Shown piece after piece: positions 1 through 64,000 of a stretch of DNA of 64,000 nucleotides (positions are counted from its first letter, which is position 1; every line of letters starts with the position of its first letter). Source of the stretch: Candidatus Omnitrophota bacterium (lineage in GTDB: Bacteria; Omnitrophota; Gorgyraeia; Zapsychrales; Fredricksoniimonadaceae); the NCBI GenBank assembly GCA_903860135.1, contig CAIOPG010000004.1, forward strand, positions 272,648-336,647. Direction: 5' to 3'. The position numbers and the translations under genes were made by a program. The notes under the pieces were generated by a model that was not told where the DNA came from, ran no database searches, and saw only the letters and a program-made list of their open reading frames with translations.

Positions 1-951
1 GCCGGTAGCCTTCTGTTCAAAATCCGCCCGCGTCATCGTGTCTGGCTTGCCGACATCGATGACCTGCACCACATCAGCGTCAACGCCGGTAACCGTCACA
101 AAGTGTTCGCCCGCGAGGCTTGCGATAAATGGCGCGTTCAGCTTGAGCACATCGGCCTGTTTTAATTTAGCCGCGCTGAAATCCAGATCAAACGCTTCGG
201 CCACCCGTGAAAGGGCAAACAATGACGTTTTCAGCGTTTTATCACCTGGCTTAACAATGCCGCTGATCAAGTCAACCGTTAAGGTCATGACGGAAACTTC
301 TTCGGGCGTTTTCTGAATACCTTTAGCCACCAGAATATCGCCCAACGCATAAACACCGCAATTCAAATGATGCAATGCCGGATCAGCCAGCCAGGTGACA
401 ATGGCTTGTGTATCGGCGGCCGTAAAATTAACACGCGCATCAACGCTGAGCGTATGCTCCGGATGATTGAATGTAAAAAACGCATTCTTCTTGCCATCAT
501 CAAGTTTAAGATCGATGCGGCTCGAAGGCTTGCCAACCACCTGCGACAAGAGGTGTTGCATGCCGCCCGAGATCTGCATCGCCGTTTGTTCTGCCGGAGA
601 CAGTGTCGGCATCATTTCGATGTTGGGGGCTTTGGATCCGTAAAGAACCGCAGGATTGTAATTGAAAGCCCAGCTGATCTGATCAGGGATAAAAACGCAG
701 ATGATCAAAATGGCTATACCACGGATCCAGCCATTGAACCGGCTGGCAAACTGCCCCTCATAAAAATACACACCATTTGAGATTACAGCCGCGGCGGCGT
801 AATCTTCAAGCGATGCTTTAATTTTTAATGCTGTTTCTTGGGATTGGGAAGACGTTATGGTTTCGGAGCTGGGAGACAGGGCGATAGAAGGACTCTTATA
901 TATAAGAGTAGTAAAGAACTTTATTATATGTCCTTTAATCTTCTGTAGCAT
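1..951 (-). CDS. C39-like cysteine peptidase domain protein, partial (ATG at 951, runs off window start with no stop; 317 codons)
   Basis: Manual minus-strand translation: MLQKIKGHII... with a TM segment (IRGIAILIICVFIP). Later a Cys motif HHLNCGVYALGDIL, then ~90 aa on HFVTVTGVDADVVQVIDVGKPDTMTRADFEQKATG, resembling the C39/Peptidase_C39_2 Cys...His(HFVV)...DP.G...F pattern. Not in ORF track because no stop within window. Confidence 0.4.
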   Translation of the reverse strand, partial: MLQKIKGHIIKFFTTLIYKSPSIALSPSSETITSSQSQETALKIKASLEDYAAAAVISNGVYFYEGQFASRFNGWIRGIAILIICVFIPDQISWAFNYNPAVLYGSKAPNIEMMPTLSPAEQTAMQISGGMQHLLSQVVGKPSSRIDLKLDDGKKNAFFTFNHPEHTLSVDARVNFTAADTQAIVTWLADPALHHLNCGVYALGDILVAKGIQKTPEEVSVMTLTVDLISGIVKPGDKTLKTSLFALSRVAEAFDLDFSAAKLKQADVLKLNAPFIASLAGEHFVTVTGVDADVVQVIDVGKPDTMTRADFEQKATG

Positions 952-1163
952 CTTAGCCTCGGTTGCCATTCATGCACAATGCCTAAAAGCAATTCAACGA
1001 CTTAGGAAGTATAGCACAGAAAATTCGTCAAGCAAATTTTTAGATTTATTTTTACTTTTTTAAATGCTTTGTTATCAACACGTTACAGCTTTGTTTGAAT
1101 TTTTTATCTATTTATTTTATAATTTAAAATTTTTCTTTTGTATTGCCACCGTCGGATGGGAAG

Positions 1164-1239
1164 TCTGGACATTTAATGGCGTTCATCGGATTAACGTTCT
1201 TGTCTTCGTAAATGTCCAAGCTGTCCGTTTGGACATTTA
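1164..1239. promoter_or_regulatory. Three copies of TGGACATTTA (1166-1175 and 1230-1239 direct; 1209-1218 inverted as TAAATGTCCA) in the tadC/C39 intergenic region; the 1209-1239 pair forms a perfect 10-bp inverted repeat
   Basis: Read directly from sequence; position between tadC stop (1240) and C39 gene start (951) on the minus strand suggests an operator or hairpin. Confidence 0.3.
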
Positions 1240-2154
1240 CTAGCCACCGGTTAAATTCTTTAAAGGATTGTTATACATGAAATCCAAAAAGATAGGCGCG
1301 CCGACCAGGATGCCAACAACCGGAAAAATACAAAACAAAAGGGGCAGTAACATCTTTAAAGGCGCCTTGAGTGCCATGGCCTCACCCCGGCGATAGCGTG
1401 CAATGCGCATATCTTCAGAAAGGATATTGAGCGCCTCACTGACCGAAGTACCCATCTTGTCGGCCTGGATCAAGGTGCGCGAAAAAGTTGAAAGATCCGG
1501 GATCTCATACCTTTTTGCCAGATCACGCAGGGCGTCCCGGCGCGGTTTGCCGACATTTATTTCCTGAAGGACGTTATTCATTTCACTGATAAGGTGGGAC
1601 TGATTTGACTTCTCGACCACCCACTTGAGTGCCATCATAAAGTCAAGCCCTGCGTTAACACAAAGGCCGAGAAGATCGACCGTATCCGGCAATTGTTTGA
1701 TCACACTTTCTTTAACAGCTGCGATCTTACTGCGCAACCAGAATTCCGGAAGATAATAAGCTGCCGCCACGGAAAATACGATCCCCATGGGAAGCATTTC
1801 TTTTCCAATGAACGTAAGGGTTACGAAAACAAAGAACGCGCATACCAGTTCCTTGATCAAGAGAAATTCTTCGGGAGAAATGCCCGTAAAAGATACCGCA
1901 ATGCCCCGCATCATCTGCCGGCGCATTTCCTGGCTGATCAGGGGTTTGTTGAGGATCGCCAACCAACGGAAAATTGAGAAAATCGTTACCTGGCGTGAAG
2001 CCTTCTTCTGGGCTTGTGCCGACGATATAACCCCGAAATCATGAACTTTCAAGGTCGGCCTAGGTGTCAGGATATGCATACTAAAGCCAAATACCACCAG
2101 CATCCCCACCGCCACAAACAAAAAGAGAGCCGTCACCAGCATTAAAGCCTCCAT
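1240..2154 (-). CDS. tadC: Flp pilus assembly inner-membrane platform protein TadC-like (T2SS F family)
   Basis: 304 aa, multi-TM, T2SSF-type cytoplasmic domain (…ALRDLAKRYEIPDLSTFSRTLIQADKMGTSVSEALNILSEDMR…); adjacent second T2SSF paralog. Confidence 0.65.
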   Translation of the reverse strand: MEALMLVTALFLFVAVGMLVVFGFSMHILTPRPTLKVHDFGVISSAQAQKKASRQVTIFSIFRWLAILNKPLISQEMRRQMMRGIAVSFTGISPEEFLLIKELVCAFFVFVTLTFIGKEMLPMGIVFSVAAAYYLPEFWLRSKIAAVKESVIKQLPDTVDLLGLCVNAGLDFMMALKWVVEKSNQSHLISEMNNVLQEINVGKPRRDALRDLAKRYEIPDLSTFSRTLIQADKMGTSVSEALNILSEDMRIARYRRGEAMALKAPLKMLLPLLFCIFPVVGILVGAPIFLDFMYNNPLKNLTGG

Positions 2155-2163
2155 AATCCTGGG

Positions 2164-3021
2164 TTAATCATTAAATGAGCTGATCTTGATGATCAGGAAT
2201 GTGCCTACCAGCCAAAGTCCGAGCGCCGTCATGGTCAACATGCGCCCGAGATCCGTGGTCATCATGACATTAAAATATTTAGGGTTTGTCGAGTTAACGA
2301 GAAAAAAGAACCCCACAGGAAGCCCGCTCATAACAAGGGCCTGCAGTTTCCCTTGAACCGTCAATACCATCAGATTTTCTTCGATCTTGCGGCGCTCGCG
2401 GATCGTTCCCACAATGCGCGAAAAGATCAACGGTAAATTACCGCCCGTTTCACGCGAAAGCAGGATGGCGCTGATCATTTGCTGTAACGGCGGTGACAGC
2501 ATGCGCTTGTACAAGCGATTTAACGCCTCGTCGAGCGACACGCCCATCTTGTTTTCACCGAGCACAATGCCAAACTCATGATGGATCGGATTGGGCATTT
2601 CCTCAAAGACAGCCTCCATCGACTGGACCAGGCTCATGCCGCCGCGCAAGGAGCTAGACATGATCATCAAGGCATCGATGAGCTGTCCATCAAATTGACC
2701 CTTGCGTTGCTTCATCAAATGAGAGGCGTAAAACTTTGGCAGGGCCAATCCCAATAATCCACCCCCAAAAATGCCTGCCATACGAAAATTAGGATCTGGC
2801 ATGAGAAAAAACCCAATCGCCGCACCGGCAAAAGGCGCGATCACGAAAGCTTTCTGAACATTCTGTATATCCTCCGCGATCATCGAACGATCCATGCGCC
2901 GCGCAAAGTCTTTAGCGCGTTTTTTATTCATCTCATGAGCCCAGCGCACCGCCGCTGGAATTACAAAATATACGGTTAAAAGAACAGCTACAAAAACAAG
3001 AATAAAACTAACAGCCAGCAT
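2164..3021 (-). CDS. tadB: Flp pilus assembly platform protein TadB-like (T2SS F family)
   Basis: T2SSF-like (…GMSLVQSMEAVFEEMPNPIHHEFGIVLGENKMGVSLDEALNRLYKRM…). Start moved by inference to internal Met (MLAVSFILVF) to avoid overlap with the upstream pilin-like gene; track ORF is 2164..3093. Confidence 0.6.
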   Translation of the reverse strand: MLAVSFILVFVAVLLTVYFVIPAAVRWAHEMNKKRAKDFARRMDRSMIAEDIQNVQKAFVIAPFAGAAIGFFLMPDPNFRMAGIFGGGLLGLALPKFYASHLMKQRKGQFDGQLIDALMIMSSSLRGGMSLVQSMEAVFEEMPNPIHHEFGIVLGENKMGVSLDEALNRLYKRMLSPPLQQMISAILLSRETGGNLPLIFSRIVGTIRERRKIEENLMVLTVQGKLQALVMSGLPVGFFFLVNSTNPKYFNVMMTTDLGRMLTMTALGLWLVGTFLIIKISSFND

Positions 3022-3038
3022 AAACGTCTCTCTAGTTA

Positions 3039-3380
3039 TTAAGGTTGACCACTGCATGCTGCCTGACATGCCGTCCTTACATTGTCCGCACATGTATTAA
3101 ACTGGGTCGAACGCTTGCAGCCTGCCTTTAACAACTCATTATCAAAGCAAGCCTGGGAATACCATAGATGTAACATATCATCATACGCACAATCGATCGT
3201 CGCGCGCGGGCTATACTGCCGCAGGAACCCGATGGTTTCTCCAACCTTGCGGTATTGCCCCTGCAAGGCACGCTGAAGATAACCGCGAAAATAAACCATT
3301 ACCGTCAACACAATGACCATAAGGACAACATATTCCAACAAGCCGAAGGCTTTCTTAACACCTGATTGATCATGCCGCAT
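3039..3380 (-). CDS. Flp/TadE-like prepilin-type protein (113 aa, Cys-rich C-terminal part)
   Basis: N-terminus KKAFGLLEYVVLMVIVLTV matches Flp prepilin processing motif (A/G-XXXX-EY) followed by hydrophobic helix. Confidence 0.45.
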   Translation of the reverse strand: MRHDQSGVKKAFGLLEYVVLMVIVLTVMVYFRGYLQRALQGQYRKVGETIGFLRQYSPRATIDCAYDDMLHLWYSQACFDNELLKAGCKRSTQFNTCADNVRTACQAACSGQP

Positions 3381-3421
3381 GAGCGTCTCCGGTCATTATA
3401 AATCCCCGCCCGATACCATGG

Positions 3422-6211
3422 TTAAGAGCAACATTGAGAACATTTACGGAAAGCCATCTTGTATTTATTGTTTTCAATATAATATCGCGCACATGTTTCT
3501 GTCGCAACGCCCAGCCTCAACAAAGAATTGATATTATCCACGCACGTCACCCGCGTCGGAGCCTTTTGCGGATTCAACATGAACGCTTCGTTAAGGTGTT
3601 CCCCGGCCGGGATCGTGCCCGTTGGCTTGGTCTGCGGCAGGACACAGTTTGTCCACACCTGCGCGGCGGTGGCCGCGGTCTTGGGATTCCCGTGCGGATT
3701 ATGATAAAGGATCCGCCACAAAGAAAGGCCGCTCAGGAATTTTAGAAAACCATTCTCATTAAGATCATGATCTTCGTCATAACGCACCACCCGCAAACCA
3801 ACGCAACCCGAGGTATCTGTCAGCTCATAACACCGCGTAGAACCCAAGAAGCCCGTGGTATATGTTCTGATCCAAGGGAATCTATCCGTGCATGTGTTGA
3901 AACCAGCGGCACCGGTACTGCGGTTGGGTATGGCGGCTTCCACCTTGACAAGGTGCAAATAGCCATACCCGCGCGAGCCACTCCAGTCATCAGGCCGCGG
4001 AGAGAACCAGCCGTAAACAACCTGGTTGCCAAGACCACCGGCCTTTACCGCCGCATCCACAGCCAACACCAACTGCCTAAGCGTACCGGGAGCTGTGTTT
4101 AAATAAGCCAAGGCATTCTGCATAATAACCTTAGCGGCCTGGGCCTTTGTATTCATATCCTGCAAATACCGTTTGCGTGCGGCTATTTTTGCCACCTGAT
4201 TCATCGACAAATACGCACTTTCTTGTATATTTGCCAAATAACTGCTCGAGGCTGGCGAACATACCGCACCGGCACACACCGGCCTTCCGGGATCGGTGTT
4301 GGCATTGAACCCCGTCACCAAAGAACGCGGCATATTATTACAGGCGGTTGTAGGACACGACGGTGTCGCAACGGTGCAACCCGCACAAAGAACCTCGCAG
4401 GCATTAAAGGCGGTTGTTGCCCCCTCGTTGTATTCCAGGCATTTGATCACGCCGCCCAAGGACCCCCATGGCCCTCCTGTCAATATAGCATTGGCCTCTA
4501 TCGGCATAAGCCCCACTTGACTTGCCGGCACACACCAGCTTTGACTGTTGGCATACGGCCCCGCCTGCCAGGTATTGATCAACTGTATCCAACGTGCCAG
4601 ACGTGCCTGCCATAACACCATGGTATCGGCTGTCTGCAACACCGTTTCTTTCCAGGCACCTACCGAACTTAATATTGCTTTTTGCTTTGCGGCATCGGTC
4701 GTCAGCAAGCCTTCAAACGTAGCTTTAAAATAATCCGCCTCGATCGCAAAGGCGTCAAAAGCATCGTTCCTCCACAAATTTTTATGATCAGCGGCTGAAC
4801 AATTACAACCGTTCACAAGTGCCGCCGCCGTTTGGCCGGCTTCCTGACAAGCGGCCACGGCTGTGCCCGAGCTACCCGATTCCATCTTCACCGGATAAAT
4901 TTTTCCGGCTGTATCGGCGAACGTAGCCGAACCAAAATCTGCCCCTTTTTTCCAAACAAAATTTGTTGTCGCGTCAACGGCAGGGTCAACAGGACAGGCT
5001 GTGTCGGCAAGTGGCCGAAAAGCTGTTATATCCGCAACCGTATCGATGACACGCGTATCCAGGCTTGACGGTAAACTGCTTCGGTTACCAAAAACATGCG
5101 CACAACAACCGTTGCCCGTACACGGCTTGGGCAAAACCAGCTGATCATAGGCAACGGTCCCCGATGGACGATAAAGCAAGGGAGACGCCGTTTCCGGCGC
5201 ACACGTTCCAACAGCCGTTGCCGAACACCAATGACAACCGGGGCTGGTTGTTGCCAGACTGCTGTAAGAAAGGCTGGCCAATGCTGGCTGTGTATCCGCC
5301 AGAAGCCATAAAAACTTGAACATATCCCCCTTGCTGTCTCCGCCACGATAAATGCCCAGAGTATCTACCGCTTCGGAACCATAACTGGTGATATACCGCC
5401 GCGTATCCCCGTCATCAGCCTCGAGCACACCCATCAAGTTATTCCCTGGCGTCACTATGCCCAATCTGTCTTCAAAATCTTGCAAAAAGGCACGCAAGGC
5501 CTGAACCGATGCCACCGACACAGGCGCGATGCTTTTCATCCGTTCATTATAAAAATAAGCAAATCTGGGCACTTCTTCTCCGGGAATGCCTTTGTTAGTT
5601 AAAGCATCCGGATTATACCAACGTCCATCCATATCAAGATCCCAGCGATCATTCACCATCACGCCATCGCTCTGAACCGTACTCAAAGCCCCTTTAAGCC
5701 CGGCTTCAAGGTATTGATCTTCAACGGCCGGCATCGCCATCGCCGATTTATTCCAGGCCTTGGTCAGCCCAGGATCGCTGATACCCACCTGCAGTCCGAT
5801 CCCCACAGCCGTTAACACCGCCGCTGTTGCCGCGGCGGCAAAAACATTTCCGGCCAGCAAGGCACTAAAAAACGAACTGCCATTCAAAGAGGCTATCCCG
5901 CAACCCGGAACAAACACCATGATAGCAACAAGAAGAATTAGCGTAAGCAGGGAAGCAAAAAGCCCGGTGTATTGACACAGCTTAACGTTACCATCGAGCT
6001 GTGTCCCCATGATTTGACTTTGTCCATAGCTGGCCATCAACGACACCAGTGTCGATGCCCCGGTATTGGAAGAAATCGTGACCGCCGTCTTTATGGCTGT
6101 CATCCTGGACCAGTTCAGAGAAGCGGCATAAAGGATGAGGGCTACCGCTATCAGAACCATGATGATGAGGGACATTTGCCCTTTACGGCCTACTGGCATA
6201 ACCATCCTCAT
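3422..6211 (-). CDS. Large (929 aa) membrane-anchored, Cys-rich predicted extracellular protein of the Tad locus (TadG-like N-terminus; candidate pilus-associated adhesin)
   Basis: N-terminus RKGQMSLIIMVLIAVALILYA is pseudopilin-like; a second hydrophobic stretch; >40 Cys in the extracellular part; no recognisable enzyme motifs. Located between pilin array and tadB. Confidence 0.4.
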   Translation of the reverse strand: MRMVMPVGRKGQMSLIIMVLIAVALILYAASLNWSRMTAIKTAVTISSNTGASTLVSLMASYGQSQIMGTQLDGNVKLCQYTGLFASLLTLILLVAIMVFVPGCGIASLNGSSFFSALLAGNVFAAAATAAVLTAVGIGLQVGISDPGLTKAWNKSAMAMPAVEDQYLEAGLKGALSTVQSDGVMVNDRWDLDMDGRWYNPDALTNKGIPGEEVPRFAYFYNERMKSIAPVSVASVQALRAFLQDFEDRLGIVTPGNNLMGVLEADDGDTRRYITSYGSEAVDTLGIYRGGDSKGDMFKFLWLLADTQPALASLSYSSLATTSPGCHWCSATAVGTCAPETASPLLYRPSGTVAYDQLVLPKPCTGNGCCAHVFGNRSSLPSSLDTRVIDTVADITAFRPLADTACPVDPAVDATTNFVWKKGADFGSATFADTAGKIYPVKMESGSSGTAVAACQEAGQTAAALVNGCNCSAADHKNLWRNDAFDAFAIEADYFKATFEGLLTTDAAKQKAILSSVGAWKETVLQTADTMVLWQARLARWIQLINTWQAGPYANSQSWCVPASQVGLMPIEANAILTGGPWGSLGGVIKCLEYNEGATTAFNACEVLCAGCTVATPSCPTTACNNMPRSLVTGFNANTDPGRPVCAGAVCSPASSSYLANIQESAYLSMNQVAKIAARKRYLQDMNTKAQAAKVIMQNALAYLNTAPGTLRQLVLAVDAAVKAGGLGNQVVYGWFSPRPDDWSGSRGYGYLHLVKVEAAIPNRSTGAAGFNTCTDRFPWIRTYTTGFLGSTRCYELTDTSGCVGLRVVRYDEDHDLNENGFLKFLSGLSLWRILYHNPHGNPKTAATAAQVWTNCVLPQTKPTGTIPAGEHLNEAFMLNPQKAPTRVTCVDNINSLLRLGVATETCARYYIENNKYKMAFRKCSQCCS

Positions 6212-6227
6212 TTCATATTATGCGCGA

Positions 6228-6458
6228 CTATTTCATGGGCCGGACTTGATGAAAATCCGGGTTCAACTGTTGTTCCGTTGAGAGCGATGCGTTCCTTAAA
6301 ACCGCTTCATGATCAAACCGGCGCTCGGCCATATCCATCATGCCCCAGCGAAAAACACCGATCATGCCGTTAATGAGCAAACAGACGACGATCATTCCCG
6401 CCGTATATTCCAGGATAGCCTGCCCATCTTTCTGCTTGTTATGACTCTTTGACATCAT
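6228..6458 (-). CDS. Flp-family prepilin-like protein (76 aa)
   Basis: KDGQAILEYTAGMIVVCLLING = G-QAIL-EY motif plus hydrophobic helix. Confidence 0.5.
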   Translation of the reverse strand: MMSKSHNKQKDGQAILEYTAGMIVVCLLINGMIGVFRWGMMDMAERRFDHEAVLRNASLSTEQQLNPDFHQVRPMK

Positions 6459-7912
6459 GGGGCTGACGTACTTTCATTCCAGGGTTCGTCCATGGCTGTT
6501 ACCCATTTCCGGCCGCGCTTGTCACTGATACGGCTTCGGATAAAAAGTCTCTTCATGGCCGTATCAAAACAGGTGCGCTGGATCATGGCCGTATCCATGC
6601 AACAACTGACACCCGTGGCGGCAGCCCCGCAGGAAGCCTCGACCGACACCGGATTCCTGCTCACAAACCCAGCCGGATCCATCATGTTCCAGTTCAATTG
6701 GTACTCACGTTCTATGACATCATTCTGATTTTTTCTAATTGTACTAACATTCAATGGTTGGCCACCCAATGAAAAATTTTTACCTTCTCGCACATCAAAA
6801 TAGGTTACTTCTCCCGCGGCGCATGTCGCTGTCGCCGTGGGAACACATTGTGTCTGCGAATAGATCCGCATATCGGGCCGCATCCCGGGCTTACGTTCAT
6901 CGGTCCCCGCAAAATCCGCCGCCGACTTGTTTGCGTCCAGATCACCTGCCGTTGTATCAATGACCGCAACCGTATACGCCACATAACCAGCACAGGCCGT
7001 GCCAGCCCACGTCAATGCATAAACGGTCTCTTCGGTGCGATCCCCGTTGACATCATAAGAGGGATACGCCCCATTGTCCGTATCGATTGAATCGGCAACC
7101 TCTTTCAGTGTTTTCCATGTCCATTGCCACGTCGGATCTCCAGCCGTCGTCATATCATCTGTATAAATACCATTGCGATCCAAATCAAACCGTCGCACAT
7201 CGTAAGCATTAAAATCCGTGTTGTTAGCCGTGATGGCCGTATAAAAAGGGGGCGTGGTACCTGTTGCTGTCGCTGTGCCGTAATGTGTCCATTCATAAAT
7301 CAACCGTTGCCGGGCAAGCTTGTTATTGTCTGAATTGATATTGACCACACCAGCACCCCCTGAACACATGCTGTCTCCGCTACCATCAGAAGGCAACAGC
7401 AAGATCGTCAGCTGATCTGCATTCGCCGCCGCCATGGTTGCGGGTGGCGCGGCCAACGCCGACTGTTGAAGTAGCATTTTGTATTTTACGAAAGCCCCCG
7501 TCGACATGTGAAATTCCTGACCATTGATCTTCATATCTACCATGGGAAGATTTTGATCTTCCTTCCAATCTACCGGTAACATAGCATTTTTATTCAGCAT
7601 CCCGGCCCCGGTCACCATGACCGGCTGACGATCAAGAAATCCGTATCTCCCAAAATCACCGGTCAGACGATCTTCAAAAAACACATACGATGCCTGCACC
7701 CGCGACGCCGTGTTACTTTCAGAAGAAAGATACGAACGGCTCAGGGCAATGCGCATGGCCTGCAATTGGGCATTCTGTTGAAAAGAACCGGAAAGAAAAT
7801 TCGTGGCAATACCTGTTATAATAAAAAAAAGCACAGCTCCGAAAATGGCCAATTCAATGATGGATTGCGCCAATGTCGAAGACAGTGCTTTCTTCCTTTG
7901 ATTCTTCATCAT
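6455..7912 (-). CDS. TadG/TadE-like pseudopilin-type large protein (485 aa)
   Basis: N-terminus ALSSTLAQSIIELAIFGAVLFFIITG: A-QSII-E(L) prepilin-like with Glu at +5, single N-terminal TM, large extracellular domain. Confidence 0.5.
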   Translation of the reverse strand: MMKNQRKKALSSTLAQSIIELAIFGAVLFFIITGIATNFLSGSFQQNAQLQAMRIALSRSYLSSESNTASRVQASYVFFEDRLTGDFGRYGFLDRQPVMVTGAGMLNKNAMLPVDWKEDQNLPMVDMKINGQEFHMSTGAFVKYKMLLQQSALAAPPATMAAANADQLTILLLPSDGSGDSMCSGGAGVVNINSDNNKLARQRLIYEWTHYGTATATGTTPPFYTAITANNTDFNAYDVRRFDLDRNGIYTDDMTTAGDPTWQWTWKTLKEVADSIDTDNGAYPSYDVNGDRTEETVYALTWAGTACAGYVAYTVAVIDTTAGDLDANKSAADFAGTDERKPGMRPDMRIYSQTQCVPTATATCAAGEVTYFDVREGKNFSLGGQPLNVSTIRKNQNDVIEREYQLNWNMMDPAGFVSRNPVSVEASCGAAATGVSCCMDTAMIQRTCFDTAMKRLFIRSRISDKRGRKWVTAMDEPWNESTSAP

Positions 7913-8236
7913 TTATGGTCCCGTAGGCGACATTGTTGAAGAAACTGTCTTGGCTTCCGTGCTCGTTGAATCATCCACCCTGTACGTGATCGAACCATTG
8001 ACTCCGGATGCTGTCGCCGGAATAACATAAAGGCGTGACTGAGAGGTTGTGCTTAAGGCATAATGTGTTTGTCCGGTCAGCGCATTGGCATCATACTGAT
8101 CGCCCAGATCATCCACCGACTGTTTCATGCGCCCTTGAAACCCGCGCTTGATGTAGGCCTGCATGGTCAAGAAAGCGGCGATGATAATCATGAGCAATAG
8201 CGAGTATTCCAGAAAACTTTGGGCTTTTCTCATCAT
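7913..8236 (-). CDS. Flp-family pilin-like protein (107 aa, Ser/Thr-rich C-terminus)
   Basis: MMRKAQSFLEYSLLLMIIIAAF: A-QSFL-EY motif + hydrophobic helix. Confidence 0.55.
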   Translation of the reverse strand: MMRKAQSFLEYSLLLMIIIAAFLTMQAYIKRGFQGRMKQSVDDLGDQYDANALTGQTHYALSTTSQSRLYVIPATASGVNGSITYRVDDSTSTEAKTVSSTMSPTGP

Positions 8237-8237
8237 A

Positions 8238-8570
8238 TCAATCCAGGATAAATCCCATATTAGTCAAAGAATTTGTCATTGTCGTTACTTGCTCTTGCAC
8301 ATTGCGCACACTCCATCCGCCCGCATCATTGCGCACATTGTCAATCTGACTGCTTGTGACTGTATTTGATCCCTGCAAATAGGCATCACCCGTATTCATG
8401 TCCTGTTCCGCTCCTTTTTGATCACCGATCTGATCAGCCGCAGATTTCATCATGCTTTGCGTGGTGCGTTTGAGGCGGGGAAACATCGTCATAACGGCAG
8501 CCACAAGAATGGTGATCAGCAGAACATATTCCATCAATGACTGTGCCCGGCGTGACAACAACATATACAT
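8238..8570 (-). CDS. Flp-family pilin-like protein (110 aa)
   Basis: RRAQSLMEYVLLITILVAAV: A-QSLM-EY motif. Confidence 0.55.
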   Translation of the reverse strand: MYMLLSRRAQSLMEYVLLITILVAAVMTMFPRLKRTTQSMMKSAADQIGDQKGAEQDMNTGDAYLQGSNTVTSSQIDNVRNDAGGWSVRNVQEQVTTMTNSLTNMGFILD

Positions 8571-8586
8571 TACCTGTTGTATTAAA

Positions 8587-8925
8587 TTATTGTGGCGCTG
8601 CCTGACTGCTATTGGATACGATCAAACGCTGTGTGCTTGTGTCTTTTTGATACCCCGTAGCCACAGCTTTTTCAGTTGCCTTTGTGTCTGTGTCCGTCGT
8701 CGTTGTTGACGTGGTGTAATAAGGTTCATATTCAACCTGGACTGGTTTATAAAGAGCAAGCGCGGCCTTGGCAACCACGAGCGCATTAATATCAAAACTC
8801 CGGGCTTGCAAGGTGCGGCGAACATAGATTGACATGCCAATGAGCGCGCCAACAACCAAAAAAATCAAAATGACATACTCGGCACTGATACCCTGGGCTT
8901 TTGTACAACGTAACTTCCTTGACAT
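8587..8925 (-). CDS. Flp-family pilin-like protein (~112 aa, Thr-rich; YEPYY motif shared with 9322..9693 paralog)
   Basis: Start placed at internal ATG (8925) preceded by GAGGG RBS: MSRKLRCTKAQGISAEYVILIFLVVGAL. Track ORF 8587..8988 extends upstream through the terminator hairpin. Confidence 0.5.
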   Translation of the reverse strand: MSRKLRCTKAQGISAEYVILIFLVVGALIGMSIYVRRTLQARSFDINALVVAKAALALYKPVQVEYEPYYTTSTTTTDTDTKATEKAVATGYQKDTSTQRLIVSNSSQAAPQ

Positions 8926-8942
8926 ACACCGCCCTCTGATGG

Positions 8943-8979
8943 GTAAAAAGCAGAAAGGGCTCCCCTGAGCCCTTTCTGC
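8943..8979 (-). terminator. Intra-array palindromic hairpin with flanking T-tract (GCAGAAAGGGCTC-4nt-GAGCCCTTTCTGC), placed right after the stop of the 8989..9303 pilin gene
   Basis: 13-bp perfect stem read from sequence; T-tract on both sides (bidirectional terminator-like). Likely attenuates read-through into downstream pilin paralogs. Confidence 0.45.
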
Positions 8980-8988
8980 TTTTGCCAA

Positions 8989-9303
8989 TCAATTACCCCA
9001 ATATTCACCATCCGTATTCGTTCCAATAGCACGAACGGTATTCTGGATCGTGTCATGTACCAACCCAGTCGTTGCAACACCGGAAGTGGAATTTTCCTGT
9101 GTTCGCGAATTGGTTGTCACAACCTTATAATAATTTGCAGCTGATGCTATAGAATATTGATCGCCTATATCATCTGTTGCGCTTTTCAAACGACCTGAAA
9201 TACCACGTTTGATATACGTTTGCAATGTTAAAAGTGCCGCAATGATGATAACCATCAAAATAGCATACTCGAGCACGCTTTGACCACGCTTTGTTTGCAA
9301 CAT
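8989..9303 (-). CDS. Flp-family pilin-like protein (104 aa)
   Basis: MLQTKRGQSVLEYAILMVIIIAALLTLQ: canonical G-XXXX-EY Flp motif. Confidence 0.6.
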   Translation of the reverse strand: MLQTKRGQSVLEYAILMVIIIAALLTLQTYIKRGISGRLKSATDDIGDQYSIASAANYYKVVTTNSRTQENSTSGVATTGLVHDTIQNTVRAIGTNTDGEYWGN

Positions 9304-9321
9304 AATGCTTTGTCCTTTCTC

Positions 9322-9693
9322 TTAGAAACCGGCAGCTGTTTCAGCAGCAGCCAGACCTCCGCCAACGGCGTTTTTGTTATAGATTGACGTGTCAACGTAA
9401 CCAGCCGCAACTGTTGTGGCTACGCTTGTATCTGTTGCAATATTGGTGTTTTCAAACTTTGTTTTCTGTGAATCCTTTGTCTCACTCTTATTGGTATAAT
9501 ACGGTTCATACTGTAATGTTGTCCCGAGAGCATTTGTCTCATCACGGAACTTGACATTAACGTCGCGGATACGGCCTTGCAGGGTGCGCTGGGCATACAT
9601 TTGCATGGCAATAACACCGCCGATAACAAGTGCTATCAGGATGGCATATTCTGCTGTGTTTTGTGCTTTTTTATTTCTGAATCTTTTTAACAT
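9322..9693 (-). CDS. Flp-family pilin-like protein (~123 aa)
   Basis: Start at ATG 9693 with GGAGG RBS 6 nt upstream: MLKRFRNKKAQNTAEYAILIALVIGGV (A-QNTA-EY). Track start 9708 is a TTG. Confidence 0.55.
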   Translation of the reverse strand: MLKRFRNKKAQNTAEYAILIALVIGGVIAMQMYAQRTLQGRIRDVNVKFRDETNALGTTLQYEPYYTNKSETKDSQKTKFENTNIATDTSVATTVAAGYVDTSIYNKNAVGGGLAAAETAAGF

Positions 9694-9704
9694 TGTAACC
9701 TCCT

Positions 9705-9893
9705 TCAATGTGAAGCATTTAATTTGTCAGCCATTAATCCAATTCCATTGATCGCATCGCTAAACGACCGGTTGACGGTCGTACGGAATGGCGACCCAGG
9801 TGTTACAACAAGCCCGATGATGATAACAATAACAGCTGTGACCAAAAGCACATATTCCAGCGTGCTTTGACCCTTTCGGTAACATCTTGACAT
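9705..9893 (-). CDS. flp: Flp pilin (62 aa)
   Basis: MSRCYRKGQSTLEYVLLVTAVIVIIIGLVV: canonical G-QSTL-EY; size typical of Flp; AGGAGG RBS upstream. Confidence 0.7.
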   Translation of the reverse strand: MSRCYRKGQSTLEYVLLVTAVIVIIIGLVVTPGSPFRTTVNRSFSDAINGIGLMADKLNASH

Positions 9894-9918
9894 GGCATTC
9901 CCTCCTGTTTAATTAAGC

Positions 9919-10065
9919 TTATTCTCTTTGGAATTCCGCTGTTATGCATTTTTGCTTCGACTGGACAGCACGGTACACATAGGTACTCATCGCAACAGCC
10001 GCTGTTGTGACAATGGCGACGACAAGGGCATATTCAACAACATTCTGGCCTTTGTAACGACACAT
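9919..10065 (-). CDS. flp: Flp pilin (48 aa), not present in the supplied ORF track (<60 aa)
   Basis: Manual translation: MCRYKGQNVVEYALVVAIVTTAAVAMSTYVYRAVQSKQKCITAEFQRE*; G-QNVV-EY motif; GAGG RBS upstream; first gene of the pilin array. Confidence 0.65.
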   Translation of the reverse strand: MCRYKGQNVVEYALVVAIVTTAAVAMSTYVYRAVQSKQKCITAEFQRE

Positions 10066-10282
10066 TGATAACCTCATCGCCGTTCCCCGTGTGCGTTAAG
10101 ACATAACACCCGAGACCCCCTGAATCTTTTGGGAGCGGGAATCCACCCGGGCACTCTATGTTGACGCTGGTTACCCTCGTCAACCCGATCCGGCCCCTAC
10201 AGAACCGATTTCGATGATGCTCCGTCAAAGAACGGAGCTGTAAGACATCCTACACAAGAAAAACAAACACATTCATAAATTG

Positions 10283-10310
10283 AAGTATAACATACATATA
10301 ATAAGTGTCA
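10283..10310 (-). promoter_or_regulatory. Candidate sigma70-type promoter for the flp array (TTGACA-16-TATACT on minus strand), implying a ~210-nt leader
   Basis: Hexamers read from sequence (TGTCAA 10305-10310, AGTATA 10283-10288 on plus strand). Weak evidence, AT-rich context. Confidence 0.2.
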
Positions 10311-10366
10311 ACGTGCAGAAGCCCGTCATAGACAAGCCTTTGCGGCCCATTGAAAAGATAGGCGAA

Positions 10367-12154
10367 CTATGCTTTATTTTCAATGGAAAACCACCATTTT
10401 TGTCTATTTCTTTCGGCGATATCCACACCATTGATCTTGCGCAACAGGGTTGCCAGTTGATCCCTGCCCCCAAAACCCTGCGGAACAACCAACCTAACAA
10501 AAACAGAACCATTCCGTCGTTGTAAATACCCTGAAAGCGTATAGATGGATGATAATAGCTCCACATTGTCAAGTCCATAACGCTGGGCTAAATATACCTG
10601 ACATATGTTCAGCATTTTTTTCAAAACAACACCCGGTGCCGTATGGTCGGTATTTTCAATCTGTAAATAACGTTGTTTGTTTGTGGCTGTGGCATCATGA
10701 TCGTTGTGAAAATTTTCCAAACAGGAAAACTTTTCCAGGTAATGATCTACAATATCTTTAGCGGAAGCTTGTCCTGCCAGCAGGTTTGTAATAAAAAACA
10801 GTTTCTTTTCATTCCCGGGTACTTTTACAACCAAGCCTCTTAATATTTCAGATTGTTTATCAGCATCTGTAAACTGACAAAAACCATCGATCATTGAATA
10901 ATATTGGTCCAAAATAGCGTTGTACACTTTTTGGGGAGTGCCTGTTTCATCAAAAAGAAGCTTGTCAAAGAAACAACTTTCAATGTTGAAACCAGCAATA
11001 AAATTAATTTTTTTCGATGGGTCAAGACGGCCTTCCCACAACAAATCCTTCGCGCCTCCCCACAAACAAATTTTAACTGGTTTTTCTTCAGCCGCGCCAC
11101 TTAAGAACATCAGTGTCTCTTTTATGGCATCGGTTAAACCTTCCGAACACCTTAAAACCAGTGGCTTGACAGGGCAGGCAACACGATCAACAGCGTTCTC
11201 AACAGATTTAACGATCGAACACATATGGGCTTCTGGCACTTTATCCAGAAAACACCCCAGATCATGCCTCAACAAATAATGTTGTGCTTTATTACTTTCA
11301 AATGAAAAATATGCATTATCCACCACAGCCACAGCAACCTCAACATCGATGGCAGCCGCAAGGGACTTGTTCGAGTCGATATCATTTAATAATGTGTGGA
11401 AGGAAGAATCCATTAAAGGTTGTTCCTGTCCAAGCAATGTCCAAACAGACAATGCCTGTGCCTGTTCAATTTCTTTACCCCGTTCATATCCAAGCCCCTT
11501 GAACAAAACACCGGCTTCGAATAAACGCCGTCCCTCCATTATGTTACCGGCTATCCCCACAAACAACTCTTCGGTCAACTGACCGCTCAAAATGTCCAAT
11601 AAAGCCACATACAGAATGCTTATGCCCAAATTATTAATAATGGGATATGCCTCCTCTGCCCAAATATACGAACCCCTCACATCAAAAGAAACATCTTGAA
11701 CGACATCCGCTTGATTCCTGGCTAATAAATCAGGACTGAGCGTGGCTTGCTCAAACGTTGCGTCTTCTATGTTATCAATCAATCCCATATTGGGTGGCTT
11801 ACTAATGTTCACATCACTGTCCACAACATTTATACTGCTTAATACGCCTGTAGTTAAAATATTCCCTTGCGCCATGCTATCATCTTTTAACTCGTGCAAG
11901 AATGGCTTCACTTCAGCTAATAATTGTTCTTTTTTGTCTTTGGGGATAAAGAAATTCTTGGCAGAGGCACGGCCAACCGGATTACTTAAATTATATTCTT
12001 TAATAATGGCATTAATGGAGGATTTTGAAACTTCGATCTGGAAGGCTTCACGCACAATAGCTACAAGTTTTCGACAACTTAAAGAAGGCACTTCTTTCTT
12101 TTTGTCGATAATTAAATCTACAACATCTTTTCTTAATTTATAAGTAACACCCAT
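10367..12154 (-). CDS. Hypothetical protein (595 aa), lower GC than neighbours, N-terminal HTH-like segment
   Basis: Long ORF; N-terminus LSCRKLVAIVREAFQIEVSKSSINAIIKEY resembles a transposase-type HTH, but no DDE or other catalytic motif recognised. Confidence 0.35.
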   Translation of the reverse strand: MGVTYKLRKDVVDLIIDKKKEVPSLSCRKLVAIVREAFQIEVSKSSINAIIKEYNLSNPVGRASAKNFFIPKDKKEQLLAEVKPFLHELKDDSMAQGNILTTGVLSSINVVDSDVNISKPPNMGLIDNIEDATFEQATLSPDLLARNQADVVQDVSFDVRGSYIWAEEAYPIINNLGISILYVALLDILSGQLTEELFVGIAGNIMEGRRLFEAGVLFKGLGYERGKEIEQAQALSVWTLLGQEQPLMDSSFHTLLNDIDSNKSLAAAIDVEVAVAVVDNAYFSFESNKAQHYLLRHDLGCFLDKVPEAHMCSIVKSVENAVDRVACPVKPLVLRCSEGLTDAIKETLMFLSGAAEEKPVKICLWGGAKDLLWEGRLDPSKKINFIAGFNIESCFFDKLLFDETGTPQKVYNAILDQYYSMIDGFCQFTDADKQSEILRGLVVKVPGNEKKLFFITNLLAGQASAKDIVDHYLEKFSCLENFHNDHDATATNKQRYLQIENTDHTAPGVVLKKMLNICQVYLAQRYGLDNVELLSSIYTLSGYLQRRNGSVFVRLVVPQGFGGRDQLATLLRKINGVDIAERNRQKWWFSIENKA

Positions 12155-12190
12155 ATTTTTTGTCCATTCTGGACATTGCTGCGGCGTTGG

Positions 12191-12538
12191 CTAAAAAGCT
12201 TTAATTTCAATTACATCACCTACGCTGGTCTCTGTTTGCTTAATGGTGCCGATAGGAAGTTCAATGGCACATGTCGCTTTCCAGAAAACAGAACTCATCT
12301 GGTTTGGTTTAATTTCTTCGACCAAACCAACAACAACGCCACGCCTATCAATAAAAACAACATCGATGGCCACTGACATAAAAAACATATGAATAGAATT
12401 GCATGATGTGATCACAAGCCCTTGACCTGGTTCAAGTGACTGCCGTCCTATTAAGCCTTTTGCTCTTGAAAATGGAGTTTTAGCTACTTCAGCGTGTTGG
12501 CTCAAACACTTATTATTCTTAAGATTTTTAATGATCAC
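12191..12538 (-). CDS. DUF192 (COG1430) family protein
   Basis: 115 aa; pattern …AKTPFSRAKGLIGRQSLEPGQGLVITSCNSIHMFFMSVAIDVVFIDRRGVV… typical of DUF192. Confidence 0.5.
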   Translation of the reverse strand: MIIKNLKNNKCLSQHAEVAKTPFSRAKGLIGRQSLEPGQGLVITSCNSIHMFFMSVAIDVVFIDRRGVVVGLVEEIKPNQMSSVFWKATCAIELPIGTIKQTETSVGDVIEIKAF

Positions 12539-14714
12539 TGGCAGGTGCGGCTTTATTTAACGCAAACATCCCCACGTTAAGCTCAACGCCGCGCTTGAGA
12601 AAGTCATCATAACACTTTGGAATATACCCTGTCGGTCTATAGTCACCCAAAACTCGTCCAGACGAATCAATCCCGCCTTGTTCAAAAACAAAAACATCCC
12701 GTAATTCGGGTAAACCATCAACAATGACCTTGGTTACCTCCGTAATCCCGGTGATCTTACGCGAACCATCAGAAAACCTGGAAACTTGAATAACAAAATC
12801 AATGGAAGAAGCGATCATTTCATAAACAGCACGCAAAGGCAGTTCAATGCCACTTAAAATGATCATGGCATTCAAGCGCGTGATGGCATCTCGTGTCGAA
12901 TTGGCGTGTAAAGTTGTCATGGATCCATCATGACCGGTATTCATGGCCTGAAGCATATCCAAAACTTCTGCCCCGCGACACTCACCCACAATGATCCGAT
13001 CCGGCCGCATACGCAACGTATTAATAAAAAGATCCCTGATCATGATCGCACCCTTGCCCTCAACATTCGGTGGGCGCGATTCAAGTCTGGCCCAGTGGGC
13101 TTTGTTGATCTTCAATTCCGCCGCATCCTCAATGGAAATGATACGTTCACCATCTGGAATGCACTCAGAAATAATATTGAGTAATGTTGTTTTACCCGAA
13201 CCGGTTCCACCTGAGACGACCATATTCTTGCGCGCGATGACAGCGGCTTGAATAAACGCCGCCATATCAGGCGTTAAACTTTTAAAACGATTCAAAAGAT
13301 CATTCATAACATACCGATCCTGACCAAACTTACGGATCGTGATCATGGGACCGCGCAAGGATAATGGCGGAATGATCGCATTAATACGTGAACCGTCAGG
13401 AAGGCGTGCGTCAACCATGGGTGTTGACTCATCAATACGTCGCCCAAGCGGAGCAATGATGCGGTCAATGACCGATCGCACCTGCTGATTGGATACAAAT
13501 CGCCTGTTCGTTAGTATGATCTTGCCGCCTTTTTCAACATAGATCTCATCTTTATTATTCACCATGATATCGGTGATCTCTGGGTCGGCAAGAAGCTCTT
13601 CAATCGCCCCAAACCCCAGTGCTTCATTAACAATATCAACAACAAGCTTGGTCCTTTCTTGATGCGAAGAAATAAGGACGCCTGTTTCTTCAGCCAACAA
13701 ATTGACAATGATCCGTTCTGCCTGTTTCTTTATTTGTGCAGCCTGTTCTACATCAGCCAAGGCCTCTGGTGTCACTGCCTGGAGATTCATGCGGTCGATG
13801 AGCTTCTCATGTATGCGTTTCTTTAACGCAATTATCGCTTCTTCTTCTTTACTTACAATGCGCTTGCTTGAGGGCCCCGTCGCAATGGTGTCATTAGCGC
13901 CTGTGGACATCCATAAATTATCAGTTTTTGCGTCTTCTGTTGAACGACCACGAACAACTTCTGTTGTATTAACATACAATTCTTCATGATCGATGTCTTT
14001 AATCAACTGCATGAACGCAAAAGATACTTTGGCCTTGGGATTGTCCACAACAACAGGGACTCCCTTGTTCAAAGCCATCCCAACAACCTTACCATCCGAA
14101 GGTATCTTTGTGATAATATCACACGAAAGCGCATCTTTAACTTCTTGCCATGCAACACCACCGTGACTTTCCGCACGATTGAGCACAAGCTTGATCATTT
14201 TGAGCGGGAAATGCTGACTTTGTAGAATTTCAAGACCCCATTTGATCTGATAAACAGCAAGAATATCCGGTGTCGCCACCAAAAGGATCAAATTTGTCAT
14301 GTCAAGAATAGACACCAATGTTTCCGTAAAAGCCTTCCCGACATCAATAATGATATAATCATAATGCGGGGCAACTCTTTTAAGGAACAACTTCACATTA
14401 TCTGGTGTGATATGGCCTGTTTGATGAATGGTGATAACAGCTGAAATAAAATCCAGACCTGAAGAATGCGTTACCATCAAGTTCTTGATACTTTCAAAAT
14501 CCATTGATTCCTGAATTTCAGGTAAAATATCAACAATGGACTTCTTCGGTGCCACATTCAACATGCGCGCCATATCTTGACCGGATTGAAAATCGAGGTC
14601 AATAACAAGCGTTTTTTTGCGTGATAGTGCCAGCGTAACAGCCGTGTTGACACAAACAAACGTTTTGCCGACGCCACCTTTATTGCTAAAAACCGTTATT
14701 GTTCTTGCTGCCAT
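12528..14714 (-). CDS. Fused TadZ/CpaE-like (MinD/ParA-type ATPase) – TadA/CpaF (secretion ATPase) protein, 728 aa
   Basis: N-terminal TVFSNKGGVGKTFV deviant Walker A of the MinD/CpaE family. C-terminal region has VSGGTGSGKTTLLN Walker A, IIVGECRGAEVLDMLQAMNTGHDGSMTTLHANS His-box and the CpaF signature, in one continuous frame. Confidence 0.75.
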   Translation of the reverse strand: MAARTITVFSNKGGVGKTFVCVNTAVTLALSRKKTLVIDLDFQSGQDMARMLNVAPKKSIVDILPEIQESMDFESIKNLMVTHSSGLDFISAVITIHQTGHITPDNVKLFLKRVAPHYDYIIIDVGKAFTETLVSILDMTNLILLVATPDILAVYQIKWGLEILQSQHFPLKMIKLVLNRAESHGGVAWQEVKDALSCDIITKIPSDGKVVGMALNKGVPVVVDNPKAKVSFAFMQLIKDIDHEELYVNTTEVVRGRSTEDAKTDNLWMSTGANDTIATGPSSKRIVSKEEEAIIALKKRIHEKLIDRMNLQAVTPEALADVEQAAQIKKQAERIIVNLLAEETGVLISSHQERTKLVVDIVNEALGFGAIEELLADPEITDIMVNNKDEIYVEKGGKIILTNRRFVSNQQVRSVIDRIIAPLGRRIDESTPMVDARLPDGSRINAIIPPLSLRGPMITIRKFGQDRYVMNDLLNRFKSLTPDMAAFIQAAVIARKNMVVSGGTGSGKTTLLNIISECIPDGERIISIEDAAELKINKAHWARLESRPPNVEGKGAIMIRDLFINTLRMRPDRIIVGECRGAEVLDMLQAMNTGHDGSMTTLHANSTRDAITRLNAMIILSGIELPLRAVYEMIASSIDFVIQVSRFSDGSRKITGITEVTKVIVDGLPELRDVFVFEQGGIDSSGRVLGDYRPTGYIPKCYDDFLKRGVELNVGMFALNKAAPASDH

Positions 14715-14724
14715 AGTAGATTCT

Positions 14725-16578
14725 TTATTTATGCGCGGAAATATTATTTAAAAATGAATCCAGGCTATATAAAATAGAAACTGTAATTTCCAATGTTTCA
14801 GCCTGAATAGTCTGTGGAAAAGCATCATACGGTGCCAATATTTGTGCCGTATTAACCGCATCTTGATCAAAGACGGGGTGTCCTGAAGATTTTTTTACAA
14901 CAACATCTTTAAGTGTGCCGTCTTTTGTTATGACCAGAGCTAGCTGAACGATGCCTTTCCAATTCTTTTCCTGCGCTTCATACGGATACGCAATGGCCGT
15001 TGATATTTTTTCCTGGATCAATTTGGCATATTTATCTTCCTCTGAAACAATGGGAGAGGATGATTTTACCGGTTCGACTTTGGATGCTATTTTGTTATTA
15101 ACAGGTGTCGTTGGTGCCGGTGCCGTTTTATTCACCATTGATTTTACAGGATTGGAACCCCCGACAACGTCGGTTAAAGCCGGAGCCCTATTGACTTCAG
15201 CCTTCAACTGCCGGGCAAAGTCATCCGCTTTATCTTCTGCGGCAAACGCTGAGCCGCTCTTTTGCGGCACATCAAGGCTTGCTGGTGTTTTCTTATCTTT
15301 GCCGTTAGTATCCAACAGCTTATCCGTGTCTTCGATCAGCTTTTTATCATTAGGTAGAATGGTTGCCGTAATGGAAATAACAACCTCGGTTTCTTCATTG
15401 GGTGCTGGCGTTTTTGAACTGCGGAAAAATATTCCCACAACCGGGATCTTGCTAAGGAAAGGAACACGACGAACCACTTCCGTATTCCGGCGCTTGATCA
15501 TGCCCGCAAGAACAATGGTCTGATGGTCTTGCAATAAAAGTTGTGTTTTTGCAGATCGCGTTAAAAAGGCAACGTCCGTCCCTGTAGGCTTTGAACCATC
15601 GATTTCGCTGATCTCGGCATTGAGCAAAATATTTACAAGATTGCCAGCCTGAATCGATGGTGTAACCGCCATAGTAACACCGTAAGGTTTAAATGTCTTG
15701 TTTTGCTGTGTCGATCCGCCACTGGCACTCGTCGTCGTTGTATTGATCGGGATTTCTCCGCCAACCAAAAAGGTCGCTTCTTTTCCACTGATAACCACAA
15801 GTCGCGGCTTCGAAAGGATCTTGCCTTTCCCTTCTTCGATCAACGCATTGACGGCACCGACCAGCGCATTGGTACGGCTAAGGCTTCCGATCCTCCATAT
15901 GTCGCTCAATGAACCCTGATTCGTTGGGATTGTTTCCTGATATGTGGGATTCAACGGATTAGTTGCGCCATCCATACCCCAATCGATCCCCATCTCTTTG
16001 GTAAGCGTTGTGGACAACTCGGTGATCTGCATATCGATCTGAACAAGGTCTTCAATCTTTTCTTTCTGAACAAGATTAATGATGCGGTCCATGAAAGGAT
16101 CAATGACCTTGATCAACACCTCCATCTTTTCTTCCGACAGCGCACCTGTAAGAACGACCTTGCCTTCATCTTTATTTTCACTTAATACCACATTCTTAAT
16201 GCCAACGCCCGCCAGTAAAGATTGAAGCCTTTTCCTGACAAGGCCGGGATCTTCCTGAACAACACGAATGATAACCGTCCGTTTCCCGCTATCATCCCAA
16301 ATAAACAAAACCGTCTGCCCCGGATCAATGGCTATAATATCCACAGAATCAATGCGCGCATCGTTAATATCAGCAACAACAGGATCTGTGATCGAAACTC
16401 TTTTTAAATTTTTCGCGGGAATGCTTTGAATGTCACCCTTAACAATTTGAAGCTCTTCATTTCCTTTTTCTGCGGCCGCAAAAGAAAGCGTCGGCATGCC
16501 ACTTGACAACATAACAACCGCCAAAGCAATTGATAACGCGGTTCTCATCACCCTGGAAAAATCAACCGTGTTCATCAA
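14725..16578 (-). CDS. Secretin (CpaC/RcpA-like) with C-terminal TonB_C-like domain
   Basis: Signal peptide; secretin C-domain (…VPFLSKIPVVGIFFRSS…EVVISITATILP). A Pro/Lys-rich linker follows. The C-terminus YPYEAQEKNWKGIVQLALVITKDGTLKDVVVKKSSGHPVFDQDAVNTAQILAPYDAFP matches the TonB C-terminal domain pattern. Confidence 0.75.
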   Translation of the reverse strand: MMNTVDFSRVMRTALSIALAVVMLSSGMPTLSFAAAEKGNEELQIVKGDIQSIPAKNLKRVSITDPVVADINDARIDSVDIIAIDPGQTVLFIWDDSGKRTVIIRVVQEDPGLVRKRLQSLLAGVGIKNVVLSENKDEGKVVLTGALSEEKMEVLIKVIDPFMDRIINLVQKEKIEDLVQIDMQITELSTTLTKEMGIDWGMDGATNPLNPTYQETIPTNQGSLSDIWRIGSLSRTNALVGAVNALIEEGKGKILSKPRLVVISGKEATFLVGGEIPINTTTTSASGGSTQQNKTFKPYGVTMAVTPSIQAGNLVNILLNAEISEIDGSKPTGTDVAFLTRSAKTQLLLQDHQTIVLAGMIKRRNTEVVRRVPFLSKIPVVGIFFRSSKTPAPNEETEVVISITATILPNDKKLIEDTDKLLDTNGKDKKTPASLDVPQKSGSAFAAEDKADDFARQLKAEVNRAPALTDVVGGSNPVKSMVNKTAPAPTTPVNNKIASKVEPVKSSSPIVSEEDKYAKLIQEKISTAIAYPYEAQEKNWKGIVQLALVITKDGTLKDVVVKKSSGHPVFDQDAVNTAQILAPYDAFPQTIQAETLEITVSILYSLDSFLNNISAHK

Positions 16579-17414
16579 TTAGTCCCCCTTCCACTTTTGA
16601 AGATCTGAATGGCAGGCCCTTGCGAAAGTCCCAATGAGGCAGCGCCTGACGATGCGGTATCCGATACATTAAGGTCCGCCCCGGTATTTTGTAACACATA
16701 CTCGGCCAGTGTTGACCATGTCGCGGCAGAGATCATGGTGGACTTTTTTTCATTCGGTGAACGAAGGGCTAATTCAAGTTTGCCATTCTTTTCCGCAAAG
16801 GACAACAGGCTGGCCTCTTCGGGCGATACAGCAAAGGTGATCTTCAGCGAACGATCGTTTTGCTGTTGATCATAACCGCCAGGTTGATCAATATTGGTAT
16901 TAATGGCCAGTATCTGAAGATTCTGAAAGATCATGGCTGTTACAGCCTCTCTCTTTTCCTTATCTTTCTTTCTTCCCATCGAAGACTCCATATCGGGAAG
17001 ATTCAGTTGCGCGATAATATCCACATAATCACCAGGATTAAGCAAGCCACCCACAGCACCGAGAGAATCTATCATCAGTGTCAGCGCACGTTTCCCGGCC
17101 GGCATACGCAAGGCCAATGAAACAGCCTTGCGTTCCTTCCCTGGAACTTCCGCCACAGCGACGGCTCCTGCATTCTGCGCAGATTTCTGCATATTCTGCT
17201 CGACTTGAGCAATCTTTTGATTGAGTGCCCCGAGTTCCTGTTTATAAGCATCATCACGTTGCTTTTGATCTTTTTGATATTTCTGCGCAATCTTGGTTGT
17301 CTGCTCATTGATCGATTGCGTCACATAAACACTGACCAAATAAGCGGCAAGAAGACCTATGCCCACAGCAAGGAGAAGCACCAACAACTGATTCTTATTT
17401 TCCATCAATGCCAT
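16575..17414 (-). CDS. Flp pilus assembly protein CpaB/RcpC-like
   Basis: N-terminal TM, coiled-coil, SAF-like segment RALTLMIDSLGAVGGLLNPGDYVDIIAQLN; located directly upstream of secretin. Confidence 0.5.
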   Translation of the reverse strand: MALMENKNQLLVLLLAVGIGLLAAYLVSVYVTQSINEQTTKIAQKYQKDQKQRDDAYKQELGALNQKIAQVEQNMQKSAQNAGAVAVAEVPGKERKAVSLALRMPAGKRALTLMIDSLGAVGGLLNPGDYVDIIAQLNLPDMESSMGRKKDKEKREAVTAMIFQNLQILAINTNIDQPGGYDQQQNDRSLKITFAVSPEEASLLSFAEKNGKLELALRSPNEKKSTMISAATWSTLAEYVLQNTGADLNVSDTASSGAASLGLSQGPAIQIFKSGRGTN

Positions 17415-17430
17415 AAAGCCATCTCCTGAT

Positions 17431-18372
17431 TTACTCTTTTAAAAGGCTCTCGTTAACCTGAACCTTGATTGCTTTCTGAATATCTTTTACTCTCGCCTGG
17501 AGCAATTCCTGCTGTTTGCGCAGTTTTAGGAAACTCATAAGATCCGCCTTAATCTCGGCCAGTGCAACAGTATCACCACCCTGAACGGTTTCAACCTTAA
17601 CAATATAAAAACCATCGGGCCCCTCAAACACAGAAGAAACATCACCTGCATTTAAGTTGGCAACAGCCGCTGCCATAGCGGGCACCGCTACCTCGGCATT
17701 CAACGCAACCACGCCACCATCTGCCGCTGTTTTGCCCTTTGACTTATCTTTGGCAAGCTGGGCAAAATCCGACCCTTGAAGGATTTGAACAAGAATGGCA
17801 TTGGCGTCAGCTTTTGTTGCCACCACGATTTCGCGCAAGTGCTTTTCTTTCGGTTTTTTAAATTCGTTGGGATTTTCATTGTAATATTTTGTTACTTCTT
17901 CATCACCAATAACAACATCCTTGGTAATTTGCGTGACCGATTCCTGCACTAAAAGTGTATTTTCAAACTCTTTCATGGCCGTCTTAACTGTGCTGCTACT
18001 ATCAAGCTGATCCTTGCGTGCCTGCTGAATCAAAAGCTGTTGACGCACAAGCTCATTAAGGAGCATGGCCTTGGCACCTGGTTCTTTTTCATTAAAATCT
18101 TTAACTGATTCTTTAACCACCTTGATGCGCTGATTAAATTCATCGCTCGTAATCGTCCAGTCACCCACTTTTGCCAATACATCGGCAGGCAACGCCACTG
18201 TTTCGACCGGTTGATTGGTGCTCTCGGCAACAGGTGTAATGGACACCGCCACCGGTGTTGCTGGCGCTTTGACGACCTTGCGCGGCTCAACCTTATTGCA
18301 CCCCATGATGGCCAAAACAAAAAAACTAGAAACAAAAACTAAAAATTTATTTACCCTCATTCTACCCTCCAT
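17431..18372 (-). CDS. Parvulin-type peptidyl-prolyl cis-trans isomerase lipoprotein (PrsA/SurA-like)
   Basis: Lipobox (VLAIMGC); SurA_N-like region; PpiC-type PPIase motif (…FAQLAKDKSK…DGGVVALN…GFYIVKV). Confidence 0.7.
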   Translation of the reverse strand: MEGRMRVNKFLVFVSSFFVLAIMGCNKVEPRKVVKAPATPVAVSITPVAESTNQPVETVALPADVLAKVGDWTITSDEFNQRIKVVKESVKDFNEKEPGAKAMLLNELVRQQLLIQQARKDQLDSSSTVKTAMKEFENTLLVQESVTQITKDVVIGDEEVTKYYNENPNEFKKPKEKHLREIVVATKADANAILVQILQGSDFAQLAKDKSKGKTAADGGVVALNAEVAVPAMAAAVANLNAGDVSSVFEGPDGFYIVKVETVQGGDTVALAEIKADLMSFLKLRKQQELLQARVKDIQKAIKVQVNESLLKE

Positions 18373-18465
18373 GCTTTTTTATAACCAATTATACCTGTTA
18401 TTCCTGCTAAAAACAAGCTGTTCGCCCACACAATTAATCCTATGAATTTATTTCAACAATTACTT

Positions 18466-19440
18466 TTATTGCAACAAACTCAACACTTGATCTCTTTCTT
18501 CGAGCAATTCTTTCAATGTTATGGAAATCTTTTCCTGAGCGAACGCATCGTGCTTGAATCCAGGAACAATCCGGCAATCCACGCCGTCCGAAACAAGCGG
18601 AAAGCCAAAAACAAGACCTTCCGTGATCCCATAACTCCCGTCGGAAACAACAGCGGCCGAAAAAAACATCCCTTCGGGTGTCGGCTGACATATCGCACGC
18701 ACGGTGTCAATCACCGCATTGGCCGCCGAGGCTGCTGAGGAAAACCCCCGTGCCTTGATAATCTCGGTGCCACGCTGCTGAACCTTTTCAAGGAACGACC
18801 CTTTGAGCCAGACCTGATCGTTAATAACTTCTTCTGCCGGAATTTTGTTGATCAATGCTTGTTGAAACCCAGGAAACTGTGTGCTTGAATGATTGCCCCA
18901 GATAGCAACGCGTGAAACATCCTTGCAGGCCACCCCTGCCTTAAGTGCCAACTGCGCCACCGCGCGATTTTGATCGAGCATGGTCATGGCAAAAATGCGC
19001 CTCGGATTTATTTTCTTGGCACATTCCTTTGTAATAAAAGCGTTGGTGTTACAGGGGTTCCCAACAACAAGTACCCGGCAATCTGGTTTGGCGCTTGCCG
19101 ATAAAGCCTTGCCTTGCGTCAAGAAAACACGCGCATTGATTTTAAGCAAATCCCCGCGTTCCATCCCCGCCTTGCGTGGCACGCTCCCGATCAAAAGCGC
19201 CCAGTCACAATCATGAAACGCTTCCACGGGGTCTGCCGAGATACTGATTTTTCTTAGCAGAGGAAAGGCACCATCTTCCAACTCCATAACAACGCCACGC
19301 AACGCAGGCAACGACAACTCAAGCTCCAGTAAAGACAATTCAATCGGTGTGTCCTGACCAAACATTTCTCCGGCAGCAATCCGAAAAAGCAACGCATAGC
19401 CGATCTGTCCTGCTGCGCCAGTAACTGCAATTTTAATCAT
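18466..19440 (-). CDS. mdh: Malate dehydrogenase (LDH-like cytoplasmic type)
   Basis: [22 protein letters not shown] Rossmann N-terminus typical of MDH; start taken at MIKIAV (track start 19464 further upstream). Confidence 0.85.
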
Positions 19441-19570
19441 ACCATTTAATTCTCCCGCAATCATTGTAATGATTCCGGTAAAATTACGAATAGTTTTTTT
19501 ATTTTTTTACGCCGAATGTCTGTGAAACTGCAGGAATTGCTTCTACTCGGTATGCTGAAAGATTTTTTAA

Positions 19571-19644
19571 TGACCCCAGCGGGATTTGAACCCGCGTTCC
19601 AAGCTTGAAAAGCTTGTGTCCTGACCAGGCTAGACGATGGGGTC
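19571..19644 (-). tRNA. tRNA-Glu (anticodon UUC)
   Basis: Manual cloverleaf: GACCCCA acceptor, anticodon stem CAAGC/GCTTG with loop TTTTCAA, T-arm GCGGG-TTCAAAT-CCCGC; closely resembles E. coli tRNA-Glu; CCA not encoded. Confidence 0.85.
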
Positions 19645-19664
19645 AAGGCTCAAAAGTGTTCCCT

Positions 19665-19692
19665 ATTATATTTTTTCATCTCTCCACGTCAA
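19665..19692 (-). promoter_or_regulatory. Sigma70-type promoter for tRNA-Glu (TTGACG-16-TATAAT on minus strand)
   Basis: Hexamers read from sequence; -10 ends ~20 nt upstream of the tRNA 5' end. Confidence 0.4.
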
Positions 19693-19715
19693 GGGAAATA
19701 TAACATGCTGTCTTA

Positions 19716-22181
19716 TTATTCTTCTGCCGCGTCATCTTCGCGCGCCACCACATTGGCGATAGAAGCCACCGCGTCTCCGGTCTCGAGCATCACCAGCCGC
19801 ACCCCCATGGCACTGCGACCTGTCAGACGGACATCCGCCGGATTACAACGGATCATCATGCCCTGTTTGGTCATGGTCATCAGCTCGCCATCCTCATGCA
19901 CGACAAGCACGCTGACCACCTGACCATTCTTCGCCGTGCATTTCAAGTTGATGATACCCTTGCCACCGCGCGACTGCACGCGGTAATCTTCAAACTTCGA
20001 ACGCTTCGCATACCCCAGCGAGGCAACGGTCAATAGCGTATTGCCGGTCTTATCCGCATTCTGATCAAAAACGATCATGCCAACCACGGCGTCTTTAGAC
20101 GCCAGGCTGATGCCGCGCACGCCCCTGGCCCCGCGGCCGATATCGCGCAATTGCTGTTCCTGGAAGCGCAGGGATTTGCCCAAACGCGTTGCCAAAAGCA
20201 CATCCTTGTTGCCGTCGGATATTTCAACACCGATCAACACATCATCTTTATCCAGCGTGATGCCGATGATCCCGCCCTTGCGCGGATTGCTGAAGGCGGA
20301 AAGTTTCGTCTTCTTCACAACGCCGTGTGCCGTGGCCATCAGAAGGAACTGGTCGTCCTTGAATTCCTTGACCGCGACAATGGCCGTGATGTATTCATCT
20401 GACGAAAAAGATAAAAGATTAACAATGGCCTTGCCCTTGGACTGCCGGGAAGCCACCGGGATCTCGTACACCTTGAGCCAGCGGATAACGCCCTTGTTAG
20501 AAAAGATAAGAAGATAATCCTTGGACGAGGCCACGAACAGCCTTTCCACAAAATCTTCTTCTTTGGTTGTCATGCCGGTAACACCCTTGCCGCCACGCTT
20601 CTGCTTGCGGTAAGTCTGGACGGGAATGCGCTTGACATAACCCGTATTGGAGATCGTGATTGCCATGTCTTCCTCGGCAATCAGGTCTTCCATTTCTATC
20701 TCTTCGGCTTTCCCGGCAATTTCGGTGCGGCGAGGATCGCCAAATTTCGCCTTAAGGTCAGCCAATTCTTTTTTAATGATCGCATCGACCATGGCGGCAC
20801 TGGCAAGAATGGCACGGTAACCATCGATCGCCTTGAGCAATTCGTTGTATTCCGCGTCAATTTTATCGCGTTCCAGACCTGTCAGTTTCTGCAACTGCAT
20901 TTCCAGGATCGCCTGGGCCTGGATCTCGGTGAGGCCGAACAGCCTCATCAACGATGCCTTGGCCTCGGGTGTCGACGGGGACTTACGGATCGTCTGAATG
21001 ATCTCTTCTATGTTCTTTAGGGCGATGCGCAGGCCTTCGAGGATATGCGCGCGGCGCAGGGCTTTATCAAGATCAAATTGTGTGCGTTTGCGGATAACAA
21101 TACGACGATGATCAATATAATAATCCATCAACTGCTTGAGGTTGAGCACGCGCGGATTATTGTTCACTAAAGCAAGGTTGATAATACCAAACGTGGTCTC
21201 GAGCTGGGTGTGCTTGAACAAATAATTAAGGACAATTTGCGCTTCCACATCACGCCGCAATTCAATGACGATACGAATACCGTCCTTATCCGATTCATCG
21301 CGCAAGTCCGTAATACCGTCAACGGCTTTATTCTGCACCAACGAGGCAATGCTCGACACCAGGTTGGACTTATTCACCTGATATGGGATTTCGGTGATAA
21401 TAATAAAATCTTTGCCATTCTTTTGCTGTTCAATGGCAGCTTTGGCGCGAAGATTGATCTTGCCACGGCCCGTCATGTAAGCATCCCTGATGCCCTCCTT
21501 GCCGCAAATAATCCCGGCTGTCGGGAAATCCGGGCCCTTGACAAAACGCATCAGGTCCTTGATCTCGGCTTCAGGATTTTCGATCAGATGCACAACCCCG
21601 TCGATGATTTCGCCCAGGTTGTGCGGTGGCATATTCGTAGCCATACCAACGGCGATACCGCTGGAACCATTCACCAGCAAATTCGGCATCCCCGACGGAA
21701 GGATCGTCGGCTCTTCGAGCGTTGCGTCAAAATTTGGCGCAAATTTAACGGTTTCCTTATCAATGTCTGCCAGCATACTCTCGGTGATCGACGCCATGCG
21801 GGCTTCCGTGTAACGCATCGCGGCCGCCGCATCACCGTCAACCGACCCGAAGTTACCCTGACCATCAACCAACGGATAACGCAGGGAAAACTCCTGCACC
21901 ATGCGCACCATGGTTTCATACACCGCGGAGTCGCCGTGCGGATGGTATTTACCCAACACTTCACCGACGATACGCGCACTCTTCTTATAAGACTTGTTAT
22001 GCTCCAGATGCAACTCTTTCATCGCATACAGGACCCTGCGGTGCACAGGCTTCAAGCCGTCGCGGACATCCGGCAGGGCGCGCCCCACAATAACGCTCAT
22101 GGAATACGCCAGATAAGAGGACTTCATTTCCTCTTCAATGGCAACAGGAACGATCTTTTCTTTCTTAGTGAAATCTTTCAT
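19716..22181 (-). CDS. gyrA: DNA gyrase subunit A
   Basis: 821 aa; N-terminal …[25 protein letters not shown]… QRDR region; C-terminal beta-pinwheel repeats. Confidence 0.95.
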
Positions 22182-22205
22182 CTATGAAACCTTTGTTAAA
22201 CAAGA

Positions 22206-25000
<2,795 letters not shown>

Positions 25001-26181
25001 AATTTTCTTTACGGATCACACACTTTGTGTCTTGCCCTGATAACTCAAGCTCCACTTCTGTATCCGTTATGTTTTTCAGGATATCCTGCATGTATTGTGG
25101 ATTATACCCCACCATCACTTCATTGCCGCCATAAACGATCGGCAATTCCTCACGGGACTCTCCAATATCGGGTGTTGTTTTTGTCACTATCAATTTATCT
25201 TTGAAAACTTCAAATTTTACTGCCTGATAATCAGGTATAGATAATAAATTGGCTCGACGGATAGCCGCCAGAAAATCCTGGGTGTTGATTCTAACTTTTA
25301 CAGCCGTTTCTTTGGGAATAACCTGTGAATAATTTGGAAAATCTCCTTCAATGATGCGTGTGGCAATTAAAACGCCATTGATATCAAACATCACCTGACT
25401 GGTTCCAGGAACAAACAGCACATCTCCAATATCTTTCAGATTTCTATTTATTTCAGCAACGGCTTTAATAGGTAATATAAAACTTACATCTTGTATTACA
25501 GGTTCCAGCAAAGCGCACTCCATTTTAGCCAAGCGACGACCATCGGTTGCCACTAGACGTAAAATATTTTTTGTGGCTTCCATTAATATACCATTAAGCA
25601 CATACCGTGATTCTTCATGAGAAACAGCAAACGCTGTCATACGAAACATTTCTTTTAGATCTGACTGTTTGATCTTAATGGCTTCTTTATCTTTAAATTC
25701 CGGGAATTTTGGAAATTCTTCTTTGGGCAAACCTAATAATTTAATATTGCAATGCTGACCTTCAATGTCAATTTGATTATTTTTTCGGGTATTGATTACC
25801 ACATCTCCACTGGGAAATTCACGAATAATATCGCTGAATCTTTTGGCTGGAATGGTAATAGCTCCATCCTCCATAATACTAACAGGGATCTCACAGCAAA
25901 TCCCTATATCAAGATCAGTTGTATATAAACATAATGTATCTTTTTTTGTTTCCAACAACATATTGGAAAGAATCGGCAGTGTGGCTTTTGATGAAACAAC
26001 ATTTTGAACAGTTTGGATTCCATAAAGCAGAGCTTCTTTAGTTATTTTAACCTTCATGTTATACACAACTCCTTTATTTCTCTATTTAAAAACACGTTTA
26101 GTAATAATGGTTATAGGTGCTGTGAATATTTTAATAAGTTCAAAAACTATTCAAACATAACGAGTTGTAAAATATATACAT

Positions 26182-26190
26182 TGTGGATAA
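26182..26190 (-). promoter_or_regulatory. DnaA box (TGTGGATAA = TTATCCACA on minus) in dnaN–dnaA spacer
   Basis: Perfect 9-mer consensus read from sequence. Confidence 0.5.
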
Positions 26191-26208
26191 CTTGCAACAT
26201 ACGGTGAA

Positions 26209-27561
26209 CTATTGTTTAAGAATCACCGTTAGCTTATCAATAATATACTTTATTTCACTGTTTTTACTAAGGTTTTCCTCAACTTTTTTACAGGCGTATA
26301 AAACAGTTGTATGATCTTTGCCTCCAAAAGCTTTGCCTATTTCAAGAAGAGAGTGGCGCGTTAAAGTTCGTGTTAAATACATGGCAATTTGCCGCGGAAA
26401 AACAAAAGTTTTTGTTCTTTTGGAACTTTTTAGGTCATTAATATTTAATTTGAAATGATCACAAATGATTTGTTGAACCATTTCAACACTGATAATTTTA
26501 GTTGTTTCCTGAACCATATTTTTTAATACTATTTGTGCTAACAGCATCGTGATTGGCTTTTCCTGAAGGATGGAACTTGCCACAACACGAATAAGGGCAC
26601 CTTCAAGTTCACGTATATTGGTTTTGATTTGTTCAGCAATAAAATATACAACCTCATCTGGAACATGCACATTTTCCAGTTCAAGTTTTTTACGCAAAAT
26701 GGCCACACGATTTTCAAAATCGGGCGGTTGTATATCAACTGTCAAGCCCCATAAGAAACGTGTGACAAGGCGCTCTTCCAGGTCGGAAATTTCTTTGGGA
26801 GGCCGGTCGGAACTGATAACGATCTGTTTACGGTTATCATGCATAGCGTTAAAAGTATGAAAAAATTCTTCCTGAGTTGAACGTTTTCCGGCAATAAATT
26901 GAATATCGTCAATAAGAAGGATGTCGACATTGCGGTATTTTTGTTTAAATTCATTGGTTGTTTTATGATGAATGGATTCAATTAGCTCATTGGTGAACTG
27001 TTCCGACGTTAAATAAACGCATTGGGCAACAGGATTCATGCGTAATACTTCATGCACAAGTGCTTGCATCAAATGTGTTTTTCCGAGACCAGACTGACCA
27101 TAAATGAATAAAGGATTGTAAGCTTTGGCCGGTGCATTGGCAACGGCCTGACTGGCGCGGCAGGCCATTTGATTGGATGACCCAATAACAAAATTTTCAA
27201 ACGTTAGGCGTGGATTAAGATTTGATCTGCCGGGTTTTTTTATAGAAGAAAAAGCCGGTGGTGTTGCTAAAGGGATTGCAATAGCGGGAACATGTTGTTG
27301 ATGAGCCAATGCTTCAAAAGGAACAACCCGTGTTTCGATTTGAATATTTTTTTGTGTATGTGTTTTCAGGATTTCTTGAATCGTATCAAAATAATGTTCT
27401 ACAACCCAATTTTTAAAGAATTCATCTGGGGTTATTAAAGTAAGGGTGTTTTCAGCTTCAGAAACCACATGAAAGTTTGAAAACCACGATAGGTAAGCAC
27501 TATCCCCTATTTTCTGACGAATTTCAGTTTGAGCTTCAGTCCAGACTTTAAGGGTATCCAT
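26209..27561 (-). CDS. dnaA: Chromosomal replication initiator protein DnaA
   Basis: AAA+ Walker A GQSGLGKTHL, DnaA signature, C-terminal HTH (…RQIAMYLTRTLTRHSLLEIGKAFGGKDHTTVLYACKKV…); start taken at MDTLKVW (track start 27597 is a TTG). Confidence 0.9.
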   Translation of the reverse strand: MDTLKVWTEAQTEIRQKIGDSAYLSWFSNFHVVSEAENTLTLITPDEFFKNWVVEHYFDTIQEILKTHTQKNIQIETRVVPFEALAHQQHVPAIAIPLATPPAFSSIKKPGRSNLNPRLTFENFVIGSSNQMACRASQAVANAPAKAYNPLFIYGQSGLGKTHLMQALVHEVLRMNPVAQCVYLTSEQFTNELIESIHHKTTNEFKQKYRNVDILLIDDIQFIAGKRSTQEEFFHTFNAMHDNRKQIVISSDRPPKEISDLEERLVTRFLWGLTVDIQPPDFENRVAILRKKLELENVHVPDEVVYFIAEQIKTNIRELEGALIRVVASSILQEKPITMLLAQIVLKNMVQETTKIISVEMVQQIICDHFKLNINDLKSSKRTKTFVFPRQIAMYLTRTLTRHSLLEIGKAFGGKDHTTVLYACKKVEENLSKNSEIKYIIDKLTVILKQ

Positions 27562-27597
27562 AATACCAGATATTCTTTCTATAGTGGAACATATCAA

Positions 27598-27878
27598 AAC
27601 ACATAAGTCTAATCAAATTAACAACATAGGCGTTTACTAAAAAACAATTAACAAGTTATCCACAGGTGTTAAAATCTTTACGTTGTTGTTTTTGAATATG
27701 TATCATTTAGTTTGGAAGTAGGATTATCTTTTTGCTATAAAAATCAAATTTTGGTTATTATAGCAAAGAACATTTCAATTTCAATGTCATTCTTCCTGAC
27801 CGTCTCAATTCTTGGGTTTGATAATTCAGAATACAGGCTATTGACTTCACAAGAGCGTGTGTTATAATTTGACCCATT
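27598..27878. other. Candidate oriC: AT-rich dnaA–rpmH intergenic region with a perfect DnaA box TTATCCACA at 27656-27664 and AT-rich unwinding-type tract (27700-27780)
   Basis: Position between divergently transcribed dnaA and rpmH; consensus box read directly; other boxes may be degenerate. Confidence 0.45.
27841..27868 (+). promoter_or_regulatory. Sigma70 promoter of rpmH (TTGACT-16-TATAAT)
   Basis: Near-consensus hexamers 11 nt upstream of the rpmH ATG. Confidence 0.6.
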
Positions 27879-28016
27879 ATGAAAAAAACATTAAAAACAC
27901 CCACAAAGATCAAAGGTAAAAAAACACACGGCTTCCGTACACGTATGGCGACAGCAGATGGTCGCAAGGTGTTGTCGAAAAGGCGTGCCAAAGGTCGCAA
28001 GCGTTTAGCCGTTTAA
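27879..28016 (+). CDS. rpmH: 50S ribosomal protein L34
   Basis: Manual translation [45 protein letters not shown] (45 aa); below track size cutoff. Confidence 0.9.
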
Positions 28017-28034
28017 CTGACAGCTGTCACGTTT

Positions 28035-28235
28035 ATGATCTGTTTTTTAATCAGGACCTATCAGACCGCGAGCAGGTTGTTTCTTCCTAAAGCTTGCCGT
28101 TTTTATCCGTCTTGTTCAGCATATACGTTAGAGGCTATTCAAAAATACGGCACCTGCAAAGGCCTGAGGGTGGGGTTTCTCCGTATTTTAAAATGTTCCC
28201 CATTTTCACGCGGGGGCTATGACCCGGTAAGGTGA
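28035..28235 (+). CDS. yidD: Membrane protein insertion efficiency factor YidD
   Basis: CRFYPSCSAY motif; 66 aa. Confidence 0.85.
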   Translation: MICFLIRTYQTASRLFLPKACRFYPSCSAYTLEAIQKYGTCKGLRVGFLRILKCSPFSRGGYDPVR

Positions 28236-28239
28236 TTGT

Positions 28240-29847
28240 ATGGAAAAAAGGTTTTTTCTTGCGGCTGTTTTATCATTAGGTGTTCTTTTTGGTTTTCAAT
28301 CATTTTTTGGGCCAGCGAATAAAAAAGCTCAGCCATCTGCACCTACCCCTCCTTCACTGACCTCTTTTGAAAAAAGCATTGTTCCCGATCCGTTGAACGT
28401 TACCACATCTTTAGCGGAGATTGCCAAAGACACGGCTTCTTTTAATGAAAAAAACATCACATTGGAGAACAAACATTACCAGGTTGAACTGACAAACAGG
28501 GGGGCCAATGTTTCACGGCTTATATTAAAGGAATACGCGTATTCGCTCCCTGTTAGAAACTTGGCTACCCTCGATGCGTTTGATAACCTACCCTTCGCGT
28601 TTGATTTGATTGATAAAAATAAGCTTAAAAGTACACACCAAGGTGACGGATGGTTAGTTGAAAAAGATATCACATTAAATGATAATTTTACGATCAGTAC
28701 CACTATCGTTGTAAAGAATACAGCCACAGTTCCACAAAATTTTATTTCAAAAAGCACAAATATTCTTGTGGACATGAACAGACTGGACAAAAGCAATGTC
28801 CAGTCTGATATGACTTTATTTGAATATGTATTTAAATCAGATAAAAAATTCATCCGTAAAAATAATGTTTCAAATTTTAATGAAAAGTGGAATAAACAAG
28901 AAACATTAAATATTAATTGGGTCGCTTTCAGAGATAAATATTTCGTTGTTCTTGTTCAACCCAAACAAGAAGAAATGAACTATGCAACAAACTTTATTTC
29001 TCCAAAAGAACTTGTCCTAGGCACGCAAAATGAAATAAAAACGGTTGCCCCTGGTCAAACCATCATATATGAGTATAAGATTTTCGCCGGCCCGCAAAAG
29101 TTGGATGTTCTAAAAAATGCCAATAATGGGTTTGAGAAGGTTTTAGTTTTTAGCGATTGGGGTTGGCTCGACGCCGTATCCAAAGCCATTTATTGGATGC
29201 TCGGCGCTATGCACAAGATTGTGCCCAATTGGGGTATCTGCATCATATTTATAAGTCTTTTTGTTTATGGAATTATGTACCCTTTGACTTTAAAAAGTCT
29301 TCTTTCGATGAAGAAGCTTCAAGCACTACAGCCAAAAATGAAAGAACTGCAAGAAAAATATAAAAACAACCAGGAGCGTTTGAGCAAAGAAATCATGGAG
29401 TTGTACAAGGTTAACCAGGTTAATCCTTTGGGCGGCTGTTTACCCATGATCTTGCAAATGCCCATTTTTGTTGGTTTATATCAGGTGCTCTGGCGTTCTG
29501 TTTACTTTCGTGGTGAAAGTTTTCTTTGGATTAAAGATTTATCTATGCCCGATCACACCATTAAACTTCCGTTTACTATTCCTTTTTTAGGAGAATACGT
29601 AAATATTTTGCCTATCCTCATGATTATCATTATGGGAATTCAGCAAAAGTTGAATCTGCAATCGAATAGCACGGGAACAGAAGAGCAGGTTTCACAGCAA
29701 AAAATGATGGCGGTCATGCTCCCTATTCTTATTGGGTTCATCTTCTATAATATGGCCAGCGGTCTAAATCTTTATTTTGTGGTGTTTTATATATTGTCCA
29801 CACTGAGCCAATGGCACATTTCAAAAGACGTGAAAGCCATTGTTTAG
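28240..29847 (+). CDS. yidC: Membrane protein insertase YidC
   Basis: 535 aa; N-terminal TM + periplasmic domain, C-terminal 60KD_IMP core (…PLGGCLPMILQMPIFVGLYQVL…). Confidence 0.9.
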   Translation: MEKRFFLAAVLSLGVLFGFQSFFGPANKKAQPSAPTPPSLTSFEKSIVPDPLNVTTSLAEIAKDTASFNEKNITLENKHYQVELTNRGANVSRLILKEYAYSLPVRNLATLDAFDNLPFAFDLIDKNKLKSTHQGDGWLVEKDITLNDNFTISTTIVVKNTATVPQNFISKSTNILVDMNRLDKSNVQSDMTLFEYVFKSDKKFIRKNNVSNFNEKWNKQETLNINWVAFRDKYFVVLVQPKQEEMNYATNFISPKELVLGTQNEIKTVAPGQTIIYEYKIFAGPQKLDVLKNANNGFEKVLVFSDWGWLDAVSKAIYWMLGAMHKIVPNWGICIIFISLFVYGIMYPLTLKSLLSMKKLQALQPKMKELQEKYKNNQERLSKEIMELYKVNQVNPLGGCLPMILQMPIFVGLYQVLWRSVYFRGESFLWIKDLSMPDHTIKLPFTIPFLGEYVNILPILMIIIMGIQQKLNLQSNSTGTEEQVSQQKMMAVMLPILIGFIFYNMASGLNLYFVVFYILSTLSQWHISKDVKAIV

Positions 29848-30034
29848 TATGGCTGTAATGTCCAAGTCCGTTGAGTTTGAAGGCAAGACATTAGAAATCG
29901 CTATAAAAAAAGCGGAAGATATGTTCAATGTTTCACGTGAAACATTGGATATTAAGGTTGTTTGTGAAGAACAGCGCGGACTGTTTGGTATGGAAGGCGC
30001 TAAATTAGCCAAAATCAAGGCCAAGCGTAAATAA
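29840..30034 (+). CDS. Jag_N-domain-only protein (KhpB N-terminal domain homolog, 64 aa)
   Basis: SKSVEFEGKTLEIAIKKAEDMFNVSRETLDIKVV…GLFGMEGAKLAKIKA matches Jag N-terminal domain; no KH/R3H part follows. Confidence 0.5.
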   Translation: MFSMAVMSKSVEFEGKTLEIAIKKAEDMFNVSRETLDIKVVCEEQRGLFGMEGAKLAKIKAKRK

Positions 30035-30065
30035 TATTTTTTAGATTTTTTACAAACAGTTAAAT

Positions 30066-30081
30066 AGTTTCACGTGGAACA
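30066..30081. promoter_or_regulatory. parS-like site AGTTTCACGTGGAACA (14/16 match to TGTTTCACGTGAAACA)
   Basis: Read from sequence ~160 nt upstream of parA. Confidence 0.55.
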
Positions 30082-30242
30082 CCACTCTAAGCACGTGTTA
30101 TTAATAAGAATATAATATAGACAAAACAGCGCGTTTCTCAAGTACAGGATCACTGAAAGCAAGTTGAGAATAAAATACATGTTTATGTGTGCGGCAACGT
30201 CGGGAAATAAAGGCTAATACACAATCCGGGGTTAAGGCGCGT

Positions 30243-31028
30243 ATGGCTAAAATCATTACGATTTGCAATCAAAAAGGTGGCACAGGAAAGACAACAACCG
30301 CGGTTAATTTATCAGCGGCCTTGGCTGACTGCGGTAAAAAGGTTTTACTTGTAGATATGGACCCGCAGGGTAATGCTACCAGCGGGGTGGGTATCAACAA
30401 GAACGAGATAAAACACTCCGCTTACGAAGTTCTACTACACAAAATACAAGCCCCCCAGGCTATTCTTAAAACAGCGAACACCAAGCTAGATGTTATTCCT
30501 TGCAACATTCATCTTACAGGTGCTGAAATTGAGCTTGTTGGGGTATTATCGAGGGAAAATCGGCTGAAGAAGGCCCTTATTGAAGTGCGGTCGCAGTATG
30601 ATTATATTTTATTAGATTCACCCCCATCGTTAGGTTTACTCACGTTAAATGCATTGGTCGCTGCGGATTCGATCATTATCCCTATTCAGTGTGAGTTTTA
30701 TGCCTTGGAAGGCGTTTCACAGTTGCTCAATACTATTGGTCTTGTCCGAGATGGTCTTAACTCAAATCTTGAAATCGAGGGTGTGCTATTAACCATGGCA
30801 GACATTAGAACAAATTTAAGTGTTGAGGTTATTAATGAAATCCGAAATTATTTTAAAGAAAAAGTTTATCAGGCAATCATCCCGCGCAACATTCGTTTAA
30901 GTGAAGCACCAAGCCACGGTAAGCCGATCAATGCGTACGATCCGTCTTCTATCGGAGCCAAGAAATATGCTGAATTGGCAGAAGAAGTGATACGAAGAAA
31001 TAATCCGACGGCGATATTGTCCAAATAG
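30243..31028 (+). CDS. parA: Chromosome partitioning ATPase ParA/Soj
   Basis: MAKIITICNQKGGTGKTTTAVNL deviant Walker A; start taken at MAKI (track 30189). Confidence 0.9.
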   Translation: MAKIITICNQKGGTGKTTTAVNLSAALADCGKKVLLVDMDPQGNATSGVGINKNEIKHSAYEVLLHKIQAPQAILKTANTKLDVIPCNIHLTGAEIELVGVLSRENRLKKALIEVRSQYDYILLDSPPSLGLLTLNALVAADSIIIPIQCEFYALEGVSQLLNTIGLVRDGLNSNLEIEGVLLTMADIRTNLSVEVINEIRNYFKEKVYQAIIPRNIRLSEAPSHGKPINAYDPSSIGAKKYAELAEEVIRRNNPTAILSK

Positions 31029-31077
31029 CACTTGTACAAATGTCCAATAAATACGTCCAATCTGATAAGGTGAGAAT

Positions 31078-31926
31078 ATGGCATTAGGTCGTGGTCTTTC
31101 TGCGTTAATCGCCGAAAGAAAAGAAGTTCCGCCAGCGTCTACAGGTCAGTTGCACGTTGATATTGCACTGATCAATGACAATCGGTTTCAACCGCGCCAG
31201 ACGTATGATATTGCTAAAATTGATGAATTGGCGGCTTCTATTAAGGATCAAGGGTTGTTGCAGCCCTTGGTGGTTAGGCCGATTGATCATGGGTTTGAGG
31301 TGGTGGCTGGTGAGCGTCGTTTGAAGGCGGCGCGCAAGCTAGGCTTGTTGCAGGTGCCGGTGATCGTGCGTGACGTTACCGATCAGGAGGCACTGGTTTT
31401 AGCTTTGGTTGAAAATCTTCAGCGTGAGGAGTTAAATCCCATTGAAGAGGCGGAAAGTTTTCGGCGTCTGGTAGATGAGTTTCAGCAGTCCCAAGAAGAC
31501 GTGGCGCGCCTGGTCAGCAAAGATCGTGCCACCGTAGCCAATCTTTTGCGTTTATTGAAGTTGCCCAAAGACATACAGCGAGCCGTGTCCGACGGACGTA
31601 TTTCCGCGGGTCATGCGCGGGCTATCCTTGCCGTAGATTCAGCGGAACGTCAGCGCGAAATTTTCACCCGCATCCTTGACGAAAAACTTTCGGTGCGCGA
31701 AGCCGAAGCGTTGACAAAAGCCGATGCAGCGCAAGTGATTGCGAAAGATAAGCATAAGTTAAAGCCTTTGAAAGACCCTGAAATAGCAGCCCTTGAAACG
31801 GAATTGCGTGGCATCTTTGGAGTCAAAGTTCAGGTGTGCAATGCGCGCGGCAATAAGGGGAAAGTGGTGATAGAGTATTATTCGCTCGATGATCTTGACC
31901 GTATATTAGAGGTGGTGCGTCGATGA
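31078..31926 (+). CDS. parB: Chromosome partitioning protein ParB/Spo0J
   Basis: ParB box …GLLQPLVVRP…EVVAGERRLKAA…, HTH, C-terminal dimerisation domain. Confidence 0.9.
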   Translation: MALGRGLSALIAERKEVPPASTGQLHVDIALINDNRFQPRQTYDIAKIDELAASIKDQGLLQPLVVRPIDHGFEVVAGERRLKAARKLGLLQVPVIVRDVTDQEALVLALVENLQREELNPIEEAESFRRLVDEFQQSQEDVARLVSKDRATVANLLRLLKLPKDIQRAVSDGRISAGHARAILAVDSAERQREIFTRILDEKLSVREAEALTKADAAQVIAKDKHKLKPLKDPEIAALETELRGIFGVKVQVCNARGNKGKVVIEYYSLDDLDRILEVVRR

Positions 31927-32417
31927 AGGAGAATATCCTTGTTATTGTGAAGCCTGATGGCATGGTTAAGGGGCACGCGGGGCATGTGTTGACGCGTTTT
32001 GAGGAAACCGACCTTAAACTTGTTGGAGCACGGGTTGTTAAGGTGACGCGTGAGCTGGCCGAGGCGCATTATTTCCAGCTACGCGAAAAACCGTTCTTTG
32101 ATGAGCTCATTCATTTTTTGATGGGCGATCTGCACAATCATCAAGACATGGTGCTGGCGATGGCTTTTACGGGCGAAGACGCGGTCAAGAAGGGGCGTCA
32201 GATCGCCGGAGCCACTAATCCTGAGTTGGCTGACCCTCATTCGATCAGGGGCAGTATGGGGCGCGTAACGACCAAGGGTGTTTTTGAAAATGTCATCCAC
32301 GTCTCTTCTGATACAAACGAAGGGGAGCGCGAGATCAAACTATGGTTCACCCCCGAAGAAGTCGCCTTGGCACTTTTTTCGGTGGCAACATCAGGTCACA
32401 GAAAGGTTTGGGCATGA
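31923..32417 (+). CDS. ndk: Nucleoside diphosphate kinase
   Basis: …LVIVKPDGMVKGHAGHVL…; NDK fold motifs; C-terminally extended relative to typical 140 aa. Confidence 0.8.
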   Translation: MKENILVIVKPDGMVKGHAGHVLTRFEETDLKLVGARVVKVTRELAEAHYFQLREKPFFDELIHFLMGDLHNHQDMVLAMAFTGEDAVKKGRQIAGATNPELADPHSIRGSMGRVTTKGVFENVIHVSSDTNEGEREIKLWFTPEEVALALFSVATSGHRKVWA

Positions 32418-33235
32418 TCACAGGAATGACAGGTTTTGGCGCCGCAGGGTTTGCCATTGGCAGGATCAAGGGGCAGATCGAGATCAAGAGTGTCAATCAC
32501 CGTTATTTAGACATTGCTTTTTATTTACCGTTGGGTTGCGGGATGATGGAAAACAAGATCCGTGAAATGCTCGCCAAGGTTATTTCTCGCGGGAGGATCA
32601 CAGTGTCGGTGCGCATTACGGACAAACCATCCCAGACCGTGTCTTTCAACGAGGATCTGATTGAAGAATACCTGCGCCATGCGCGCAGTATTGAAAAGAA
32701 ATATAAATTATCTAATAATCTAACACTTGCTGACCTTATCCGCATGCCGGGGATCGTTGATGTCAAGGAAGTGTTTATCGAGGCGGAGCAGTTGTGGCCG
32801 GCGGTTGAAAAGGGCTTGTTGGCGGCGATCAAAGGCTTTAAGGTCATGCGCCAGCGCGAGGGCAAGAGCCTGACAGCAGACATCGACGACAAACTCAAGC
32901 GCATGACTGCCAAGCTTAAGGCAATACAGAAACAGCACGATGATCTTTTAAAGGCTTACAGCAAGGCGAACAAACCCGAAGATTTTGCCTCATACCAGAA
33001 GAGCATCGACGTCAATGAGGAGATCAAGCGCTTCACGCATTATATCGCTGAAATGCGCGCGCTCCTGAAAGCTGCGGATCCTTCGGGCAAGAAAATGGAT
33101 TTTATCGCCCAGGAAATGCAGCGTGAGACCAATACGCTTGGATCCAAGCTTCAAGACCAGATGGTGTCCAACGCCGTCATTGCCTTAAAGAGCAAGATCG
33201 AAAAGATCCGCGAACAGGCCAACAACGTCGAGTGA
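32414..33235 (+). CDS. yicC: YicC family stress-induced protein
   Basis: MITGMTGFGAAGF… N-terminal YicC_N and C-terminal DUF1732-like region; start at MITGMTG overlapping ndk stop (ATGA). Confidence 0.75.
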   Translation: MITGMTGFGAAGFAIGRIKGQIEIKSVNHRYLDIAFYLPLGCGMMENKIREMLAKVISRGRITVSVRITDKPSQTVSFNEDLIEEYLRHARSIEKKYKLSNNLTLADLIRMPGIVDVKEVFIEAEQLWPAVEKGLLAAIKGFKVMRQREGKSLTADIDDKLKRMTAKLKAIQKQHDDLLKAYSKANKPEDFASYQKSIDVNEEIKRFTHYIAEMRALLKAADPSGKKMDFIAQEMQRETNTLGSKLQDQMVSNAVIALKSKIEKIREQANNVE

Positions 33236-33834
33236 TGACCAGGGGCCGCATCATCATCCTTTCAGGGCCGTCGGGGGTTGGCAAGACCACCCTGCACGAC
33301 CTTCTTTTGTCAACGCCTCCTTTTAAGGGCCGCATTGTGCGGTCGATCTCTGCGACAACACGACAACCGCGCGGGCAGGAACGCCACGGGAGGGATTATC
33401 TTTTTCTTTCTCCCAAAATGTTCGCGTACAAGGTTCGCGCCGGGCATTTTCTGGAATGGATGAAGGTGTTCGATCATTATTACGGAACACCCTTAAAGAA
33501 TGTGCACGACGCCCAGGCCCGGGGCCAGCATGTCCTTTTGTGCATTGATGTGCACGGGGCACTGGCCGTGAAGGCCAAAATACTTGACGCGCTCATGATC
33601 TTTGTGAAAACCCCGACGCCAGAAGAGCTTCGCCGCCGCCTAGAGGCACGCGGGACGGACTCGCCCGCAAGTGTCGCCATCCGCCTCAAGAAAGCCTGCG
33701 CCGAGATCGACCTCGCCGCGCGCTATGACCATGTGGTCGTCAACAACACCCTGCCCGAAGCCTTCAAACAATTAGCCACGATCGTAGCACAAGAATTGGG
33801 GATTGTGCTGAAGGGGAACGTGACTGAGGCGTAA
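33232..33834 (+). CDS. gmk: Guanylate kinase
   Basis: P-loop LSGPSGVGKTT; GK signature …RQPRGQERHGRDYLF…. Confidence 0.85.
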   Translation: MMTRGRIIILSGPSGVGKTTLHDLLLSTPPFKGRIVRSISATTRQPRGQERHGRDYLFLSPKMFAYKVRAGHFLEWMKVFDHYYGTPLKNVHDAQARGQHVLLCIDVHGALAVKAKILDALMIFVKTPTPEELRRRLEARGTDSPASVAIRLKKACAEIDLAARYDHVVVNNTLPEAFKQLATIVAQELGIVLKGNVTEA

Positions 33835-33929
33835 CATCTTTTTCCGTCGGGATGCGTTGACATTTGGGCGGGGTTGTGCTATATAACAATGCTATTCTTC
33901 AGGTTAAAAGATGATTAGGGAGGGTTACG

Positions 33930-34169
33930 ATGGCGTATTTACCGTTGGAAGACTTGTTGCCGCGCGCGGCTAACAGTTCGTATAAGTTGGTTCGCATGGT
34001 TGCCATGCGGGCGCTGGAGGTTGGCGAAGGCGGGGCAAAGCTGGTCGCGTCGTCGATCAACGAGAAGCCGGTAACAACCGCCATGCGCGAAGTTATCGCC
34101 GGGTGTGTGATGACCAAAGAAGCTTCTGATATCATGAAGAAGGCGGCCAAGGCGGCCAAGCACGCGTAA
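33930..34169 (+). CDS. rpoZ: DNA-directed RNA polymerase omega subunit
   Basis: MAYLPLEDLLPRAANSSYKLVRMVAMRALEV… typical RpoZ; classic gmk-rpoZ linkage. Confidence 0.8.
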   Translation: MAYLPLEDLLPRAANSSYKLVRMVAMRALEVGEGGAKLVASSINEKPVTTAMREVIAGCVMTKEASDIMKKAAKAAKHA

Positions 34170-34173
34170 TTCG

Positions 34174-34728
34174 ATGGGTAAGCCGTGCGTTGTTCTGGGT
34201 GTGACCGGAAGCATTGCCGCGTACAAGGCGGGTGATATTATCCGTCGGTTGCACGATGAGCACTGTGACGTTGTTGTTGTGATGACGCCGGCCGCGGAAA
34301 AGTTTGTGACACCGCTGACGTTTGAAGTTCTTTCCCGGGGTCCTGTTTATCGGGATATGTTTGCGCGTGAGGGCAATTGGGATATTGCCCATGTGGCGCT
34401 GGCCCAGCGGGCTGATATTTTTCTGATCGCGCCGGCAACGGCTGATTGCCTTGCCAAGGTTGTGGCGGGGATAGCCGATGACCTGGTATGTTGTACCGCC
34501 GTGGCGACTAAAGCGCCGGTCGTGATCGCTCCGGCGATGAATACAGATATGTTCACGAGTGCTGTTGTTCAGGAAAATATCGCCCGGCTGACAGCGCGGG
34601 GCATTAAATTTGTTGCACCTAAAGAAAATTCCCGTTTGGCGTGTGGCGTGACGGGGCAGGGTGCCCTGGCGGATGTGGATGTGATCGTCAGGACGGTCGT
34701 TGATCTTTTGAAATCTGTGGCGCGGTAG
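34174..34728 (+). CDS. HFCD-family flavoprotein (phosphopantothenoylcysteine decarboxylase CoaC-like domain only, 184 aa)
   Basis: CVVLGVTGSIAAYKAGDIIRRL flavin-binding N-terminus, PxMNxxMW-like motif (APAMNTDMF); no CoaB domain follows; 3' end overlaps tRNA-Cys by 10 nt. Confidence 0.65.
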   Translation: MGKPCVVLGVTGSIAAYKAGDIIRRLHDEHCDVVVVMTPAAEKFVTPLTFEVLSRGPVYRDMFAREGNWDIAHVALAQRADIFLIAPATADCLAKVVAGIADDLVCCTAVATKAPVVIAPAMNTDMFTSAVVQENIARLTARGIKFVAPKENSRLACGVTGQGALADVDVIVRTVVDLLKSVAR

Positions 34729-34793
34729 CCAAGTGGTAAGGCAGCAGTCTGCAAAACTGCTATGCACCGGTTCAAATCCGGTCCGCGCCTCCA
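34719..34793 (+). tRNA. tRNA-Cys (GCA)
   Basis: Manual fold: acceptor GGCGCGG/CCGCGCC, anticodon stem GCAGT/ACTGC with loop CTGCAAA, T-loop TTCAAAT, 3' TCCA encoded. Confidence 0.85.
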
Positions 34794-34814
34794 ATGTTTT
34801 TGCCGGATGTATAC

Positions 34815-34897
34815 GGGCGAGTGGTGGAATGGTATACACGAAGGACTTAAAATCCTTTGGCTGAAAGGCCTTGAGGGTTCAATTCCCTCCTCGCCCA
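34815..34897 (+). tRNA. tRNA-Leu (TAA), long variable arm
   Basis: Acceptor GGGCGAG/CTCGCCC, anticodon stem AAGGA/TCCTT with loop CTTAAAA, long variable arm, T-arm GAGGG-TTCAATT-CCCTC; similar to E. coli tRNA-Leu(UAA). Confidence 0.8.
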
Positions 34898-34976
34898 TGT
34901 TTTTGGATGGCAGGAAAGATTTTTCTTGTGGCTTTTTGTTTCACACGATATACTCTTGAAAAATTTCGCGCTTATT

Positions 34977-35054
34977 GGACCCATAGCTCAGTTTGGTTAG
35001 AGCGCTTCCTTGACATGGAAGAGGTCAGAGGTTCGAGTCCTCTTGGGTCCACCA
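34977..35054 (+). tRNA. tRNA-Val (GAC)
   Basis: GGACCCATAGCTCAGTTTGGTTAGAGCGCTTCCTTGACATGGAAG… near-identical architecture to E. coli tRNA-Val(GAC); CCA encoded. Confidence 0.85.
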
Positions 35055-35064
35055 TTTTTAACCC

Positions 35065-36828
35065 TTGCCGACGGATATGTCGGTTTTATTTTCTATGGAC
35101 TATTCACGCGATATTGATAAATTACGTCACACCTGCGCTCATGTGATGGCCCAGGCGGTCAAACTGTTGTGGCCCGAGGCCAAGGCGGCGATCGGCCCGG
35201 CGATCGACAACGGTTTTTATTATGACTTCGATAAGAAGGAGCCGTTCACCGACCAGGACCTGGCCCAGATCACCAAGGCCATGCAGAAGATCATTAACAA
35301 AGACCTTCCGCTGACGGCAACGCTCGTCGATAAAAAGGCGGCGATTGATATTTTCAGCAACCTGGGCGAGACGTATAAGATTGAGCTGATCAACGGAATC
35401 GTTGACGAAAAAGTTTCCATTTATACGACGGGCGACAACCAGTATGCGGACTTGTGCAAGGGGCCGCATGTGGCGTCCACCGGCGCGATCAAGGCGTTCA
35501 AACTTATGTCTGTCGCCGGGGCGTATTGGCGCGGTGATCAGAAGAACGCCATGCTTCAGCGCATTTACGGTACATGCTTTGCGTCGAAAGAAGAGCTGGA
35601 TCAATATTTGAAAGGCATTGAGGAAGCGGACAAGCGTGACCATCGCAAGATCGGTGCCGCGCTTGACCTGTTCCATATTTATCATGAAGAAGCCGGCGCG
35701 GGGTTGGTGTTCTATCACCCCAAAGGGGCTTTGATGCGCAAGATCCTCGAGGATTTTACGCGCAACCTGCATTTGAAGCGCGGGTATGACCTTGTGCAGA
35801 CGCCGAATTTCCTGCGCGGGAAGCTGTGGGAAATCTCCGGCCACGCGGACCATTACCGCGAGAACATGTATTATTTCAAGATCGACGACGAGGAATATGC
35901 GGTCAAGCCCATGAACTGCCCGGGCCACATGCTCATTTACAAGCATCGCCTGCATTCATACCGAGAACTGCCGATCAAGCTGTTTGAGCTGGGTACGGTT
36001 TATCGTTATGAAAAAGCGGGCGTATTGCATGGCTTGTTGCGGGTGCGCGGCTTTACGCAGGACGATGCGCATATTTTCTGCCGCCGCGATCAGGTAAAGG
36101 TTGAAGTTGAAAAGGTGCTCGACCTCGCTTTTGAAATCCTTTCCGCGTTCGGGTTTAAGGATTACACGATCAAGCTGAGTACGCGTCCTGAAAAATTTAT
36201 CGGCCGGCCTGAAGATTGGGCGTTGGCGACAGAGTCCCTCAAGCAGGCACTTGAAAGCAAGGGCATTGCCTATGAGATCAATGAAGGCGATGGCGCTTTC
36301 TACGGGCCCAAGATTGATTTGAAGCTTAAAGATGCGTTGGGCCGTGAATGGCAGTGCAGTACGATCCAGTGTGATTTTGCCCTGCCCGAACGCTTTGACC
36401 TTTCGTTCATGAATGACCAGGGTGTGGCCGAACGGCCGATCATGCTCCATCGTGCGCTTTTTGGCAGTGTGGAGCGCTTCTTTGGTACACTCATTGAGCA
36501 CCATGCCGGCAATTTTCCGTTGTGGCTGGCACCGGTGCAGGTCATTGTTGTTCCGATCAAGTCCGATCATGATGCATTTGCCAAAGCCGTGGTGGAAAAA
36601 TTGCGCCAGGAAGATATCCGTGTTGAGCTCGATGCGCGCAATGAATCGTTGGGAAAACGTATCCGCGAAGCGCGCCTTCAGCGCACCCCGTATGTCCTTG
36701 TCATTGGGGATAAAGAGGTGGCGGGGGCCATGGTCGCGGTCAGAAAACGCCCGGAAACGGACCTGGGCGCGATGCCCGTGGAGCAGTTCTTAAGCCTTGT
36801 ATGTAAAGAGATTGTTGACAAAATTTAG
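35065..36828 (+). CDS. thrS: Threonyl-tRNA synthetase (lacks N-terminal TGS/N1 domain)
   Basis: Aligns to E. coli ThrRS from about residue 64 (HTCAHVMAQAVKLLWPEAKAAIGPAIDNGFYYDFD…); class II motifs and anticodon-binding domain present; TTG start 11 nt after tRNA-Val. Confidence 0.9.
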   Translation: MPTDMSVLFSMDYSRDIDKLRHTCAHVMAQAVKLLWPEAKAAIGPAIDNGFYYDFDKKEPFTDQDLAQITKAMQKIINKDLPLTATLVDKKAAIDIFSNLGETYKIELINGIVDEKVSIYTTGDNQYADLCKGPHVASTGAIKAFKLMSVAGAYWRGDQKNAMLQRIYGTCFASKEELDQYLKGIEEADKRDHRKIGAALDLFHIYHEEAGAGLVFYHPKGALMRKILEDFTRNLHLKRGYDLVQTPNFLRGKLWEISGHADHYRENMYYFKIDDEEYAVKPMNCPGHMLIYKHRLHSYRELPIKLFELGTVYRYEKAGVLHGLLRVRGFTQDDAHIFCRRDQVKVEVEKVLDLAFEILSAFGFKDYTIKLSTRPEKFIGRPEDWALATESLKQALESKGIAYEINEGDGAFYGPKIDLKLKDALGREWQCSTIQCDFALPERFDLSFMNDQGVAERPIMLHRALFGSVERFFGTLIEHHAGNFPLWLAPVQVIVVPIKSDHDAFAKAVVEKLRQEDIRVELDARNESLGKRIREARLQRTPYVLVIGDKEVAGAMVAVRKRPETDLGAMPVEQFLSLVCKEIVDKI

Positions 36829-36945
36829 TTTTTTAAGATAATAGGGCATTGAATTTTTTTCCAAAAGCCTTTCTGACGCGTTGTCAGCAGGGAAATGGAT
36901 GGCAGTCCCGCCGGAAATGCGAGACTTTATAGGGAGGTGGTCGTT

Positions 36946-37464
36946 ATTCAAAAGAGGATCCGTATCAATGAGCAGATCCGTTCGAATGAGGTTCGTGTCA
37001 TAGGACCTAACTCGGAACAGCTCGGTGTAGTAACGTCAATCCGGGCCATGGAACTTGCGGATCAGCATGAACTTGACCTTGTTGAAGTTGCACCTACAGC
37101 CAAGCCGCCTGTTTGCCGCATCATGGATTTCAGCAAGTATAAATATGAGCAGGAAAAGAAGGAACGTCGCGCCAAGAAACACGCGCACATCTCCCAGCTC
37201 AAGCAGATCAAGATCAAGCCGCATATCGAGGAACATGATTATCAGACCAAGCTGAAGCAGACGCTGGCGTTCCTTGATAAAAAAGATAAAGTAAGGATCA
37301 ACCTGTTTTTCCAGGGTCGTGAAATGGCATTCCGCGAAAAGGCCAAGACGCTCCTGGATCGGTTCGTGACCGATACCGCCGAGGTTGCGCAGATAGAAAA
37401 AGATGTGATGATGGAAGGCAAAGTCATGTCCATTGTCATCGCCCCGAAGGCTGATAAGGCGTAA
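36946..37464 (+). CDS. infC: Translation initiation factor IF-3 (inferred AUU start)
   Basis: IF3 N and C domains (…INEQIRSNEVRVIGPNSEQLGV…). In-frame ATT at 36946 lies 9 nt after GGAGG, matching the conserved non-AUG infC start. Track ORF starts at ATG 36895. Confidence 0.75.
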   Translation: MQKRIRINEQIRSNEVRVIGPNSEQLGVVTSIRAMELADQHELDLVEVAPTAKPPVCRIMDFSKYKYEQEKKERRAKKHAHISQLKQIKIKPHIEEHDYQTKLKQTLAFLDKKDKVRINLFFQGREMAFREKAKTLLDRFVTDTAEVAQIEKDVMMEGKVMSIVIAPKADKA

Positions 37465-37495
37465 CAGCAAGGGTTAACAAAAGAGGTCGTAGAGT

Positions 37496-37693
37496 ATGCC
37501 CAAGTTAAAAACAAAAAAAGGCGTGGCCAAGCGCTTTAAGATCACCAAGTCTGGTAAGATCAAGAAACGCAGTGCGGGCCGCGGACACATTCTTTCTAAA
37601 ATGACACGTAAACGTAAGCGCAAACTCCGCAAAAGCGGTTATCTTGCCGGCGTCGAAGTAAAGAAGATCAGGAGGATGCTCCCGTATGGTTAA
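37496..37693 (+). CDS. rpmI: 50S ribosomal protein L35
   Basis: MPKLKTKKGVAKRFKITKSGKIKKR…. Confidence 0.9.
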   Translation: MPKLKTKKGVAKRFKITKSGKIKKRSAGRGHILSKMTRKRKRKLRKSGYLAGVEVKKIRRMLPYG

Positions 37694-38078
37694 GATCAAG
37701 AATTCCGTCGCGCGGAAAAAAGGGCGTAAACGCGTTTTTAGACTGACCAAGGGTTTTTATGGTCAGAAAAAGAATCGCTGGGGTCAGGCCATGCGCGCGC
37801 TCATCAAGGCGTTGCGTTACAGTGCCCGCGACAGAAAGGCCCGTGCCCGCGCTTTCCGCAGTCTGTGGATCGTGCGTATTAATGCCGCGTGCCAGTCACA
37901 TGGTTTGGTTTACAGCCGTTTTATCAAGGGGCTGAAGGCTGCCAAGATCGAGATCAACCGCAAGATGCTGGCGGAGATCGCGCTGAATGATGCGCCTACG
38001 TTCAAGAAGATCGTTGATATCGCGGACAAGGCTATTCCGGCCAATGTCACGCGCAAAAAGGTTCCCGCCAAGGCGTAA
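37686..38078 (+). CDS. rplT: 50S ribosomal protein L20
   Basis: …RKKGRKRVFRLTKGFYGQKKNRWGQA…; classic infC-rpmI-rplT operon. Confidence 0.9.
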   Translation: MVKIKNSVARKKGRKRVFRLTKGFYGQKKNRWGQAMRALIKALRYSARDRKARARAFRSLWIVRINAACQSHGLVYSRFIKGLKAAKIEINRKMLAEIALNDAPTFKKIVDIADKAIPANVTRKKVPAKA

Positions 38079-38101
38079 GCTTTTTCCTTGGAGAAACTAT
38101 T

Positions 38102-38130
38102 AAGGGCTCCTTTCTTAAGGAGCCCTTTTT
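38102..38130 (+). terminator. Rho-independent terminator after rplT (AAGGGCTCCTT-tctt-AAGGAGCCCTT + TTT)
   Basis: Perfect 11-bp stem, 4-nt loop, T-tract; read from sequence. Confidence 0.7.
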
Positions 38131-38178
38131 ATGTTATAATATGATTTTTAATGACTAACATCGACGATAAGGCTTGAG

Positions 38179-39192
38179 ATGAGTTGGGATTTTGAGACGA
38201 TAAAACACGATGTAGCGATCCAGGTGGCAGGGGCTGGGGTGCTCGACGCGCTCGAGGCGGTACGCATTAAGTTCCTCGGCAAGAAGGGCCTTGTGCCGGA
38301 GATGTACGCGGCACTTCCGTCGGCGGCGCCTGATGAGAAAAAGGCACTGGGCAAAAATGCCAATGAAATCAAGGTGCTGGCGGAAACGCTGATCGCGGCG
38401 CGCAAGGTGGCGCTAACGGCGCAGGCCAAGGTGGGGGACGCCCTTGATGTTACGCTTCCGGGCATGGCCGTGGCGCAGGGGACACAGCACTTGATCAATC
38501 AGACGCTCGAAGAGATCTGTGATGTTTTTTTGCGCATGGGCTTTGTGATCGAGCGTGGGCCCGAGATCGAAACAGAGTTCCATAATTTCACGGCCTTGAA
38601 CATTCCGCTCGACCATCCGTCGCGCGATGCGTTTGATACGTTTTATCTGGATGAGAAAGATCCGGGGGCGGACGGCCGGTATCTGCTCTTGCGCAGTCAT
38701 ACGTCGCCGGGGCAGATGCGGGTTATGAAACAACACAAGCCGCCGATGGCGGTCATCATCCCGGGTAAGGTATATCGACCCGACGCGGTGGACGCGAGCC
38801 ATTCGTTCATGTTCCATCAGATCGAGGGTCTTCTGATCGACAAGAATGTTACGTTCGCGGACCTTAAGGGGCTGTTGACGGCGTTCTGTAAAAAGTTTTT
38901 TGGTGATGATGTGAAGATGCGGTTCCGCCCGCATTTCTTTCCGTTCACGGAGCCGTCGGCGGAGGTGGATATTCAGTCGAACATTTTCAAAGGGAGAGCC
39001 GGCAAGTGGCTGGAGATCCTGGGGTGCGGCATGGTGCATCCTAAGGTGTTCGAACATGCGGGTTATCCGCCGGGTGAATATACGGGGCTGGCGTTTGGCC
39101 TTGGGGTGGAACGCATTGCCATGCTCAAGCACGGCATTGGCGATATTCGTGTTTTTACTGAAAACGATCTCAGATTCCTTAAACAATTTTAG
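38179..39192 (+). CDS. pheS: Phenylalanyl-tRNA synthetase alpha subunit
   Basis: Class II aaRS motifs (…FRPHFFPFTEPSAEVD…, …GCGMVHP…GLAFGLGVERIAM). Confidence 0.9.
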   Translation: MSWDFETIKHDVAIQVAGAGVLDALEAVRIKFLGKKGLVPEMYAALPSAAPDEKKALGKNANEIKVLAETLIAARKVALTAQAKVGDALDVTLPGMAVAQGTQHLINQTLEEICDVFLRMGFVIERGPEIETEFHNFTALNIPLDHPSRDAFDTFYLDEKDPGADGRYLLLRSHTSPGQMRVMKQHKPPMAVIIPGKVYRPDAVDASHSFMFHQIEGLLIDKNVTFADLKGLLTAFCKKFFGDDVKMRFRPHFFPFTEPSAEVDIQSNIFKGRAGKWLEILGCGMVHPKVFEHAGYPPGEYTGLAFGLGVERIAMLKHGIGDIRVFTENDLRFLKQF

Positions 39193-39198
39193 GACTTT

Positions 39199-41223
39199 AT
39201 GAAATTAAGTTTGAATTGGTTAAAGCATTACATTGAGCATGGGTTGACGGCCGCTGAACTTTCTGCGCGCATGACCATGGCGGGGTTGGAAGTGGAACAT
39301 CAGGAAACGGTCGATGGCGATACCGTCTTTGAGATCGAGATCACGCCCAATCGGCCCGATTGCCTTAACATGCTGGGGCTGGCGCGTGAGGTGTCGGCGA
39401 TCACAGATAAAGCGTTGTGCCTTCCGGTGGTGAATGTTCATGCGGATCAGGCGGGGATTGAGATTGTTGTTGAAGATAAAGAGGCTTGTCGTCGATATAT
39501 TGGCACGCTGATCGAAGGCGTGACGGTGCGTGAATTTCCGGCGGACAAGGCGAAGGTCTTGCAGGCCATCGGGGTGAAGACGATCTCCAACATTGTTGAT
39601 GTTACCAATTTTGTATTGTTTGAATACGGACAGCCCCTGCATGCGTTTGATGCGGACAAACTTGTCGGTGGCAAGATCGTCGTGCGCCGGGCGAAGAAGG
39701 GTGAGAAGCTTGTGACGCTCGATGAGGTGGAGCGGGTGCTGGATGAAAGTATTCTGGTGATCGCGGATGCGGAAAAACCTGTGGCCATCGCCGGTATTAT
39801 GGGCGGGAAAGCAACGGGTGTGACGTCGGCGACGAAGCGCATTATCTTGGAGAGTGCCTATTTTGATATGGGGCTTGTCCGTCGGGCGTCGCGCAAGCTC
39901 GGGCTGGGCAGTGATGCCAGTTACAGGTTTGAGCGCGGGGTGGATATGGGCGGTGTGGTGAAAGCATCAGATCGTGCGACGGACATGATCCTCGCCCTGG
40001 CCGGTGGCAAGGTCGTGGCCCGGCGAGATACGGGTGCCGGTATCACGGCGGCGGTGCGTCTTGCGATCACGGTGTCTGCCAATGATATAAAAAAACTTTT
40101 GGGTACAACGATTGATACGGCCCGGGCGCGGCGTATCCTGGAGCGTTTGGGCTGTGCCGTGACGGTGGCCGGTGATGTGATGACGGTGATCCCCCCGGAC
40201 AATCGCAATGATCTAAAGATCAAGGAAGATATTATCGAAGAAGCCGGGCGCGTGGTCGGGTTTGATAATTTGCCGCTGACCTTGCCGCGTGTGGGGGCGT
40301 TGAATATTCCCGTTGATCTGGAGCGTGAGGATTTCAACCGGCGCGTGGCGGCCAGTTTTATGGCCCAGGGGTTTAATGAAATATTGACCTATGCCATGAT
40401 CAGCCGTGCGGCGTTGGAAAAAGCCGGGTACGACGGGGTTAAGCCGGTGGCCATGCAGAATCCGATGTCAGCGGAGCAGGAATTGATGCGCCCGGCGGTA
40501 TTGGCGAATATGCTTTTGGTTGTGGCATCGAACATGAACCATGGGCAGAAGGATCTTTGTTTGTTCGAGGTCGGCAAGCGGTACCTGCCGACGGGTGAAC
40601 GGTGGACGCTGGGTGTGATCCTGACGGGGCGGCGTGCCAATGACTGGCGTCGGGGTAAACGTGAGGCCATGGATTTCTTTGATATCAAAGGCGCGGTTGA
40701 AACGGCCTTTGGGCGTCAGCGTGTGGCGGGTTTGAAATTTATCGTCGGCAAAGATGCTGGGTTAGAGCCGGGGCAGACGGCGCGGGTTTTGATCGGAAAT
40801 CAGGATGTAGGCCGTATCGGGAAAGTGGCTGAGCAGGTGCTGCTTAATTTTGAGATCAAGAAGGCGGATGTTTATTTTGCGGAGATTGACCTGGAATATG
40901 CGCGTGATGCCGTAACGCCGCGGTTGAAGTTCGAGGCGCTGGATGAATATCCTTCCGTCGTGCGGGATGTGAGCCTGGCGGTGAAGGATGTGGTGTTTGA
41001 AGACTTGCGTGCGTTGTGTTTGGCTAATGGCCAGGGGTTGTTGCGCAAAGTTGAGCTTGTGGAAGAGTACCGTGGTGATAAGATAGAGGCTGGATTTAAG
41101 GGGCTGGTTGTTTCCTTGACGTATCAGGCCAAGGACAGGACATTGACCGAGGATGTGATCACAGCGTTGCATGAGGGTATTGTGGCAAAATTGCTGGGAA
41201 GTTTTACAGCACGCCGGAGATAA
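39199..41223 (+). CDS. pheT: Phenylalanyl-tRNA synthetase beta subunit (short form, 674 aa)
   Basis: MKLSLNWLKHYIEHGLTAAELSARMTMAGLEVE… B3/4, B5, FDX-ACB domains. Confidence 0.9.
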   Translation: MKLSLNWLKHYIEHGLTAAELSARMTMAGLEVEHQETVDGDTVFEIEITPNRPDCLNMLGLAREVSAITDKALCLPVVNVHADQAGIEIVVEDKEACRRYIGTLIEGVTVREFPADKAKVLQAIGVKTISNIVDVTNFVLFEYGQPLHAFDADKLVGGKIVVRRAKKGEKLVTLDEVERVLDESILVIADAEKPVAIAGIMGGKATGVTSATKRIILESAYFDMGLVRRASRKLGLGSDASYRFERGVDMGGVVKASDRATDMILALAGGKVVARRDTGAGITAAVRLAITVSANDIKKLLGTTIDTARARRILERLGCAVTVAGDVMTVIPPDNRNDLKIKEDIIEEAGRVVGFDNLPLTLPRVGALNIPVDLEREDFNRRVAASFMAQGFNEILTYAMISRAALEKAGYDGVKPVAMQNPMSAEQELMRPAVLANMLLVVASNMNHGQKDLCLFEVGKRYLPTGERWTLGVILTGRRANDWRRGKREAMDFFDIKGAVETAFGRQRVAGLKFIVGKDAGLEPGQTARVLIGNQDVGRIGKVAEQVLLNFEIKKADVYFAEIDLEYARDAVTPRLKFEALDEYPSVVRDVSLAVKDVVFEDLRALCLANGQGLLRKVELVEEYRGDKIEAGFKGLVVSLTYQAKDRTLTEDVITALHEGIVAKLLGSFTARRR

Positions 41224-41386
41224 TTTTATCTGCCTGCTGTGTTCGTCAGGGGGTATGTAAATTTGAACCAATGCGTTTCTAAAGGGGTTTGTTGTCTTGC
41301 GCGCCCAAGGGCCGTGAGCTTTTCCCCACCTGTCTACCAGGTTCGAATACGCACGCTCTCAACGGCATAAGCGGGTTTTATTTCAG

Positions 41387-41423
41387 CCCTGCGCTCAACA
41401 TAAGAGCGCGGGGTTCATTTTTT
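41387..41423 (+). terminator. Hairpin (CCCTGCGCTC-7nt-GAGCGCGGGG, one G:U) followed by TTCATTTTTT, just upstream of rarA start
   Basis: Read from sequence; may terminate pheST transcripts or act as attenuator/5' structure of rarA. Confidence 0.35.
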
Positions 41424-41435
41424 ATGAGGGTTACT

Positions 41436-42740
41436 ATGGGACTTTTTGAAGAAGAGCAGGGGTCGAACAAGCCGTTGTCGGTGCGCATGCGCCCGGCATC
41501 TCTCGATGAGATCGTCGGGCAGGAGCATATCCTGGGCCCGGGAAAATTGCTGACACGCGCGGTTGACGCGGATCGGGTATCGTCGATCATCCTTTATGGG
41601 CCGCCGGGTGTCGGGAAGACGACGTTGGCTTTATGTATCAGCAAGAAAACGGAAGCACAGTTTGAAAGTGTGAATGCCGTGGCATCGAATGTGGAGGAAT
41701 TGCGCCGGATCATCGCCGGGGCCAAAAATCGTCTGGCTACAACCGGGCGCAGGACTATTCTTTTCATCGACGAGATCCATCGCTTCAACAAGGCCCAGCA
41801 GGATGTGTTGATGCCTGATGTGGAAAACGGTATCCTTGTCCTGATCGGTGCCACGACCATGAATCCTTTCTTTTCCCTTGTTACGCCGCTCTTGTCGCGA
41901 TCGTTGGTGTTTGAATTAAAACCGTTAGGGCCGCTGTCGTTGATGGTTCTTTTGGAGCGGGCTTTGTTGGATGCCGTGCGGGGGTTGGGGCGGTTGCCTG
42001 TCAAGGCGGATAAGGCGGCGTTGGAATTTTTGGCAGACATTTCCGACGGGGATGCCCGGCGGGCGCTCAATGCGCTGGAGATCGGGTGCCTGAGTGTGCC
42101 CAAGAATGAAGCCGGCGAGATTGTTTTTGATCTGGCCGCGGCACAGGAGTCGATCCAGAAAAAGCAGGTGCAGTATGACGGGGACGGCGATGTGCATTAT
42201 GACACGATTTCAGCGTTCATTAAATCCATGCGCGGGTCTGACCCGGATGCCGCCTTGTACTGGCTGGCCAAGATGATCTACGCCGGCGAAGACCCCCGGT
42301 TCATTGCCCGGCGCATTGTGATCTGTGCCGCTGAAGATGTGGGCAATGCTGATCCGCAGGCGCTGGTCCTGGCGAACACCGCCGCCCAGGCGTCGGAGTT
42401 CATTGGTTTCCCTGAAGCCCGGATCATCCTGGCGCAAGCCGTGACCTATGTGGCCTGCGCCCCCAAGTCCAATGCCGCTTATTTGGGGATCGACAGGGCC
42501 CTGGAGGATGTGCGCAACAAAAAAGCCGGTAATGTCCCGTCACACCTTAAAGATGCGTCTTATGCCGGCGCGAAAAAACTCGGCCACGGCCAGGGCTACA
42601 AATACGCCCACGATTTCCCGGATCATTACGTGCCGCAGGAGTATATGCCCTTTAAAGCCACCTATTACGAACCAACGGATCTCGGCTACGAAAAAAAGAT
42701 CCGCGACCGCCTGGAAGTGCTGAGAAAAAGGGCGGGGTGA
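41436..42740 (+). CDS. rarA: Replication-associated recombination protein A (RarA/MgsA, AAA+ ATPase)
   Basis: MRPASLDEIVGQEHILG…, Walker A GPPGVGKTT, MgsA C-terminal domains; start at MGLFEEE with GAGGG RBS (track ORF starts 41289). Confidence 0.85.
   Translation: MGLFEEEQGSNKPLSVRMRPASLDEIVGQEHILGPGKLLTRAVDADRVSSIILYGPPGVGKTTLALCISKKTEAQFESVNAVASNVEELRRIIAGAKNRLATTGRRTILFIDEIHRFNKAQQDVLMPDVENGILVLIGATTMNPFFSLVTPLLSRSLVFELKPLGPLSLMVLLERALLDAVRGLGRLPVKADKAALEFLADISDGDARRALNALEIGCLSVPKNEAGEIVFDLAAAQESIQKKQVQYDGDGDVHYDTISAFIKSMRGSDPDAALYWLAKMIYAGEDPRFIARRIVICAAEDVGNADPQALVLANTAAQASEFIGFPEARIILAQAVTYVACAPKSNAAYLGIDRALEDVRNKKAGNVPSHLKDASYAGAKKLGHGQGYKYAHDFPDHYVPQEYMPFKATYYEPTDLGYEKKIRDRLEVLRKRAG
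42671..42740 (+). repeat. Direct repeat copy 1 (last ~70 nt of rarA); near-identical (~93%) to 43792..43861
   Basis: Manual alignment ACCAACGGA(T/C)CTCGGCTACGAAAAAAAGATCCG(C/T)GACCGCCTGGAAG(T/C)GCTGAG(A/G)AA(A/G)(A/C)GGGCGGGGT(G/A)(A/G). Confidence 0.6.
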
Positions 42741-42742
42741 AC

Positions 42743-42781
42743 TGTGTTAATAACATATGCGTTGAAAATGTTATTAACACA
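42743..42781. promoter_or_regulatory. Perfect 14-bp inverted repeat TGTGTTAATAACAT-N11-ATGTTATTAACACA immediately upstream of fic start
   Basis: Read from sequence; candidate operator / recombination site at the island boundary. Confidence 0.4.
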
Positions 42782-42796
42782 TGTTATCCTTCAAGC

Positions 42797-43768
42797 ATGA
42801 AGCCGCCATTTGATATTACCCTTAAAATTTTGAATCTTGCCACCGAGATCAGTGCCCTGGTTGGCCGGCTGGAAGGGGCGCGATTGAAGGTTCCTCTCGT
42901 TGATCTGCGGCGCCAGATTGATGCGTCCTCTGTTCATTCCAGCTGTGTGATCGAAGGTAATCGTTTGACGCTGGATCAGGCGACAGATGTGATCAGCGGT
43001 AAACGTGTTGTAGGTTCCCCCCAAGATATCCTGGAGATCAAGAATGCGCATGAGCTTTACGCGATGATTGAGGATATTGATCCCCGCCGTGGCAAAGACC
43101 TTTTGCGGGCGCATGGGGTGCTGATGAAAGGCCTTGGGGTGAGCGCAGGTCAATACCGACAGACCGGCGTTGTGGTCAGAAGTCAGCGGGTTGTGGTGCA
43201 TACAGCCCCGCCATACAGGAAAGTCCCGGAATTGATGGAGCAACTTTTTGAGTTCATCAATCACCCAGAGGGAATACATGCTCTGATCGCGTCCAGCATT
43301 TTTCATTATGAGTTTGAATTTATTCATCCGTTCGAGGACGGGAACGGCAGGATGGGCCGTTTCTGGCAAACCTTGATGCTGCGGCATGCCCAGCCATGTT
43401 TCAGTCTTGTGCCGATCGAGAGCACCATCAAGGATCATCAGCAAGCCTATTATGAGGCGATCGCGCGTTCGAGCAAGGAGGGGAAATCCACGGTTTTCAT
43501 TGAATTCATGCTCGGGGTTATTTTTGAAGCGGTGCAGGGCCTTGAGAAGCTTGCATCAGGTAAGGCAAAGCCTTCGGAGCGGATCGCGTTCATGATGAAA
43601 CATTGCCCCAGGCAGTTTACCCGCAAAGAGTATATTCAGCTTATTGGCGATATCGAGGCGCATACAGCCTCCAGGGATTTGAGCGAGGCGGTTGAACAGG
43701 GGCTGATCGTCATGAACAGCTCCCGCGCCAGGGCTGTGTATAGGAAAGTGTTAGATAGGAAGAAATAA
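42797..43768 (+). CDS. fic: Fic/DOC family protein (class II, intrinsic inhibitory SxxxEG motif; C-terminal wHTH)
   Basis: Canonical Fic active-site motif HPFEDGNGRMGRF; N-terminal SSCVIEGN inhibitory motif; start at MKPPFD (track GTG 42737 overlaps rarA stop). Confidence 0.85.
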   Translation: MKPPFDITLKILNLATEISALVGRLEGARLKVPLVDLRRQIDASSVHSSCVIEGNRLTLDQATDVISGKRVVGSPQDILEIKNAHELYAMIEDIDPRRGKDLLRAHGVLMKGLGVSAGQYRQTGVVVRSQRVVVHTAPPYRKVPELMEQLFEFINHPEGIHALIASSIFHYEFEFIHPFEDGNGRMGRFWQTLMLRHAQPCFSLVPIESTIKDHQQAYYEAIARSSKEGKSTVFIEFMLGVIFEAVQGLEKLASGKAKPSERIAFMMKHCPRQFTRKEYIQLIGDIEAHTASRDLSEAVEQGLIVMNSSRARAVYRKVLDRKK

Positions 43769-43770
43769 AG

Positions 43771-43790
43771 ACAGTGTGTCCTGACTTTTT
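43771..43790 (+). repeat. Post-gene motif copy A: ACAGTGTGTCCTGACTTTTT (3 nt after fic stop)
   Basis: Same ~20-nt motif recurs at 44219-44237 and 45177-45196, each directly after a stop codon. Confidence 0.5.
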
Positions 43791-43791
43791 A

Positions 43792-43861
43792 ACCAACGGA
43801 CCTCGGCTACGAAAAAAAGATCCGTGACCGCCTGGAAGCGCTGAGGAAGCGGGCGGGGTAG
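43792..43861 (+). repeat. Direct repeat copy 2: duplicated rarA 3'-terminal fragment (encodes …PTDLGYEKKIRDRLEALRKRAG*) downstream of fic
   Basis: See copy 1; indicates insertion of fic cassette into the 3' end of rarA with target-end duplication. Confidence 0.6.
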
Positions 43862-43914
43862 GTCTCGCGGAACAACAACTTGTCAAAGCCGGCGAAGCCT
43901 GCCATAATTTTAAT

Positions 43915-44214
43915 ATGACAACACAACAAAAAATCCTTCAACAATTTGATACGCACGAAGCTGACATCCGGTCTTTCGGTGTCAAACGCATCGGCCTTTT
44001 TGGTTCTTTTGCCCGGGGGCAGGAGAATACCCGGAGCGATCTCGACGTTCTTGTTGAATTTAATCGGGGGCAAAAGACGTTTGATCATTTCATGGATTCA
44101 AAGTTTTTCTTGCAGAAACTTTTTGGCAAGAAAATAGACCTTGTGCTCAAAGACTCTTTGAAGCCGTCCCTGCGGCAAAGAATTTTGAAGGAAGTGATTT
44201 GTGCGGGATTATAG
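43915..44214 (+). CDS. Nucleotidyltransferase (MNT/MntA-like antitoxin-type, 99 aa)
   Basis: GLFGSFARGQENTRSDLDVLVEF = GSx9-13DxD minimal nucleotidyltransferase motif; no HEPN partner adjacent. Confidence 0.75.
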   Translation: MTTQQKILQQFDTHEADIRSFGVKRIGLFGSFARGQENTRSDLDVLVEFNRGQKTFDHFMDSKFFLQKLFGKKIDLVLKDSLKPSLRQRILKEVICAGL

Positions 44215-44218
44215 AAAA

Positions 44219-44237
44219 AACAGTGTGTCCCGATTTT
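44219..44237 (+). repeat. Post-gene motif copy B: ACAGTGTGTCCCGATTTTT (after MNT stop)
   Basis: See copy A. Confidence 0.5.
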
Positions 44238-44310
44238 TCCGATTTCTTAAATATGCATGTAGGGTCAGGTTTTCAACCTGACCATTTCTAATGTAATTGG
44301 AATAAAACAT

Positions 44311-45168
44311 ATGCCCCAACAAGCTATGCCGGAAACAAAAATTGCGATTTTCAGAAGGAAAGAGATCCGCAAGGCTATTCATAACGATGAGTGGTGGTTT
44401 GTGATCGTGGATGTGATCGCGGCATTGACAGATTCTGTTCAACCGGAGGGTTATATCAAGGATATGCGTCGTCGTGATTCGGAATTATCTCAAGGGTGGG
44501 GGCAAATTGCCACCCCCCTTTCTATTAAGACTCCTGGTGGTTTGCAAAGACTGAACTGCGCCAATACGGAAGGTGTTTTTCGGATCATCCAGTCGATCCC
44601 TTCTGCCAAGGCTGAGCCTTTTAAGAAATGGCTGGCGAAGGTGGGGTATGAGCGTATTCAGGAGATTGAGAATCCGGAATTAGGCACTAGGCGTACTCGG
44701 GCATTGTATAAGGCTAAAGGGTATTCGGATGACTGGATTGAAAAGCGGATGCGCGGGATCACTATTCGGGAAGAATTGACTGATCAGTGGAAAAAGCACG
44801 GCGTCAAAGGGGCCCGCGAATATGAGATCCTGACGGCGGAAATATCCCGGGCAACTTTTGGTCTGACGCCTGATAAATACAAGAAATTGAAAAGCCTTAA
44901 ACGAGAGAACCTGCGCGATCATATGACGGACCTTGAGTTGATCTTTTCCATGCTTGGCGAGGCATCAACGACGCAGATCACGAAGGTAGAGCACCCGGAA
45001 GGTTTTATTGCCAACAAGGCCGTGGCCGTTCGCGGTGGCAGTGTTGCGGGTATCGCCAGGAAGAAGCTTGAACAGGAAACGGGGCAGAAGGTTGTCAGTA
45101 AGATCAGCTATGTCCAGGTTCCGCAAAAGAAACTAATATCTAAGGTTTCCGTGTCAAAGCCTGCGTGA
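44311..45168 (+). CDS. Bro-N domain protein, DinD (DNA-damage-inducible protein D)-like
   Basis: N-terminal Bro-N pattern (KIAIFRRKEIRKAIHNDEWWFVIVDVIAALTD…RIIQSIPSAKAEPFKKWLAKV); C-terminal part resembles DinD family. Confidence 0.6.
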   Translation: MPQQAMPETKIAIFRRKEIRKAIHNDEWWFVIVDVIAALTDSVQPEGYIKDMRRRDSELSQGWGQIATPLSIKTPGGLQRLNCANTEGVFRIIQSIPSAKAEPFKKWLAKVGYERIQEIENPELGTRRTRALYKAKGYSDDWIEKRMRGITIREELTDQWKKHGVKGAREYEILTAEISRATFGLTPDKYKKLKSLKRENLRDHMTDLELIFSMLGEASTTQITKVEHPEGFIANKAVAVRGGSVAGIARKKLEQETGQKVVSKISYVQVPQKKLISKVSVSKPA

Positions 45169-45176
45169 AGAAGTAA

Positions 45177-45196
45177 AACCGTGTGTCCCGATTTTT
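45177..45196 (+). repeat. Post-gene motif copy C: ACCGTGTGTCCCGATTTTTT (after DinD-like stop)
   Basis: See copy A. Confidence 0.5.
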
Positions 45197-45516
45197 TCTA
45201 CATCTTACTTTTCAGATCCTGGGGGAAATTGTTTCAAGAAGTTTCCAGTACGCCGTTGAAGATAGAATAGTTTATTTGACATATTTGCCAGTGCATTCAT
45301 ATCTAATAGAAGCATACAATTTAGTATCCTTTCATGCAGTATTATTATGTTCCCATCATTTACCGCAGGGGCGGGTTCTAAACCCGCCCTTTATGGTTAA
45401 CGCCTCGTGTTTGCCCGAGTTCAATGATTTCAAGGAAATTCTGCTATCGAAAAGGGATGGTTGATGATATTATAGGACGGTTTTTGAAGGTTTTTTACTT
45501 GTTATAGAAGGTATGT

Positions 45517-46077
45517 GTGTTGATTCCAACCAAAGATGAATTACGGCAGTTGATGCTTGGCCGCATTAAGGCACAAAAGGAGGCAGTCGCTTTATTCAAG
45601 AGCCAGGTCATTTGTGAGAAGGTTGTGGATTTGCCGGTTTTCAGGAGTGCACGGACGATTTTATGTTACGCGTCCTTTGGTGGCGAAGTGGATTCTTTTG
45701 CCCTGATGCAAAAGGCCCTGGACCAGAAGAAACGCGTGGCGTTGCCGCTGGTTAGGAAAGAAGATAAACGCATTATTGCCATGTTGATAAATTCCCTTAA
45801 CGGGCTTAAGCCGGGCGCTTACGGCATACCAACACCTGCGGATATCGCAGGGAATGCCGTGGCACCTGAAGAGCTCGACCTAGTCGTTGTGCCCGGAGTG
45901 GCGTATGATCGCCTGAATAACCGTCTGGGCCGCGGCGCGGGATATTATGACAGATTTCTTTCCGCATTGCCTGCTGCAACGCCGACCATCGGCCTCGCGT
46001 ATGATATCCAGATGGTGGATGTCTTGCCAAGGATCGAAGCGCATGACCGTCCGGTTTCGCTAGTTATCACCAATTAA
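45517..46077 (+). CDS. 5-formyltetrahydrofolate cyclo-ligase (MTHFS) family protein
   Basis: …LVVVPGVAYDRLNNRLGRGAGYYDRFL… conserved G-x-G-x-G-YYD motif. Confidence 0.7.
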   Translation: MLIPTKDELRQLMLGRIKAQKEAVALFKSQVICEKVVDLPVFRSARTILCYASFGGEVDSFALMQKALDQKKRVALPLVRKEDKRIIAMLINSLNGLKPGAYGIPTPADIAGNAVAPEELDLVVVPGVAYDRLNNRLGRGAGYYDRFLSALPAATPTIGLAYDIQMVDVLPRIEAHDRPVSLVITN

Positions 46078-46213
46078 CATCATCACGAAGCGCCCGGATA
46101 TTTCCGGGAGACACATGAAGAACAGCTTGCGCGCAACGCATCCGCTTTGAGGGTGTCGCCGCCATGCTGGATCAAACCAACCGCGTTGCACGCGATAAAG
46201 AAGGAGTTATTGT

Positions 46214-47785
46214 ATGGGCGAGAATGTGTTATTGAATATCCTGGTTTTTCTGGCCGTGGGCGGCGGGGCTTTTGCCGGAGGTTATTTTTTGAGCCGTTTT
46301 TTCAAGGGCCAGCAGTTTGCCAAGGTTGAGCAGGAAGCATCCACGATCCGCGATATGGCGCGCCGCGAAGCGGAAACGTACAAGAAAGAATCCGAGCTTT
46401 ACGCCAAAGATACGCTGTTAAAACTGCGGCAGGAATTTGAGCAGGAAAGCAAGCAGCGCCGCGAAGAACTTTCCACCACCGAGCGCCGTCTTTTGCAGAA
46501 GGAAGAAAACGTCGAAAAGCGCCTGGACCTCCTGGACAAGAAGGAAAAGGACCAGACGACCCGCCTCGATACCCTTAAGCAGAAAGAAACTGAAAACACG
46601 TTAAAGGCGGATGAGCTCACGAAGCTGATCCAGCAGGAGAAAGATACGCTTTTCCGCATTTCGAATTTGAGCCGCGATGAAGCCAAAAACATGCTGTTGG
46701 CGCGCGTGGATGAAGAGCTGGCCCATGAGAAGGCGGTGCGTATCCGTCAGGTCGATGAGGAGATCAAGGAGAGCGCGGACAAGAAGGCCCGCGAGCTCAT
46801 TTCGATCGCCATGCAGCGCTGTGCGTCTGATCATGCGGCCGAAACCACGATCAGCGTGGTGCAGCTGCCGTCAGATGAAATGAAAGGCCGCATCATCGGC
46901 CGTGAAGGGCGCAATATCCGCGCCCTGGAACAGGCTACCGGCGTAGATATTATTATCGACGATACGCCCGAAGCGGTGACCATTTCCGGTTTTGATATGG
47001 TGCGCCGCGAGATCGCGCGCATTGCCCTTGAACAGCTTATTTCTGACGGACGCATTCATCCGGGACGCATTGAAGAGGTGGTTGAGAAGGCCAAGAAGAC
47101 GCTCGATCAGAAGATCAAGGAAGAGGGCGAGCAGGCCGTATTTGAACTGGGTATCCACAACATGCACCCTGAACTCGTGAAGCTCATCGGCCGCCTCAAG
47201 TACCGCACGAGTTTTGGCCAGAACGCCTTGCAGCATACAAAGGAAGTGGCACGCCTCATGGGTGTCATGGCGTATCAGCTGGGCATTGATCCGCAGCAGG
47301 CCAAGCGCGCCGGTATCCTGCACGATATTGGTAAGGTTGTTTCAACCGAAGCCGAGGAGGGCACGCACGCGGTTGTCGGGGCGCGCCTCGCACGGAAATT
47401 TGGCGAGGTTGAGCTGGTGGCGCGCGCGGTTGAGTCGCACCACAATGAGGTTGAGGTAGCATCGGTATTTGGCGTGCTGGTGTGTGTGGCCGATACGGTG
47501 AGCGCGTCACGTCCGGGCGCCCGTGCGGAATCGCTTGAAACTTATGTCAAGCGCCTTGAAGGGCTTGAGAAGATCGCGTATTCGTTCAAGGGTATCGAGA
47601 AGGCCTTTGCCTTGCAGGCGGGCCGCGAGATCCGCGTCATGGTTGATCCGGCCAAGATGAACGACGATGAAGCCGTTGTCCTTTCGCGTGATATCAAAAA
47701 GAAAATCGAGGCCGAGATGGAATATCCCGGCCAGATCAAGATCCTGGTTGTCCGTGAAACACGCGCCATGGAGTATGCCAAGTAA
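46214..47785 (+). CDS. rny: Ribonuclease Y
   Basis: N-terminal TM, coiled-coil, KH domain (GRIIGREGRNIRALE), HD domain (ILHDIGK…). Confidence 0.9.
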   Translation: MGENVLLNILVFLAVGGGAFAGGYFLSRFFKGQQFAKVEQEASTIRDMARREAETYKKESELYAKDTLLKLRQEFEQESKQRREELSTTERRLLQKEENVEKRLDLLDKKEKDQTTRLDTLKQKETENTLKADELTKLIQQEKDTLFRISNLSRDEAKNMLLARVDEELAHEKAVRIRQVDEEIKESADKKARELISIAMQRCASDHAAETTISVVQLPSDEMKGRIIGREGRNIRALEQATGVDIIIDDTPEAVTISGFDMVRREIARIALEQLISDGRIHPGRIEEVVEKAKKTLDQKIKEEGEQAVFELGIHNMHPELVKLIGRLKYRTSFGQNALQHTKEVARLMGVMAYQLGIDPQQAKRAGILHDIGKVVSTEAEEGTHAVVGARLARKFGEVELVARAVESHHNEVEVASVFGVLVCVADTVSASRPGARAESLETYVKRLEGLEKIAYSFKGIEKAFALQAGREIRVMVDPAKMNDDEAVVLSRDIKKKIEAEMEYPGQIKILVVRETRAMEYAK

Positions 47786-48558
47786 TGAAGGTCTTATTCC
47801 TGGGCGATATTGTCGGGAATCCCGGGCGGGAAGTTTTCGCCAAACATGTGCCGGCCATGCGCCGTAACGGCGAGGTGGATTTTGTGATCGCCAATGCCGA
47901 GAATGCGGCCGGTGGTTCCGGTATTACCGAGACGGTGGCGCGCGAACTCTTTTCGTTCGGCTGTGATGTGATCACGCTTGGGGATCATGTGTGGGACAAG
48001 CGCGAGGTGTATCCGTATTTAAATAGCGCCCCTCATGTGGTGCGGCCTGCGAATTTTGCTTCCGAAGCGCCGGGCCGCGGGATGTGTGTGGTGGATGTCA
48101 ATGGCACGCGGGTGGCGGTGATCACGCTCATGGGGCGTACGTTCATGAAGTTTCTGGTGAATTGCCCGTTCCGGGCGCTGGATGTCCTTCTGGGCGACCT
48201 GACGGGAGCCAGGGTGGTTGTGGTTGACATGCACGCCGAAGCGACCAGTGAAAAAGTGGCCATGGGTTGGTATGCCGACAGCAGGGTCAGCGCGGTCTTG
48301 GGGACGCATACGCACATTCAAACGGCCGATGAAAAGATCCTGCCCGGCGGGACGGCATATATAACGGATGCCGGCATGACCGGACCGTATGATTCTGTGA
48401 TTGGCCAAATCAAAGAGCGCATTGTTGCGCGCTACTTGACTGGGCTTCCGAATAAATTCGAAGTGGCCCCGGGCAAGGCCACGCTGTGCGGGGTGGTGGT
48501 TGACATTGATGAGACCACCGGTCGTGCGCGATCGATCGTGCGTGTTCAAAAAGATTGA
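47785..48558 (+). CDS. YmdB-like metallophosphoesterase (TIGR00282 family)
   Basis: MKVLFLGDIVGNPGREV…ANAENAAGGSGIT…; conserved rny–ymdB gene pair. Confidence 0.8.
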   Translation: MKVLFLGDIVGNPGREVFAKHVPAMRRNGEVDFVIANAENAAGGSGITETVARELFSFGCDVITLGDHVWDKREVYPYLNSAPHVVRPANFASEAPGRGMCVVDVNGTRVAVITLMGRTFMKFLVNCPFRALDVLLGDLTGARVVVVDMHAEATSEKVAMGWYADSRVSAVLGTHTHIQTADEKILPGGTAYITDAGMTGPYDSVIGQIKERIVARYLTGLPNKFEVAPGKATLCGVVVDIDETTGRARSIVRVQKD

Positions 48559-48959
48559 ACAGAGGAGGTAATATGACCTGGGAAGGATTAAATCGCCGGC
48601 AATTTCCACGTGCTAATTTTCCGTGCCTGATCAAGATCGTGCATGACGGCCAGGGGGATGAGGCTATCCTGACGCATACGGAAAACATCAGCACCGGCGG
48701 CAGTTCGGTGATCATCAAGAAGTCCCTGGAGTTGTTCATGGCTGTCAAGGTTGAGGTTGATCTGATGGATGGCGGAGACATTGTTGCCAGCAATGCGAAG
48801 GTGGTATGGGCGGTGCGCCGGAAAGCGATCGAGGAGCAGAAGCCATCATTTTATGATGTCGGTTTGGAGTTTCTTGATTTGAATGAAGTGGCTCGTCAGC
48901 GCGTGGCCCGCACGGTTGAGCATTTGGTGCGTTTTGGTCGCCAGACACCTATGTATTAA
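48555..48959 (+). CDS. PilZ domain protein (c-di-GMP binding)
   Basis: RRQFPR (RxxxR) and NISTGG (D/NxSxxG) PilZ motifs. Confidence 0.65.
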   Translation: MNRGGNMTWEGLNRRQFPRANFPCLIKIVHDGQGDEAILTHTENISTGGSSVIIKKSLELFMAVKVEVDLMDGGDIVASNAKVVWAVRRKAIEEQKPSFYDVGLEFLDLNEVARQRVARTVEHLVRFGRQTPMY

Positions 48960-48971
48960 AGAGAGGCGTAT

Positions 48972-50249
48972 ATGGTCAAGGTACGGTTTGCCCCGAGTCC
49001 GACGGGGAATTTACACATTGGTGGTGCGCGCACGGCTCTGTTCAATTGGATGTACGCCAAAGCCCAGGGCGGGCAGTTTGTTCTGCGGGTCGAGGACACC
49101 GACCTTGAGCGTTCCAAGCCTGCGTATGAGGCAGAGATATTGAACAGCATGGCCTGGCTCGGCTTGACGTGGGATGAGTTTTACAAGCAGAGTGAGCGGT
49201 TTTCTATTTACAGGGAACACGCCGAAAAGCTTGTGGCTGAGGGGCGGGCTTACCGTGATGGGACGGCCGTGCTCCTTACAGTTGACAAAAGTCGCGATAT
49301 CAAGTTCGACGATCTTATCCGTGGGCTTATCACATTCAATACTGATGAGATCAAGGATCAGGTGTTGATGAAATCCGACGGGTCGCCGGCCTACAGTTTT
49401 AGCTGTGTTGTCGATGACGCGCTTATGGGGATCACCCATGTCATCCGCGGTGAGGACCACATATCCAATACACCCAAGCAAATCCTGATTTATGAAGCCC
49501 TGGGGTTCAAGCCGCCCAAGTTCGGGCATTTGCCGCTCATTATGGGGGCTGACGGGGCACGTTTGTCGAAGCGTTTCGGGGCGGTGGCGGTCAGCGATTA
49601 CCGCGGCGAAGGTTTCTTGCCTGAAGGGCTCGTTAACTATCTGATGCTGCTGGGCTGGTCGCCGGGCAATCAGGAGATCATTGATTTAAAAAGTGCGTGT
49701 GCGAAATTCTCGATCAAGAAGGTTAATAAGACCGCCGCGCAGTTTGATATGGAAAAGCTCAAGTGGACCAATGCGCAGTACATCAAACAGGTCGACACCG
49801 CGGTGCTGACGGAGCTGATCATTCCCTTGCTCAAGGAAGAAGGTATGATCCTTGACGGGTACGACAAAAAGCGTATCGCTACGGCCGTGCATCTTTTTAA
49901 GTCGCGCATGGCGACCTTGCGTGATTTTATCGAAAGGGCAGGGTTTCTTTTTGTAAGGGATTTGCCCTGGACTGACGCGCTCAAGGCCGAACTTCGCGTG
50001 AAAGATCTGTCGCGGGAATTTCATATGCTCGCTGATCGCCTGACAATGGTTGAATCGTTCGATACCGCGACGGCCGAGCAGGTTTTCCGTGCCCTGGTGG
50101 CGGAGCTGGGTATTCCCAGCGGCGATCTGGTGCATCCGGTGCGTTTGGCCATCAGTGCCTCTGCGGTGGGTCCCGGACTTTTTGAGACGATGGCTGTTCT
50201 TGGCAAGGACTGGACGGTGGCGCGCCTGCGCGCGGCCTTTGATCTATAA
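48972..50249 (+). CDS. gltX: Glutamyl-tRNA synthetase
   Basis: Class I HIGH-type motif (PSPTGNLHIGGARTALFNW) and LSKR (KMSKS-like); 425 aa. Confidence 0.85.
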   Translation: MVKVRFAPSPTGNLHIGGARTALFNWMYAKAQGGQFVLRVEDTDLERSKPAYEAEILNSMAWLGLTWDEFYKQSERFSIYREHAEKLVAEGRAYRDGTAVLLTVDKSRDIKFDDLIRGLITFNTDEIKDQVLMKSDGSPAYSFSCVVDDALMGITHVIRGEDHISNTPKQILIYEALGFKPPKFGHLPLIMGADGARLSKRFGAVAVSDYRGEGFLPEGLVNYLMLLGWSPGNQEIIDLKSACAKFSIKKVNKTAAQFDMEKLKWTNAQYIKQVDTAVLTELIIPLLKEEGMILDGYDKKRIATAVHLFKSRMATLRDFIERAGFLFVRDLPWTDALKAELRVKDLSREFHMLADRLTMVESFDTATAEQVFRALVAELGIPSGDLVHPVRLAISASAVGPGLFETMAVLGKDWTVARLRAAFDL

Positions 50250-50324
50250 TCAGCAAGCTTTTTCTTTTGACAATTGGCGCTCTTGCCGGTATATTTGAGG
50301 CTCCTGAAAAGCCGCTCAATTTAT

Positions 50325-50395
50325 TGACCCGTTGTGTAATGGTAGCACGACAGCCTCTGGAGCTGTTTGTCTAGGTTCGACTCCTAGCGGGTCAG
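50325..50395 (+). tRNA. tRNA-Gln (CTG)
   Basis: U1:A72 acceptor (TGACCCG/CGGGTCA) typical of bacterial tRNA-Gln; anticodon stem ACAGC/GCTGT with loop CTCTGGA; T-arm CTAGG-TTCGACT-CCTAG. Confidence 0.75.
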
Positions 50396-50488
50396 TTATT
50401 TCTTCCCTTCCGAAAAACAATCCAAATACCCGTTGTTATTATTATTTTGCCCGTGTATACTTTTGATAATTACTAAATTCCTAATGCA

Positions 50489-51607
50489 TTGATTTTGTCA
50501 AGTTTAATAAATAAGAGGGCGACATTGAGAAAAATCGCGCTGATCTGGCTGGTGCTGTGTTCGCTATTGACTGTTGCCGCGCGGGCAGAGGATTTCGGTC
50601 TTGAAGCGCAGATGGAGCCGCCAACGGCCCGGGCAGTCACGTTGCCGGGGCTGGTTTCCTCTGAACCCGTTGAATATGCTGAGGCACAGCCGGAGGCTGT
50701 GCGCAACAATGAGATCGCTTTTCAGATCGCCAGCTTTTTGTGTCAAACCGGAGACCGTTGGCCGAATAATTACGCCGCCGCTTATTCGTCATCGGATAAA
50801 ATGAGAAAAAGTGGCACTCTCATAGGTGTTGCAGGTGCCAAAACATGGCAATTTTATGAGCCGATCCATGCCTGGAGTGATGTGTCGCAAAGGGCATCGA
50901 TGCCGAATATTGTTAAAATCCAGGGGGAATTTTCCCAAGGGAATATGGATTACGATTCGTATGTGACGGGAAAAAAGAAGAGCTTTGATGTCAAGGAGCT
51001 TGACTTGCGCTTGTTGGCAGGGTATGCGATTGCCCTCAATGACCGGACGCTCGTCACGCCGTACGTCGGGATCGGTTACCGTTCATCGTCGAATAATGCG
51101 GGCGGTTATGTGGATTACTTTGTTTATGATTATGCAAAGTTTACAGTAAAGAATAATCTTTATTATCTTCCTATTGGTGTTGAAACGCTCACACGCTTGA
51201 ATGCGCAGTGGGATGTAGGTCTTAATCTTGAAGCGGATTGGGTCATCGGGGGTGATGTTGATTATTATCTGAATGAAATTGACGGGCTTTTCCCTATGGT
51301 AGATGTTAATACAGGCGAAGCCTTACAGGTGCAAACGCGAAAGGCTTCTTCACATTTGAATGGCGGGTTTGGTTTCAGGACATCAGTAAAACTTATTCGA
51401 AAGTTTGAGAAAATCAATTTCTTTGTTGAGCCTTATTTGAAATTTTGGAGTTTGAACAAGAGCAAGCCGACGGAGGCTCATGCCTATGCGGTTAATAATG
51501 GCAAGGATTATGTGTCAGTATATCCGGATAAGAATATTTACAAGCCGTTGTGGGAGGCGGATACGTATACGATTTATACGGGCTTGCGCATGGGGGTTCA
51601 GTTTTAG
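50489..51607 (+). CDS. Putative outer-membrane beta-barrel protein (porin-like), unknown family
   Basis: Signal peptide, alternating amphipathic beta-strand pattern, C-terminal aromatic residue (…GLRMGVQF). Confidence 0.45.
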   Translation: MILSSLINKRATLRKIALIWLVLCSLLTVAARAEDFGLEAQMEPPTARAVTLPGLVSSEPVEYAEAQPEAVRNNEIAFQIASFLCQTGDRWPNNYAAAYSSSDKMRKSGTLIGVAGAKTWQFYEPIHAWSDVSQRASMPNIVKIQGEFSQGNMDYDSYVTGKKKSFDVKELDLRLLAGYAIALNDRTLVTPYVGIGYRSSSNNAGGYVDYFVYDYAKFTVKNNLYYLPIGVETLTRLNAQWDVGLNLEADWVIGGDVDYYLNEIDGLFPMVDVNTGEALQVQTRKASSHLNGGFGFRTSVKLIRKFEKINFFVEPYLKFWSLNKSKPTEAHAYAVNNGKDYVSVYPDKNIYKPLWEADTYTIYTGLRMGVQF

Positions 51608-51742
51608 GAAGTTCAGCGTGTTCTGTAATCGTGTTGCGGTGTTATATGAAAGGTCTACTGTCTTTGATGTTATGCGTTCATGCCTGAGCTATCTTGCCGT
51701 TACTGGTTTCTTGCCTGTTGTCGATTACAAGAAAAACTATTC

Positions 51743-53479
51743 ATGTTAGACATTGTTCAGCGTATGCGTTATGGTTGGCCTTGGTTTTTGCTGGCAGGAT
51801 TGATGCTGGCTGTTTATTGGCCTTCTTTCTGGGCGCAGTACATTAATTATGATGATCCGGGGCATTTTCTTAACGGTCTTTTTTCAAAGCCGGGCAGTAT
51901 TTTCCTGACAGGCAATAGCGTTTACAAGACGTATGTTCCGTTAAGCATTATTAGTGCGTATATTGAGAATATCTTCTTCAAAACAAATCCTCACGTGACA
52001 CATATCATCAATTTTCTTCTGCATGGGTGTGTGGTATTTCTGATTTTTCATTTGGCGTGCCGTCTGGGTGTAAAAAAGCCGGCGGCATATATCGCGGCAC
52101 TTATTTTTGCGGTGCACCCGATGCATGTCGAATCGGTCGCCTGGGCCACAGAAAGAAAGGGGCTTCTTTATGCTAATTTCTATCTGATGGCGCTGCTTTT
52201 TTATTGTGATTATGCCGACACGAAAGCGGCACGCGCCTATGTCTTTGCCTTGGCCTGCGCGCTGTTGAGTGTGTTGTCCAAGCCCATGGCGCTGAGCTTG
52301 CCGCTGGTCTTGTTCTTGATCGATTACATGAGGGGCAGGGGGTTGTCTTTGGCCGGTGTTATGGACAAGGTGCCTTTCTTTTTGGTTGTTGAACCTGTGG
52401 TTTTGATCACATATCTACAAAACAGCAGGCATCTGGACATGGTTTGGCCCGGGGCCTTGATGTTGTGGGCCTGGTGCGGTGCCTTTTATATTAATACATT
52501 CTTTTGGCCGGCGCATTTGTTGCCTCTTTATGGGCCTCCGGTGATGGAAGGCTTCTCGTTGGTGGCACAGATCTTTTTGCCGGTTGCCGGGAGTGCGGGG
52601 GCGTGGCTTGTGTTGCGGGAGGCTACAAGAAAGTGGATTGTCTTCGCGTTGTTTTTTTATTTTTTATCAACCTTCTTTTTGTGGCGTTTCGACATCGTGC
52701 AGGATTTAAATTTTGTTGCAGATCGTTTCATGTATCTTCCCAGTTTTGGCTTTTGCCTGTTGGTGGGCGTTGTTGTTCATGAATGGTTTTTGAGTTTACA
52801 GGTTGTGCGGCAAAAGATTCTGTTCTGGATGGTGATCCTTGTTATTTTGACGTCGATGATTTATAAATCCTGCCAGCAAGTCCGGGTGTGGGATAACGGG
52901 GTTCGATTTTTTAGTTGTATTCTTGAGGAGCGGCCGGGTATGTTTTTTGCTTTGGTGGGCAGGATACGCGCGGTGTTGGGAGTGGACCCTGTCTTTGAGC
53001 GCGGAGGGGATGATGATATCAGACAATCGGTTGATCCCAGATATTGGCGCGCGGTGGCGCGGCGGCAAGGAGGCGAGGTTGAAATACAAAGAAAGACATT
53101 TTATTTAAGGCAGCTTTGGGCGTTGAGAGACCTCAGGGTTCTTGCCCAGAACTATGCTGGCAGTGCGAGTTATAATTGTTATTCGGCCGTTGTCCATGAG
53201 AATTGGTGCCACAATAATAATGCGGCGTGCGGAAAGTCTTTGGATGCGTATTCTCTGGCGATAGGTGTTGCCGGCAACAATGCACAGTTGTTCTTCGGCC
53301 GGGGGCGCCTTGCCTTGAAAATGAATCGGAATAAAGCGGCATTGAGGGATGCGCTGACAGCGATAAAGCTTTCACCCGGGACAGCCGCTTACCATGAACT
53401 GGCTGTTTTATCGGCACTGCACGGCAGGGACGTTGTATTAGCCAAGCATCTTTTTGCTAGATTTCAGCGTCAGCGTTAA
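51743..53479 (+). CDS. PMT/ArnT-like (GT39/GT83-type) membrane glycosyltransferase with C-terminal TPR repeats
   Basis: ~11 TM helices with conserved DxD-like motif near first loop (YDDPGHF), C-terminal TPR-like repeats; start at MLDIVQR (track 51680). Confidence 0.55.
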   Translation: MLDIVQRMRYGWPWFLLAGLMLAVYWPSFWAQYINYDDPGHFLNGLFSKPGSIFLTGNSVYKTYVPLSIISAYIENIFFKTNPHVTHIINFLLHGCVVFLIFHLACRLGVKKPAAYIAALIFAVHPMHVESVAWATERKGLLYANFYLMALLFYCDYADTKAARAYVFALACALLSVLSKPMALSLPLVLFLIDYMRGRGLSLAGVMDKVPFFLVVEPVVLITYLQNSRHLDMVWPGALMLWAWCGAFYINTFFWPAHLLPLYGPPVMEGFSLVAQIFLPVAGSAGAWLVLREATRKWIVFALFFYFLSTFFLWRFDIVQDLNFVADRFMYLPSFGFCLLVGVVVHEWFLSLQVVRQKILFWMVILVILTSMIYKSCQQVRVWDNGVRFFSCILEERPGMFFALVGRIRAVLGVDPVFERGGDDDIRQSVDPRYWRAVARRQGGEVEIQRKTFYLRQLWALRDLRVLAQNYAGSASYNCYSAVVHENWCHNNNAACGKSLDAYSLAIGVAGNNAQLFFGRGRLALKMNRNKAALRDALTAIKLSPGTAAYHELAVLSALHGRDVVLAKHLFARFQRQR

Positions 53480-53706
53480 AGCCATGAGGATGTGTCCATG
53501 TTTAAAAGAATCCCGGTGATCAAGGCCTTGCACTGCGCACGCAAGCGATGTCAGACCCAGAAGCTGATGGGCAGATGACCTCGGCCGCTGCGGACGATGG
53601 CCGTGTGGTTTCTCACCCGTAGTCCTTTTAAAACATAGAATTCATGTTAAAATAAATATTTCAATCCGGCATTAGGTTCGAAGGATAAAGATGAGGGAAA
53701 TATTGA

Positions 53707-54168
53707 ATGCCTGAAAAGTCGCGGAACGTCAAAGAACGGTTGTACCGGCTTTTGATATTGAACAGTTCACCGCATGGCATCGCGTTGGGGGTGGCTGTGG
53801 GTGTTTTTATCGGGATGCTGCCGCTCTACGGCTTGCACACGGGGCTGGTTATCGTTGCCGCGTTTGTATTGAAAGATGTGAATAAGGTTGCGATCTTCTT
53901 AGGGACCAGTGTATCGATTCCACCGACGGTGCCGTTCATTTCATGGGCCGGTTACAGCATTGGCACGTTTGTGTTGGGCGGAACTTATCCGCCGTTCCCG
54001 TGGGATTTCTTTAGTCATTTTTCTTACCGGGAATTGTGGCGTCTTTATTTGCCGTTGTTTACGGGCAGTCTTATCCTGGCTTTTGTGTCGGCAGTTGTAT
54101 TTTATGTTTTGATCATATGGGGCGCGGGCAAATGGATGGCGCGCCGGCAGCGGCGGGCAAGGGCATGA
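53707..54168 (+). CDS. DUF2062 family membrane protein
   Basis: …SPHGIALGVAVGVFIGMLPLYGLHTGLVIVAAFVLKDVNKVAIFLGTSVSIPPTVPFISWAGYSIG…. Confidence 0.5.
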   Translation: MPEKSRNVKERLYRLLILNSSPHGIALGVAVGVFIGMLPLYGLHTGLVIVAAFVLKDVNKVAIFLGTSVSIPPTVPFISWAGYSIGTFVLGGTYPPFPWDFFSHFSYRELWRLYLPLFTGSLILAFVSAVVFYVLIIWGAGKWMARRQRRARA

Positions 54169-54181
54169 TCAGGGTGACGCG

Positions 54182-54442
54182 ATGGACTATGTAAAGCAGA
54201 GCGACTTGCTCAAGGCATTGGCACATCCGGTTCGGCTCAGGATGGTTGAGGGCCTCTTGGGGCATGAGTGTCATGTGGACAGGATGGTCCGTGGCCTCGG
54301 ACTGCCACAATCGACGGTGTCTCAGCATCTGGGCGTGCTCAAAAGCAAGGGCATTGTTCAGGTGCGTAAAGAAGGCGTTAAAACGTGTTATAAGGTGCTG
54401 CATCCGGCCGTGGCCAAGATCGTGGCGGCACTCGGGAAATAA
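54182..54442 (+). CDS. ArsR/SmtB family transcriptional regulator
   Basis: …[17 protein letters not shown]…[31 protein letters not shown]… wHTH. Confidence 0.7.
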
Positions 54443-54462
54443 AATACGACGGAAAGGTTGTT

Positions 54463-56196
54463 ATGAGCGTATCGCCGGAAGATCAGCCCAGGGATTTTAT
54501 CCGCGACATTGTTGCGGGGCATGTTGAGGAAAAAAGGTATCCGGGTATCGTGACGCGTTTTCCGCCGGAGCCCAATGGGTATCTGCATATCGGGCACGCG
54601 AAATCGATCTGCCTTAATTTCGGGATCGCCCGGGAAAATAACGGGCGCTGCAACCTGCGCATGGACGATACCAATCCGGCGAAGGAAGATGTGGAGTATG
54701 TCGATTCGATCACGGCTGATGTGGCGTGGCTGATCGACGGTTGGGCCAACAAAGCCCTGGGGTTAAGAGCCGACGGGAGGCCGTTCTTTGCCAGTGATTA
54801 TTTTGACGCGCTGTATGAATATGCGCTCACGCTGATCCGCAAGGGCAAGGCCTATGTGTGCGACCTGACGCCTGAGGATACGGATAAATTCCGCGGCGCG
54901 CCCGACAAGCCCGGCGTGGAAAGCCCGTTCCGTTATCGTGCGATGGAGGAAAGCTTGGATCTTTTCCAGCGCATGAAAGCCGGAGAGTTTCCCAACGGCG
55001 CGCGAACCCTGCGCGCCAGGATCGATATGGCCGCGCCGAATGTCTGGCTGCGCGACCCGATCCTTTACCGGATCCGTCATACGGAACACCACCAGTCCGG
55101 CCGGCAGTGGTGCATTTATCCGATGTATGATTTTGCGCATGGCCTGAGTGATTATACCGAGGGGGTCACCCACAGCATTTGCACCCTTGAATTTGAGGTG
55201 CACCGCCCGCTGTATGACTGGATCCTCGAGGTGCTCGACCTTCCTTTGCCGTTGCCGCATCAATATGAATTTGCCCGTTTGAATGTAACGCATACGGTCA
55301 TGAGCAAGCGCAAACTTCTGGAACTTGTTCAGAAGGGACTGGTGTCCGGGTGGGATGACCCGCGCATGCCCACGATCTCCGGTATGCGGCGACGGGGCTA
55401 TCCGGCCGCGGCGATCCGGGAATTTTGCCGTCGCATCGGTGTGGGTAAAGTGGAGAATATGATCGACCTTTCCCTGCTGGAATTTTGTGTGCGCGAACAG
55501 CTTAACAAAGCAGCGTTACGCCGGATGGCCGTGCTCCGGCCGCTTAAAGTTGTGATCGAGAATTATCCTGACGGGCAGACGGAACAGCTGGCGGCGGTCA
55601 ATAACCCCGAAGACGCTGGTGCCGGGTCGCGGCTGGTGCCTTTCAGCAAGGTCATTTACATCGAGCAGGATGACTTTCGCGAGAACCCACCCAAGGAGTT
55701 CTTCCGCCTGGCACCGGGGCGTGAGGTGCGGTTGCGGTATGCGTATTTCATTGTCTGCCGCGATGTTGTTAAAGACCCGCTGACGGGTGCGGTTGTGGAA
55801 TTGCACTGTACCTATGATCCCGCCACGCGCGGGGGGGATTCGCCCGACGGGCGTAAAGTGAAGTCCACAATCCACTGGGTGGCGGCGAACGAGGCGGAGG
55901 ATATTGATGTCCGGCTGTATGACCGTTTGTTTACCGTTGAAGACCCGGCAAGGATCGAGTCTGGCGTGGACTACAAGGAGCTTCTCAATGCCTCATCCTT
56001 GACGCTGATCAGCCAGGCCAAGGCGGAGCCGTCGTTGCTGACGGCTGTGCCGGGGGCGGTGGTGCAGTTTGAGCGCCTGGGGTATTTTTGTGTGGACCGG
56101 GACAGCTCATCCGGGCATAAAATATTCAATCGTACGGTAACACTCAAAGATGACTGGGCGAAGATCGAAAAACGGGGCTGTTTGCCCAAGCGTTAA
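54463..56196 (+). CDS. glnS: Glutaminyl-tRNA synthetase
   Basis: [23 protein letters not shown] (HIGH), VMSKR (KMSKS), GlnRS anticodon-binding beta-barrels. Confidence 0.9.
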
Positions 56197-56290
56197 CAGG
56201 TGATGATTTTTATGAAATTTGTATGTTTTCAGGGTATACTTTAAAAAGAATTAAAAGATAACAGCAAGTTAAACCTCCAGGGGAGAAGAA

Positions 56291-56701
56291 ATGAAAAAGT
56301 TTATCAAAGCTGACGGCTGGGTTAAAGTTCCGGTACAGACCAAGGCGTATCCCTTGCAAGCGATCTATTCTGCCGGATATGTTTTCATGGACAAGGCATA
56401 CCTTTACCTTGACCTTGAGGCCAAGGACAAGGTGGTGGTGTGGCTTAAGCCCAAGGCCAAGGCTGACCTTGACAAGCTGGCCATGGAGTTTTGCCAGGAA
56501 CTTTTAAATTACGCGCATTATTTCTCCAGTTTGAAAGTCAATGCCGAGAGCACGAAGCTTCTCTTGCAGCGCGCGCTATTTTCGGCGGCTCCGTCGATGG
56601 TCAAGGAAGCTGAAGAGAAAGAGATCCAGGACCTCATCAAGGAGCTCGAGCAGGAAGAGGAGAAAGAAAACCGCAAGCCTGTCAAGAAAGGCAAGAAATG
56701 A
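56291..56701 (+). CDS. Hypothetical protein (136 aa, Lys/Glu-rich C-terminus) at head of radical-SAM cluster
   Basis: ORF only; no motif recognised. Confidence 0.3.
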   Translation: MKKFIKADGWVKVPVQTKAYPLQAIYSAGYVFMDKAYLYLDLEAKDKVVVWLKPKAKADLDKLAMEFCQELLNYAHYFSSLKVNAESTKLLLQRALFSAAPSMVKEAEEKEIQDLIKELEQEEEKENRKPVKKGKK

Positions 56702-56925
56702 GCACGCCTTTTTTAAAGAAAGACAAGACGGGCATTTGCCTTAAACTGCATACGGCTCTGTATGGGCACGATGCCATTGAGCAGTTCAGGGGTGCTTACG
56801 GTGACGGGCTGACATTCGTCAGGCGTGGCGCGTACTGGATCCTTTCTTTTGCCGATGCCCTTGAAGAAGATGTTGTTGATTCTCTGGACAGCCTTCTGGT
56901 TTTATCGCGGAACAGAAAAAAGTAA
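56698..56925 (+). CDS. Hypothetical protein (75 aa)
   Basis: ORF with 4-nt overlap to upstream gene. Confidence 0.3.
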   Translation: MSTPFLKKDKTGICLKLHTALYGHDAIEQFRGAYGDGLTFVRRGAYWILSFADALEEDVVDSLDSLLVLSRNRKK

Positions 56926-56952
56926 TATCAATCCTATTGTGAGAGATGCCCT

Positions 56953-58356
56953 ATGGCCCGAACGAATGATGACGTGATCCTGCCGTTCAATTCCGCTAGG
57001 ATCCGTGATAAATATCTGGTAACAAATATGCTCGGTGCCTGGGAGGTGCTTGATCCGGCGGAATTCAGGCTGTTGAATGCCTTAAAACCCCTGCCCGGGA
57101 CGCCGCTGTGGACGCGCCTCAAAGAGCGCGGGATCGTGGTCGATGACAAGAATATCCTGCCCATGCTTCAGAAGTACCGGGAGCTTAACAGCAATCTTTT
57201 TTCAGATACGTCATTGCACATCGCGGTGGCAACGACGAAATGTAATTTAAGCTGTGCGTATTGTCAGGCAGGAGCCGTACCTCAAGAGGATATGACGTAT
57301 GAGGTGGCCGCCAAGGTGCTCGAATATCTTTTTGGTGTGCGCAATACATCTGTTTCTCTGGAATTCCAGGGCGGGGAGCCGCTCATGAACTGGCCGGTGG
57401 TCAAGTTTGCCATTGAACATGCGCGTCAATATAATACGACGGGAAAGAAGCTCAGGATTTCTGTTGTGACCAATATGCTTCTATTGGATGATGAAAAAAT
57501 GAAGGTTTTGGCGGACAACGATGTTGACGTGTGCACATCTTTAGATGGCCCTAAAGCGGTGCATGATAAAAACAGAAAGTATGTGAGCGGCCTTGGTTCA
57601 TATGACGAGGTGATGGCCAAGATCCGGCGCTTCAAGGAAAGATTTGGCCGGTCTACAGGTCTTTTAGCTACGATTACGGCGGCTTCACTCGATCATGCCG
57701 AGGCGATCGTGGATGAGTATGTCCGGCTTGGCCATACGGAGATATGCCTGCGGCCTGTTAATAACATGGGCACGGCGCGTTGTTCCTGGAGTGATATTGG
57801 TTATTCAGCGGAAGAGTTCAATGCCTTTTACGGTCGCGCGATGGATCACATCCTGAAGCTGAACGCCAAGGGGACATTGATGATGGAGCGGATGGCGCGT
57901 GTGATCCTGACCAAGGTGCTCGAGGGGAAGGACCCCGGGTATGTGGATCTCATGAACCCTTGCGGCGCCGGGCGCACGACCATGGCGTATATGCCCGACG
58001 GCAGTTGTTATCCGTGCGATGAAGCGCGCATGATCGGCGAAGACATGTTCAAGCTGGGGAATATCCTTTTAGAAACATATGATGACATGATCAAGAAAGA
58101 AAACCTGCAACATCTTTTGCAGGCGTCATGTACGAATTTATGGCAGGCGTCGTCAGTGTTTTCCCCCTGGAGCGGGCATTGCCCGGTGGTCAATTATGCC
58201 CTTCAGCAGAATATTGTCCCCAAGGTGCACTGCTCTTCCCAGCACAAGATCATGACCGGGCAGTTCATGTATTTATTTGACAAGATCGTGGCGCAAGGGG
58301 CGGCTCTGGAGACATTCAAGCGGTGGTTAGCAGGAGACAGTCATGGAAAAAAATAA
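56953..58356 (+). CDS. Radical SAM enzyme with SPASM/twitch-type C-terminal Cys cluster (467 aa)
   Basis: CNLSCAYC = CX3CX2C; GGEP motif; C-terminal …NPCGAGRTTMAYMPDGSCYPCDE… and further Cys pairs. Confidence 0.8.
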   Translation: MARTNDDVILPFNSARIRDKYLVTNMLGAWEVLDPAEFRLLNALKPLPGTPLWTRLKERGIVVDDKNILPMLQKYRELNSNLFSDTSLHIAVATTKCNLSCAYCQAGAVPQEDMTYEVAAKVLEYLFGVRNTSVSLEFQGGEPLMNWPVVKFAIEHARQYNTTGKKLRISVVTNMLLLDDEKMKVLADNDVDVCTSLDGPKAVHDKNRKYVSGLGSYDEVMAKIRRFKERFGRSTGLLATITAASLDHAEAIVDEYVRLGHTEICLRPVNNMGTARCSWSDIGYSAEEFNAFYGRAMDHILKLNAKGTLMMERMARVILTKVLEGKDPGYVDLMNPCGAGRTTMAYMPDGSCYPCDEARMIGEDMFKLGNILLETYDDMIKKENLQHLLQASCTNLWQASSVFSPWSGHCPVVNYALQQNIVPKVHCSSQHKIMTGQFMYLFDKIVAQGAALETFKRWLAGDSHGKK

Positions 58357-58636
58357 GAAACAACCCCGGAAGAAGATCGAGATCAAAAAGACCCTGAAAG
58401 CTTTTCTGGCCGATGAGGATGGCTTTGTGAGCAAGGAAACGATCCTCAAGGTCGGCCTCGCCACGGTGGCCGGCATCGGGGTGTTGGGTGCGATGTCACC
58501 CGCTGACGCAGGGCATACCAATTATATGACGCATAATAACACGATGAATTTTACGCCGCAGGTTGTTGATGGTTGTTTGGTTCCCAACACAACGCACACG
58601 AATATGGATGTGCCGTATTCACATAACAGTTATTGA
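58343..58636 (+). CDS. Small protein (97 aa): Lys-rich N-terminus, hydrophobic segment, His/Asn/Thr-repeat C-terminus – candidate precursor peptide
   Basis: …GHTNYMTHNNTMNFTPQVVDGCLVPNTTHTNMDVPYSHNSY with four H-x-(N/S)-x repeats; overlaps the end of the upstream rSAM gene. Confidence 0.4.
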   Translation: MEKNKKQPRKKIEIKKTLKAFLADEDGFVSKETILKVGLATVAGIGVLGAMSPADAGHTNYMTHNNTMNFTPQVVDGCLVPNTTHTNMDVPYSHNSY

Positions 58637-58660
58637 AAAAGTTTCTGCGCGAGGGCCGCA

Positions 58661-59491
58661 ATGAAGAAGTTGTGCAGCATTAATTGTTTATTATTTCTAC
58701 TCGCCGTGTCGTTGTTTGCTGTCACATTTGCTGTTGCCCAAGAAGGGCCTGCACCTGGCGTGGAAGAATCCAGACCTCAGGAAGAAGCTTTGCCAGATGG
58801 TCAGGCATCGTCACATGATTTTTCCAGGATGAGCCCGGTGTTATGGTCTTACGCGGTGGCGGCGACGGATGGGGCGGTTTCGTGTCAGGAGTTATCGACA
58901 GAGAATGGCAAACGGTCGTGTCAACTAGAGGCTAAAGTATTGGCAAGTCGCAGATTGCTGGCAGAAGGACGGTGCGGGCGGTTTGAGTCAGGATCTATTG
59001 CTTTGAAGGTGTGCACGGCCATTAAGGGCAGGAGTTGTGCCTCTTGGCAGGAGCCGATCAGAAGCATATGTGAGGCTGTTATTAAGACAGGCGCAATGGA
59101 TCAACGCACGGTCATGGTGAAAGATGTTGCTGAAAAAGTTGAAATGGCATCACAGGAAGAAACAGATCAAGGCGTGGCGTGGCGGGCAGAGGTTGGCGGA
59201 TTGAAATTGAGCGACCTTGCCATACTTTTTGCAGTTATACAGGGATACCGTGAGCCCGTATTAACCCGACGACAGGAAACGTGCGAAGCGTATGCACGGG
59301 CATATTATGTTGGGGATGGCTTTGATCCTGAATATTTTCGATGTACCATACTGTTCAGCGATGATCCTGTTAAGAAGGCTAAGGATATTGATCGCGACCT
59401 GGACGTGTATCGTTCCGTGCGTAGCGGCGCGGGACGTGAGGCGTGTGACAGCATCCAAACGGTCGTATTGCGGGAAGCCTGCGTGCGTTAA
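58661..59491 (+). CDS. Secreted Cys-rich hypothetical protein (276 aa)
   Basis: Signal peptide (LLFLLAVSLFAVTFAVAQE), ~14 Cys. Confidence 0.4.
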   Translation: MKKLCSINCLLFLLAVSLFAVTFAVAQEGPAPGVEESRPQEEALPDGQASSHDFSRMSPVLWSYAVAATDGAVSCQELSTENGKRSCQLEAKVLASRRLLAEGRCGRFESGSIALKVCTAIKGRSCASWQEPIRSICEAVIKTGAMDQRTVMVKDVAEKVEMASQEETDQGVAWRAEVGGLKLSDLAILFAVIQGYREPVLTRRQETCEAYARAYYVGDGFDPEYFRCTILFSDDPVKKAKDIDRDLDVYRSVRSGAGREACDSIQTVVLREACVR

Positions 59492-59494
59492 TTA

Positions 59495-60514
59495 TTATAC
59501 AGTTTCATGTGGTATAAGGTTCCCGACAGGGAACTTTTTTGTATAGACGGATCGATGTGATTTTATAAAAAGAGGATCCGGTGCCATATAAGAGCCAGAT
59601 ATTGTGTGGGCAAGTGCACGGCTTCCTCCACAGCATTGTGCCAGGCAGATACAAGCGTGGCAGGTCGCCGGAAGGTATGCGGGATCGTTGAGTTGCCTTA
59701 AGAAAGGATGTTTCCATGCGGCCTGCAGATCTGTACCCAGGTTTTCAGGGATAAAGTAACTTGGCTTCCAGAAGCCACGCGCATCCCAGACAAGCCTAGA
59801 ACGTCCGTCGTCGGCCTGGCCGCCAGCCATGACTTTCCTGGCGATTGAAGTGTTGAGCGGGAGGCACAGGGGGAGCGCGTTGCCGATGATGGCATGGATC
59901 CCGTCACCTTGGAGTTTGAGCAATGACCAGCATAATCCGCTATATCTCTTTCGGTCTTGGTCAGGCGGCAGGAACGGCCCAGTCATGGGTCGAAACAGTT
60001 CCCAGGTGTGTGGCCTGATCTTCTTGACAAGGGTCGTGTATTTCGAGAAATTTTGAAGGAGGGTTGGCGTGATCACCGTCCCAAGGCGGACGACAGGGAG
60101 GCAGGCCTTGAGCAGGAAGATATTTCTGATCTTTTCTTCGAATGAAGCGGATGTTCGGGTCATCGCTTGTGTTGAGGTGCTATTAAAGCCCTGCAGGGAA
60201 ATCAGGGCATTGTCAACATGGCTGATGAGGACATTGAGTGCTTGGGGTGTGAGTAAGGTTGCGTTGGTGTTCAGTAAGACATAGAATTTGTGTTGTTTGG
60301 CATAAGCCAGCATGCGCGACAGGTCTGGCACAAGCAAGGGTTCGCCGCCGGTAAAGCGCACGGCGGGAACGTGATAATGCCTGGCCTGGTCGAGGATGTC
60401 TTTGACGGCTGAGAATGTCATGTGCGGGGCGCGTGCGGCAGAATTGGTGCAGTAGCCGCAGTGCATATTGCATTGGCCGGTGATTTCGATGACGATTTCG
60501 GATGGATTCTTCAT
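59495..60514 (-). CDS. Radical SAM enzyme with C-terminal SPASM/twitch-type Cys motif (339 aa)
   Basis: CNMHCGYC = CX3CX2C; GGEPLL; C-terminal …ATCHACICLAQCCGG…. Confidence 0.8.
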   Translation of the reverse strand: MKNPSEIVIEITGQCNMHCGYCTNSAARAPHMTFSAVKDILDQARHYHVPAVRFTGGEPLLVPDLSRMLAYAKQHKFYVLLNTNATLLTPQALNVLISHVDNALISLQGFNSTSTQAMTRTSASFEEKIRNIFLLKACLPVVRLGTVITPTLLQNFSKYTTLVKKIRPHTWELFRPMTGPFLPPDQDRKRYSGLCWSLLKLQGDGIHAIIGNALPLCLPLNTSIARKVMAGGQADDGRSRLVWDARGFWKPSYFIPENLGTDLQAAWKHPFLRQLNDPAYLPATCHACICLAQCCGGSRALAHTISGSYMAPDPLFIKSHRSVYTKKFPVGNLIPHETV

Positions 60515-60557
60515 GTGGCTTTCATGTGTTAAAGATTAATCGAATGTTGATTATAGC

Positions 60558-61343
60558 ATGTGTGTGTTCACCATGCGTTTTGAAGAGAGATTCGGGGGTG
60601 TTGCCATGAATAGGCCGTTGGTTTTCTTGCGCGATGATGATATAGGGACAGATGACGGCATTTTTTTTGAGTTGGCATCTTTTTATTCTGAACGACATAT
60701 CCCGGTTGTTTATGGGGTTATTCCGGATCGTTTGGAATTGCGCATGATCAGCGTCCTTCGGAAAGCCAAAAAGATTGATCCTGGTCTTGTTGATATTGTT
60801 CAGCATGGCTTTCGGCATATAAATTACGCGGCGCCTAAACTGGCAAAATATGAATTTGGCGCACGACGTACGTATGCGCAGCAGTTGCAGGATATTAAGT
60901 CGGGGCTAGGTATCATGCGTAATATTTTCAGTGAAGACTTTACACCAGCTTTTATTCCACCGTATCACGGGTATAATCAGGACACGTTAAAGATTATACA
61001 GGAACTTGGATTTTCTATTTTTTCAGCAGGGCAGTTGGCGGCTCTTTCCGGTAAGGCATTTCTTGATCTTCCGGCGAGGGTGTCTTTGAATGAATTTCAA
61101 CCTGATGGTTCTTCCAGGGTGCTCAATGTCCAAGAAATGATGGCAACGTTTCGGCGGGTGTTTGTGACAGGCGGTGTGATTGGCATTGTGTTTCATCATC
61201 ATCTCATTAAAACATCGGCAGATATGCGAGCGATGAAAGATTTCTTTCGTTCTTTGGTACGCTGGCGAGATGAGGAGAAAATAAGGTTCGGTCTTTTTTC
61301 TGATTTTATTCGTGCACAGGCCAAGAAAAGTGCGGTTGCATGA
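60558..61343 (+). CDS. Polysaccharide deacetylase-like (NodB/DUF2334-like) protein
   Basis: …RDDDIGTDDG…VVYGVIPD…VQHGFRHINY… resembles carbohydrate esterase 4-type D…D / H…H motifs; true start possibly MNRPLVF (60606). Confidence 0.4.
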   Translation: MCVFTMRFEERFGGVAMNRPLVFLRDDDIGTDDGIFFELASFYSERHIPVVYGVIPDRLELRMISVLRKAKKIDPGLVDIVQHGFRHINYAAPKLAKYEFGARRTYAQQLQDIKSGLGIMRNIFSEDFTPAFIPPYHGYNQDTLKIIQELGFSIFSAGQLAALSGKAFLDLPARVSLNEFQPDGSSRVLNVQEMMATFRRVFVTGGVIGIVFHHHLIKTSADMRAMKDFFRSLVRWRDEEKIRFGLFSDFIRAQAKKSAVA

Positions 61344-62233
61344 GAATCCTTTCGCCGTTGCTTTCGGTTAATGAGGTTCAGCCCTTGTGTGAGGTGGGTG
61401 CAGATGATTTCTTTTGTGGTTTGGTAGATAAAGAAAGAACATTGAATAGCCGCCCGAATACCGCAGAGCACAGCTTCAGCAACAAGGAGGATCTTCGACG
61501 GGCTGTGGTTCTGACGCATGCCCAAGGGCGGCGTATCTTTCTGGTCATTAACAGTTTGCCCCCGCTCGACATCAATCGGGGGCTGCGTCAGGCTGTCATA
61601 GCCAAAGAAATCGGGATAGACGGGCTTATTGTGGCCAGTCTTTTGCTCATCAAGAAAATCGATGATCTTGGCCTTGGTCTTGAATTGCAGGCCAGTAGCT
61701 TGACCACGGCGATTAATAGCGAGGCAGTTTTGTTCGCGCAGCGGCTGGGGGTGTCTCACGTTCATCTGCCGACGCAGATCGGCATGGAAGAGCTTGGGCG
61801 AATGATGAAATATGTCCCTGGGATTAAGTTCAGCATTTTTGTCCTCGGCGGCTTGTGTGTTTATGCCGAACAGTTTTGTTCCCTGCATGAAGGTTTCGCC
61901 GAGGATTTTATTCCATGCCAGCATTTTAGGGCTTTGGGCATGGTTGGACGCGGTGGTATGCCTCTAGCAGAATGTGACAAAAGACATAATCAGCCGGCAT
62001 TCAGCTGTGGGCTTTGCGTGGTAAGAAAGTGCCTGTCTTTGGGGGTGGATACGTTGAAAATCGAGGGGCGCTATTTGCCGTTGGACAAAAAAGCACAACG
62101 GGTTTCCATGGTCAGGCAAGTTATTCAGGCAGCAGTGGCTAGTAAGGATGATAATGTTTTTATTCAGCATTGTCAGGGAATTTTTCAAAAGGATCAGGGA
62201 CGTCCATGTAAGCCGGAATTCTGCATTTTTTAA
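61340..62233 (+). CDS. Peptidase U32 family protein
   Basis: N-terminal MRILSPLLSVNEVQPLCEVGADDFFCG (ELLAPAG…GADAVY pattern) and C-terminal …VDTLKIEGR motif characteristic of U32. Confidence 0.6.
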   Translation: MRILSPLLSVNEVQPLCEVGADDFFCGLVDKERTLNSRPNTAEHSFSNKEDLRRAVVLTHAQGRRIFLVINSLPPLDINRGLRQAVIAKEIGIDGLIVASLLLIKKIDDLGLGLELQASSLTTAINSEAVLFAQRLGVSHVHLPTQIGMEELGRMMKYVPGIKFSIFVLGGLCVYAEQFCSLHEGFAEDFIPCQHFRALGMVGRGGMPLAECDKRHNQPAFSCGLCVVRKCLSLGVDTLKIEGRYLPLDKKAQRVSMVRQVIQAAVASKDDNVFIQHCQGIFQKDQGRPCKPEFCIF

Positions 62234-62249
62234 GAACTGGTTGCTGAGC

Positions 62250-62909
62250 ATGACAATGAAAAAAAGTTTGCATAAGGTTCAGCGGTTTGAGCTGGGGCAT
62301 GAAGCCTGCGAGCGGCTGTTGCCATTGCCCATGGTCATTGCCAACGAGAAGAAAAGGGTTGGTCGCGGAGGGCTTTCGCTTGTAACGCCGATCGTCAGTC
62401 AGGATGGATTGAAGCGCATTCAGGATTGGGCACTATTATTGGATGACAATGATGAAATTGTAGCCAATGACCTTGGTGTCCTTGTGATGGTGGATCGTGA
62501 TTTTAGAGCCAGGCCTTTGATCGGCCGTATCCTTGGCCGGAATATTATTCTTTCTTTGGTCGGAATGATCCATGATCCTGTTTTAGCGGAAGAGTTTCTT
62601 GCATTATTAGGCAAGAGGATCGCCGGGATCGAATGTGATGCTGACAGTTCTCCTGATGTGATGTTTTTTTTACAGTCGAAGATGGAGATACGTCCATGCC
62701 ATCGTTCCGGTAAGATATTTGGTGTTACCCGGCGGTGCATCTTTAAGGCCAAAGTGGCAGATAAGTTTGGTGCTTGCCGTAAGGAATGTCAGCATATGAA
62801 AATATTGGCAGCCAATGCGGTGCTGGGCAAGTTGTTTGTGTTGCAAGAGAATGCCCTAATTTTGCATTCATCACCCAGTAACGGGATAAAACGGATGAAA
62901 GACACATGA
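62250..62909 (+). CDS. Hypothetical protein, possible second U32-like subunit
   Basis: Position and weak similarity only; start inferred at MTMKKSL after upstream stop. Confidence 0.3.
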   Translation: MTMKKSLHKVQRFELGHEACERLLPLPMVIANEKKRVGRGGLSLVTPIVSQDGLKRIQDWALLLDDNDEIVANDLGVLVMVDRDFRARPLIGRILGRNIILSLVGMIHDPVLAEEFLALLGKRIAGIECDADSSPDVMFFLQSKMEIRPCHRSGKIFGVTRRCIFKAKVADKFGACRKECQHMKILAANAVLGKLFVLQENALILHSSPSNGIKRMKDT

Positions 62910-63871
62910 TTTTAGAAGCTGGTGAAAAACGCAGGCGTTTTTTGCGGCGCGTTGCCGGGGCCGTGGACGGCAAGGTTTATATTGGTCCGGAACAGGTCTA
63001 TTTGCCGGTTACCAACCGTTGTAATCTGAGTTGCCGTTACTGCTGGTTTCATTCTCCCGGAAATCCCTTGCGCTTGCATCCTCGGCAAGATATGCCGTTA
63101 GCGGATTTTAAGAGGATCGTGCGTGAATGTGTTGCCCTTGAAGTGGATACTCTTTTTCTTTCTGCTGAAGGAGAGCCGACATTACATCCGGAATTCTTCA
63201 GCATGATGTCTTTTTTGAAAAAGCAACCGCTGGAAGTGACCATTTTCAGCAACGGCACATTTTCCTCTGCGCGACGGAAGGATGTTCTTAAAGCGGATCG
63301 TATTGGTATTAATCTTGGTGCCCCGGAGCGTGAAGGTTATAAATTATTGCAGGGGGAGGATCTGTTTGATCATGTGATCAAGAATATAAATTTTTTGGTC
63401 AAGGCTCGGGATAAAAATAAGAAATCATTTAAGATTGGTGTGGATTATGTGGTTAATAAAGATAATATTCATCAGATAAAAGAAACTGAGAAATTCTTAA
63501 GCTGTCTGGGAGTTGATTCTTTCACGCCGACGCTGATGAAGGAGCACGACTGGAATGGCGGCGTGCGCGTGGATGATCCATCGACGTTGTTTTTGGCTGA
63601 AGGCAAACCTTCGCCGCGTTGTTTTCACGGTTGGTTCCAGATGATCAGGGCACTTGATGGCCGGATACGGCTTTGTCCGCAGTTATCGCAGGAGATCATC
63701 GTCGTCGATCAGAATTCTTTACGTGAAACATGGTTTTCAGATAAATTTATGGAATCGCGGTTAAGGGGGCGGTGCGGTGATTTTGGAAAAAAGTTTCGTG
63801 ACTGCAGGCAATGTCTTTATCATCAACGTAATACAGCAGTATTGAAAAGAGTTTTAAAAAGAACGGTATAA
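62906..63871 (+). CDS. Radical SAM enzyme with C-terminal Cys-rich (SPASM-like) region (321 aa)
   Basis: CNLSCRYC = CX3CX2C; …GEPTLHPEF…; C-terminal CFHGW…LCPQ…CGDFGKKFRDCRQC. Confidence 0.8.
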   Translation: MILEAGEKRRRFLRRVAGAVDGKVYIGPEQVYLPVTNRCNLSCRYCWFHSPGNPLRLHPRQDMPLADFKRIVRECVALEVDTLFLSAEGEPTLHPEFFSMMSFLKKQPLEVTIFSNGTFSSARRKDVLKADRIGINLGAPEREGYKLLQGEDLFDHVIKNINFLVKARDKNKKSFKIGVDYVVNKDNIHQIKETEKFLSCLGVDSFTPTLMKEHDWNGGVRVDDPSTLFLAEGKPSPRCFHGWFQMIRALDGRIRLCPQLSQEIIVVDQNSLRETWFSDKFMESRLRGRCGDFGKKFRDCRQCLYHQRNTAVLKRVLKRTV

Positions 63872-64000
63872 GGGTAGTCGGGTATGGGGAAGCTATTGAA
63901 ATATTATGATTATTGCCATGAAGCTTATGAGCCGTTGACAGCTTGCCGGAAGAAGCTATCGTCTGACAGGTTGTTTTATAATTCTCTTGAGGGAAGTTCA

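Follow-up and report, generated by a model that had tools for sequence, protein, structure and literature searches.

A conserved Omnitrophota gene cluster as a probable relative of the His-Xaa-Ser protein-maturation system

What is made by three radical SAM enzymes encoded within 7 kb of one another, around an open reading frame (ORF) for a small peptide with His repeats? The question is raised by one end of a 64,000-nucleotide stretch of DNA (the window) from an uncultured Omnitrophota bacterium, in which the CX3CX2C motif occurs in 4 of the 40 ORFs of at least 200 aa, three of these four lying inside the 7-kb stretch. The cluster is real and conserved; it represents a variant, so far without annotation, of the known His-Xaa-Ser (HXS) system that carries extra enzymes of an unusual kind. 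The reading of the locus as a relative, of Omnitrophota type, of the His-Xaa-Ser (Hxs) protein-maturation system, in which radical SAM enzymes would modify a small membrane-anchored His-repeat peptide, is given here a probability of about 0.7; the reaction chemistry and biological role that we infer for it are described below in conditional terms. All ten genes between 56291 and 63871 were found where their coordinates place them (Table 1). This interval, which an earlier reading of the letters alone (the sequence-only reading) had given for the cluster, covers about half of it: the cluster is truncated by the window end and continues for 6.7 kb on an identical contig, L003 (0 mismatches over 11,095 nt), where five further radical SAM proteins bring the full count to eight. 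A Tad pilus locus and seven Flp-like pilins are also encoded in the window.

Table 1. Features of the cluster, in positions of the window
Feature	Coordinates	Strand	Remarks
HxsD-like protein, 136 aa	56291..56701	+	first gene of the core operon; TIGR03976 and Pfam PF27806
HxsD_rel-like protein, 75 aa	56698..56925	+	overlaps HxsD stop by 4 nt; NF038315
HxsB, radical SAM/SPASM maturase, 467 aa	56953..58356	+	TIGR03978; Pfam Radical_SAM and SPASM
Precursor peptide, 97 aa	58343..58636	+	start overlaps HxsB stop by 14 nt; homologue alignment
Secreted Cys-rich protein, 276 aa	58661..59491	+	family HMM match; evolves fast; putative partner of the peptide
Second conserved radical SAM/SPASM-type enzyme, 339 aa	59495..60514	-	Pfam Radical_SAM; convergent with the core operon
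Terminator-like hairpin and T-run	59516..59537	+	9-bp stem, then TTTTGTAT; just past the stop of the 276-aa gene
DUF2334 / polysaccharide-deacetylase-like protein, 261 aa	60558..61343	+	opens the downstream operon; alternative start 60606
U32-family protein, UbiU-like Fe-S, 297 aa	61340..62233	+	4-nt overlap with the DUF2334 gene; PF01136
U32 partner, 219 aa	62250..62909	+	ORF open from 62148; UbiV-type cysteine motif
Radical SAM/SPASM-twitch enzyme, 321 aa	62906..63871	+	4-nt overlap with the 219-aa gene
282-aa gene (5' end), no known family	63884..64000	+	cluster exits the window here

The genes from the HxsD-like to the secreted Cys-rich protein form a single string of overlapping genes, on which the gene of the 339-aa enzyme converges. 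The 467-aa protein passes the TIGR03978 (HxsB) cutoff over its full length (381 bits, cutoff 370), the runner-up NCBIfam matches being SCIFF (147 bits) and PapB (143 bits), and the closest solved structure that of the SCIFF maturase CteB (5wgg, E=4e-31). Its radical SAM cysteines are C97/101/104. Among the matches listed there are more than 120 clusters of homologues at 52-79% identity; the organism names given for them are all Candidatus Omnitrophota/Omnitrophica, and many already carry the name HxsB from NCBI or JGI. The two small ORFs upstream match HxsD (TIGR03976, E=2.8e-8, 34 bits, cutoff 50; precomputed annotation also assigns Pfam PF27806 HxsD) and HxsD_rel (E=0.0016, 18.6 bits, cutoff 41). 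A true HxsD_rel (62.6 bits) likewise lies directly 3' of HxsD in L029, a curated HxsA3-type locus, and ORFs of 71-75 aa occupy the HxsD_rel position in L005, L008, L009, L043, L087 and L088. The proposal of an Hxs-like peptide-maturation system is borne out by HxsB over its cutoff and by sub-threshold matches of the small ORFs. Against it count the scores of HxsD, HxsD_rel and the peptide, all under their curated cutoffs, and the lack of an HxsC beside HxsB in this locus. The three CX3CX2C radical SAM proteins of the sequence-only reading (467, 339 and 321 aa) are real both by motif and by family, with a C-terminal Cys cluster in each, Pfam Radical_SAM matching all three, and SPASM matching the 467-aa and, weakly, the 321-aa protein.

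The 97-aa precursor consists of a Lys-rich leader (9 K/R against 2 D/E in residues 1-23), the invariant stretch DEDG27-FVSKE32, a transmembrane (TM) helix at residues 33-51 (mean Kyte-Doolittle hydropathy 1.76) and a tail with HTN58, HNN64, C78, HTN85 and a C-terminal HNSY. Its four His residues each stand in an H-x-N/S motif (HTN58, HNN64, HTN85 and HNS94), and family statistics agree with the repeats that had been noticed by eye: the tails of 44 homologues contain 196 His, of which 175 lie within H-x-[NST], against 73 +/- 6.4 (maximum 93) in composition-preserving shuffles. These 44 distinct Omnitrophota sequences share a basic leader, the invariant motif DEDG-x4-E, a single TM helix and a short tail in which H-x-N/S motifs, one Cys and a terminal HxSY are conserved; in their alignment D24, E25, G27, V29, K31, E32, L35, G38, L39, T41, G49, H85, N87, H94 and Y97 are invariant, and C78 and S96 nearly so. 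The precursor profile finds 216 clusters at E<=1e-3 among 1.84 billion proteins, and GenBank labels the members of the family "hypothetical". The HxsA3 model matches the leader and TM region weakly (24 bits, cutoff 65), and no member of the family reaches any curated HxsA model. The system is of a type that lies outside every curated model. Omnitrophota HxsB is already named by NCBI, which also curates the variants HxsA2-A4, HxsC4 and HxsD_rel.

The locus was compared with about 60 related ones, among them 21 from Omnitrophota genomes and 38 retrieved independently from metagenomes. In these 21 and 38 loci the genes of HxsD, HxsB and the peptide always adjoin one another, HxsD lying upstream of HxsB in 20 of the 21 genome loci and in the metagenome loci; these counts are not independent, because the loci are phylogenetically related. 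Two more products belong to the conserved core, the SPASM enzyme of 339 aa and the secreted Cys-rich protein. A His-repeat ORF stands directly 3' of HxsB in every related locus examined, and because it stays beside HxsB across loci, the doubt raised in the sequence-only reading, that the small ORF might not be conserved next to the enzymes, falls away. Radical SAM motif ORFs around HxsB in 15 loci are more numerous downstream (38) than upstream (12). The order D-D_rel-(A24)-(C)-B-x-A is that of the curated HxsA3-type locus L029. Related loci usually also encode a GT28-like protein and a prepilin-type peptidase of family A24; neither gene is in the window or on L003, which counts against the Hxs reading. 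The gene glnS adjoins the locus in L003, L005, L008, L087 and the P0003 contig.

The 276-aa protein, with 12 Cys and a signal-peptide-like N-terminus (MKK..., a hydrophobic stretch, AVA/QEG), is secreted and Cys-rich as had been proposed. Pfam and NCBIfam hold no family for it; an HMM of the ~250-aa post-peptide genes of other loci, from which it was left out, matches it at E=6.7e-9, and this family occurs in 16 of the 21 genome loci and nearly all metagenome loci. The 339-aa enzyme combines radical SAM cysteines C15/19/22 with a C-terminal cluster C285/288/290/294/295 and stays under every NCBIfam family cutoff (the top match is AhbD, 87 bits against 500). Orthologues with 32-75% identity are present in 12 other genome loci (13 of 21 in all) and in every metagenome locus with at least 3 kb of downstream sequence; these orthologues usually adjoin an A24 peptidase gene. 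The suggestion that this ~340-aa enzyme resembles HxsC, made from its size, was rejected: HxsC is not among its best 25 NCBIfam matches, and BLASTP against HxsC/HxsC4-type proteins never gave an E better than 1e-10. The 321-aa enzyme was rejected as HxsC too; the HxsC-like gene lies beyond the window.

The canonical system (HxsABCD, TIGR03976-03979), which the sequence-only reading had called bioinformatically defined, was shown in 2026 to act in antiphage defence in E. coli, and 99.7% of canonical HXS systems are found in Pseudomonadota (Li et al. 2026, PMC13128918). Both systems have an HxsB orthologue over the curated cutoff, an HxsD-type small protein encoded first, more than one radical SAM enzyme and a ribosomal product with His-x-small-polar repeats, encoded beside the enzyme genes and directed outside the cytoplasm. 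Besides its phylum, the Omnitrophota locus differs in having no HxsC beside HxsB and a remote HxsC-like gene 5.5 kb downstream, in a 97-aa precursor whose leader and TM anchor replace the Sec signal and which has no peptidoglycan-binding domain, in H-x-N/S repeats from which basic residues are absent, and in extra conserved partners, of which the SPASM enzyme of 339 aa and the secreted Cys-rich protein are encoded here and the A24 peptidase and the GT28-like protein in relatives. Could the locus then be a functional orthologue of the E. coli antiphage system, with a matured periplasmic peptide that blocks phage DNA entry? Homology of HxsB and HxsD would agree with this, as would a His-repeat effector exported after radical SAM-dependent maturation (PMC13128918). 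In L008 the peptide core (54% identity) and the Cys-rich protein (39%) evolve faster than the enzymes (91-97%; HxsB 91%), which fits an arms race, and accessory genes vary strongly between loci. We nevertheless consider such orthology improbable: the lack of a peptidoglycan-binding domain and of Arg or Lys in the tail leaves HxsA-type electrostatic DNA binding without an obvious basis, the chromosomal position is fixed beside housekeeping genes such as the glnS mentioned above, the spread is phylum-wide and not patchy as in defence islands, a search of viral contigs found no copies, and PADLOC, which is older than the HXS paper, gives generic radical SAM similarity only.

The curated variant Hxs systems, defined by HxsA3 (NF038309), HxsA4 (NF038313), HxsD_rel (NF038315) and HxsC4 (NF038332), offer a second comparison. 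HxsA3 and HxsA4 share with the Omnitrophota precursor a basic N-terminus, an acidic-Gly motif and a TM helix followed by His repeats; the HxsD and HxsD_rel gene pair is common to both, and an A24 peptidase gene is found in the HxsA3-type loci L029 and L035 and in most of the Omnitrophota relatives. By contrast, the Omnitrophota peptides reach 15-47 bits against the HxsA3 cutoff of 65, where the variants have long HGS/HSS arrays they show 3-5 degenerate H-x-N/S/T motifs together with a conserved Cys and a terminal HxSY, remote relatives replace a true HxsC (286 bits in L029), and the place of a MORN-repeat protein is taken by the secreted Cys-rich protein. The enzymes also share the radical SAM core and SPASM auxiliary clusters with the SPASM RiPP maturases (CteB, PapB, anSME and the cyclophane synthases HtkB/HaaB), and His-linking cyclophane synthases are known to cross-link a three-residue motif, His-x-x (PMC11499958); they differ in that none of these families' cutoffs is reached and that the Omnitrophota product is probably a membrane-anchored protein tail, not a released peptide.

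A24 genes that exceed the Pfam cutoff and encode both catalytic Asp motifs are present in 15 of 23 Omnitrophota loci, and A24 peptidase genes occur likewise in Clostridia HxsA3 loci and DPANN loci. Such dedicated genes recall Flp/Tad prepilins and their A24 peptidases (TadV/CpaA), as do the peptide's basic leader, the Gly at its putative cleavage site, the acidic +5 residue and the hydrophobic helix, so that the peptide might be a subunit of Flp/Tad pilin type, with a class III signal peptide and a C-terminal tail decorated by radical SAM enzymes, which pilus machinery would assemble or display. The invariant G-x4-E is indeed followed by a hydrophobic segment of ~19 residues, the window's own Flp-like pilins share this spacing (G-x4-EY), a Tad pilus locus lies in the window, and Tad systems are common in Omnitrophota (PMC10066038). 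On balance a pilin is doubtful, however, since four of the peptides gave no match to the Pfam Flp, pilin and class-III-signal models even at E<=10, the hydrophobic segment contains a Lys, position +1 of the related HxsA3 and HxsA4 leaders is K, S or N and their position +5 is not Glu, and Hxs-like loci are without pilus-assembly genes such as the assembly ATPase or platform genes, the window itself being without an A24 gene; the His-repeat tail and the radical SAM partners set the peptides further apart from prepilins.

The Hxs reading leaves the downstream operon to be placed. It is tight (intergenic gaps of at most 41 nt, several overlaps of 4-8 nt), and past the window end it runs on L003 through the 282-aa gene, an HxsC-like radical SAM protein (291 aa; HxsC4 79 bits, HxsC 59 bits, E=1e-24 to an HxsC4-type protein), a MiaB/RimO-like enzyme (187 bits against 251), a double radical SAM protein (507 aa), another radical SAM protein (327 aa) and a B12-radical-SAM-like protein (409 aa). 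Its first product is deacetylase-like, as had been claimed, with PF10096 (DUF2334; 37.6 bits, cutoff 26) and PF01522 (Polysacc_deac_1; 23.7 bits, cutoff 23.1) over their Pfam cutoffs. The claim of U32-family proteins holds for the 297-aa protein (Peptidase_U32, 85 bits); the 219-aa protein has the cysteine pattern only, and Pfam, NCBIfam and PDB searches with it (219-253 aa, depending on the start) gave no match and no U32 homology. The pair recalls the O2-independent hydroxylase UbiU-UbiV (the U32 family also includes TrhP and RlhA) in its two adjacent genes, in the U32 domain and CX6C...C...C of the first, and in the exact CXnCX12CX3C ligand motif of UbiV in the second (C20...C163-X12-C176-X3-C180). 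The differences are that the 297-aa protein scores far under the cutoffs (UbiU 72 bits against 440; TrhP 62 bits), that its cysteines, C173-X6-C180-X12-C193 and C223/C226, invariant in three homologues, read CX6CX12CX29C(X2C) and not CX6CX16CX38C as in UbiU (PMC6747719), and that there is no UbiT among the scanned cluster genes, the context being a peptide-maturation cluster. The 321-aa enzyme (C39/43/46; Radical_SAM 57.8 bits, SPASM weak; top NCBIfam match a tungsten-cofactor maturase, 92 bits against 380) has a paralogue of 49% identity on L003, 4.4 kb further along.

The core at 56291-60514 and this operon might therefore be unrelated neighbours, the latter an independent anaerobic small-molecule pathway in which the DUF2334 protein, the UbiU/UbiV-like pair, the many radical SAM proteins, the MiaB-like and the B12-radical SAM enzymes act on a cofactor, lipid, quinone-like compound or sugar. 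Core and operon are divided by a strand switch and by the terminator-like hairpin, which counts against a single system; the hairpin may mark the end of the core operon and is weak evidence, because the region's count of such sites is not above shuffle expectation. Elsewhere the U32 pair is found in two loci, L010 (partner 43% identical) and the archaeal L026 (22%), and the MiaB-like gene and the double radical SAM gene in one each, all three being absent from 38 of 38 metagenome loci; the pair had been counted among the system's components, but with an occurrence near HxsB in only two of the other ~60 loci it is not a general one. Characterised U32 Fe-S hydroxylases all use quinone precursors or RNA, never peptides (PMC6747719; PMC10990095), the term U32 is absent from the top-ranked literature on RiPP, radical SAM and hydroxylation, and some related loci are surrounded by glycosyltransferase and sugar-modifying genes. 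Even so, we judge this separation rather unlikely, since the contig's only HxsC-like gene sits in the same tight operon as the UbiU/UbiV-like pair, the MiaB-like and double radical SAM genes lie directly 3' of a second HxsD copy in L007, the two loci with the pair have it near HxsB, and no downstream-operon gene attains the cutoff of any cofactor-biosynthesis family. In addition, many loci have DUF2334, B12-radical SAM and g10/g15-like radical SAM genes no more than 10 kb from HxsB (DUF2334 homologues in L005, L009, L011, L023, L043, L087 and L088), the B12-radical SAM and g15-like genes recurring in the standard architecture. What ties the MiaB-like gene, the double radical SAM gene and the U32 pair to the peptide is operon structure only.

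On the preferred Hxs reading, HxsB would act on the tail in the cytoplasm, modifying its H-x-N/S motifs and perhaps its Cys as well, with HxsD and HxsD_rel as partner or peptide-binding proteins and the remaining radical SAM enzymes assisting. Maturation of HxsA by HxsBCD in E. coli is the precedent (PMC13128918), and HtkB and HaaB are examples of SPASM enzymes that cross-link His within His-x-x motifs (PMC11499958); plausible above all is either radical cross-linking or a C-H functionalisation like that mapped to SHRSS in E. coli HxsA. The downstream operon, because it holds the only HxsC-like gene and its parts recur near HxsB elsewhere, would most likely provide lineage-specific tailoring, by anaerobic hydroxylation through the U32 pair, methylthiolation or methylation, and deacetylation. 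A positive-inside leader and the TM helix would put the tail outside the cytoplasmic membrane, and in most relatives the leader would be removed after the invariant Gly, probably by the locus-encoded A24 prepilin-type peptidase, which in this genome is absent from the visible DNA. Outside the membrane the likely partner of the tail is the fast-evolving secreted Cys-rich protein, and for the Omnitrophota bacteria that encode this system envelope-level phage or host interaction, and metal binding, are candidate roles.

The genes of the cluster lie where the sequence-only reading had placed them, and much of what it said about their families holds. The 467-, 339- and 321-aa proteins each have a single CX3CX2C in their N-terminal part and a cluster of Cys at the other end, and all three match Radical_SAM in Pfam, with a SPASM domain in the 467-aa protein and, weakly, in the 321-aa one; CX3CX2C occurs in 4 of the 40 window ORFs of at least 200 aa, three of them within this 7-kb stretch. 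The four His residues of the 97-aa ORF all (4/4) fall in H-x-N/S, the 276-aa protein begins with a Sec-type sequence and contains 12 Cys, and the protein described as deacetylase-like is a DUF2334/Polysacc_deac_1 member (Pfam). The claim of more than one U32 protein stands for the 297-aa protein, a Peptidase_U32 by Pfam, and not for its 219-aa neighbour (length as called by gene finders), which has no detectable family. The suggested kinship with the His-Xaa-Ser (Hxs) system was borne out for HxsB, the 467-aa protein matching TIGR03978 over its full length with 381 bits (curated cutoff 370), and failed for HxsC, to which the ~340-aa enzyme had been likened: HxsC is absent from the best 25 NCBIfam matches of both the 339-aa and the 321-aa enzymes. 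As an HxsC equivalent the 339-aa enzyme is ruled out by sequence (NCBIfam, BLASTP); it may still serve as a functional substitute. Two outcomes had been named that would speak against a peptide-maturation system, namely radical SAM enzymes of known cofactor-biosynthesis families and a small ORF not conserved beside them. All scores against MoaA, PqqE, AhbD/NirJ, the tungsten-cofactor maturase and anSME are far below the cutoffs, which rules out a cofactor-maturase identity, and the precursor gene lies directly downstream of HxsB at all loci examined. With its Cys residues for SAM and auxiliary clusters and a small conserved precursor alongside, the 467-aa protein has the features of a radical SAM/SPASM RiPP maturase, and in a structure search its nearest solved relative was the SCIFF maturase CteB. 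Every named close homologue of this HxsB comes from Candidatus Omnitrophota, and the best loci in species-representative genomes are from this phylum too.

The 136-aa ORF matches the HxsD model TIGR03976 with 34 bits against a cutoff of 50 (E = 2.8e-8) and has a precomputed, unmarked (that is, E ≤ 1e-5) Pfam match to PF27806; the HxsD motifs LYW and LLNDYxLRE are only loosely recognisable in it, as AYLYLD and ELLNYAHYF. The match of the 75-aa ORF to HxsD_rel is weak (18.6 bits, cutoff 41), and so is that of the 97-aa ORF to HxsA3 (24 bits, cutoff 65), which covers the leader and transmembrane (TM) region only. The scan of this peptide with TIGR03979 (HxsA) gave no match, the peptidoglycan-binding domain that HxsA has in the characterised system is absent from it (Pfam), and just one of its four H-x-N/S motifs is H-x-S. 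No gene of the locus passes the models for HxsC (TIGR03977) or HxsC4 (NF038332), whose genes normally adjoin HxsB. The contig's sole HxsC-like gene, encoding a 291-aa radical SAM protein beyond the window, does not adjoin HxsB and is a remote relative, with 79 bits for HxsC4 (cutoff 500), 59 bits for the third-ranked HxsC (cutoff 268) and, in BLASTP, 26% identity to an HxsC4-type protein (E = 1e-24). Judged by these profiles, the locus is an Hxs member by HxsB and by neither HxsC nor any curated HxsA model; it is therefore homologous to Hxs and would work like it, outside every curated subtype.

The precursor peptide is a family of its own. Its 44 distinct Omnitrophota sequences align end to end, and in a 21-sequence alignment D24, E25, G27, V29, K31, E32, L35, G38, L39, T41, G49, H85, N87, H94 and Y97 are invariant, and C78 and S96 nearly so. 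With 9 K/R versus 2 D/E, its N-terminal part is strongly basic, and a hydrophobic segment follows at residues 33-51 (mean hydropathy 1.76); from this an N-in/C-out orientation is predicted. In the tails, 175 of 196 His residues stand in H-x-[NST], versus 73 ± 6 in shuffles; as the sequences are related, this count shows conservation of the motif and not independent events. The Omnitrophota peptides score 15-47 bits against HxsA3 (cutoff 65), and precursors from Clostridia and Elusimicrobia/Deltaproteobacteria pass HxsA3 or HxsA4. A profile search among 1.84 billion proteins returned 216 clusters at 50% identity (E ≤ 1e-3), and in the 168 peptides retrieved, which comprise the matches listed by that search and the earlier homologues, most are 77-150 aa long, many end in SY and 140/168 have at least three H-x-[SNT] motifs. 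The database copies are all named ‘hypothetical protein’; a chance ORF is ruled out, since the peptide is conserved at over 60 loci and across the 216 clusters.

The 16 proteins of the extended cluster were compared with 21 Omnitrophota genome loci found through HxsB, with additional contigs of HxsB homologues, and with 38 metagenome loci that were found independently, through the peptide. HxsD, HxsB and the peptide adjoin in all three sets wherever DNA is available, the start of the peptide gene usually coinciding with the HxsB stop or slightly preceding it. The modal order is HxsD, [HxsD_rel], [HxsC-like], HxsB, peptide, secreted Cys-rich protein (one or two copies) and a GT28-like gene, then the 339-aa radical SAM enzyme with a prepilin-type (A24) peptidase on the opposite strand, and finally a B12-radical SAM and a further radical SAM gene. 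The family of the 276-aa protein is present in 16/21 genome loci and nearly all metagenome loci; it evolves fast, and a word search gave only four homologues, but an HMM built from the ~250-aa genes located after the peptide at other loci, with the window protein left out, detected it at E = 6.7e-9, and no fold assignment was obtained for it. Orthologues of the 339-aa enzyme occur in 13/21 genome loci and in all metagenome loci that extend at least 3 kb downstream; their genes typically lie on the opposite strand beside that of a polytopic Peptidase_A24 membrane protein, which is above the Pfam cutoff and keeps both catalytic Asp motifs. Neither an A24 nor a GT28-like gene is visible in the window or on L003, the contig of identical DNA that runs past the window end. 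In the 15 loci with full flanks, ORFs with the radical SAM motif within 10 kb number 38 downstream versus 12 upstream of HxsB. As a side observation, the Omnitrophota locus L023 has a tandem pair of precursor genes, whose products end in ...HSSNCY and ...HTSNCY; after them comes a Cys-rich 233-aa protein that is also rich in H-x-S/T, with 13 of these motifs.

A known system for comparison is the HxsA3 type, that is HxsD, HxsD_rel, HxsC, HxsB and a TM-leader HxsA3, with an A24 gene in both loci seen. At L029, a curated HxsA3-type locus of a Clostridia MAG in which all Hxs models are above their cutoffs, the order is HxsD, HxsD_rel, A24 peptidase, HxsC, HxsB, MORN protein and HxsA3, and since this locus too has a long and a short HxsD-type gene before HxsB, that arrangement is an established architecture. 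In the pairing and order of HxsD/HxsD_rel and of HxsB/peptide the window is like L029, but it has no adjacent HxsC and no A24 gene, and its HxsD_rel and peptide are below the cutoffs. In the Clostridia loci of this type (L029 and L035) a MORN-repeat protein is encoded between HxsB and HxsA3.

When window 56291-60514 is set against positions 3263-7498 of L008, a related locus, identity falls from 97% in HxsD, 93% in HxsD_rel, 91% in HxsB and 75% in the 339-aa enzyme to 54% in the peptide and 39% in the secreted Cys-rich protein, the leader of the peptide being conserved and its tail diverged. Such a steep gradient suggests diversifying evolution of the exported parts. A function for Hxs was assigned only recently, in antiphage defence of E. 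coli (Li et al., 2026, PMC13128918), and both the homology and the fast-evolving exposed parts would fit a direct orthologue of that defence system. This is nevertheless improbable, given a peptide that has no peptidoglycan-binding domain and a non-basic tail, the fixed position of the locus by glnS and other housekeeping genes, its wide occurrence among the sampled Omnitrophota and the absence of matches in a scan of viral contigs with the peptide. PADLOC run on the cluster reported only generic viperin-type radical SAM similarity.

The leader resembles that of prepilins, with G27 and E32 invariant ahead of the hydrophobic segment, and may be cleaved like it; the G-x4-E spacing equals that of seven Flp-like pilins encoded in the same window. 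Omnitrophota, HxsA3-type Clostridia and DPANN archaea, which are unrelated lineages, all have A24 genes inside their non-canonical Hxs loci, and no NCBIfam model covers these genes. Their presence there suggests that TM-leader Hxs precursors are processed like prepilins. That the peptide might itself be an Flp-like pilin decorated by radical SAM enzymes agrees with the G-x4-E motif and with the A24 genes of related loci; we consider it unlikely, as four members of the peptide family have no Pfam match to pilin, Flp or class-III-signal families at E ≤ 10, while a genuine pilin encoded in this window matches PF04021, and as no assembly genes are found within the Hxs-like loci. The window does hold a complete-looking Tad/Flp pilus locus, in which large proteins of 929, 485 and 595 aa that match no Pfam family are interspersed; no A24 peptidase was detected in the whole window, this locus included. 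As the 929-aa ORF encodes a large protein that contains Cys, its CX3CX2C has probably arisen by chance. Further along the window, a replication-origin neighbourhood is recognisable, where a gene-strand switch, the minimum of cumulative GC skew and a GC dip to 0.32-0.36 coincide at ~26-28 kb and the only two perfect DnaA boxes of the window flank dnaA.

Coordinates of features in the window, on contig L003 and at related loci
Feature	Location	Strand	Remarks
Tad/Flp pilus locus, complete-looking	window 1240-17414	minus	two T2SSF (TadB/C-like) genes, RcpC/CpaB
929-aa ORF	window 3422-6211	minus	CX3CX2C present, no Pfam family, in Tad locus
Seven small Flp-like pilin genes	window 7913-10077	minus	G-x4-EY; one matches PF04021
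ParA/TadZ-T2SSE fusion ATPase	window 12528-14714	minus	Tad locus
Secretin with C-terminal TonB_C domain	window 14725-16578	minus	Tad locus
Origin neighbourhood	window 19716-29847	minus, then plus	gyrA, gyrB, dnaN, dnaA on minus, then yidC on plus
dnaA	window 26209-27597	minus	origin neighbourhood
Perfect DnaA boxes	window 26182-26190; 27656-27664		TTATCCACA
Cluster extension	L003 10979-17640		beyond window end 64000; six genes, 282-aa protein to B12-rSAM-like
A24 genes, Omnitrophota loci	L005, L007, L009, L012, L013, L016-L019, L022, L023, L038, L043, L087, L088
A24 genes, other lineages	L029 7879-8892; L035 3296-4315; L026 10125-11051; L027 667-1743
MORN-repeat protein, Clostridia	L029 11409-12335; L035 6822-7718		between HxsB and HxsA3
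Tandem precursor genes	L023 11344-12596		followed by 233-aa protein

The window ends inside the cluster. ENA contig L003, identical over all 11,095 shared bases, adds 6.7 kb with a 282-aa protein of no known family, the 291-aa HxsC-like enzyme, a MiaB/RimO-like enzyme, a 507-aa double radical SAM protein (its second domain matches HxsC at 81 bits), a 327-aa paralogue of the 321-aa radical SAM enzyme (49% identical) and a B12-radical SAM-like protein, so that eight radical SAM proteins are encoded in ~14 kb. From the DUF2334 gene on, intergenic gaps are at most 41 nt and several starts and stops overlap by 4-8 nt; promoter and terminator scans of the cluster did not rise above shuffle expectation and therefore give weak hints only. 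The two contigs of the window organism that could be read end at the same point after the B12-radical SAM gene, the gene list of the 123.7-kb contig of P0003 (an HxsB homologue, 79% identical) ends right after hxsB, and the P0003 protein is carried by 17 contigs, many of them short; contig ends near the peptide and radical SAM genes may reflect strain-level heterogeneity or repeats there.

In the 297-aa U32 protein, C173-X6-C180-X12-C193 and C223/C226 are invariant in three homologues, and its 219-aa partner has C20...C163-X12-C176-X3-C180. UbiU and UbiV, a heterodimer with one [4Fe-4S] cluster each, use the ligands CX6CX16CX38C and CXnCX12CX3C, respectively (PMC6747719). The 219-aa protein thus has exactly the Cys pattern of UbiV with no detectable sequence likeness to it, and the 297-aa protein resembles UbiU, but with a different Cys spacing; it scores 72 bits against UbiU (NF047963, cutoff 440) and 62 bits against TrhP (cutoff 534), and by score neither protein counts as an orthologue of either. 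The 219-aa partner had no match to the U32 protein in BLASTP or to any PDB entry in phmmer, and AF2 from the single sequence gave no usable model (pLDDT 29). A metagenome scan with the U32 alignment yielded no confirmed relatives, and a U32 scan of viral contigs was negative; U32 is not mentioned in the top-ranked papers retrieved on RiPP, radical SAM and hydroxylation. Among related loci, the pair recurs only in L010 (45% and 43% identity) and in the Woesearchaeota locus L026, the MiaB-like and double radical SAM pair only in L007, there after a second HxsD gene, the 282-aa protein with the HxsC-like enzyme in L007 and L016, and DUF2334 at seven loci besides the window lineage. The rarity of the U32, MiaB-like and double radical SAM genes, along with the non-peptide nature of known U32 hydroxylase substrates, would suit two unrelated neighbours, an Hxs-like core beside an independent pathway, a reading that we find doubtful since the HxsC-like gene belongs to the downstream operon and L007 has its second HxsD. 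Because that operon holds the HxsC-like gene and modules recurring near HxsB, lineage-specific tailoring of the peptide would be the best reading of it, and is the weakest link of the mechanism proposed here.

In E. coli, HxsB, HxsC and HxsD are all needed for processing of HxsA, in which a change of +8 Da maps to one SHRSS motif (PMC13128918), and SPASM enzymes form thioethers and His-C2-to-C-beta cross-links on three-residue motifs (PMC11499958). By analogy with the E. coli system, HxsB with HxsD and HxsD_rel would act in the cytoplasm on the tail's H-x-N/S motifs, and SPASM enzymology suggests that the 339-aa and HxsC-like enzymes could add further steps, possibly at the conserved Cys. Leader and TM segment would place the tail outside the membrane, where the secreted Cys-rich protein, which co-evolves, suggests itself as candidate partner. 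Where the locus encodes an A24 peptidase, as in most relatives, this would probably cut after the invariant Gly; in the window organism a peptidase encoded elsewhere may be used, if any. A more far-reaching reading joins these elements: the TM-leader precursors of Omnitrophota, HxsA3-type Clostridia and DPANN would be prepilin-like and cut after that Gly by dedicated A24 peptidases, their His-rich tails, cross-linked by radical SAM enzymes, would be displayed at the surface as a new modified mini-pilin or envelope effector co-evolving with the secreted partner, and in the window lineage the UbiU/UbiV-like pair would also hydroxylate the tail without O2. As a whole we give it a probability of roughly 0.15; if true, no U32 Fe-S hydroxylase before this pair would have had a peptide as substrate.

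Omnitrophota are a phylum of mostly ultra-small, probably host-dependent bacteria. Hxs as a kind is already known (Haft's TIGRFAMs; Li et al., 2026), and NCBI labels Omnitrophota HxsB proteins as such; the top-ranked papers of the literature searched do not mention Hxs in this phylum. What appears to be undescribed is the Omnitrophota precursor family, the conserved partner set of secreted Cys-rich protein, 339-aa SPASM enzyme, A24 and GT28-like proteins, and the expansion of the window lineage to eight radical SAM proteins with a UbiU/UbiV-like pair. Known features of Hxs chemistry are a change of +8 Da at a single HxS motif and an N-terminal processing of non-canonical type. What HxsB-type enzymes do could be easier to work out on the short Omnitrophota precursors, whose H-x-N/S sites are few and precisely conserved. 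From the recurring A24 genes, a concrete route by which TM-leader Hxs precursors may be processed suggests itself. Should the UbiU/UbiV-like pair, the MiaB-like and the B12-radical SAM enzymes act on the peptide, anaerobic hydroxylation and methylthiolation would reach RiPP-like products. The locus shows a large unannotated Hxs branch as a stable feature of Omnitrophota, with a precursor design and a partner set that differ.

Follow-up and report, generated by a model that had tools for sequence, protein, structure and literature searches.

The His-Xaa-Ser (Hxs) system is reported to go back to computational work by Haft and Basu in 2011 (cited in PMC9062424), and for over a decade it was purely an in-silico prediction. 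In the only experimental Hxs study, the HXS system of E. coli was found to be an antiphage system that blocks the entry of phage DNA (Li et al. 2026, PMC13128918). Its substrate HxsA is matured by HxsB, HxsC and HxsD, is modified inside an HxS repeat and is exported; the modification is a +8 Da change of unassigned chemistry which needs both HxsB and HxsC, cleavage of HxsA is reported as non-canonical, and HxsC is essential and forms a core complex with HxsD (PMC13128918). This E. coli substrate is poorly soluble and has a length of ~200 aa. In the triceptides, rSAM/SPASM enzymes form His-C2-to-Cbeta rings on HTK (HtkB), HAA (HaaB) and HNR (YhhB) (PMC11499958).

We analysed a 64-kb window (the whole stretch of DNA studied) from a Candidatus Omnitrophota bacterium, in which a small ORF overlaps the end of a radical-SAM (rSAM) gene. 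This ORF is likely to code for the substrate, a precursor peptide, of an Hxs-type rSAM module, in an Omnitrophota-specific variant that has no HxsC. The ORF is best read as a RiPP-type precursor, with leader and core, of the rSAM enzyme beside it, because that enzyme is classified as HxsB and the leader of the peptide is homologous to HxsA3 and HxsA4. The ORF also has the general attributes of a RiPP precursor, being a short gene beside a maturase with a conserved leader and conserved modifiable core residues. The preliminary description of this DNA had proposed such a leader-core precursor, which is supported here; its membership in the already named Hxs system had been missed. No relevant publication on Hxs in this phylum turned up in a literature search.

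The maturase HxsB and the genes around it

The gene order of the module is hxsD, hxsD-like, hxsB, peptide and secreted Cys-rich protein, and a convergent rSAM gene follows:

56212..56240, + strand: promoter-like site upstream of hxsD, a weak consensus match (9/12) and a candidate operon promoter only
56291..56701, + strand: hxsD-like gene, 136 aa (TIGR03976, 34 bits; PF27806 in orthologues)
56698..56925, + strand: another small hxsD-like gene, 75 aa, sharing 4 nt with the end of hxsD (NF038315)
56953..58356, + strand: hxsB, rSAM/SPASM peptide maturase, 467 aa, CxxxCxxC at C97/C101/C104 (TIGR03978; Pfam Radical_SAM and SPASM)
58343..58636, + strand: HxsA-like precursor peptide gene, 97 aa (homologues, synteny, residue conservation, codon-position variation)
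58661..59491, + strand: secreted Cys-rich protein, 276 aa, with signal peptide, 10 invariant Cys and no fold match in the PDB, apparently co-transcribed with the peptide
59495..60514, - strand: convergent 339-aa rSAM gene, CxxxCxxC at residue 15, orthologues near the module
59516..59537, + strand: terminator-like hairpin and T-run after the 276-aa gene, a pattern match only and a candidate operon end

Promoter-like and terminator-like sites are as frequent in this region as in the background, and an Rfam scan of positions 55500-61000 gave no match at E <= 1.

The enzyme encoded next to the peptide is classified as HxsB by its score of 381 bits against the NCBIfam model TIGR03978 (cut-off 370), with residues 9-459 covering profile positions 1-466, and it is 33% identical to the annotated HxsB of Aeromonas. 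The nearest non-Hxs families are SCIFF/CteB (147 bits, cut-off 425), PapB of the ranthipeptides (143 bits, cut-off 340) and QhpD (128 bits), all scoring far under their cut-offs. Among solved structures the closest match is 5WGG (E = 4e-31), a structure of CteB. Against models of cyclophane synthases the enzyme scores only 61-78 bits, with cut-offs of 310-445 (GrrM/OscB 78, YhhB 72, FxsB 70; XyeB and AmcB were also compared), placing it far below these synthases and nearer to thioether-forming enzymes. The rSAM cysteines are kept in 19-20 of 21 orthologues.

The 136-aa HxsD-like protein has no match in a local Pfam scan, and its TIGR03976 score lies under the cut-off of 50 bits; PF27806 (HxsD) is assigned in the precomputed annotation of its orthologues and of the identical protein on contig L037. 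It is the best-conserved product of the module, with 62-83% identity across loci. 'ELLNY' can be read in it as a remnant of the LLNDYxLRE motif, and no significant PDB sequence match to HxsD was found. The 75-aa protein scores 18.6 bits against NF038315 (cut-off 41) and has orthologues of 73-74 aa, 30-41% identical, at the same position in loci L001, L003, L004, L005 and L009. This gene ends 27 nt before hxsB, which the peptide gene follows directly.

The secreted Cys-rich protein is encoded 24 nt after the peptide gene, with no terminator-like site between the two. It is related to a family of ~250-aa downstream proteins (hhalign probability 96.4%, E = 1e-9), and this Cys-rich family comes after the peptide in most related loci. 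The 276-aa protein matches no Pfam or NCBIfam family, and a Foldseek search of the PDB with its AlphaFold model (pLDDT 64, built from four sequences) returned only matches with E > 1 and a TM score of about 0.14.

HxsC is absent from the window by several comparisons. HxsC models are not among the best 25 NCBIfam families of either local rSAM enzyme, neither enzyme is a BLAST counterpart of the HxsC of Aeromonas or Leptospira, and tblastn with HxsC and HxsC4-like queries over the whole 64 kb gave no match. A distant HxsC-like rSAM gene of the HxsC4 type (NF038332) occurs in related loci L001, L003 and L008 only. The best NCBIfam matches of the 339-aa rSAM enzyme are AhbD and TIGR04053 and its BLAST comparison with Aeromonas HxsC gives E = 0.08, which indicates that it is not HxsC. 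The gene is found again close to the module in 18 of the 30 distinct related loci, with orthologues 41-53% identical, and it is possible that it encodes a second maturase. We note that the +8 Da change in E. coli needs HxsC, a point that counts against the peptide being a substrate here.

The locus resembles the canonical hxsD-hxsB-hxsC-hxsA arrangement in having an HxsB above cut-off, a putative HxsD-type small protein upstream, and downstream a substrate whose signal-peptide-like N-terminus is followed by His-x-(small polar) motifs; the final motif is H-x-S, the site of modification in E. coli. It differs in the lack of HxsC, in a second HxsD-like gene and in the conserved secreted Cys-rich protein added to the module. 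The substrate has 97 aa rather than about 190-214 aa, and carries three H-x-N motifs and one H-x-S, dispersed, in place of tandem H-x-S repeats. Having HxsB, HxsD and an exported His-x-Ser/Asn substrate in common with the E. coli system (PMC13128918), the module could be its equivalent, with a matured periplasmic peptide that would block entry of phage DNA. We consider this improbable. The peptide has no peptidoglycan-binding domain, its core contains neither Lys nor Arg and has a net charge of -2, the HxsC that is essential in E. coli is missing, and the host belongs to Omnitrophota whereas 99.7% of canonical systems are in Pseudomonadota. The genomic surroundings also argue against defence: the locus adjoins GlnRS and large gene clusters of rSAM and glycan type, with no mobile-element or defence-island genes in the flanks examined, in contrast to the Hxs operon of Aeromonas, which lies between restriction-modification and Tn7-like genes. 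PADLOC, run on the local proteins, reported only a generic viperin-type rSAM similarity and made no defence-system call.

The peptide gene and its relatives

The precursor ORF (58343-58636, + strand) starts with ATG and encodes 97 aa plus a stop, the protein being MEKNKKQPRKKIEIKKTLKAFLADEDGFVSKETILKVGLATVAGIGVLGAMSPADAGHTNYMTHNNTMNFTPQVVDGCLVPNTTHTNMDVPYSHNSY. Its ATG lies 14 nt inside hxsB, the TAA stop of which is at 58354-58356, and it is preceded by a ribosome-binding motif:

58332..58336, + strand: Shine-Dalgarno AGGAG in the last part of hxsB, spaced 6 nt from the ATG of the peptide gene

A start within the last codons of the rSAM gene, together with translational coupling, had been suggested from this single locus, and the arrangement proves to be a family trait. 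Of 21 loci with a resolvable upstream ORF, 20 have a peptide start that overlaps this ORF by 8-29 nt, always with a Shine-Dalgarno motif, and this motif lies 6-12 nt (mostly 8) 5' of the peptide ATG in all 30 distinct loci. The conserved overlap and motif are consistent with translational coupling of the peptide to hxsB.

Open frames of ~100 codons are frequent in DNA of 48% G+C, and a stop-free antisense stretch is present here too, as would be expected if the ORF were a chance frame in an untranslated region. The length of 97 aa by itself is not beyond chance; the evidence that is lies in conservation. A single-sequence search found homologues in 26 clusters and a profile search in 246 clusters, to which 208 representatives at 50% identity are added, so that the doubt of whether the ORF is conserved at all falls away; the Shine-Dalgarno motifs and the exact C-terminus are conserved as well. 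Among 29 loci, which were picked by amino-acid motif, a caveat on the excess at third positions, the codons of the leader block vary at 14 of 15 third positions, against 2 of 15 for first positions and again 2 of 15 for second ones, and pairwise codon differences number 2778 synonymous against 234 non-synonymous. On the identical contig (L037) the ORF was also predicted by independent gene callers. These conservation data effectively refute a chance ORF, which we regard as virtually excluded, and indicate that the peptide ORF is a real gene under protein-level selection.

Homologous small ORFs beside rSAM/SPASM genes, which the preliminary description had proposed to look for, are present in other genomes, and the HxsD-HxsB-peptide order is kept at about 26 of the 30 distinct loci; of the four exceptions, two are truncated by a contig edge. 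All homologue clusters with a named source are from Omnitrophota. Every family member with a source name is annotated as 'hypothetical protein', and for 10 distant relatives no informative cluster name was found. It is because they fall below the cut-offs of the curated models that the more than 240 family clusters carry only this annotation.

The peptide itself scores 24.2 bits against the HxsA3 model NF038309 (cut-off 65), matching over leader residues 13-66 only. HxsA3 was its sole match of this kind in the NCBIfam scan, with none to the canonical HxsA model, and BLAST found no similarity to Aeromonas HxsA. In the wider family, 25 of 27 members match HxsA3 (best E = 1.4e-13, an estimated score of about 51 bits against the cut-off of 65), and the close family member P0007 reaches 44 bits over the full model. 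The homology to HxsA3/HxsA4 is clear since the family profile reaches proteins above the HxsA4 (NF038313) cut-off of 55 bits, and we conclude from these profile comparisons that the leader is homologous to the curated proteins. The family and HxsA3/HxsA4 have the same size (about 85-110 aa), a Lys-rich N-terminus, a hydrophobic stretch of ~14 residues, a small-residue site and a common leader plan, K-D-E-x-G-x-(V/I)-S-K-E-x-(I/L)-L-K-(V/I)-G, and many members end in H-S-S-Y. Here there is no HGSHGSH run; instead three or four dispersed H-x-N/S motifs and one conserved Cys are found. It should be noted that a peptide under the HxsA3 cut-off, the lack of tandem H-x-S and an HxsD at 34 rather than 50 bits all count against the Hxs assignment.

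One further idea was dropped for this window. N-x-T sequons and a ~405-aa downstream protein in many loci had raised N-glycosylation, but the window has no gene for the ~405-aa protein and the conserved HTN here (HTNMD) is not a sequon. The ~405-aa protein has a weak precomputed Glyco_tran_28_C assignment in loci L001 and L002, and a fresh Pfam scan of this protein gave no match.

Leader, hydrophobic segment and core

No Pfam domain is found in the 97-aa peptide, the parts of which are as follows:

58343..58456, + strand: leader n-region, residues 1-38, Lys-rich with 11 K/R in all and a net charge of +5; DEDGFVSKETILKVG forms its end
58412-58456, + strand: near-invariant leader block DEDGFVSKETILKVG, from residue conservation, with the same block in proteins of the HxsA3/HxsA4 class
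58457..58510, + strand: h-region LATVAGIGVLGAM (residues 39-51) and c-region SPADA (52-56), signal-peptide-like, with an A-x-A site before G57
58511..58633, + strand: core, residues 57-97, with HTN (58514-58522), HNN (58532-58540), Cys78 (58574-58576), HTN (58595-58603) and HNSY (58622-58633)

The architecture first described for this ORF, a Lys-rich leader, a hydrophobic stretch and a His/Asn/Thr-rich core, is real and is conserved across the family. The leader rather than the core is the most conserved part, and D24, E25, G27, V29 and G38 are identical in all 118 sequences compared. We propose the DEDGFVSKETILKVG block as the docking site for HxsB/HxsD. AlphaFold modelled the peptide with low confidence overall (pLDDT 60), and we use the model cautiously and only for its tendencies to helix (residues 31-50) and to a beta-hairpin (62-75 / 78-91; mean pLDDT of 10-residue blocks 69-81).

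As judged from segment geometry alone, the peptide would be exported and cleaved. The h-region has a median length of 14 residues across the superfamily (IQR 13-14), and small residues stand at -3/-1 before the first core His in 226 of 240 superfamily members. The same segment could be read as a prepilin-like class III signal, ILKVG followed by LATVAG, in which a dedicated aspartic peptidase of the A24 type would cut after Gly38. The remaining 59 residues would then be held in the membrane or a pilus-like assembly by their hydrophobic N-terminus, and the modified His/Asn tail would be exposed. Gly38 is invariant, a Lys-rich segment precedes it and a hydrophobic stretch follows, and the cleavage of E. 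coli HxsA is likewise non-canonical. Moreover, 12 of 29 related loci, L003 and L005 among them, encode next to the orthologue of the 339-aa rSAM enzyme a membrane protein of ~295 aa that scores 34.9 bits on Pfam Peptidase_A24 (cut-off 26.5) and has both catalytic Asp motifs readable, and those loci have no canonical (GFTLIE-type) pilin gene as an A24 substrate. This peptidase gene hints at another processing of the leader and counts against our best explanation. However, the hydrophobic stretch has 13-14 residues rather than the about 20 or more of pilins, there is no Glu at +5, and a proline and an A-x-A site follow it as in SPase I substrates. The 64-kb window and the 6.8 kb beyond it contain no A24 gene, and no canonical pilin gene was found in the window or just beyond, which weakens the prepilin idea for this locus. 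Cleavage of this prepilin type therefore seems to us a rather slim prospect.

The four His of the peptide are all in the core, in the motifs already pointed out before, HTN (58-60), HNN (64-66), HTN (85-87) and HNS (94-96). An Asn or Ser at +2 of all four has p = 0.001 in a composition-preserving shuffle of the 41-aa core, and in the family as a whole 88% of core His have N or S at +2. In the 118 sequences H94 and Y97 are invariant, C78 is conserved in 99%, H85/N87 in 97/96%, H64/N66 in 92/92% and S96 in 92%; the first motif, H58-N60, is alone in being subfamily-specific (24-29%). Exactly one Cys is present in 103 of 119 family cores.

In a subgroup of three loci (L004, L007 and L013) HxsB lacks CxxxCxxC, yet the module of peptide, HxsD and HxsB is retained, and the role of the peptide, at least there, can therefore not depend on HxsB radical chemistry, which counts against the best explanation. 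Such retention, and a leader more conserved than the core, would suit a peptide that is no substrate and stays unmodified but belongs to an HxsB/HxsD complex as a small accessory or regulatory subunit anchored in the membrane. We think this very unlikely, given the 92-100% conservation of eight core residues from H64 to the exact C-terminus, the curation of the homologous HxsA3/HxsA4 repeat proteins as Hxs targets, and the precedent of E. coli HxsA as a modified substrate.

Two types of cross-link come into question for a modified core. HTN, HNN and HNS formally fit the aromatic-X2-X3 pattern of triceptides, the HTK of which is one residue from the conserved HTN, and a short precursor beside an rSAM/SPASM maturase is a further likeness. 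We know of no triceptide precursor with a signal-peptide-like segment. As in thioether systems, the core Cys, conserved in almost every member, could donate a thioether; the cores of SCIFF and ranthipeptides are Cys-rich, in contrast to the single Cys here, and what the members of the Hxs superfamily have in common is H-x-S/N rather than Cys.

With regard to function, metal binding, a role in the envelope and phage exclusion as in E. coli all come into consideration. The exported peptide may bind metal, the alternative named in the preliminary description, in the manner of a metallophore or metallochaperone, its His, Asn and Cys being fixed by cross-links so as to chelate Ni, Cu, Zn or Fe, a reading that can stand beside the best explanation. 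Across the family, His makes up 11% of the core, which also has a single conserved Cys and ends in His-x-Ser-Tyr, and the predicted beta-hairpin would bring H64/N66 near H85/N87. An Rrf2 gene and an Fe-S protein gene lie upstream in L001, L003 and L004, and a hybrid-cluster protein gene in two of these. Against this, the conserved module contains no gene for a transporter, a TonB-dependent receptor or a metal regulator, the peptide of the window has only four His, and the support comes from composition only. Metal binding is in our judgement unlikely, if less so than an antiphage or prepilin-like role.

A proposed maturation route and its significance

For the preferred reading, a substrate of HxsB, we propose the following route. 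The peptide would be translated from the hxsB message by coupling, and in the cytoplasm the DEDGFVSKETILKVG block of its Lys-rich n-region would dock on HxsB, through the 88-residue N-terminal domain of the enzyme, and/or on the HxsD proteins. HxsB, probably together with the HxsD proteins, would then modify the 41-residue core by 5'-deoxyadenosyl radical chemistry at the H-x-N and H-x-S motifs. The modifications would most plausibly be intramolecular cross-links. Candidates are three-residue His-C2-to-Cbeta rings of the kind formed by HtkB, HaaB and YhhB and, alone or in addition, a Cys78 thioether as formed by the nearest relatives of HxsB. The recurrent 339-aa rSAM enzyme may introduce a second modification. 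The 13-14-residue hydrophobic segment and the SPADA/G site would together serve as a signal peptide of the Sec type, its n-region being unusually long, and cleavage at this site would free a modified His/Asn/Thr-rich peptide of ~41 residues outside the cytoplasm. The exported peptide may work with the co-encoded disulfide-rich secreted protein.

More tentatively, and with less than even confidence, the modules may form a phylum-restricted class, in which a single HxsB without HxsC and with two HxsD-type partners places His-to-Asn/Ser, possibly also Cys, cross-links on a 41-residue core that has its own Sec-type signal and a dedicated disulfide-rich periplasmic partner. If so, this would be the smallest natural Hxs module, the chemistry of the E. 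coli +8 Da change and the function of HxsD would become directly testable, and a non-defence role would be indicated for Hxs machinery outside Pseudomonadota.

The Hxs system itself was already known; what is new is a previously unannotated, stripped-down version of it in Omnitrophota. This variant is a natural minimal Hxs, with one rSAM enzyme and a 41-residue core of three or four conserved motifs and an exact C-terminus. Such a module should be much easier to reconstitute and to analyse by MS and NMR, and could thereby help to solve the radical chemistry of Hxs systems and the roles of HxsB, HxsC and HxsD. It also shows that Hxs machinery occurs outside Pseudomonadota and outside defence islands, and that Asn can replace Ser in the Hxs target motif.

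A conserved peptide gene overlapping hxsB

The putative HxsA-like precursor is encoded by a genuine gene, overlapping the 3' end of the 467-aa radical SAM (rSAM)/SPASM gene hxsB. The features concerned are as follows.

58343-58636, + strand: peptide gene, 97 codons, ATG start (ORF reading)
58661-59491, + strand: gene for a 276-aa protein (signal peptide; 10 invariant Cys)
59516-59537: terminator-like hairpin after the 276-aa gene

Residues 1-38 of the peptide are Lys-rich (11 K/R, net charge +5) and lead into a hydrophobic stretch, LATVAGIGVLGAM, at residues 39-51, followed by SPADA and a core of 41 residues, GHTNYMTHNNTMNFTPQVVDGCLVPNTTHTNMDVPYSHNSY. The coordinates and this layout of Lys-rich leader, hydrophobic stretch and His/Asn/Thr core match the preliminary description exactly. 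All four His lie within the core, as HTN, HNN, HTN and HNS, and the occurrence of N or S at +2 of 4/4 has p = 0.001 against the shuffled core. The ATG, with AGGAG 6 nt 5' of it, lies 14 nt within the rSAM gene, whose stop is 58354-58356, bearing out the start that had been placed inside the upstream gene. Of 21 loci with a resolvable upstream ORF, 20 show such an overlap, spanning 8-29 nt, and a Shine-Dalgarno (SD) motif is present 6-12 nt (mostly 8) 5' of the ATG in 30/30 distinct loci. An independent gene caller predicted the same ORF on another contig, which matches the window over 15,340 nt with 0 mismatches.

A single-sequence search with the peptide found 26 homologues of 60-118 aa, a profile search 246 clusters at 90% identity and an exhaustive HMM search 208 representatives at 50% identity. 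All source-named homologues are 'hypothetical protein' entries from Candidatus Omnitrophota MAGs, and scanning one genome per GTDB species gave 28 loci, exclusively in Omnitrophota MAGs, a few of which bear the submitter label Planctomycetales. Among 118 close relatives D24, E25, G27, V29, G38, H94 and Y97 are invariant, the C-terminus is H-x-S-Y in every case, and the core is conserved at C78 (99%), H85/N87 (97/96%), H64/N66 (92/92%) and S96 (92%). Across 29 loci, themselves picked up via the amino-acid motif, the 15-codon leader block DEDGFVSKETILKVG is variable at 14/15 third positions, 2/15 first and 2/15 second positions, with 2778 synonymous and 234 non-synonymous pairwise codon differences. 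Since it is the sense frame that is under selection, the antisense stop-free stretch merely reflects composition. No Rfam family was matched in the peptide region.

The hxsB module and its neighbours

The upstream enzyme is HxsB: it exceeds the NCBIfam cut-off for the 'His-Xaa-Ser system radical SAM maturase' over its full length (381 vs 370 bits), carries Pfam Radical_SAM and SPASM domains and is 33% identical to the annotated HxsB of an Aeromonas plasmid. Upstream of hxsB, a 136-aa protein matches HxsD at 34 bits against a cut-off of 50, and the precomputed annotation of an identical protein and of all orthologues gives PF27806 HxsD; a 75-aa protein weakly matches an 'HxsD-like' model. Homologous small ORFs beside rSAM genes in other genomes, proposed earlier as a check, were found: about 26 of 30 distinct related loci have HxsD, HxsB and the peptide in this order, and contig-edge truncation explains two of the four exceptions. 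HxsD is the best-conserved member (62-83% identity), and one locus, L004, has just the four core genes, with unrelated flanking genes.

The 276-aa gene starts after a 24-nt gap lacking a terminator-like site and is co-transcribed with the peptide gene. Neither Pfam nor NCBIfam gave a family match for its product, and no fold in the PDB resembled it. It belongs, as a divergent member, to a ~250-aa secreted Cys-rich family (hhalign 96.4%, E = 1e-9) encoded directly 3' of the peptide in most related loci, a conserved partner that canonical Hxs operons lack. A 339-aa rSAM gene is convergent to the peptide operon, and its orthologues lie within a few kb of the module in 18 of 30 distinct loci.

The module abuts an unusually dense run of rSAM genes, at least seven in about 11 kb (window 59495-64000, continued past the window end on L037, a contig carrying an identical HxsD protein). 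Interleaved with them are, at 60558-61343, a DUF2334/polysaccharide-deacetylase-like gene and, at 61340-62233, a U32-family gene (top NCBIfam matches UbiU and TrhP). Surroundings in other Omnitrophota loci are likewise rSAM-rich. Two genes 3' of the peptide, a ~405-aa protein is encoded at L001:11055-12251, L002:10321-11541 and about 20 further loci; its gene is absent from the window, and its weak precomputed Glyco_tran_28_C match was not returned by our Pfam scan. Many family cores contain N-x-T sequons, e.g. HTN-V-T-T, and glycosylation of the peptide is conceivable. Some genomes have two peptide copies: L028 and L029 come from the same MAG, nDJH2bin18, the L028 copy directly following an HxsD gene with its own HxsB absent, and L020 has copies 5.7 kb apart (87-395 and 5842-6267). 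At L036:7555-8423, tandem 142-aa and 140-aa genes follow HxsB, the 140-aa one encoding family member P0131.

Proposed maturation and export

Given the start overlap and SD motif, translation of the peptide would be coupled to the hxsB message. The invariant DEDGFVSKETILKVG block, common to the entire superfamily and therefore a candidate recognition sequence, would then dock onto HxsB and/or HxsD. Window HxsB has 88 residues ahead of its rSAM core, and its nearest solved relative is 5WGG, the SCIFF maturase CteB. The N-terminal domain of CteB binds the leader.

Radical modification of the core would follow, likely at the H-x-S/N motifs, since these are common to all Hxs substrates and the E. 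coli modification, a +8 Da change on HxsA, has been located in the last HxS repeat (PMC13128918). By analogy, the product could be a His-C2-to-Cbeta three-residue ring, as known on HTK, HAA and HNR motifs (PMC11499958), or a thioether, a candidate because SCIFF, PapB and QhpD are the next-best families of HxsB and a single Cys in the core is 99% conserved; both have precedent and we prefer neither. Beyond the rSAM motif, good conservation across 21 orthologues is limited to C194, C337, C352 and C393 of window HxsB (C355, C410 and C427 are found in only 5), and because so few are kept, most orthologues may hold a single auxiliary cluster, as against two in a full SPASM domain. In one subgroup of the family, made up of L004 (8653-10008), L007 and L013, HxsB has lost CxxxCxxC, with TTRRQGEAGHG instead, and scores just 236 bits against TIGR03978. 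These loci keep HxsD, HxsB and a peptide with three core Cys, together with a 74-aa gene in L004 and L013. This suggests that another rSAM enzyme acts in trans or that HxsB also has a non-catalytic role (chaperone or export escort), which would parallel E. coli, where HxsB/C/D are needed for HxsA processing and export (PMC13128918).

The invariant Gly is followed by a hydrophobic stretch of 13-14 residues (median 14 in 240 superfamily members), and 226/240 have a -3/-1 small-residue site after the stretch, P-A-D-A|G in the window. Since stretch length and site fit signal-peptide geometry, export would be of Sec/SPase I type with an unusually long n-region, and cleavage would free the 41-residue core. 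Alternatively, the invariant K-V-G|L before the stretch could be a prepilin-type site cut by an A24 peptidase. In 12 of 29 related loci (L011, L003 and L005 included) the 339-aa rSAM orthologue adjoins a ~295-aa membrane protein that exceeds the Pfam Peptidase_A24 (prepilin peptidase) cut-off (34.9 vs 26.5 bits) and whose sequence shows both catalytic Asp motifs, and no canonical pilin gene was found near it. However, a pilin would need a longer stretch than that in the window, position +5 of the peptide is not Glu, and an A24 gene occurs neither in the window nor within 6.8 kb past it; we consider prepilin-type processing rather improbable. The ~295-aa protein may be a dedicated leader peptidase for HxsA-like peptides. 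Its gene is situated some 3-5 kb 3' of the peptide gene, usually on the minus strand.

After Sec-type export, the core would act outside the cytoplasm alongside the co-encoded disulfide-rich protein. AlphaFold, with low confidence overall, places residues 31-50 in a helix and 62-75/78-91 in a beta-hairpin (10-residue block mean pLDDT 69-81), with a predicted turn at D76-G77 by which N66 would pair with N87. The electrostatic mode of DNA binding put forward for E. coli HxsA (PMC13128918) is unlikely here because the core is acidic (net charge -2, zero Lys/Arg), unlike canonical HxsA. Metal binding, the alternative raised at first, would be compatible with the composition, without backing from gene context.

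Relation to known Hxs systems

The peptide is homologous to the curated short HxsA classes. Its residues 13-66 match HxsA3 (E = 2e-5), as do 25/27 family members (best E = 1.4e-13), and a close member aligns over the whole model at 44 bits (cut-off 65). In more remote relatives reached with the family profile, the same leader precedes classical HGSHGSH repeats, and these proteins exceed the HxsA4 cut-off (58-70 vs 55 bits). With the overlap, SD motif and HxsB identity, this leader homology supports the earlier proposal of a leader-core precursor coupled in translation to an rSAM maturase. In wider short-HxsA loci, HxsD and sometimes a small ORF come first, HxsB and an HxsC-like rSAM protein follow with either of the two leading, and one or two precursors come last. 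Three H-x-N family loci (L001, L003, L008) keep a distant HxsC-like gene, with HxsC4 the top match (165-175 bits, cut-off 500) and HxsC at 92-96 (cut-off 268). Since the leader is shared with the HxsA4 class and an HxsC-like gene persists in these three loci, the window represents a short-HxsA lineage that lost HxsC and swapped Ser for Asn in most motifs. In the distant relatives P0195, P0208 and P0256, a peptide-type leader and HxS repeats precede CCFPAGT..., and several Pfam models of Hint/intein type match below threshold (E = 1e-5 to 1e-3), which suggests an Hxs substrate fused to a self-cleaving Hint domain.

Pseudomonadota hold 99.7% of canonical Hxs systems, the order is hxsD-hxsB-hxsC-hxsA in 99.6% of cases, and E. 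coli Hxs is an antiphage system (PMC13128918). An annotated Aeromonas operon (HxsD 96, HxsB 484, HxsC 401 and HxsA 192 aa, with HRSHRSHSSHRSH repeats in HxsA) lies between restriction-modification and Tn7-like genes. In contrast, the window module adjoins GlnRS and the large rSAM-rich cluster, without mobile or defence genes as neighbours; a 27-nt gap precedes hxsB and the peptide directly follows it. Nothing similar to HxsC was found in the whole 64 kb, and neither local rSAM enzyme resembles it. The peptide is short, lacks the peptidoglycan-binding domain of canonical HxsA and has dispersed, mostly H-x-N motifs rather than tandem ones; no pairwise similarity between the two was found. Elsewhere, Leptospira interrogans plasmid pLiSL34 (L035) carries an annotated hxsD-hxsB-hxsC operon, and the 99-aa 'hypothetical protein' directly 5' of hxsD (L035:3260-3559), with HRSHSSHRSHSSHRSSH repeats, is evidently an unannotated HxsA whose gene precedes those of the enzymes instead of following them.

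Hxs rSAM maturation modules acting on His-x-Ser substrates are a kind of system already known, now with one experimental study, and specialists would hardly be astonished by another. What is new is the absence of HxsC, the two HxsD-type genes, the extra secreted partner, the taxon, the genomic context and a motif set of H-x-N, a terminal H-x-S-Y and one Cys, in a peptide family that lies outside curated models and is annotated solely as hypothetical. This compact natural system would permit direct tests of the unsolved Hxs chemistry and of HxsD function.
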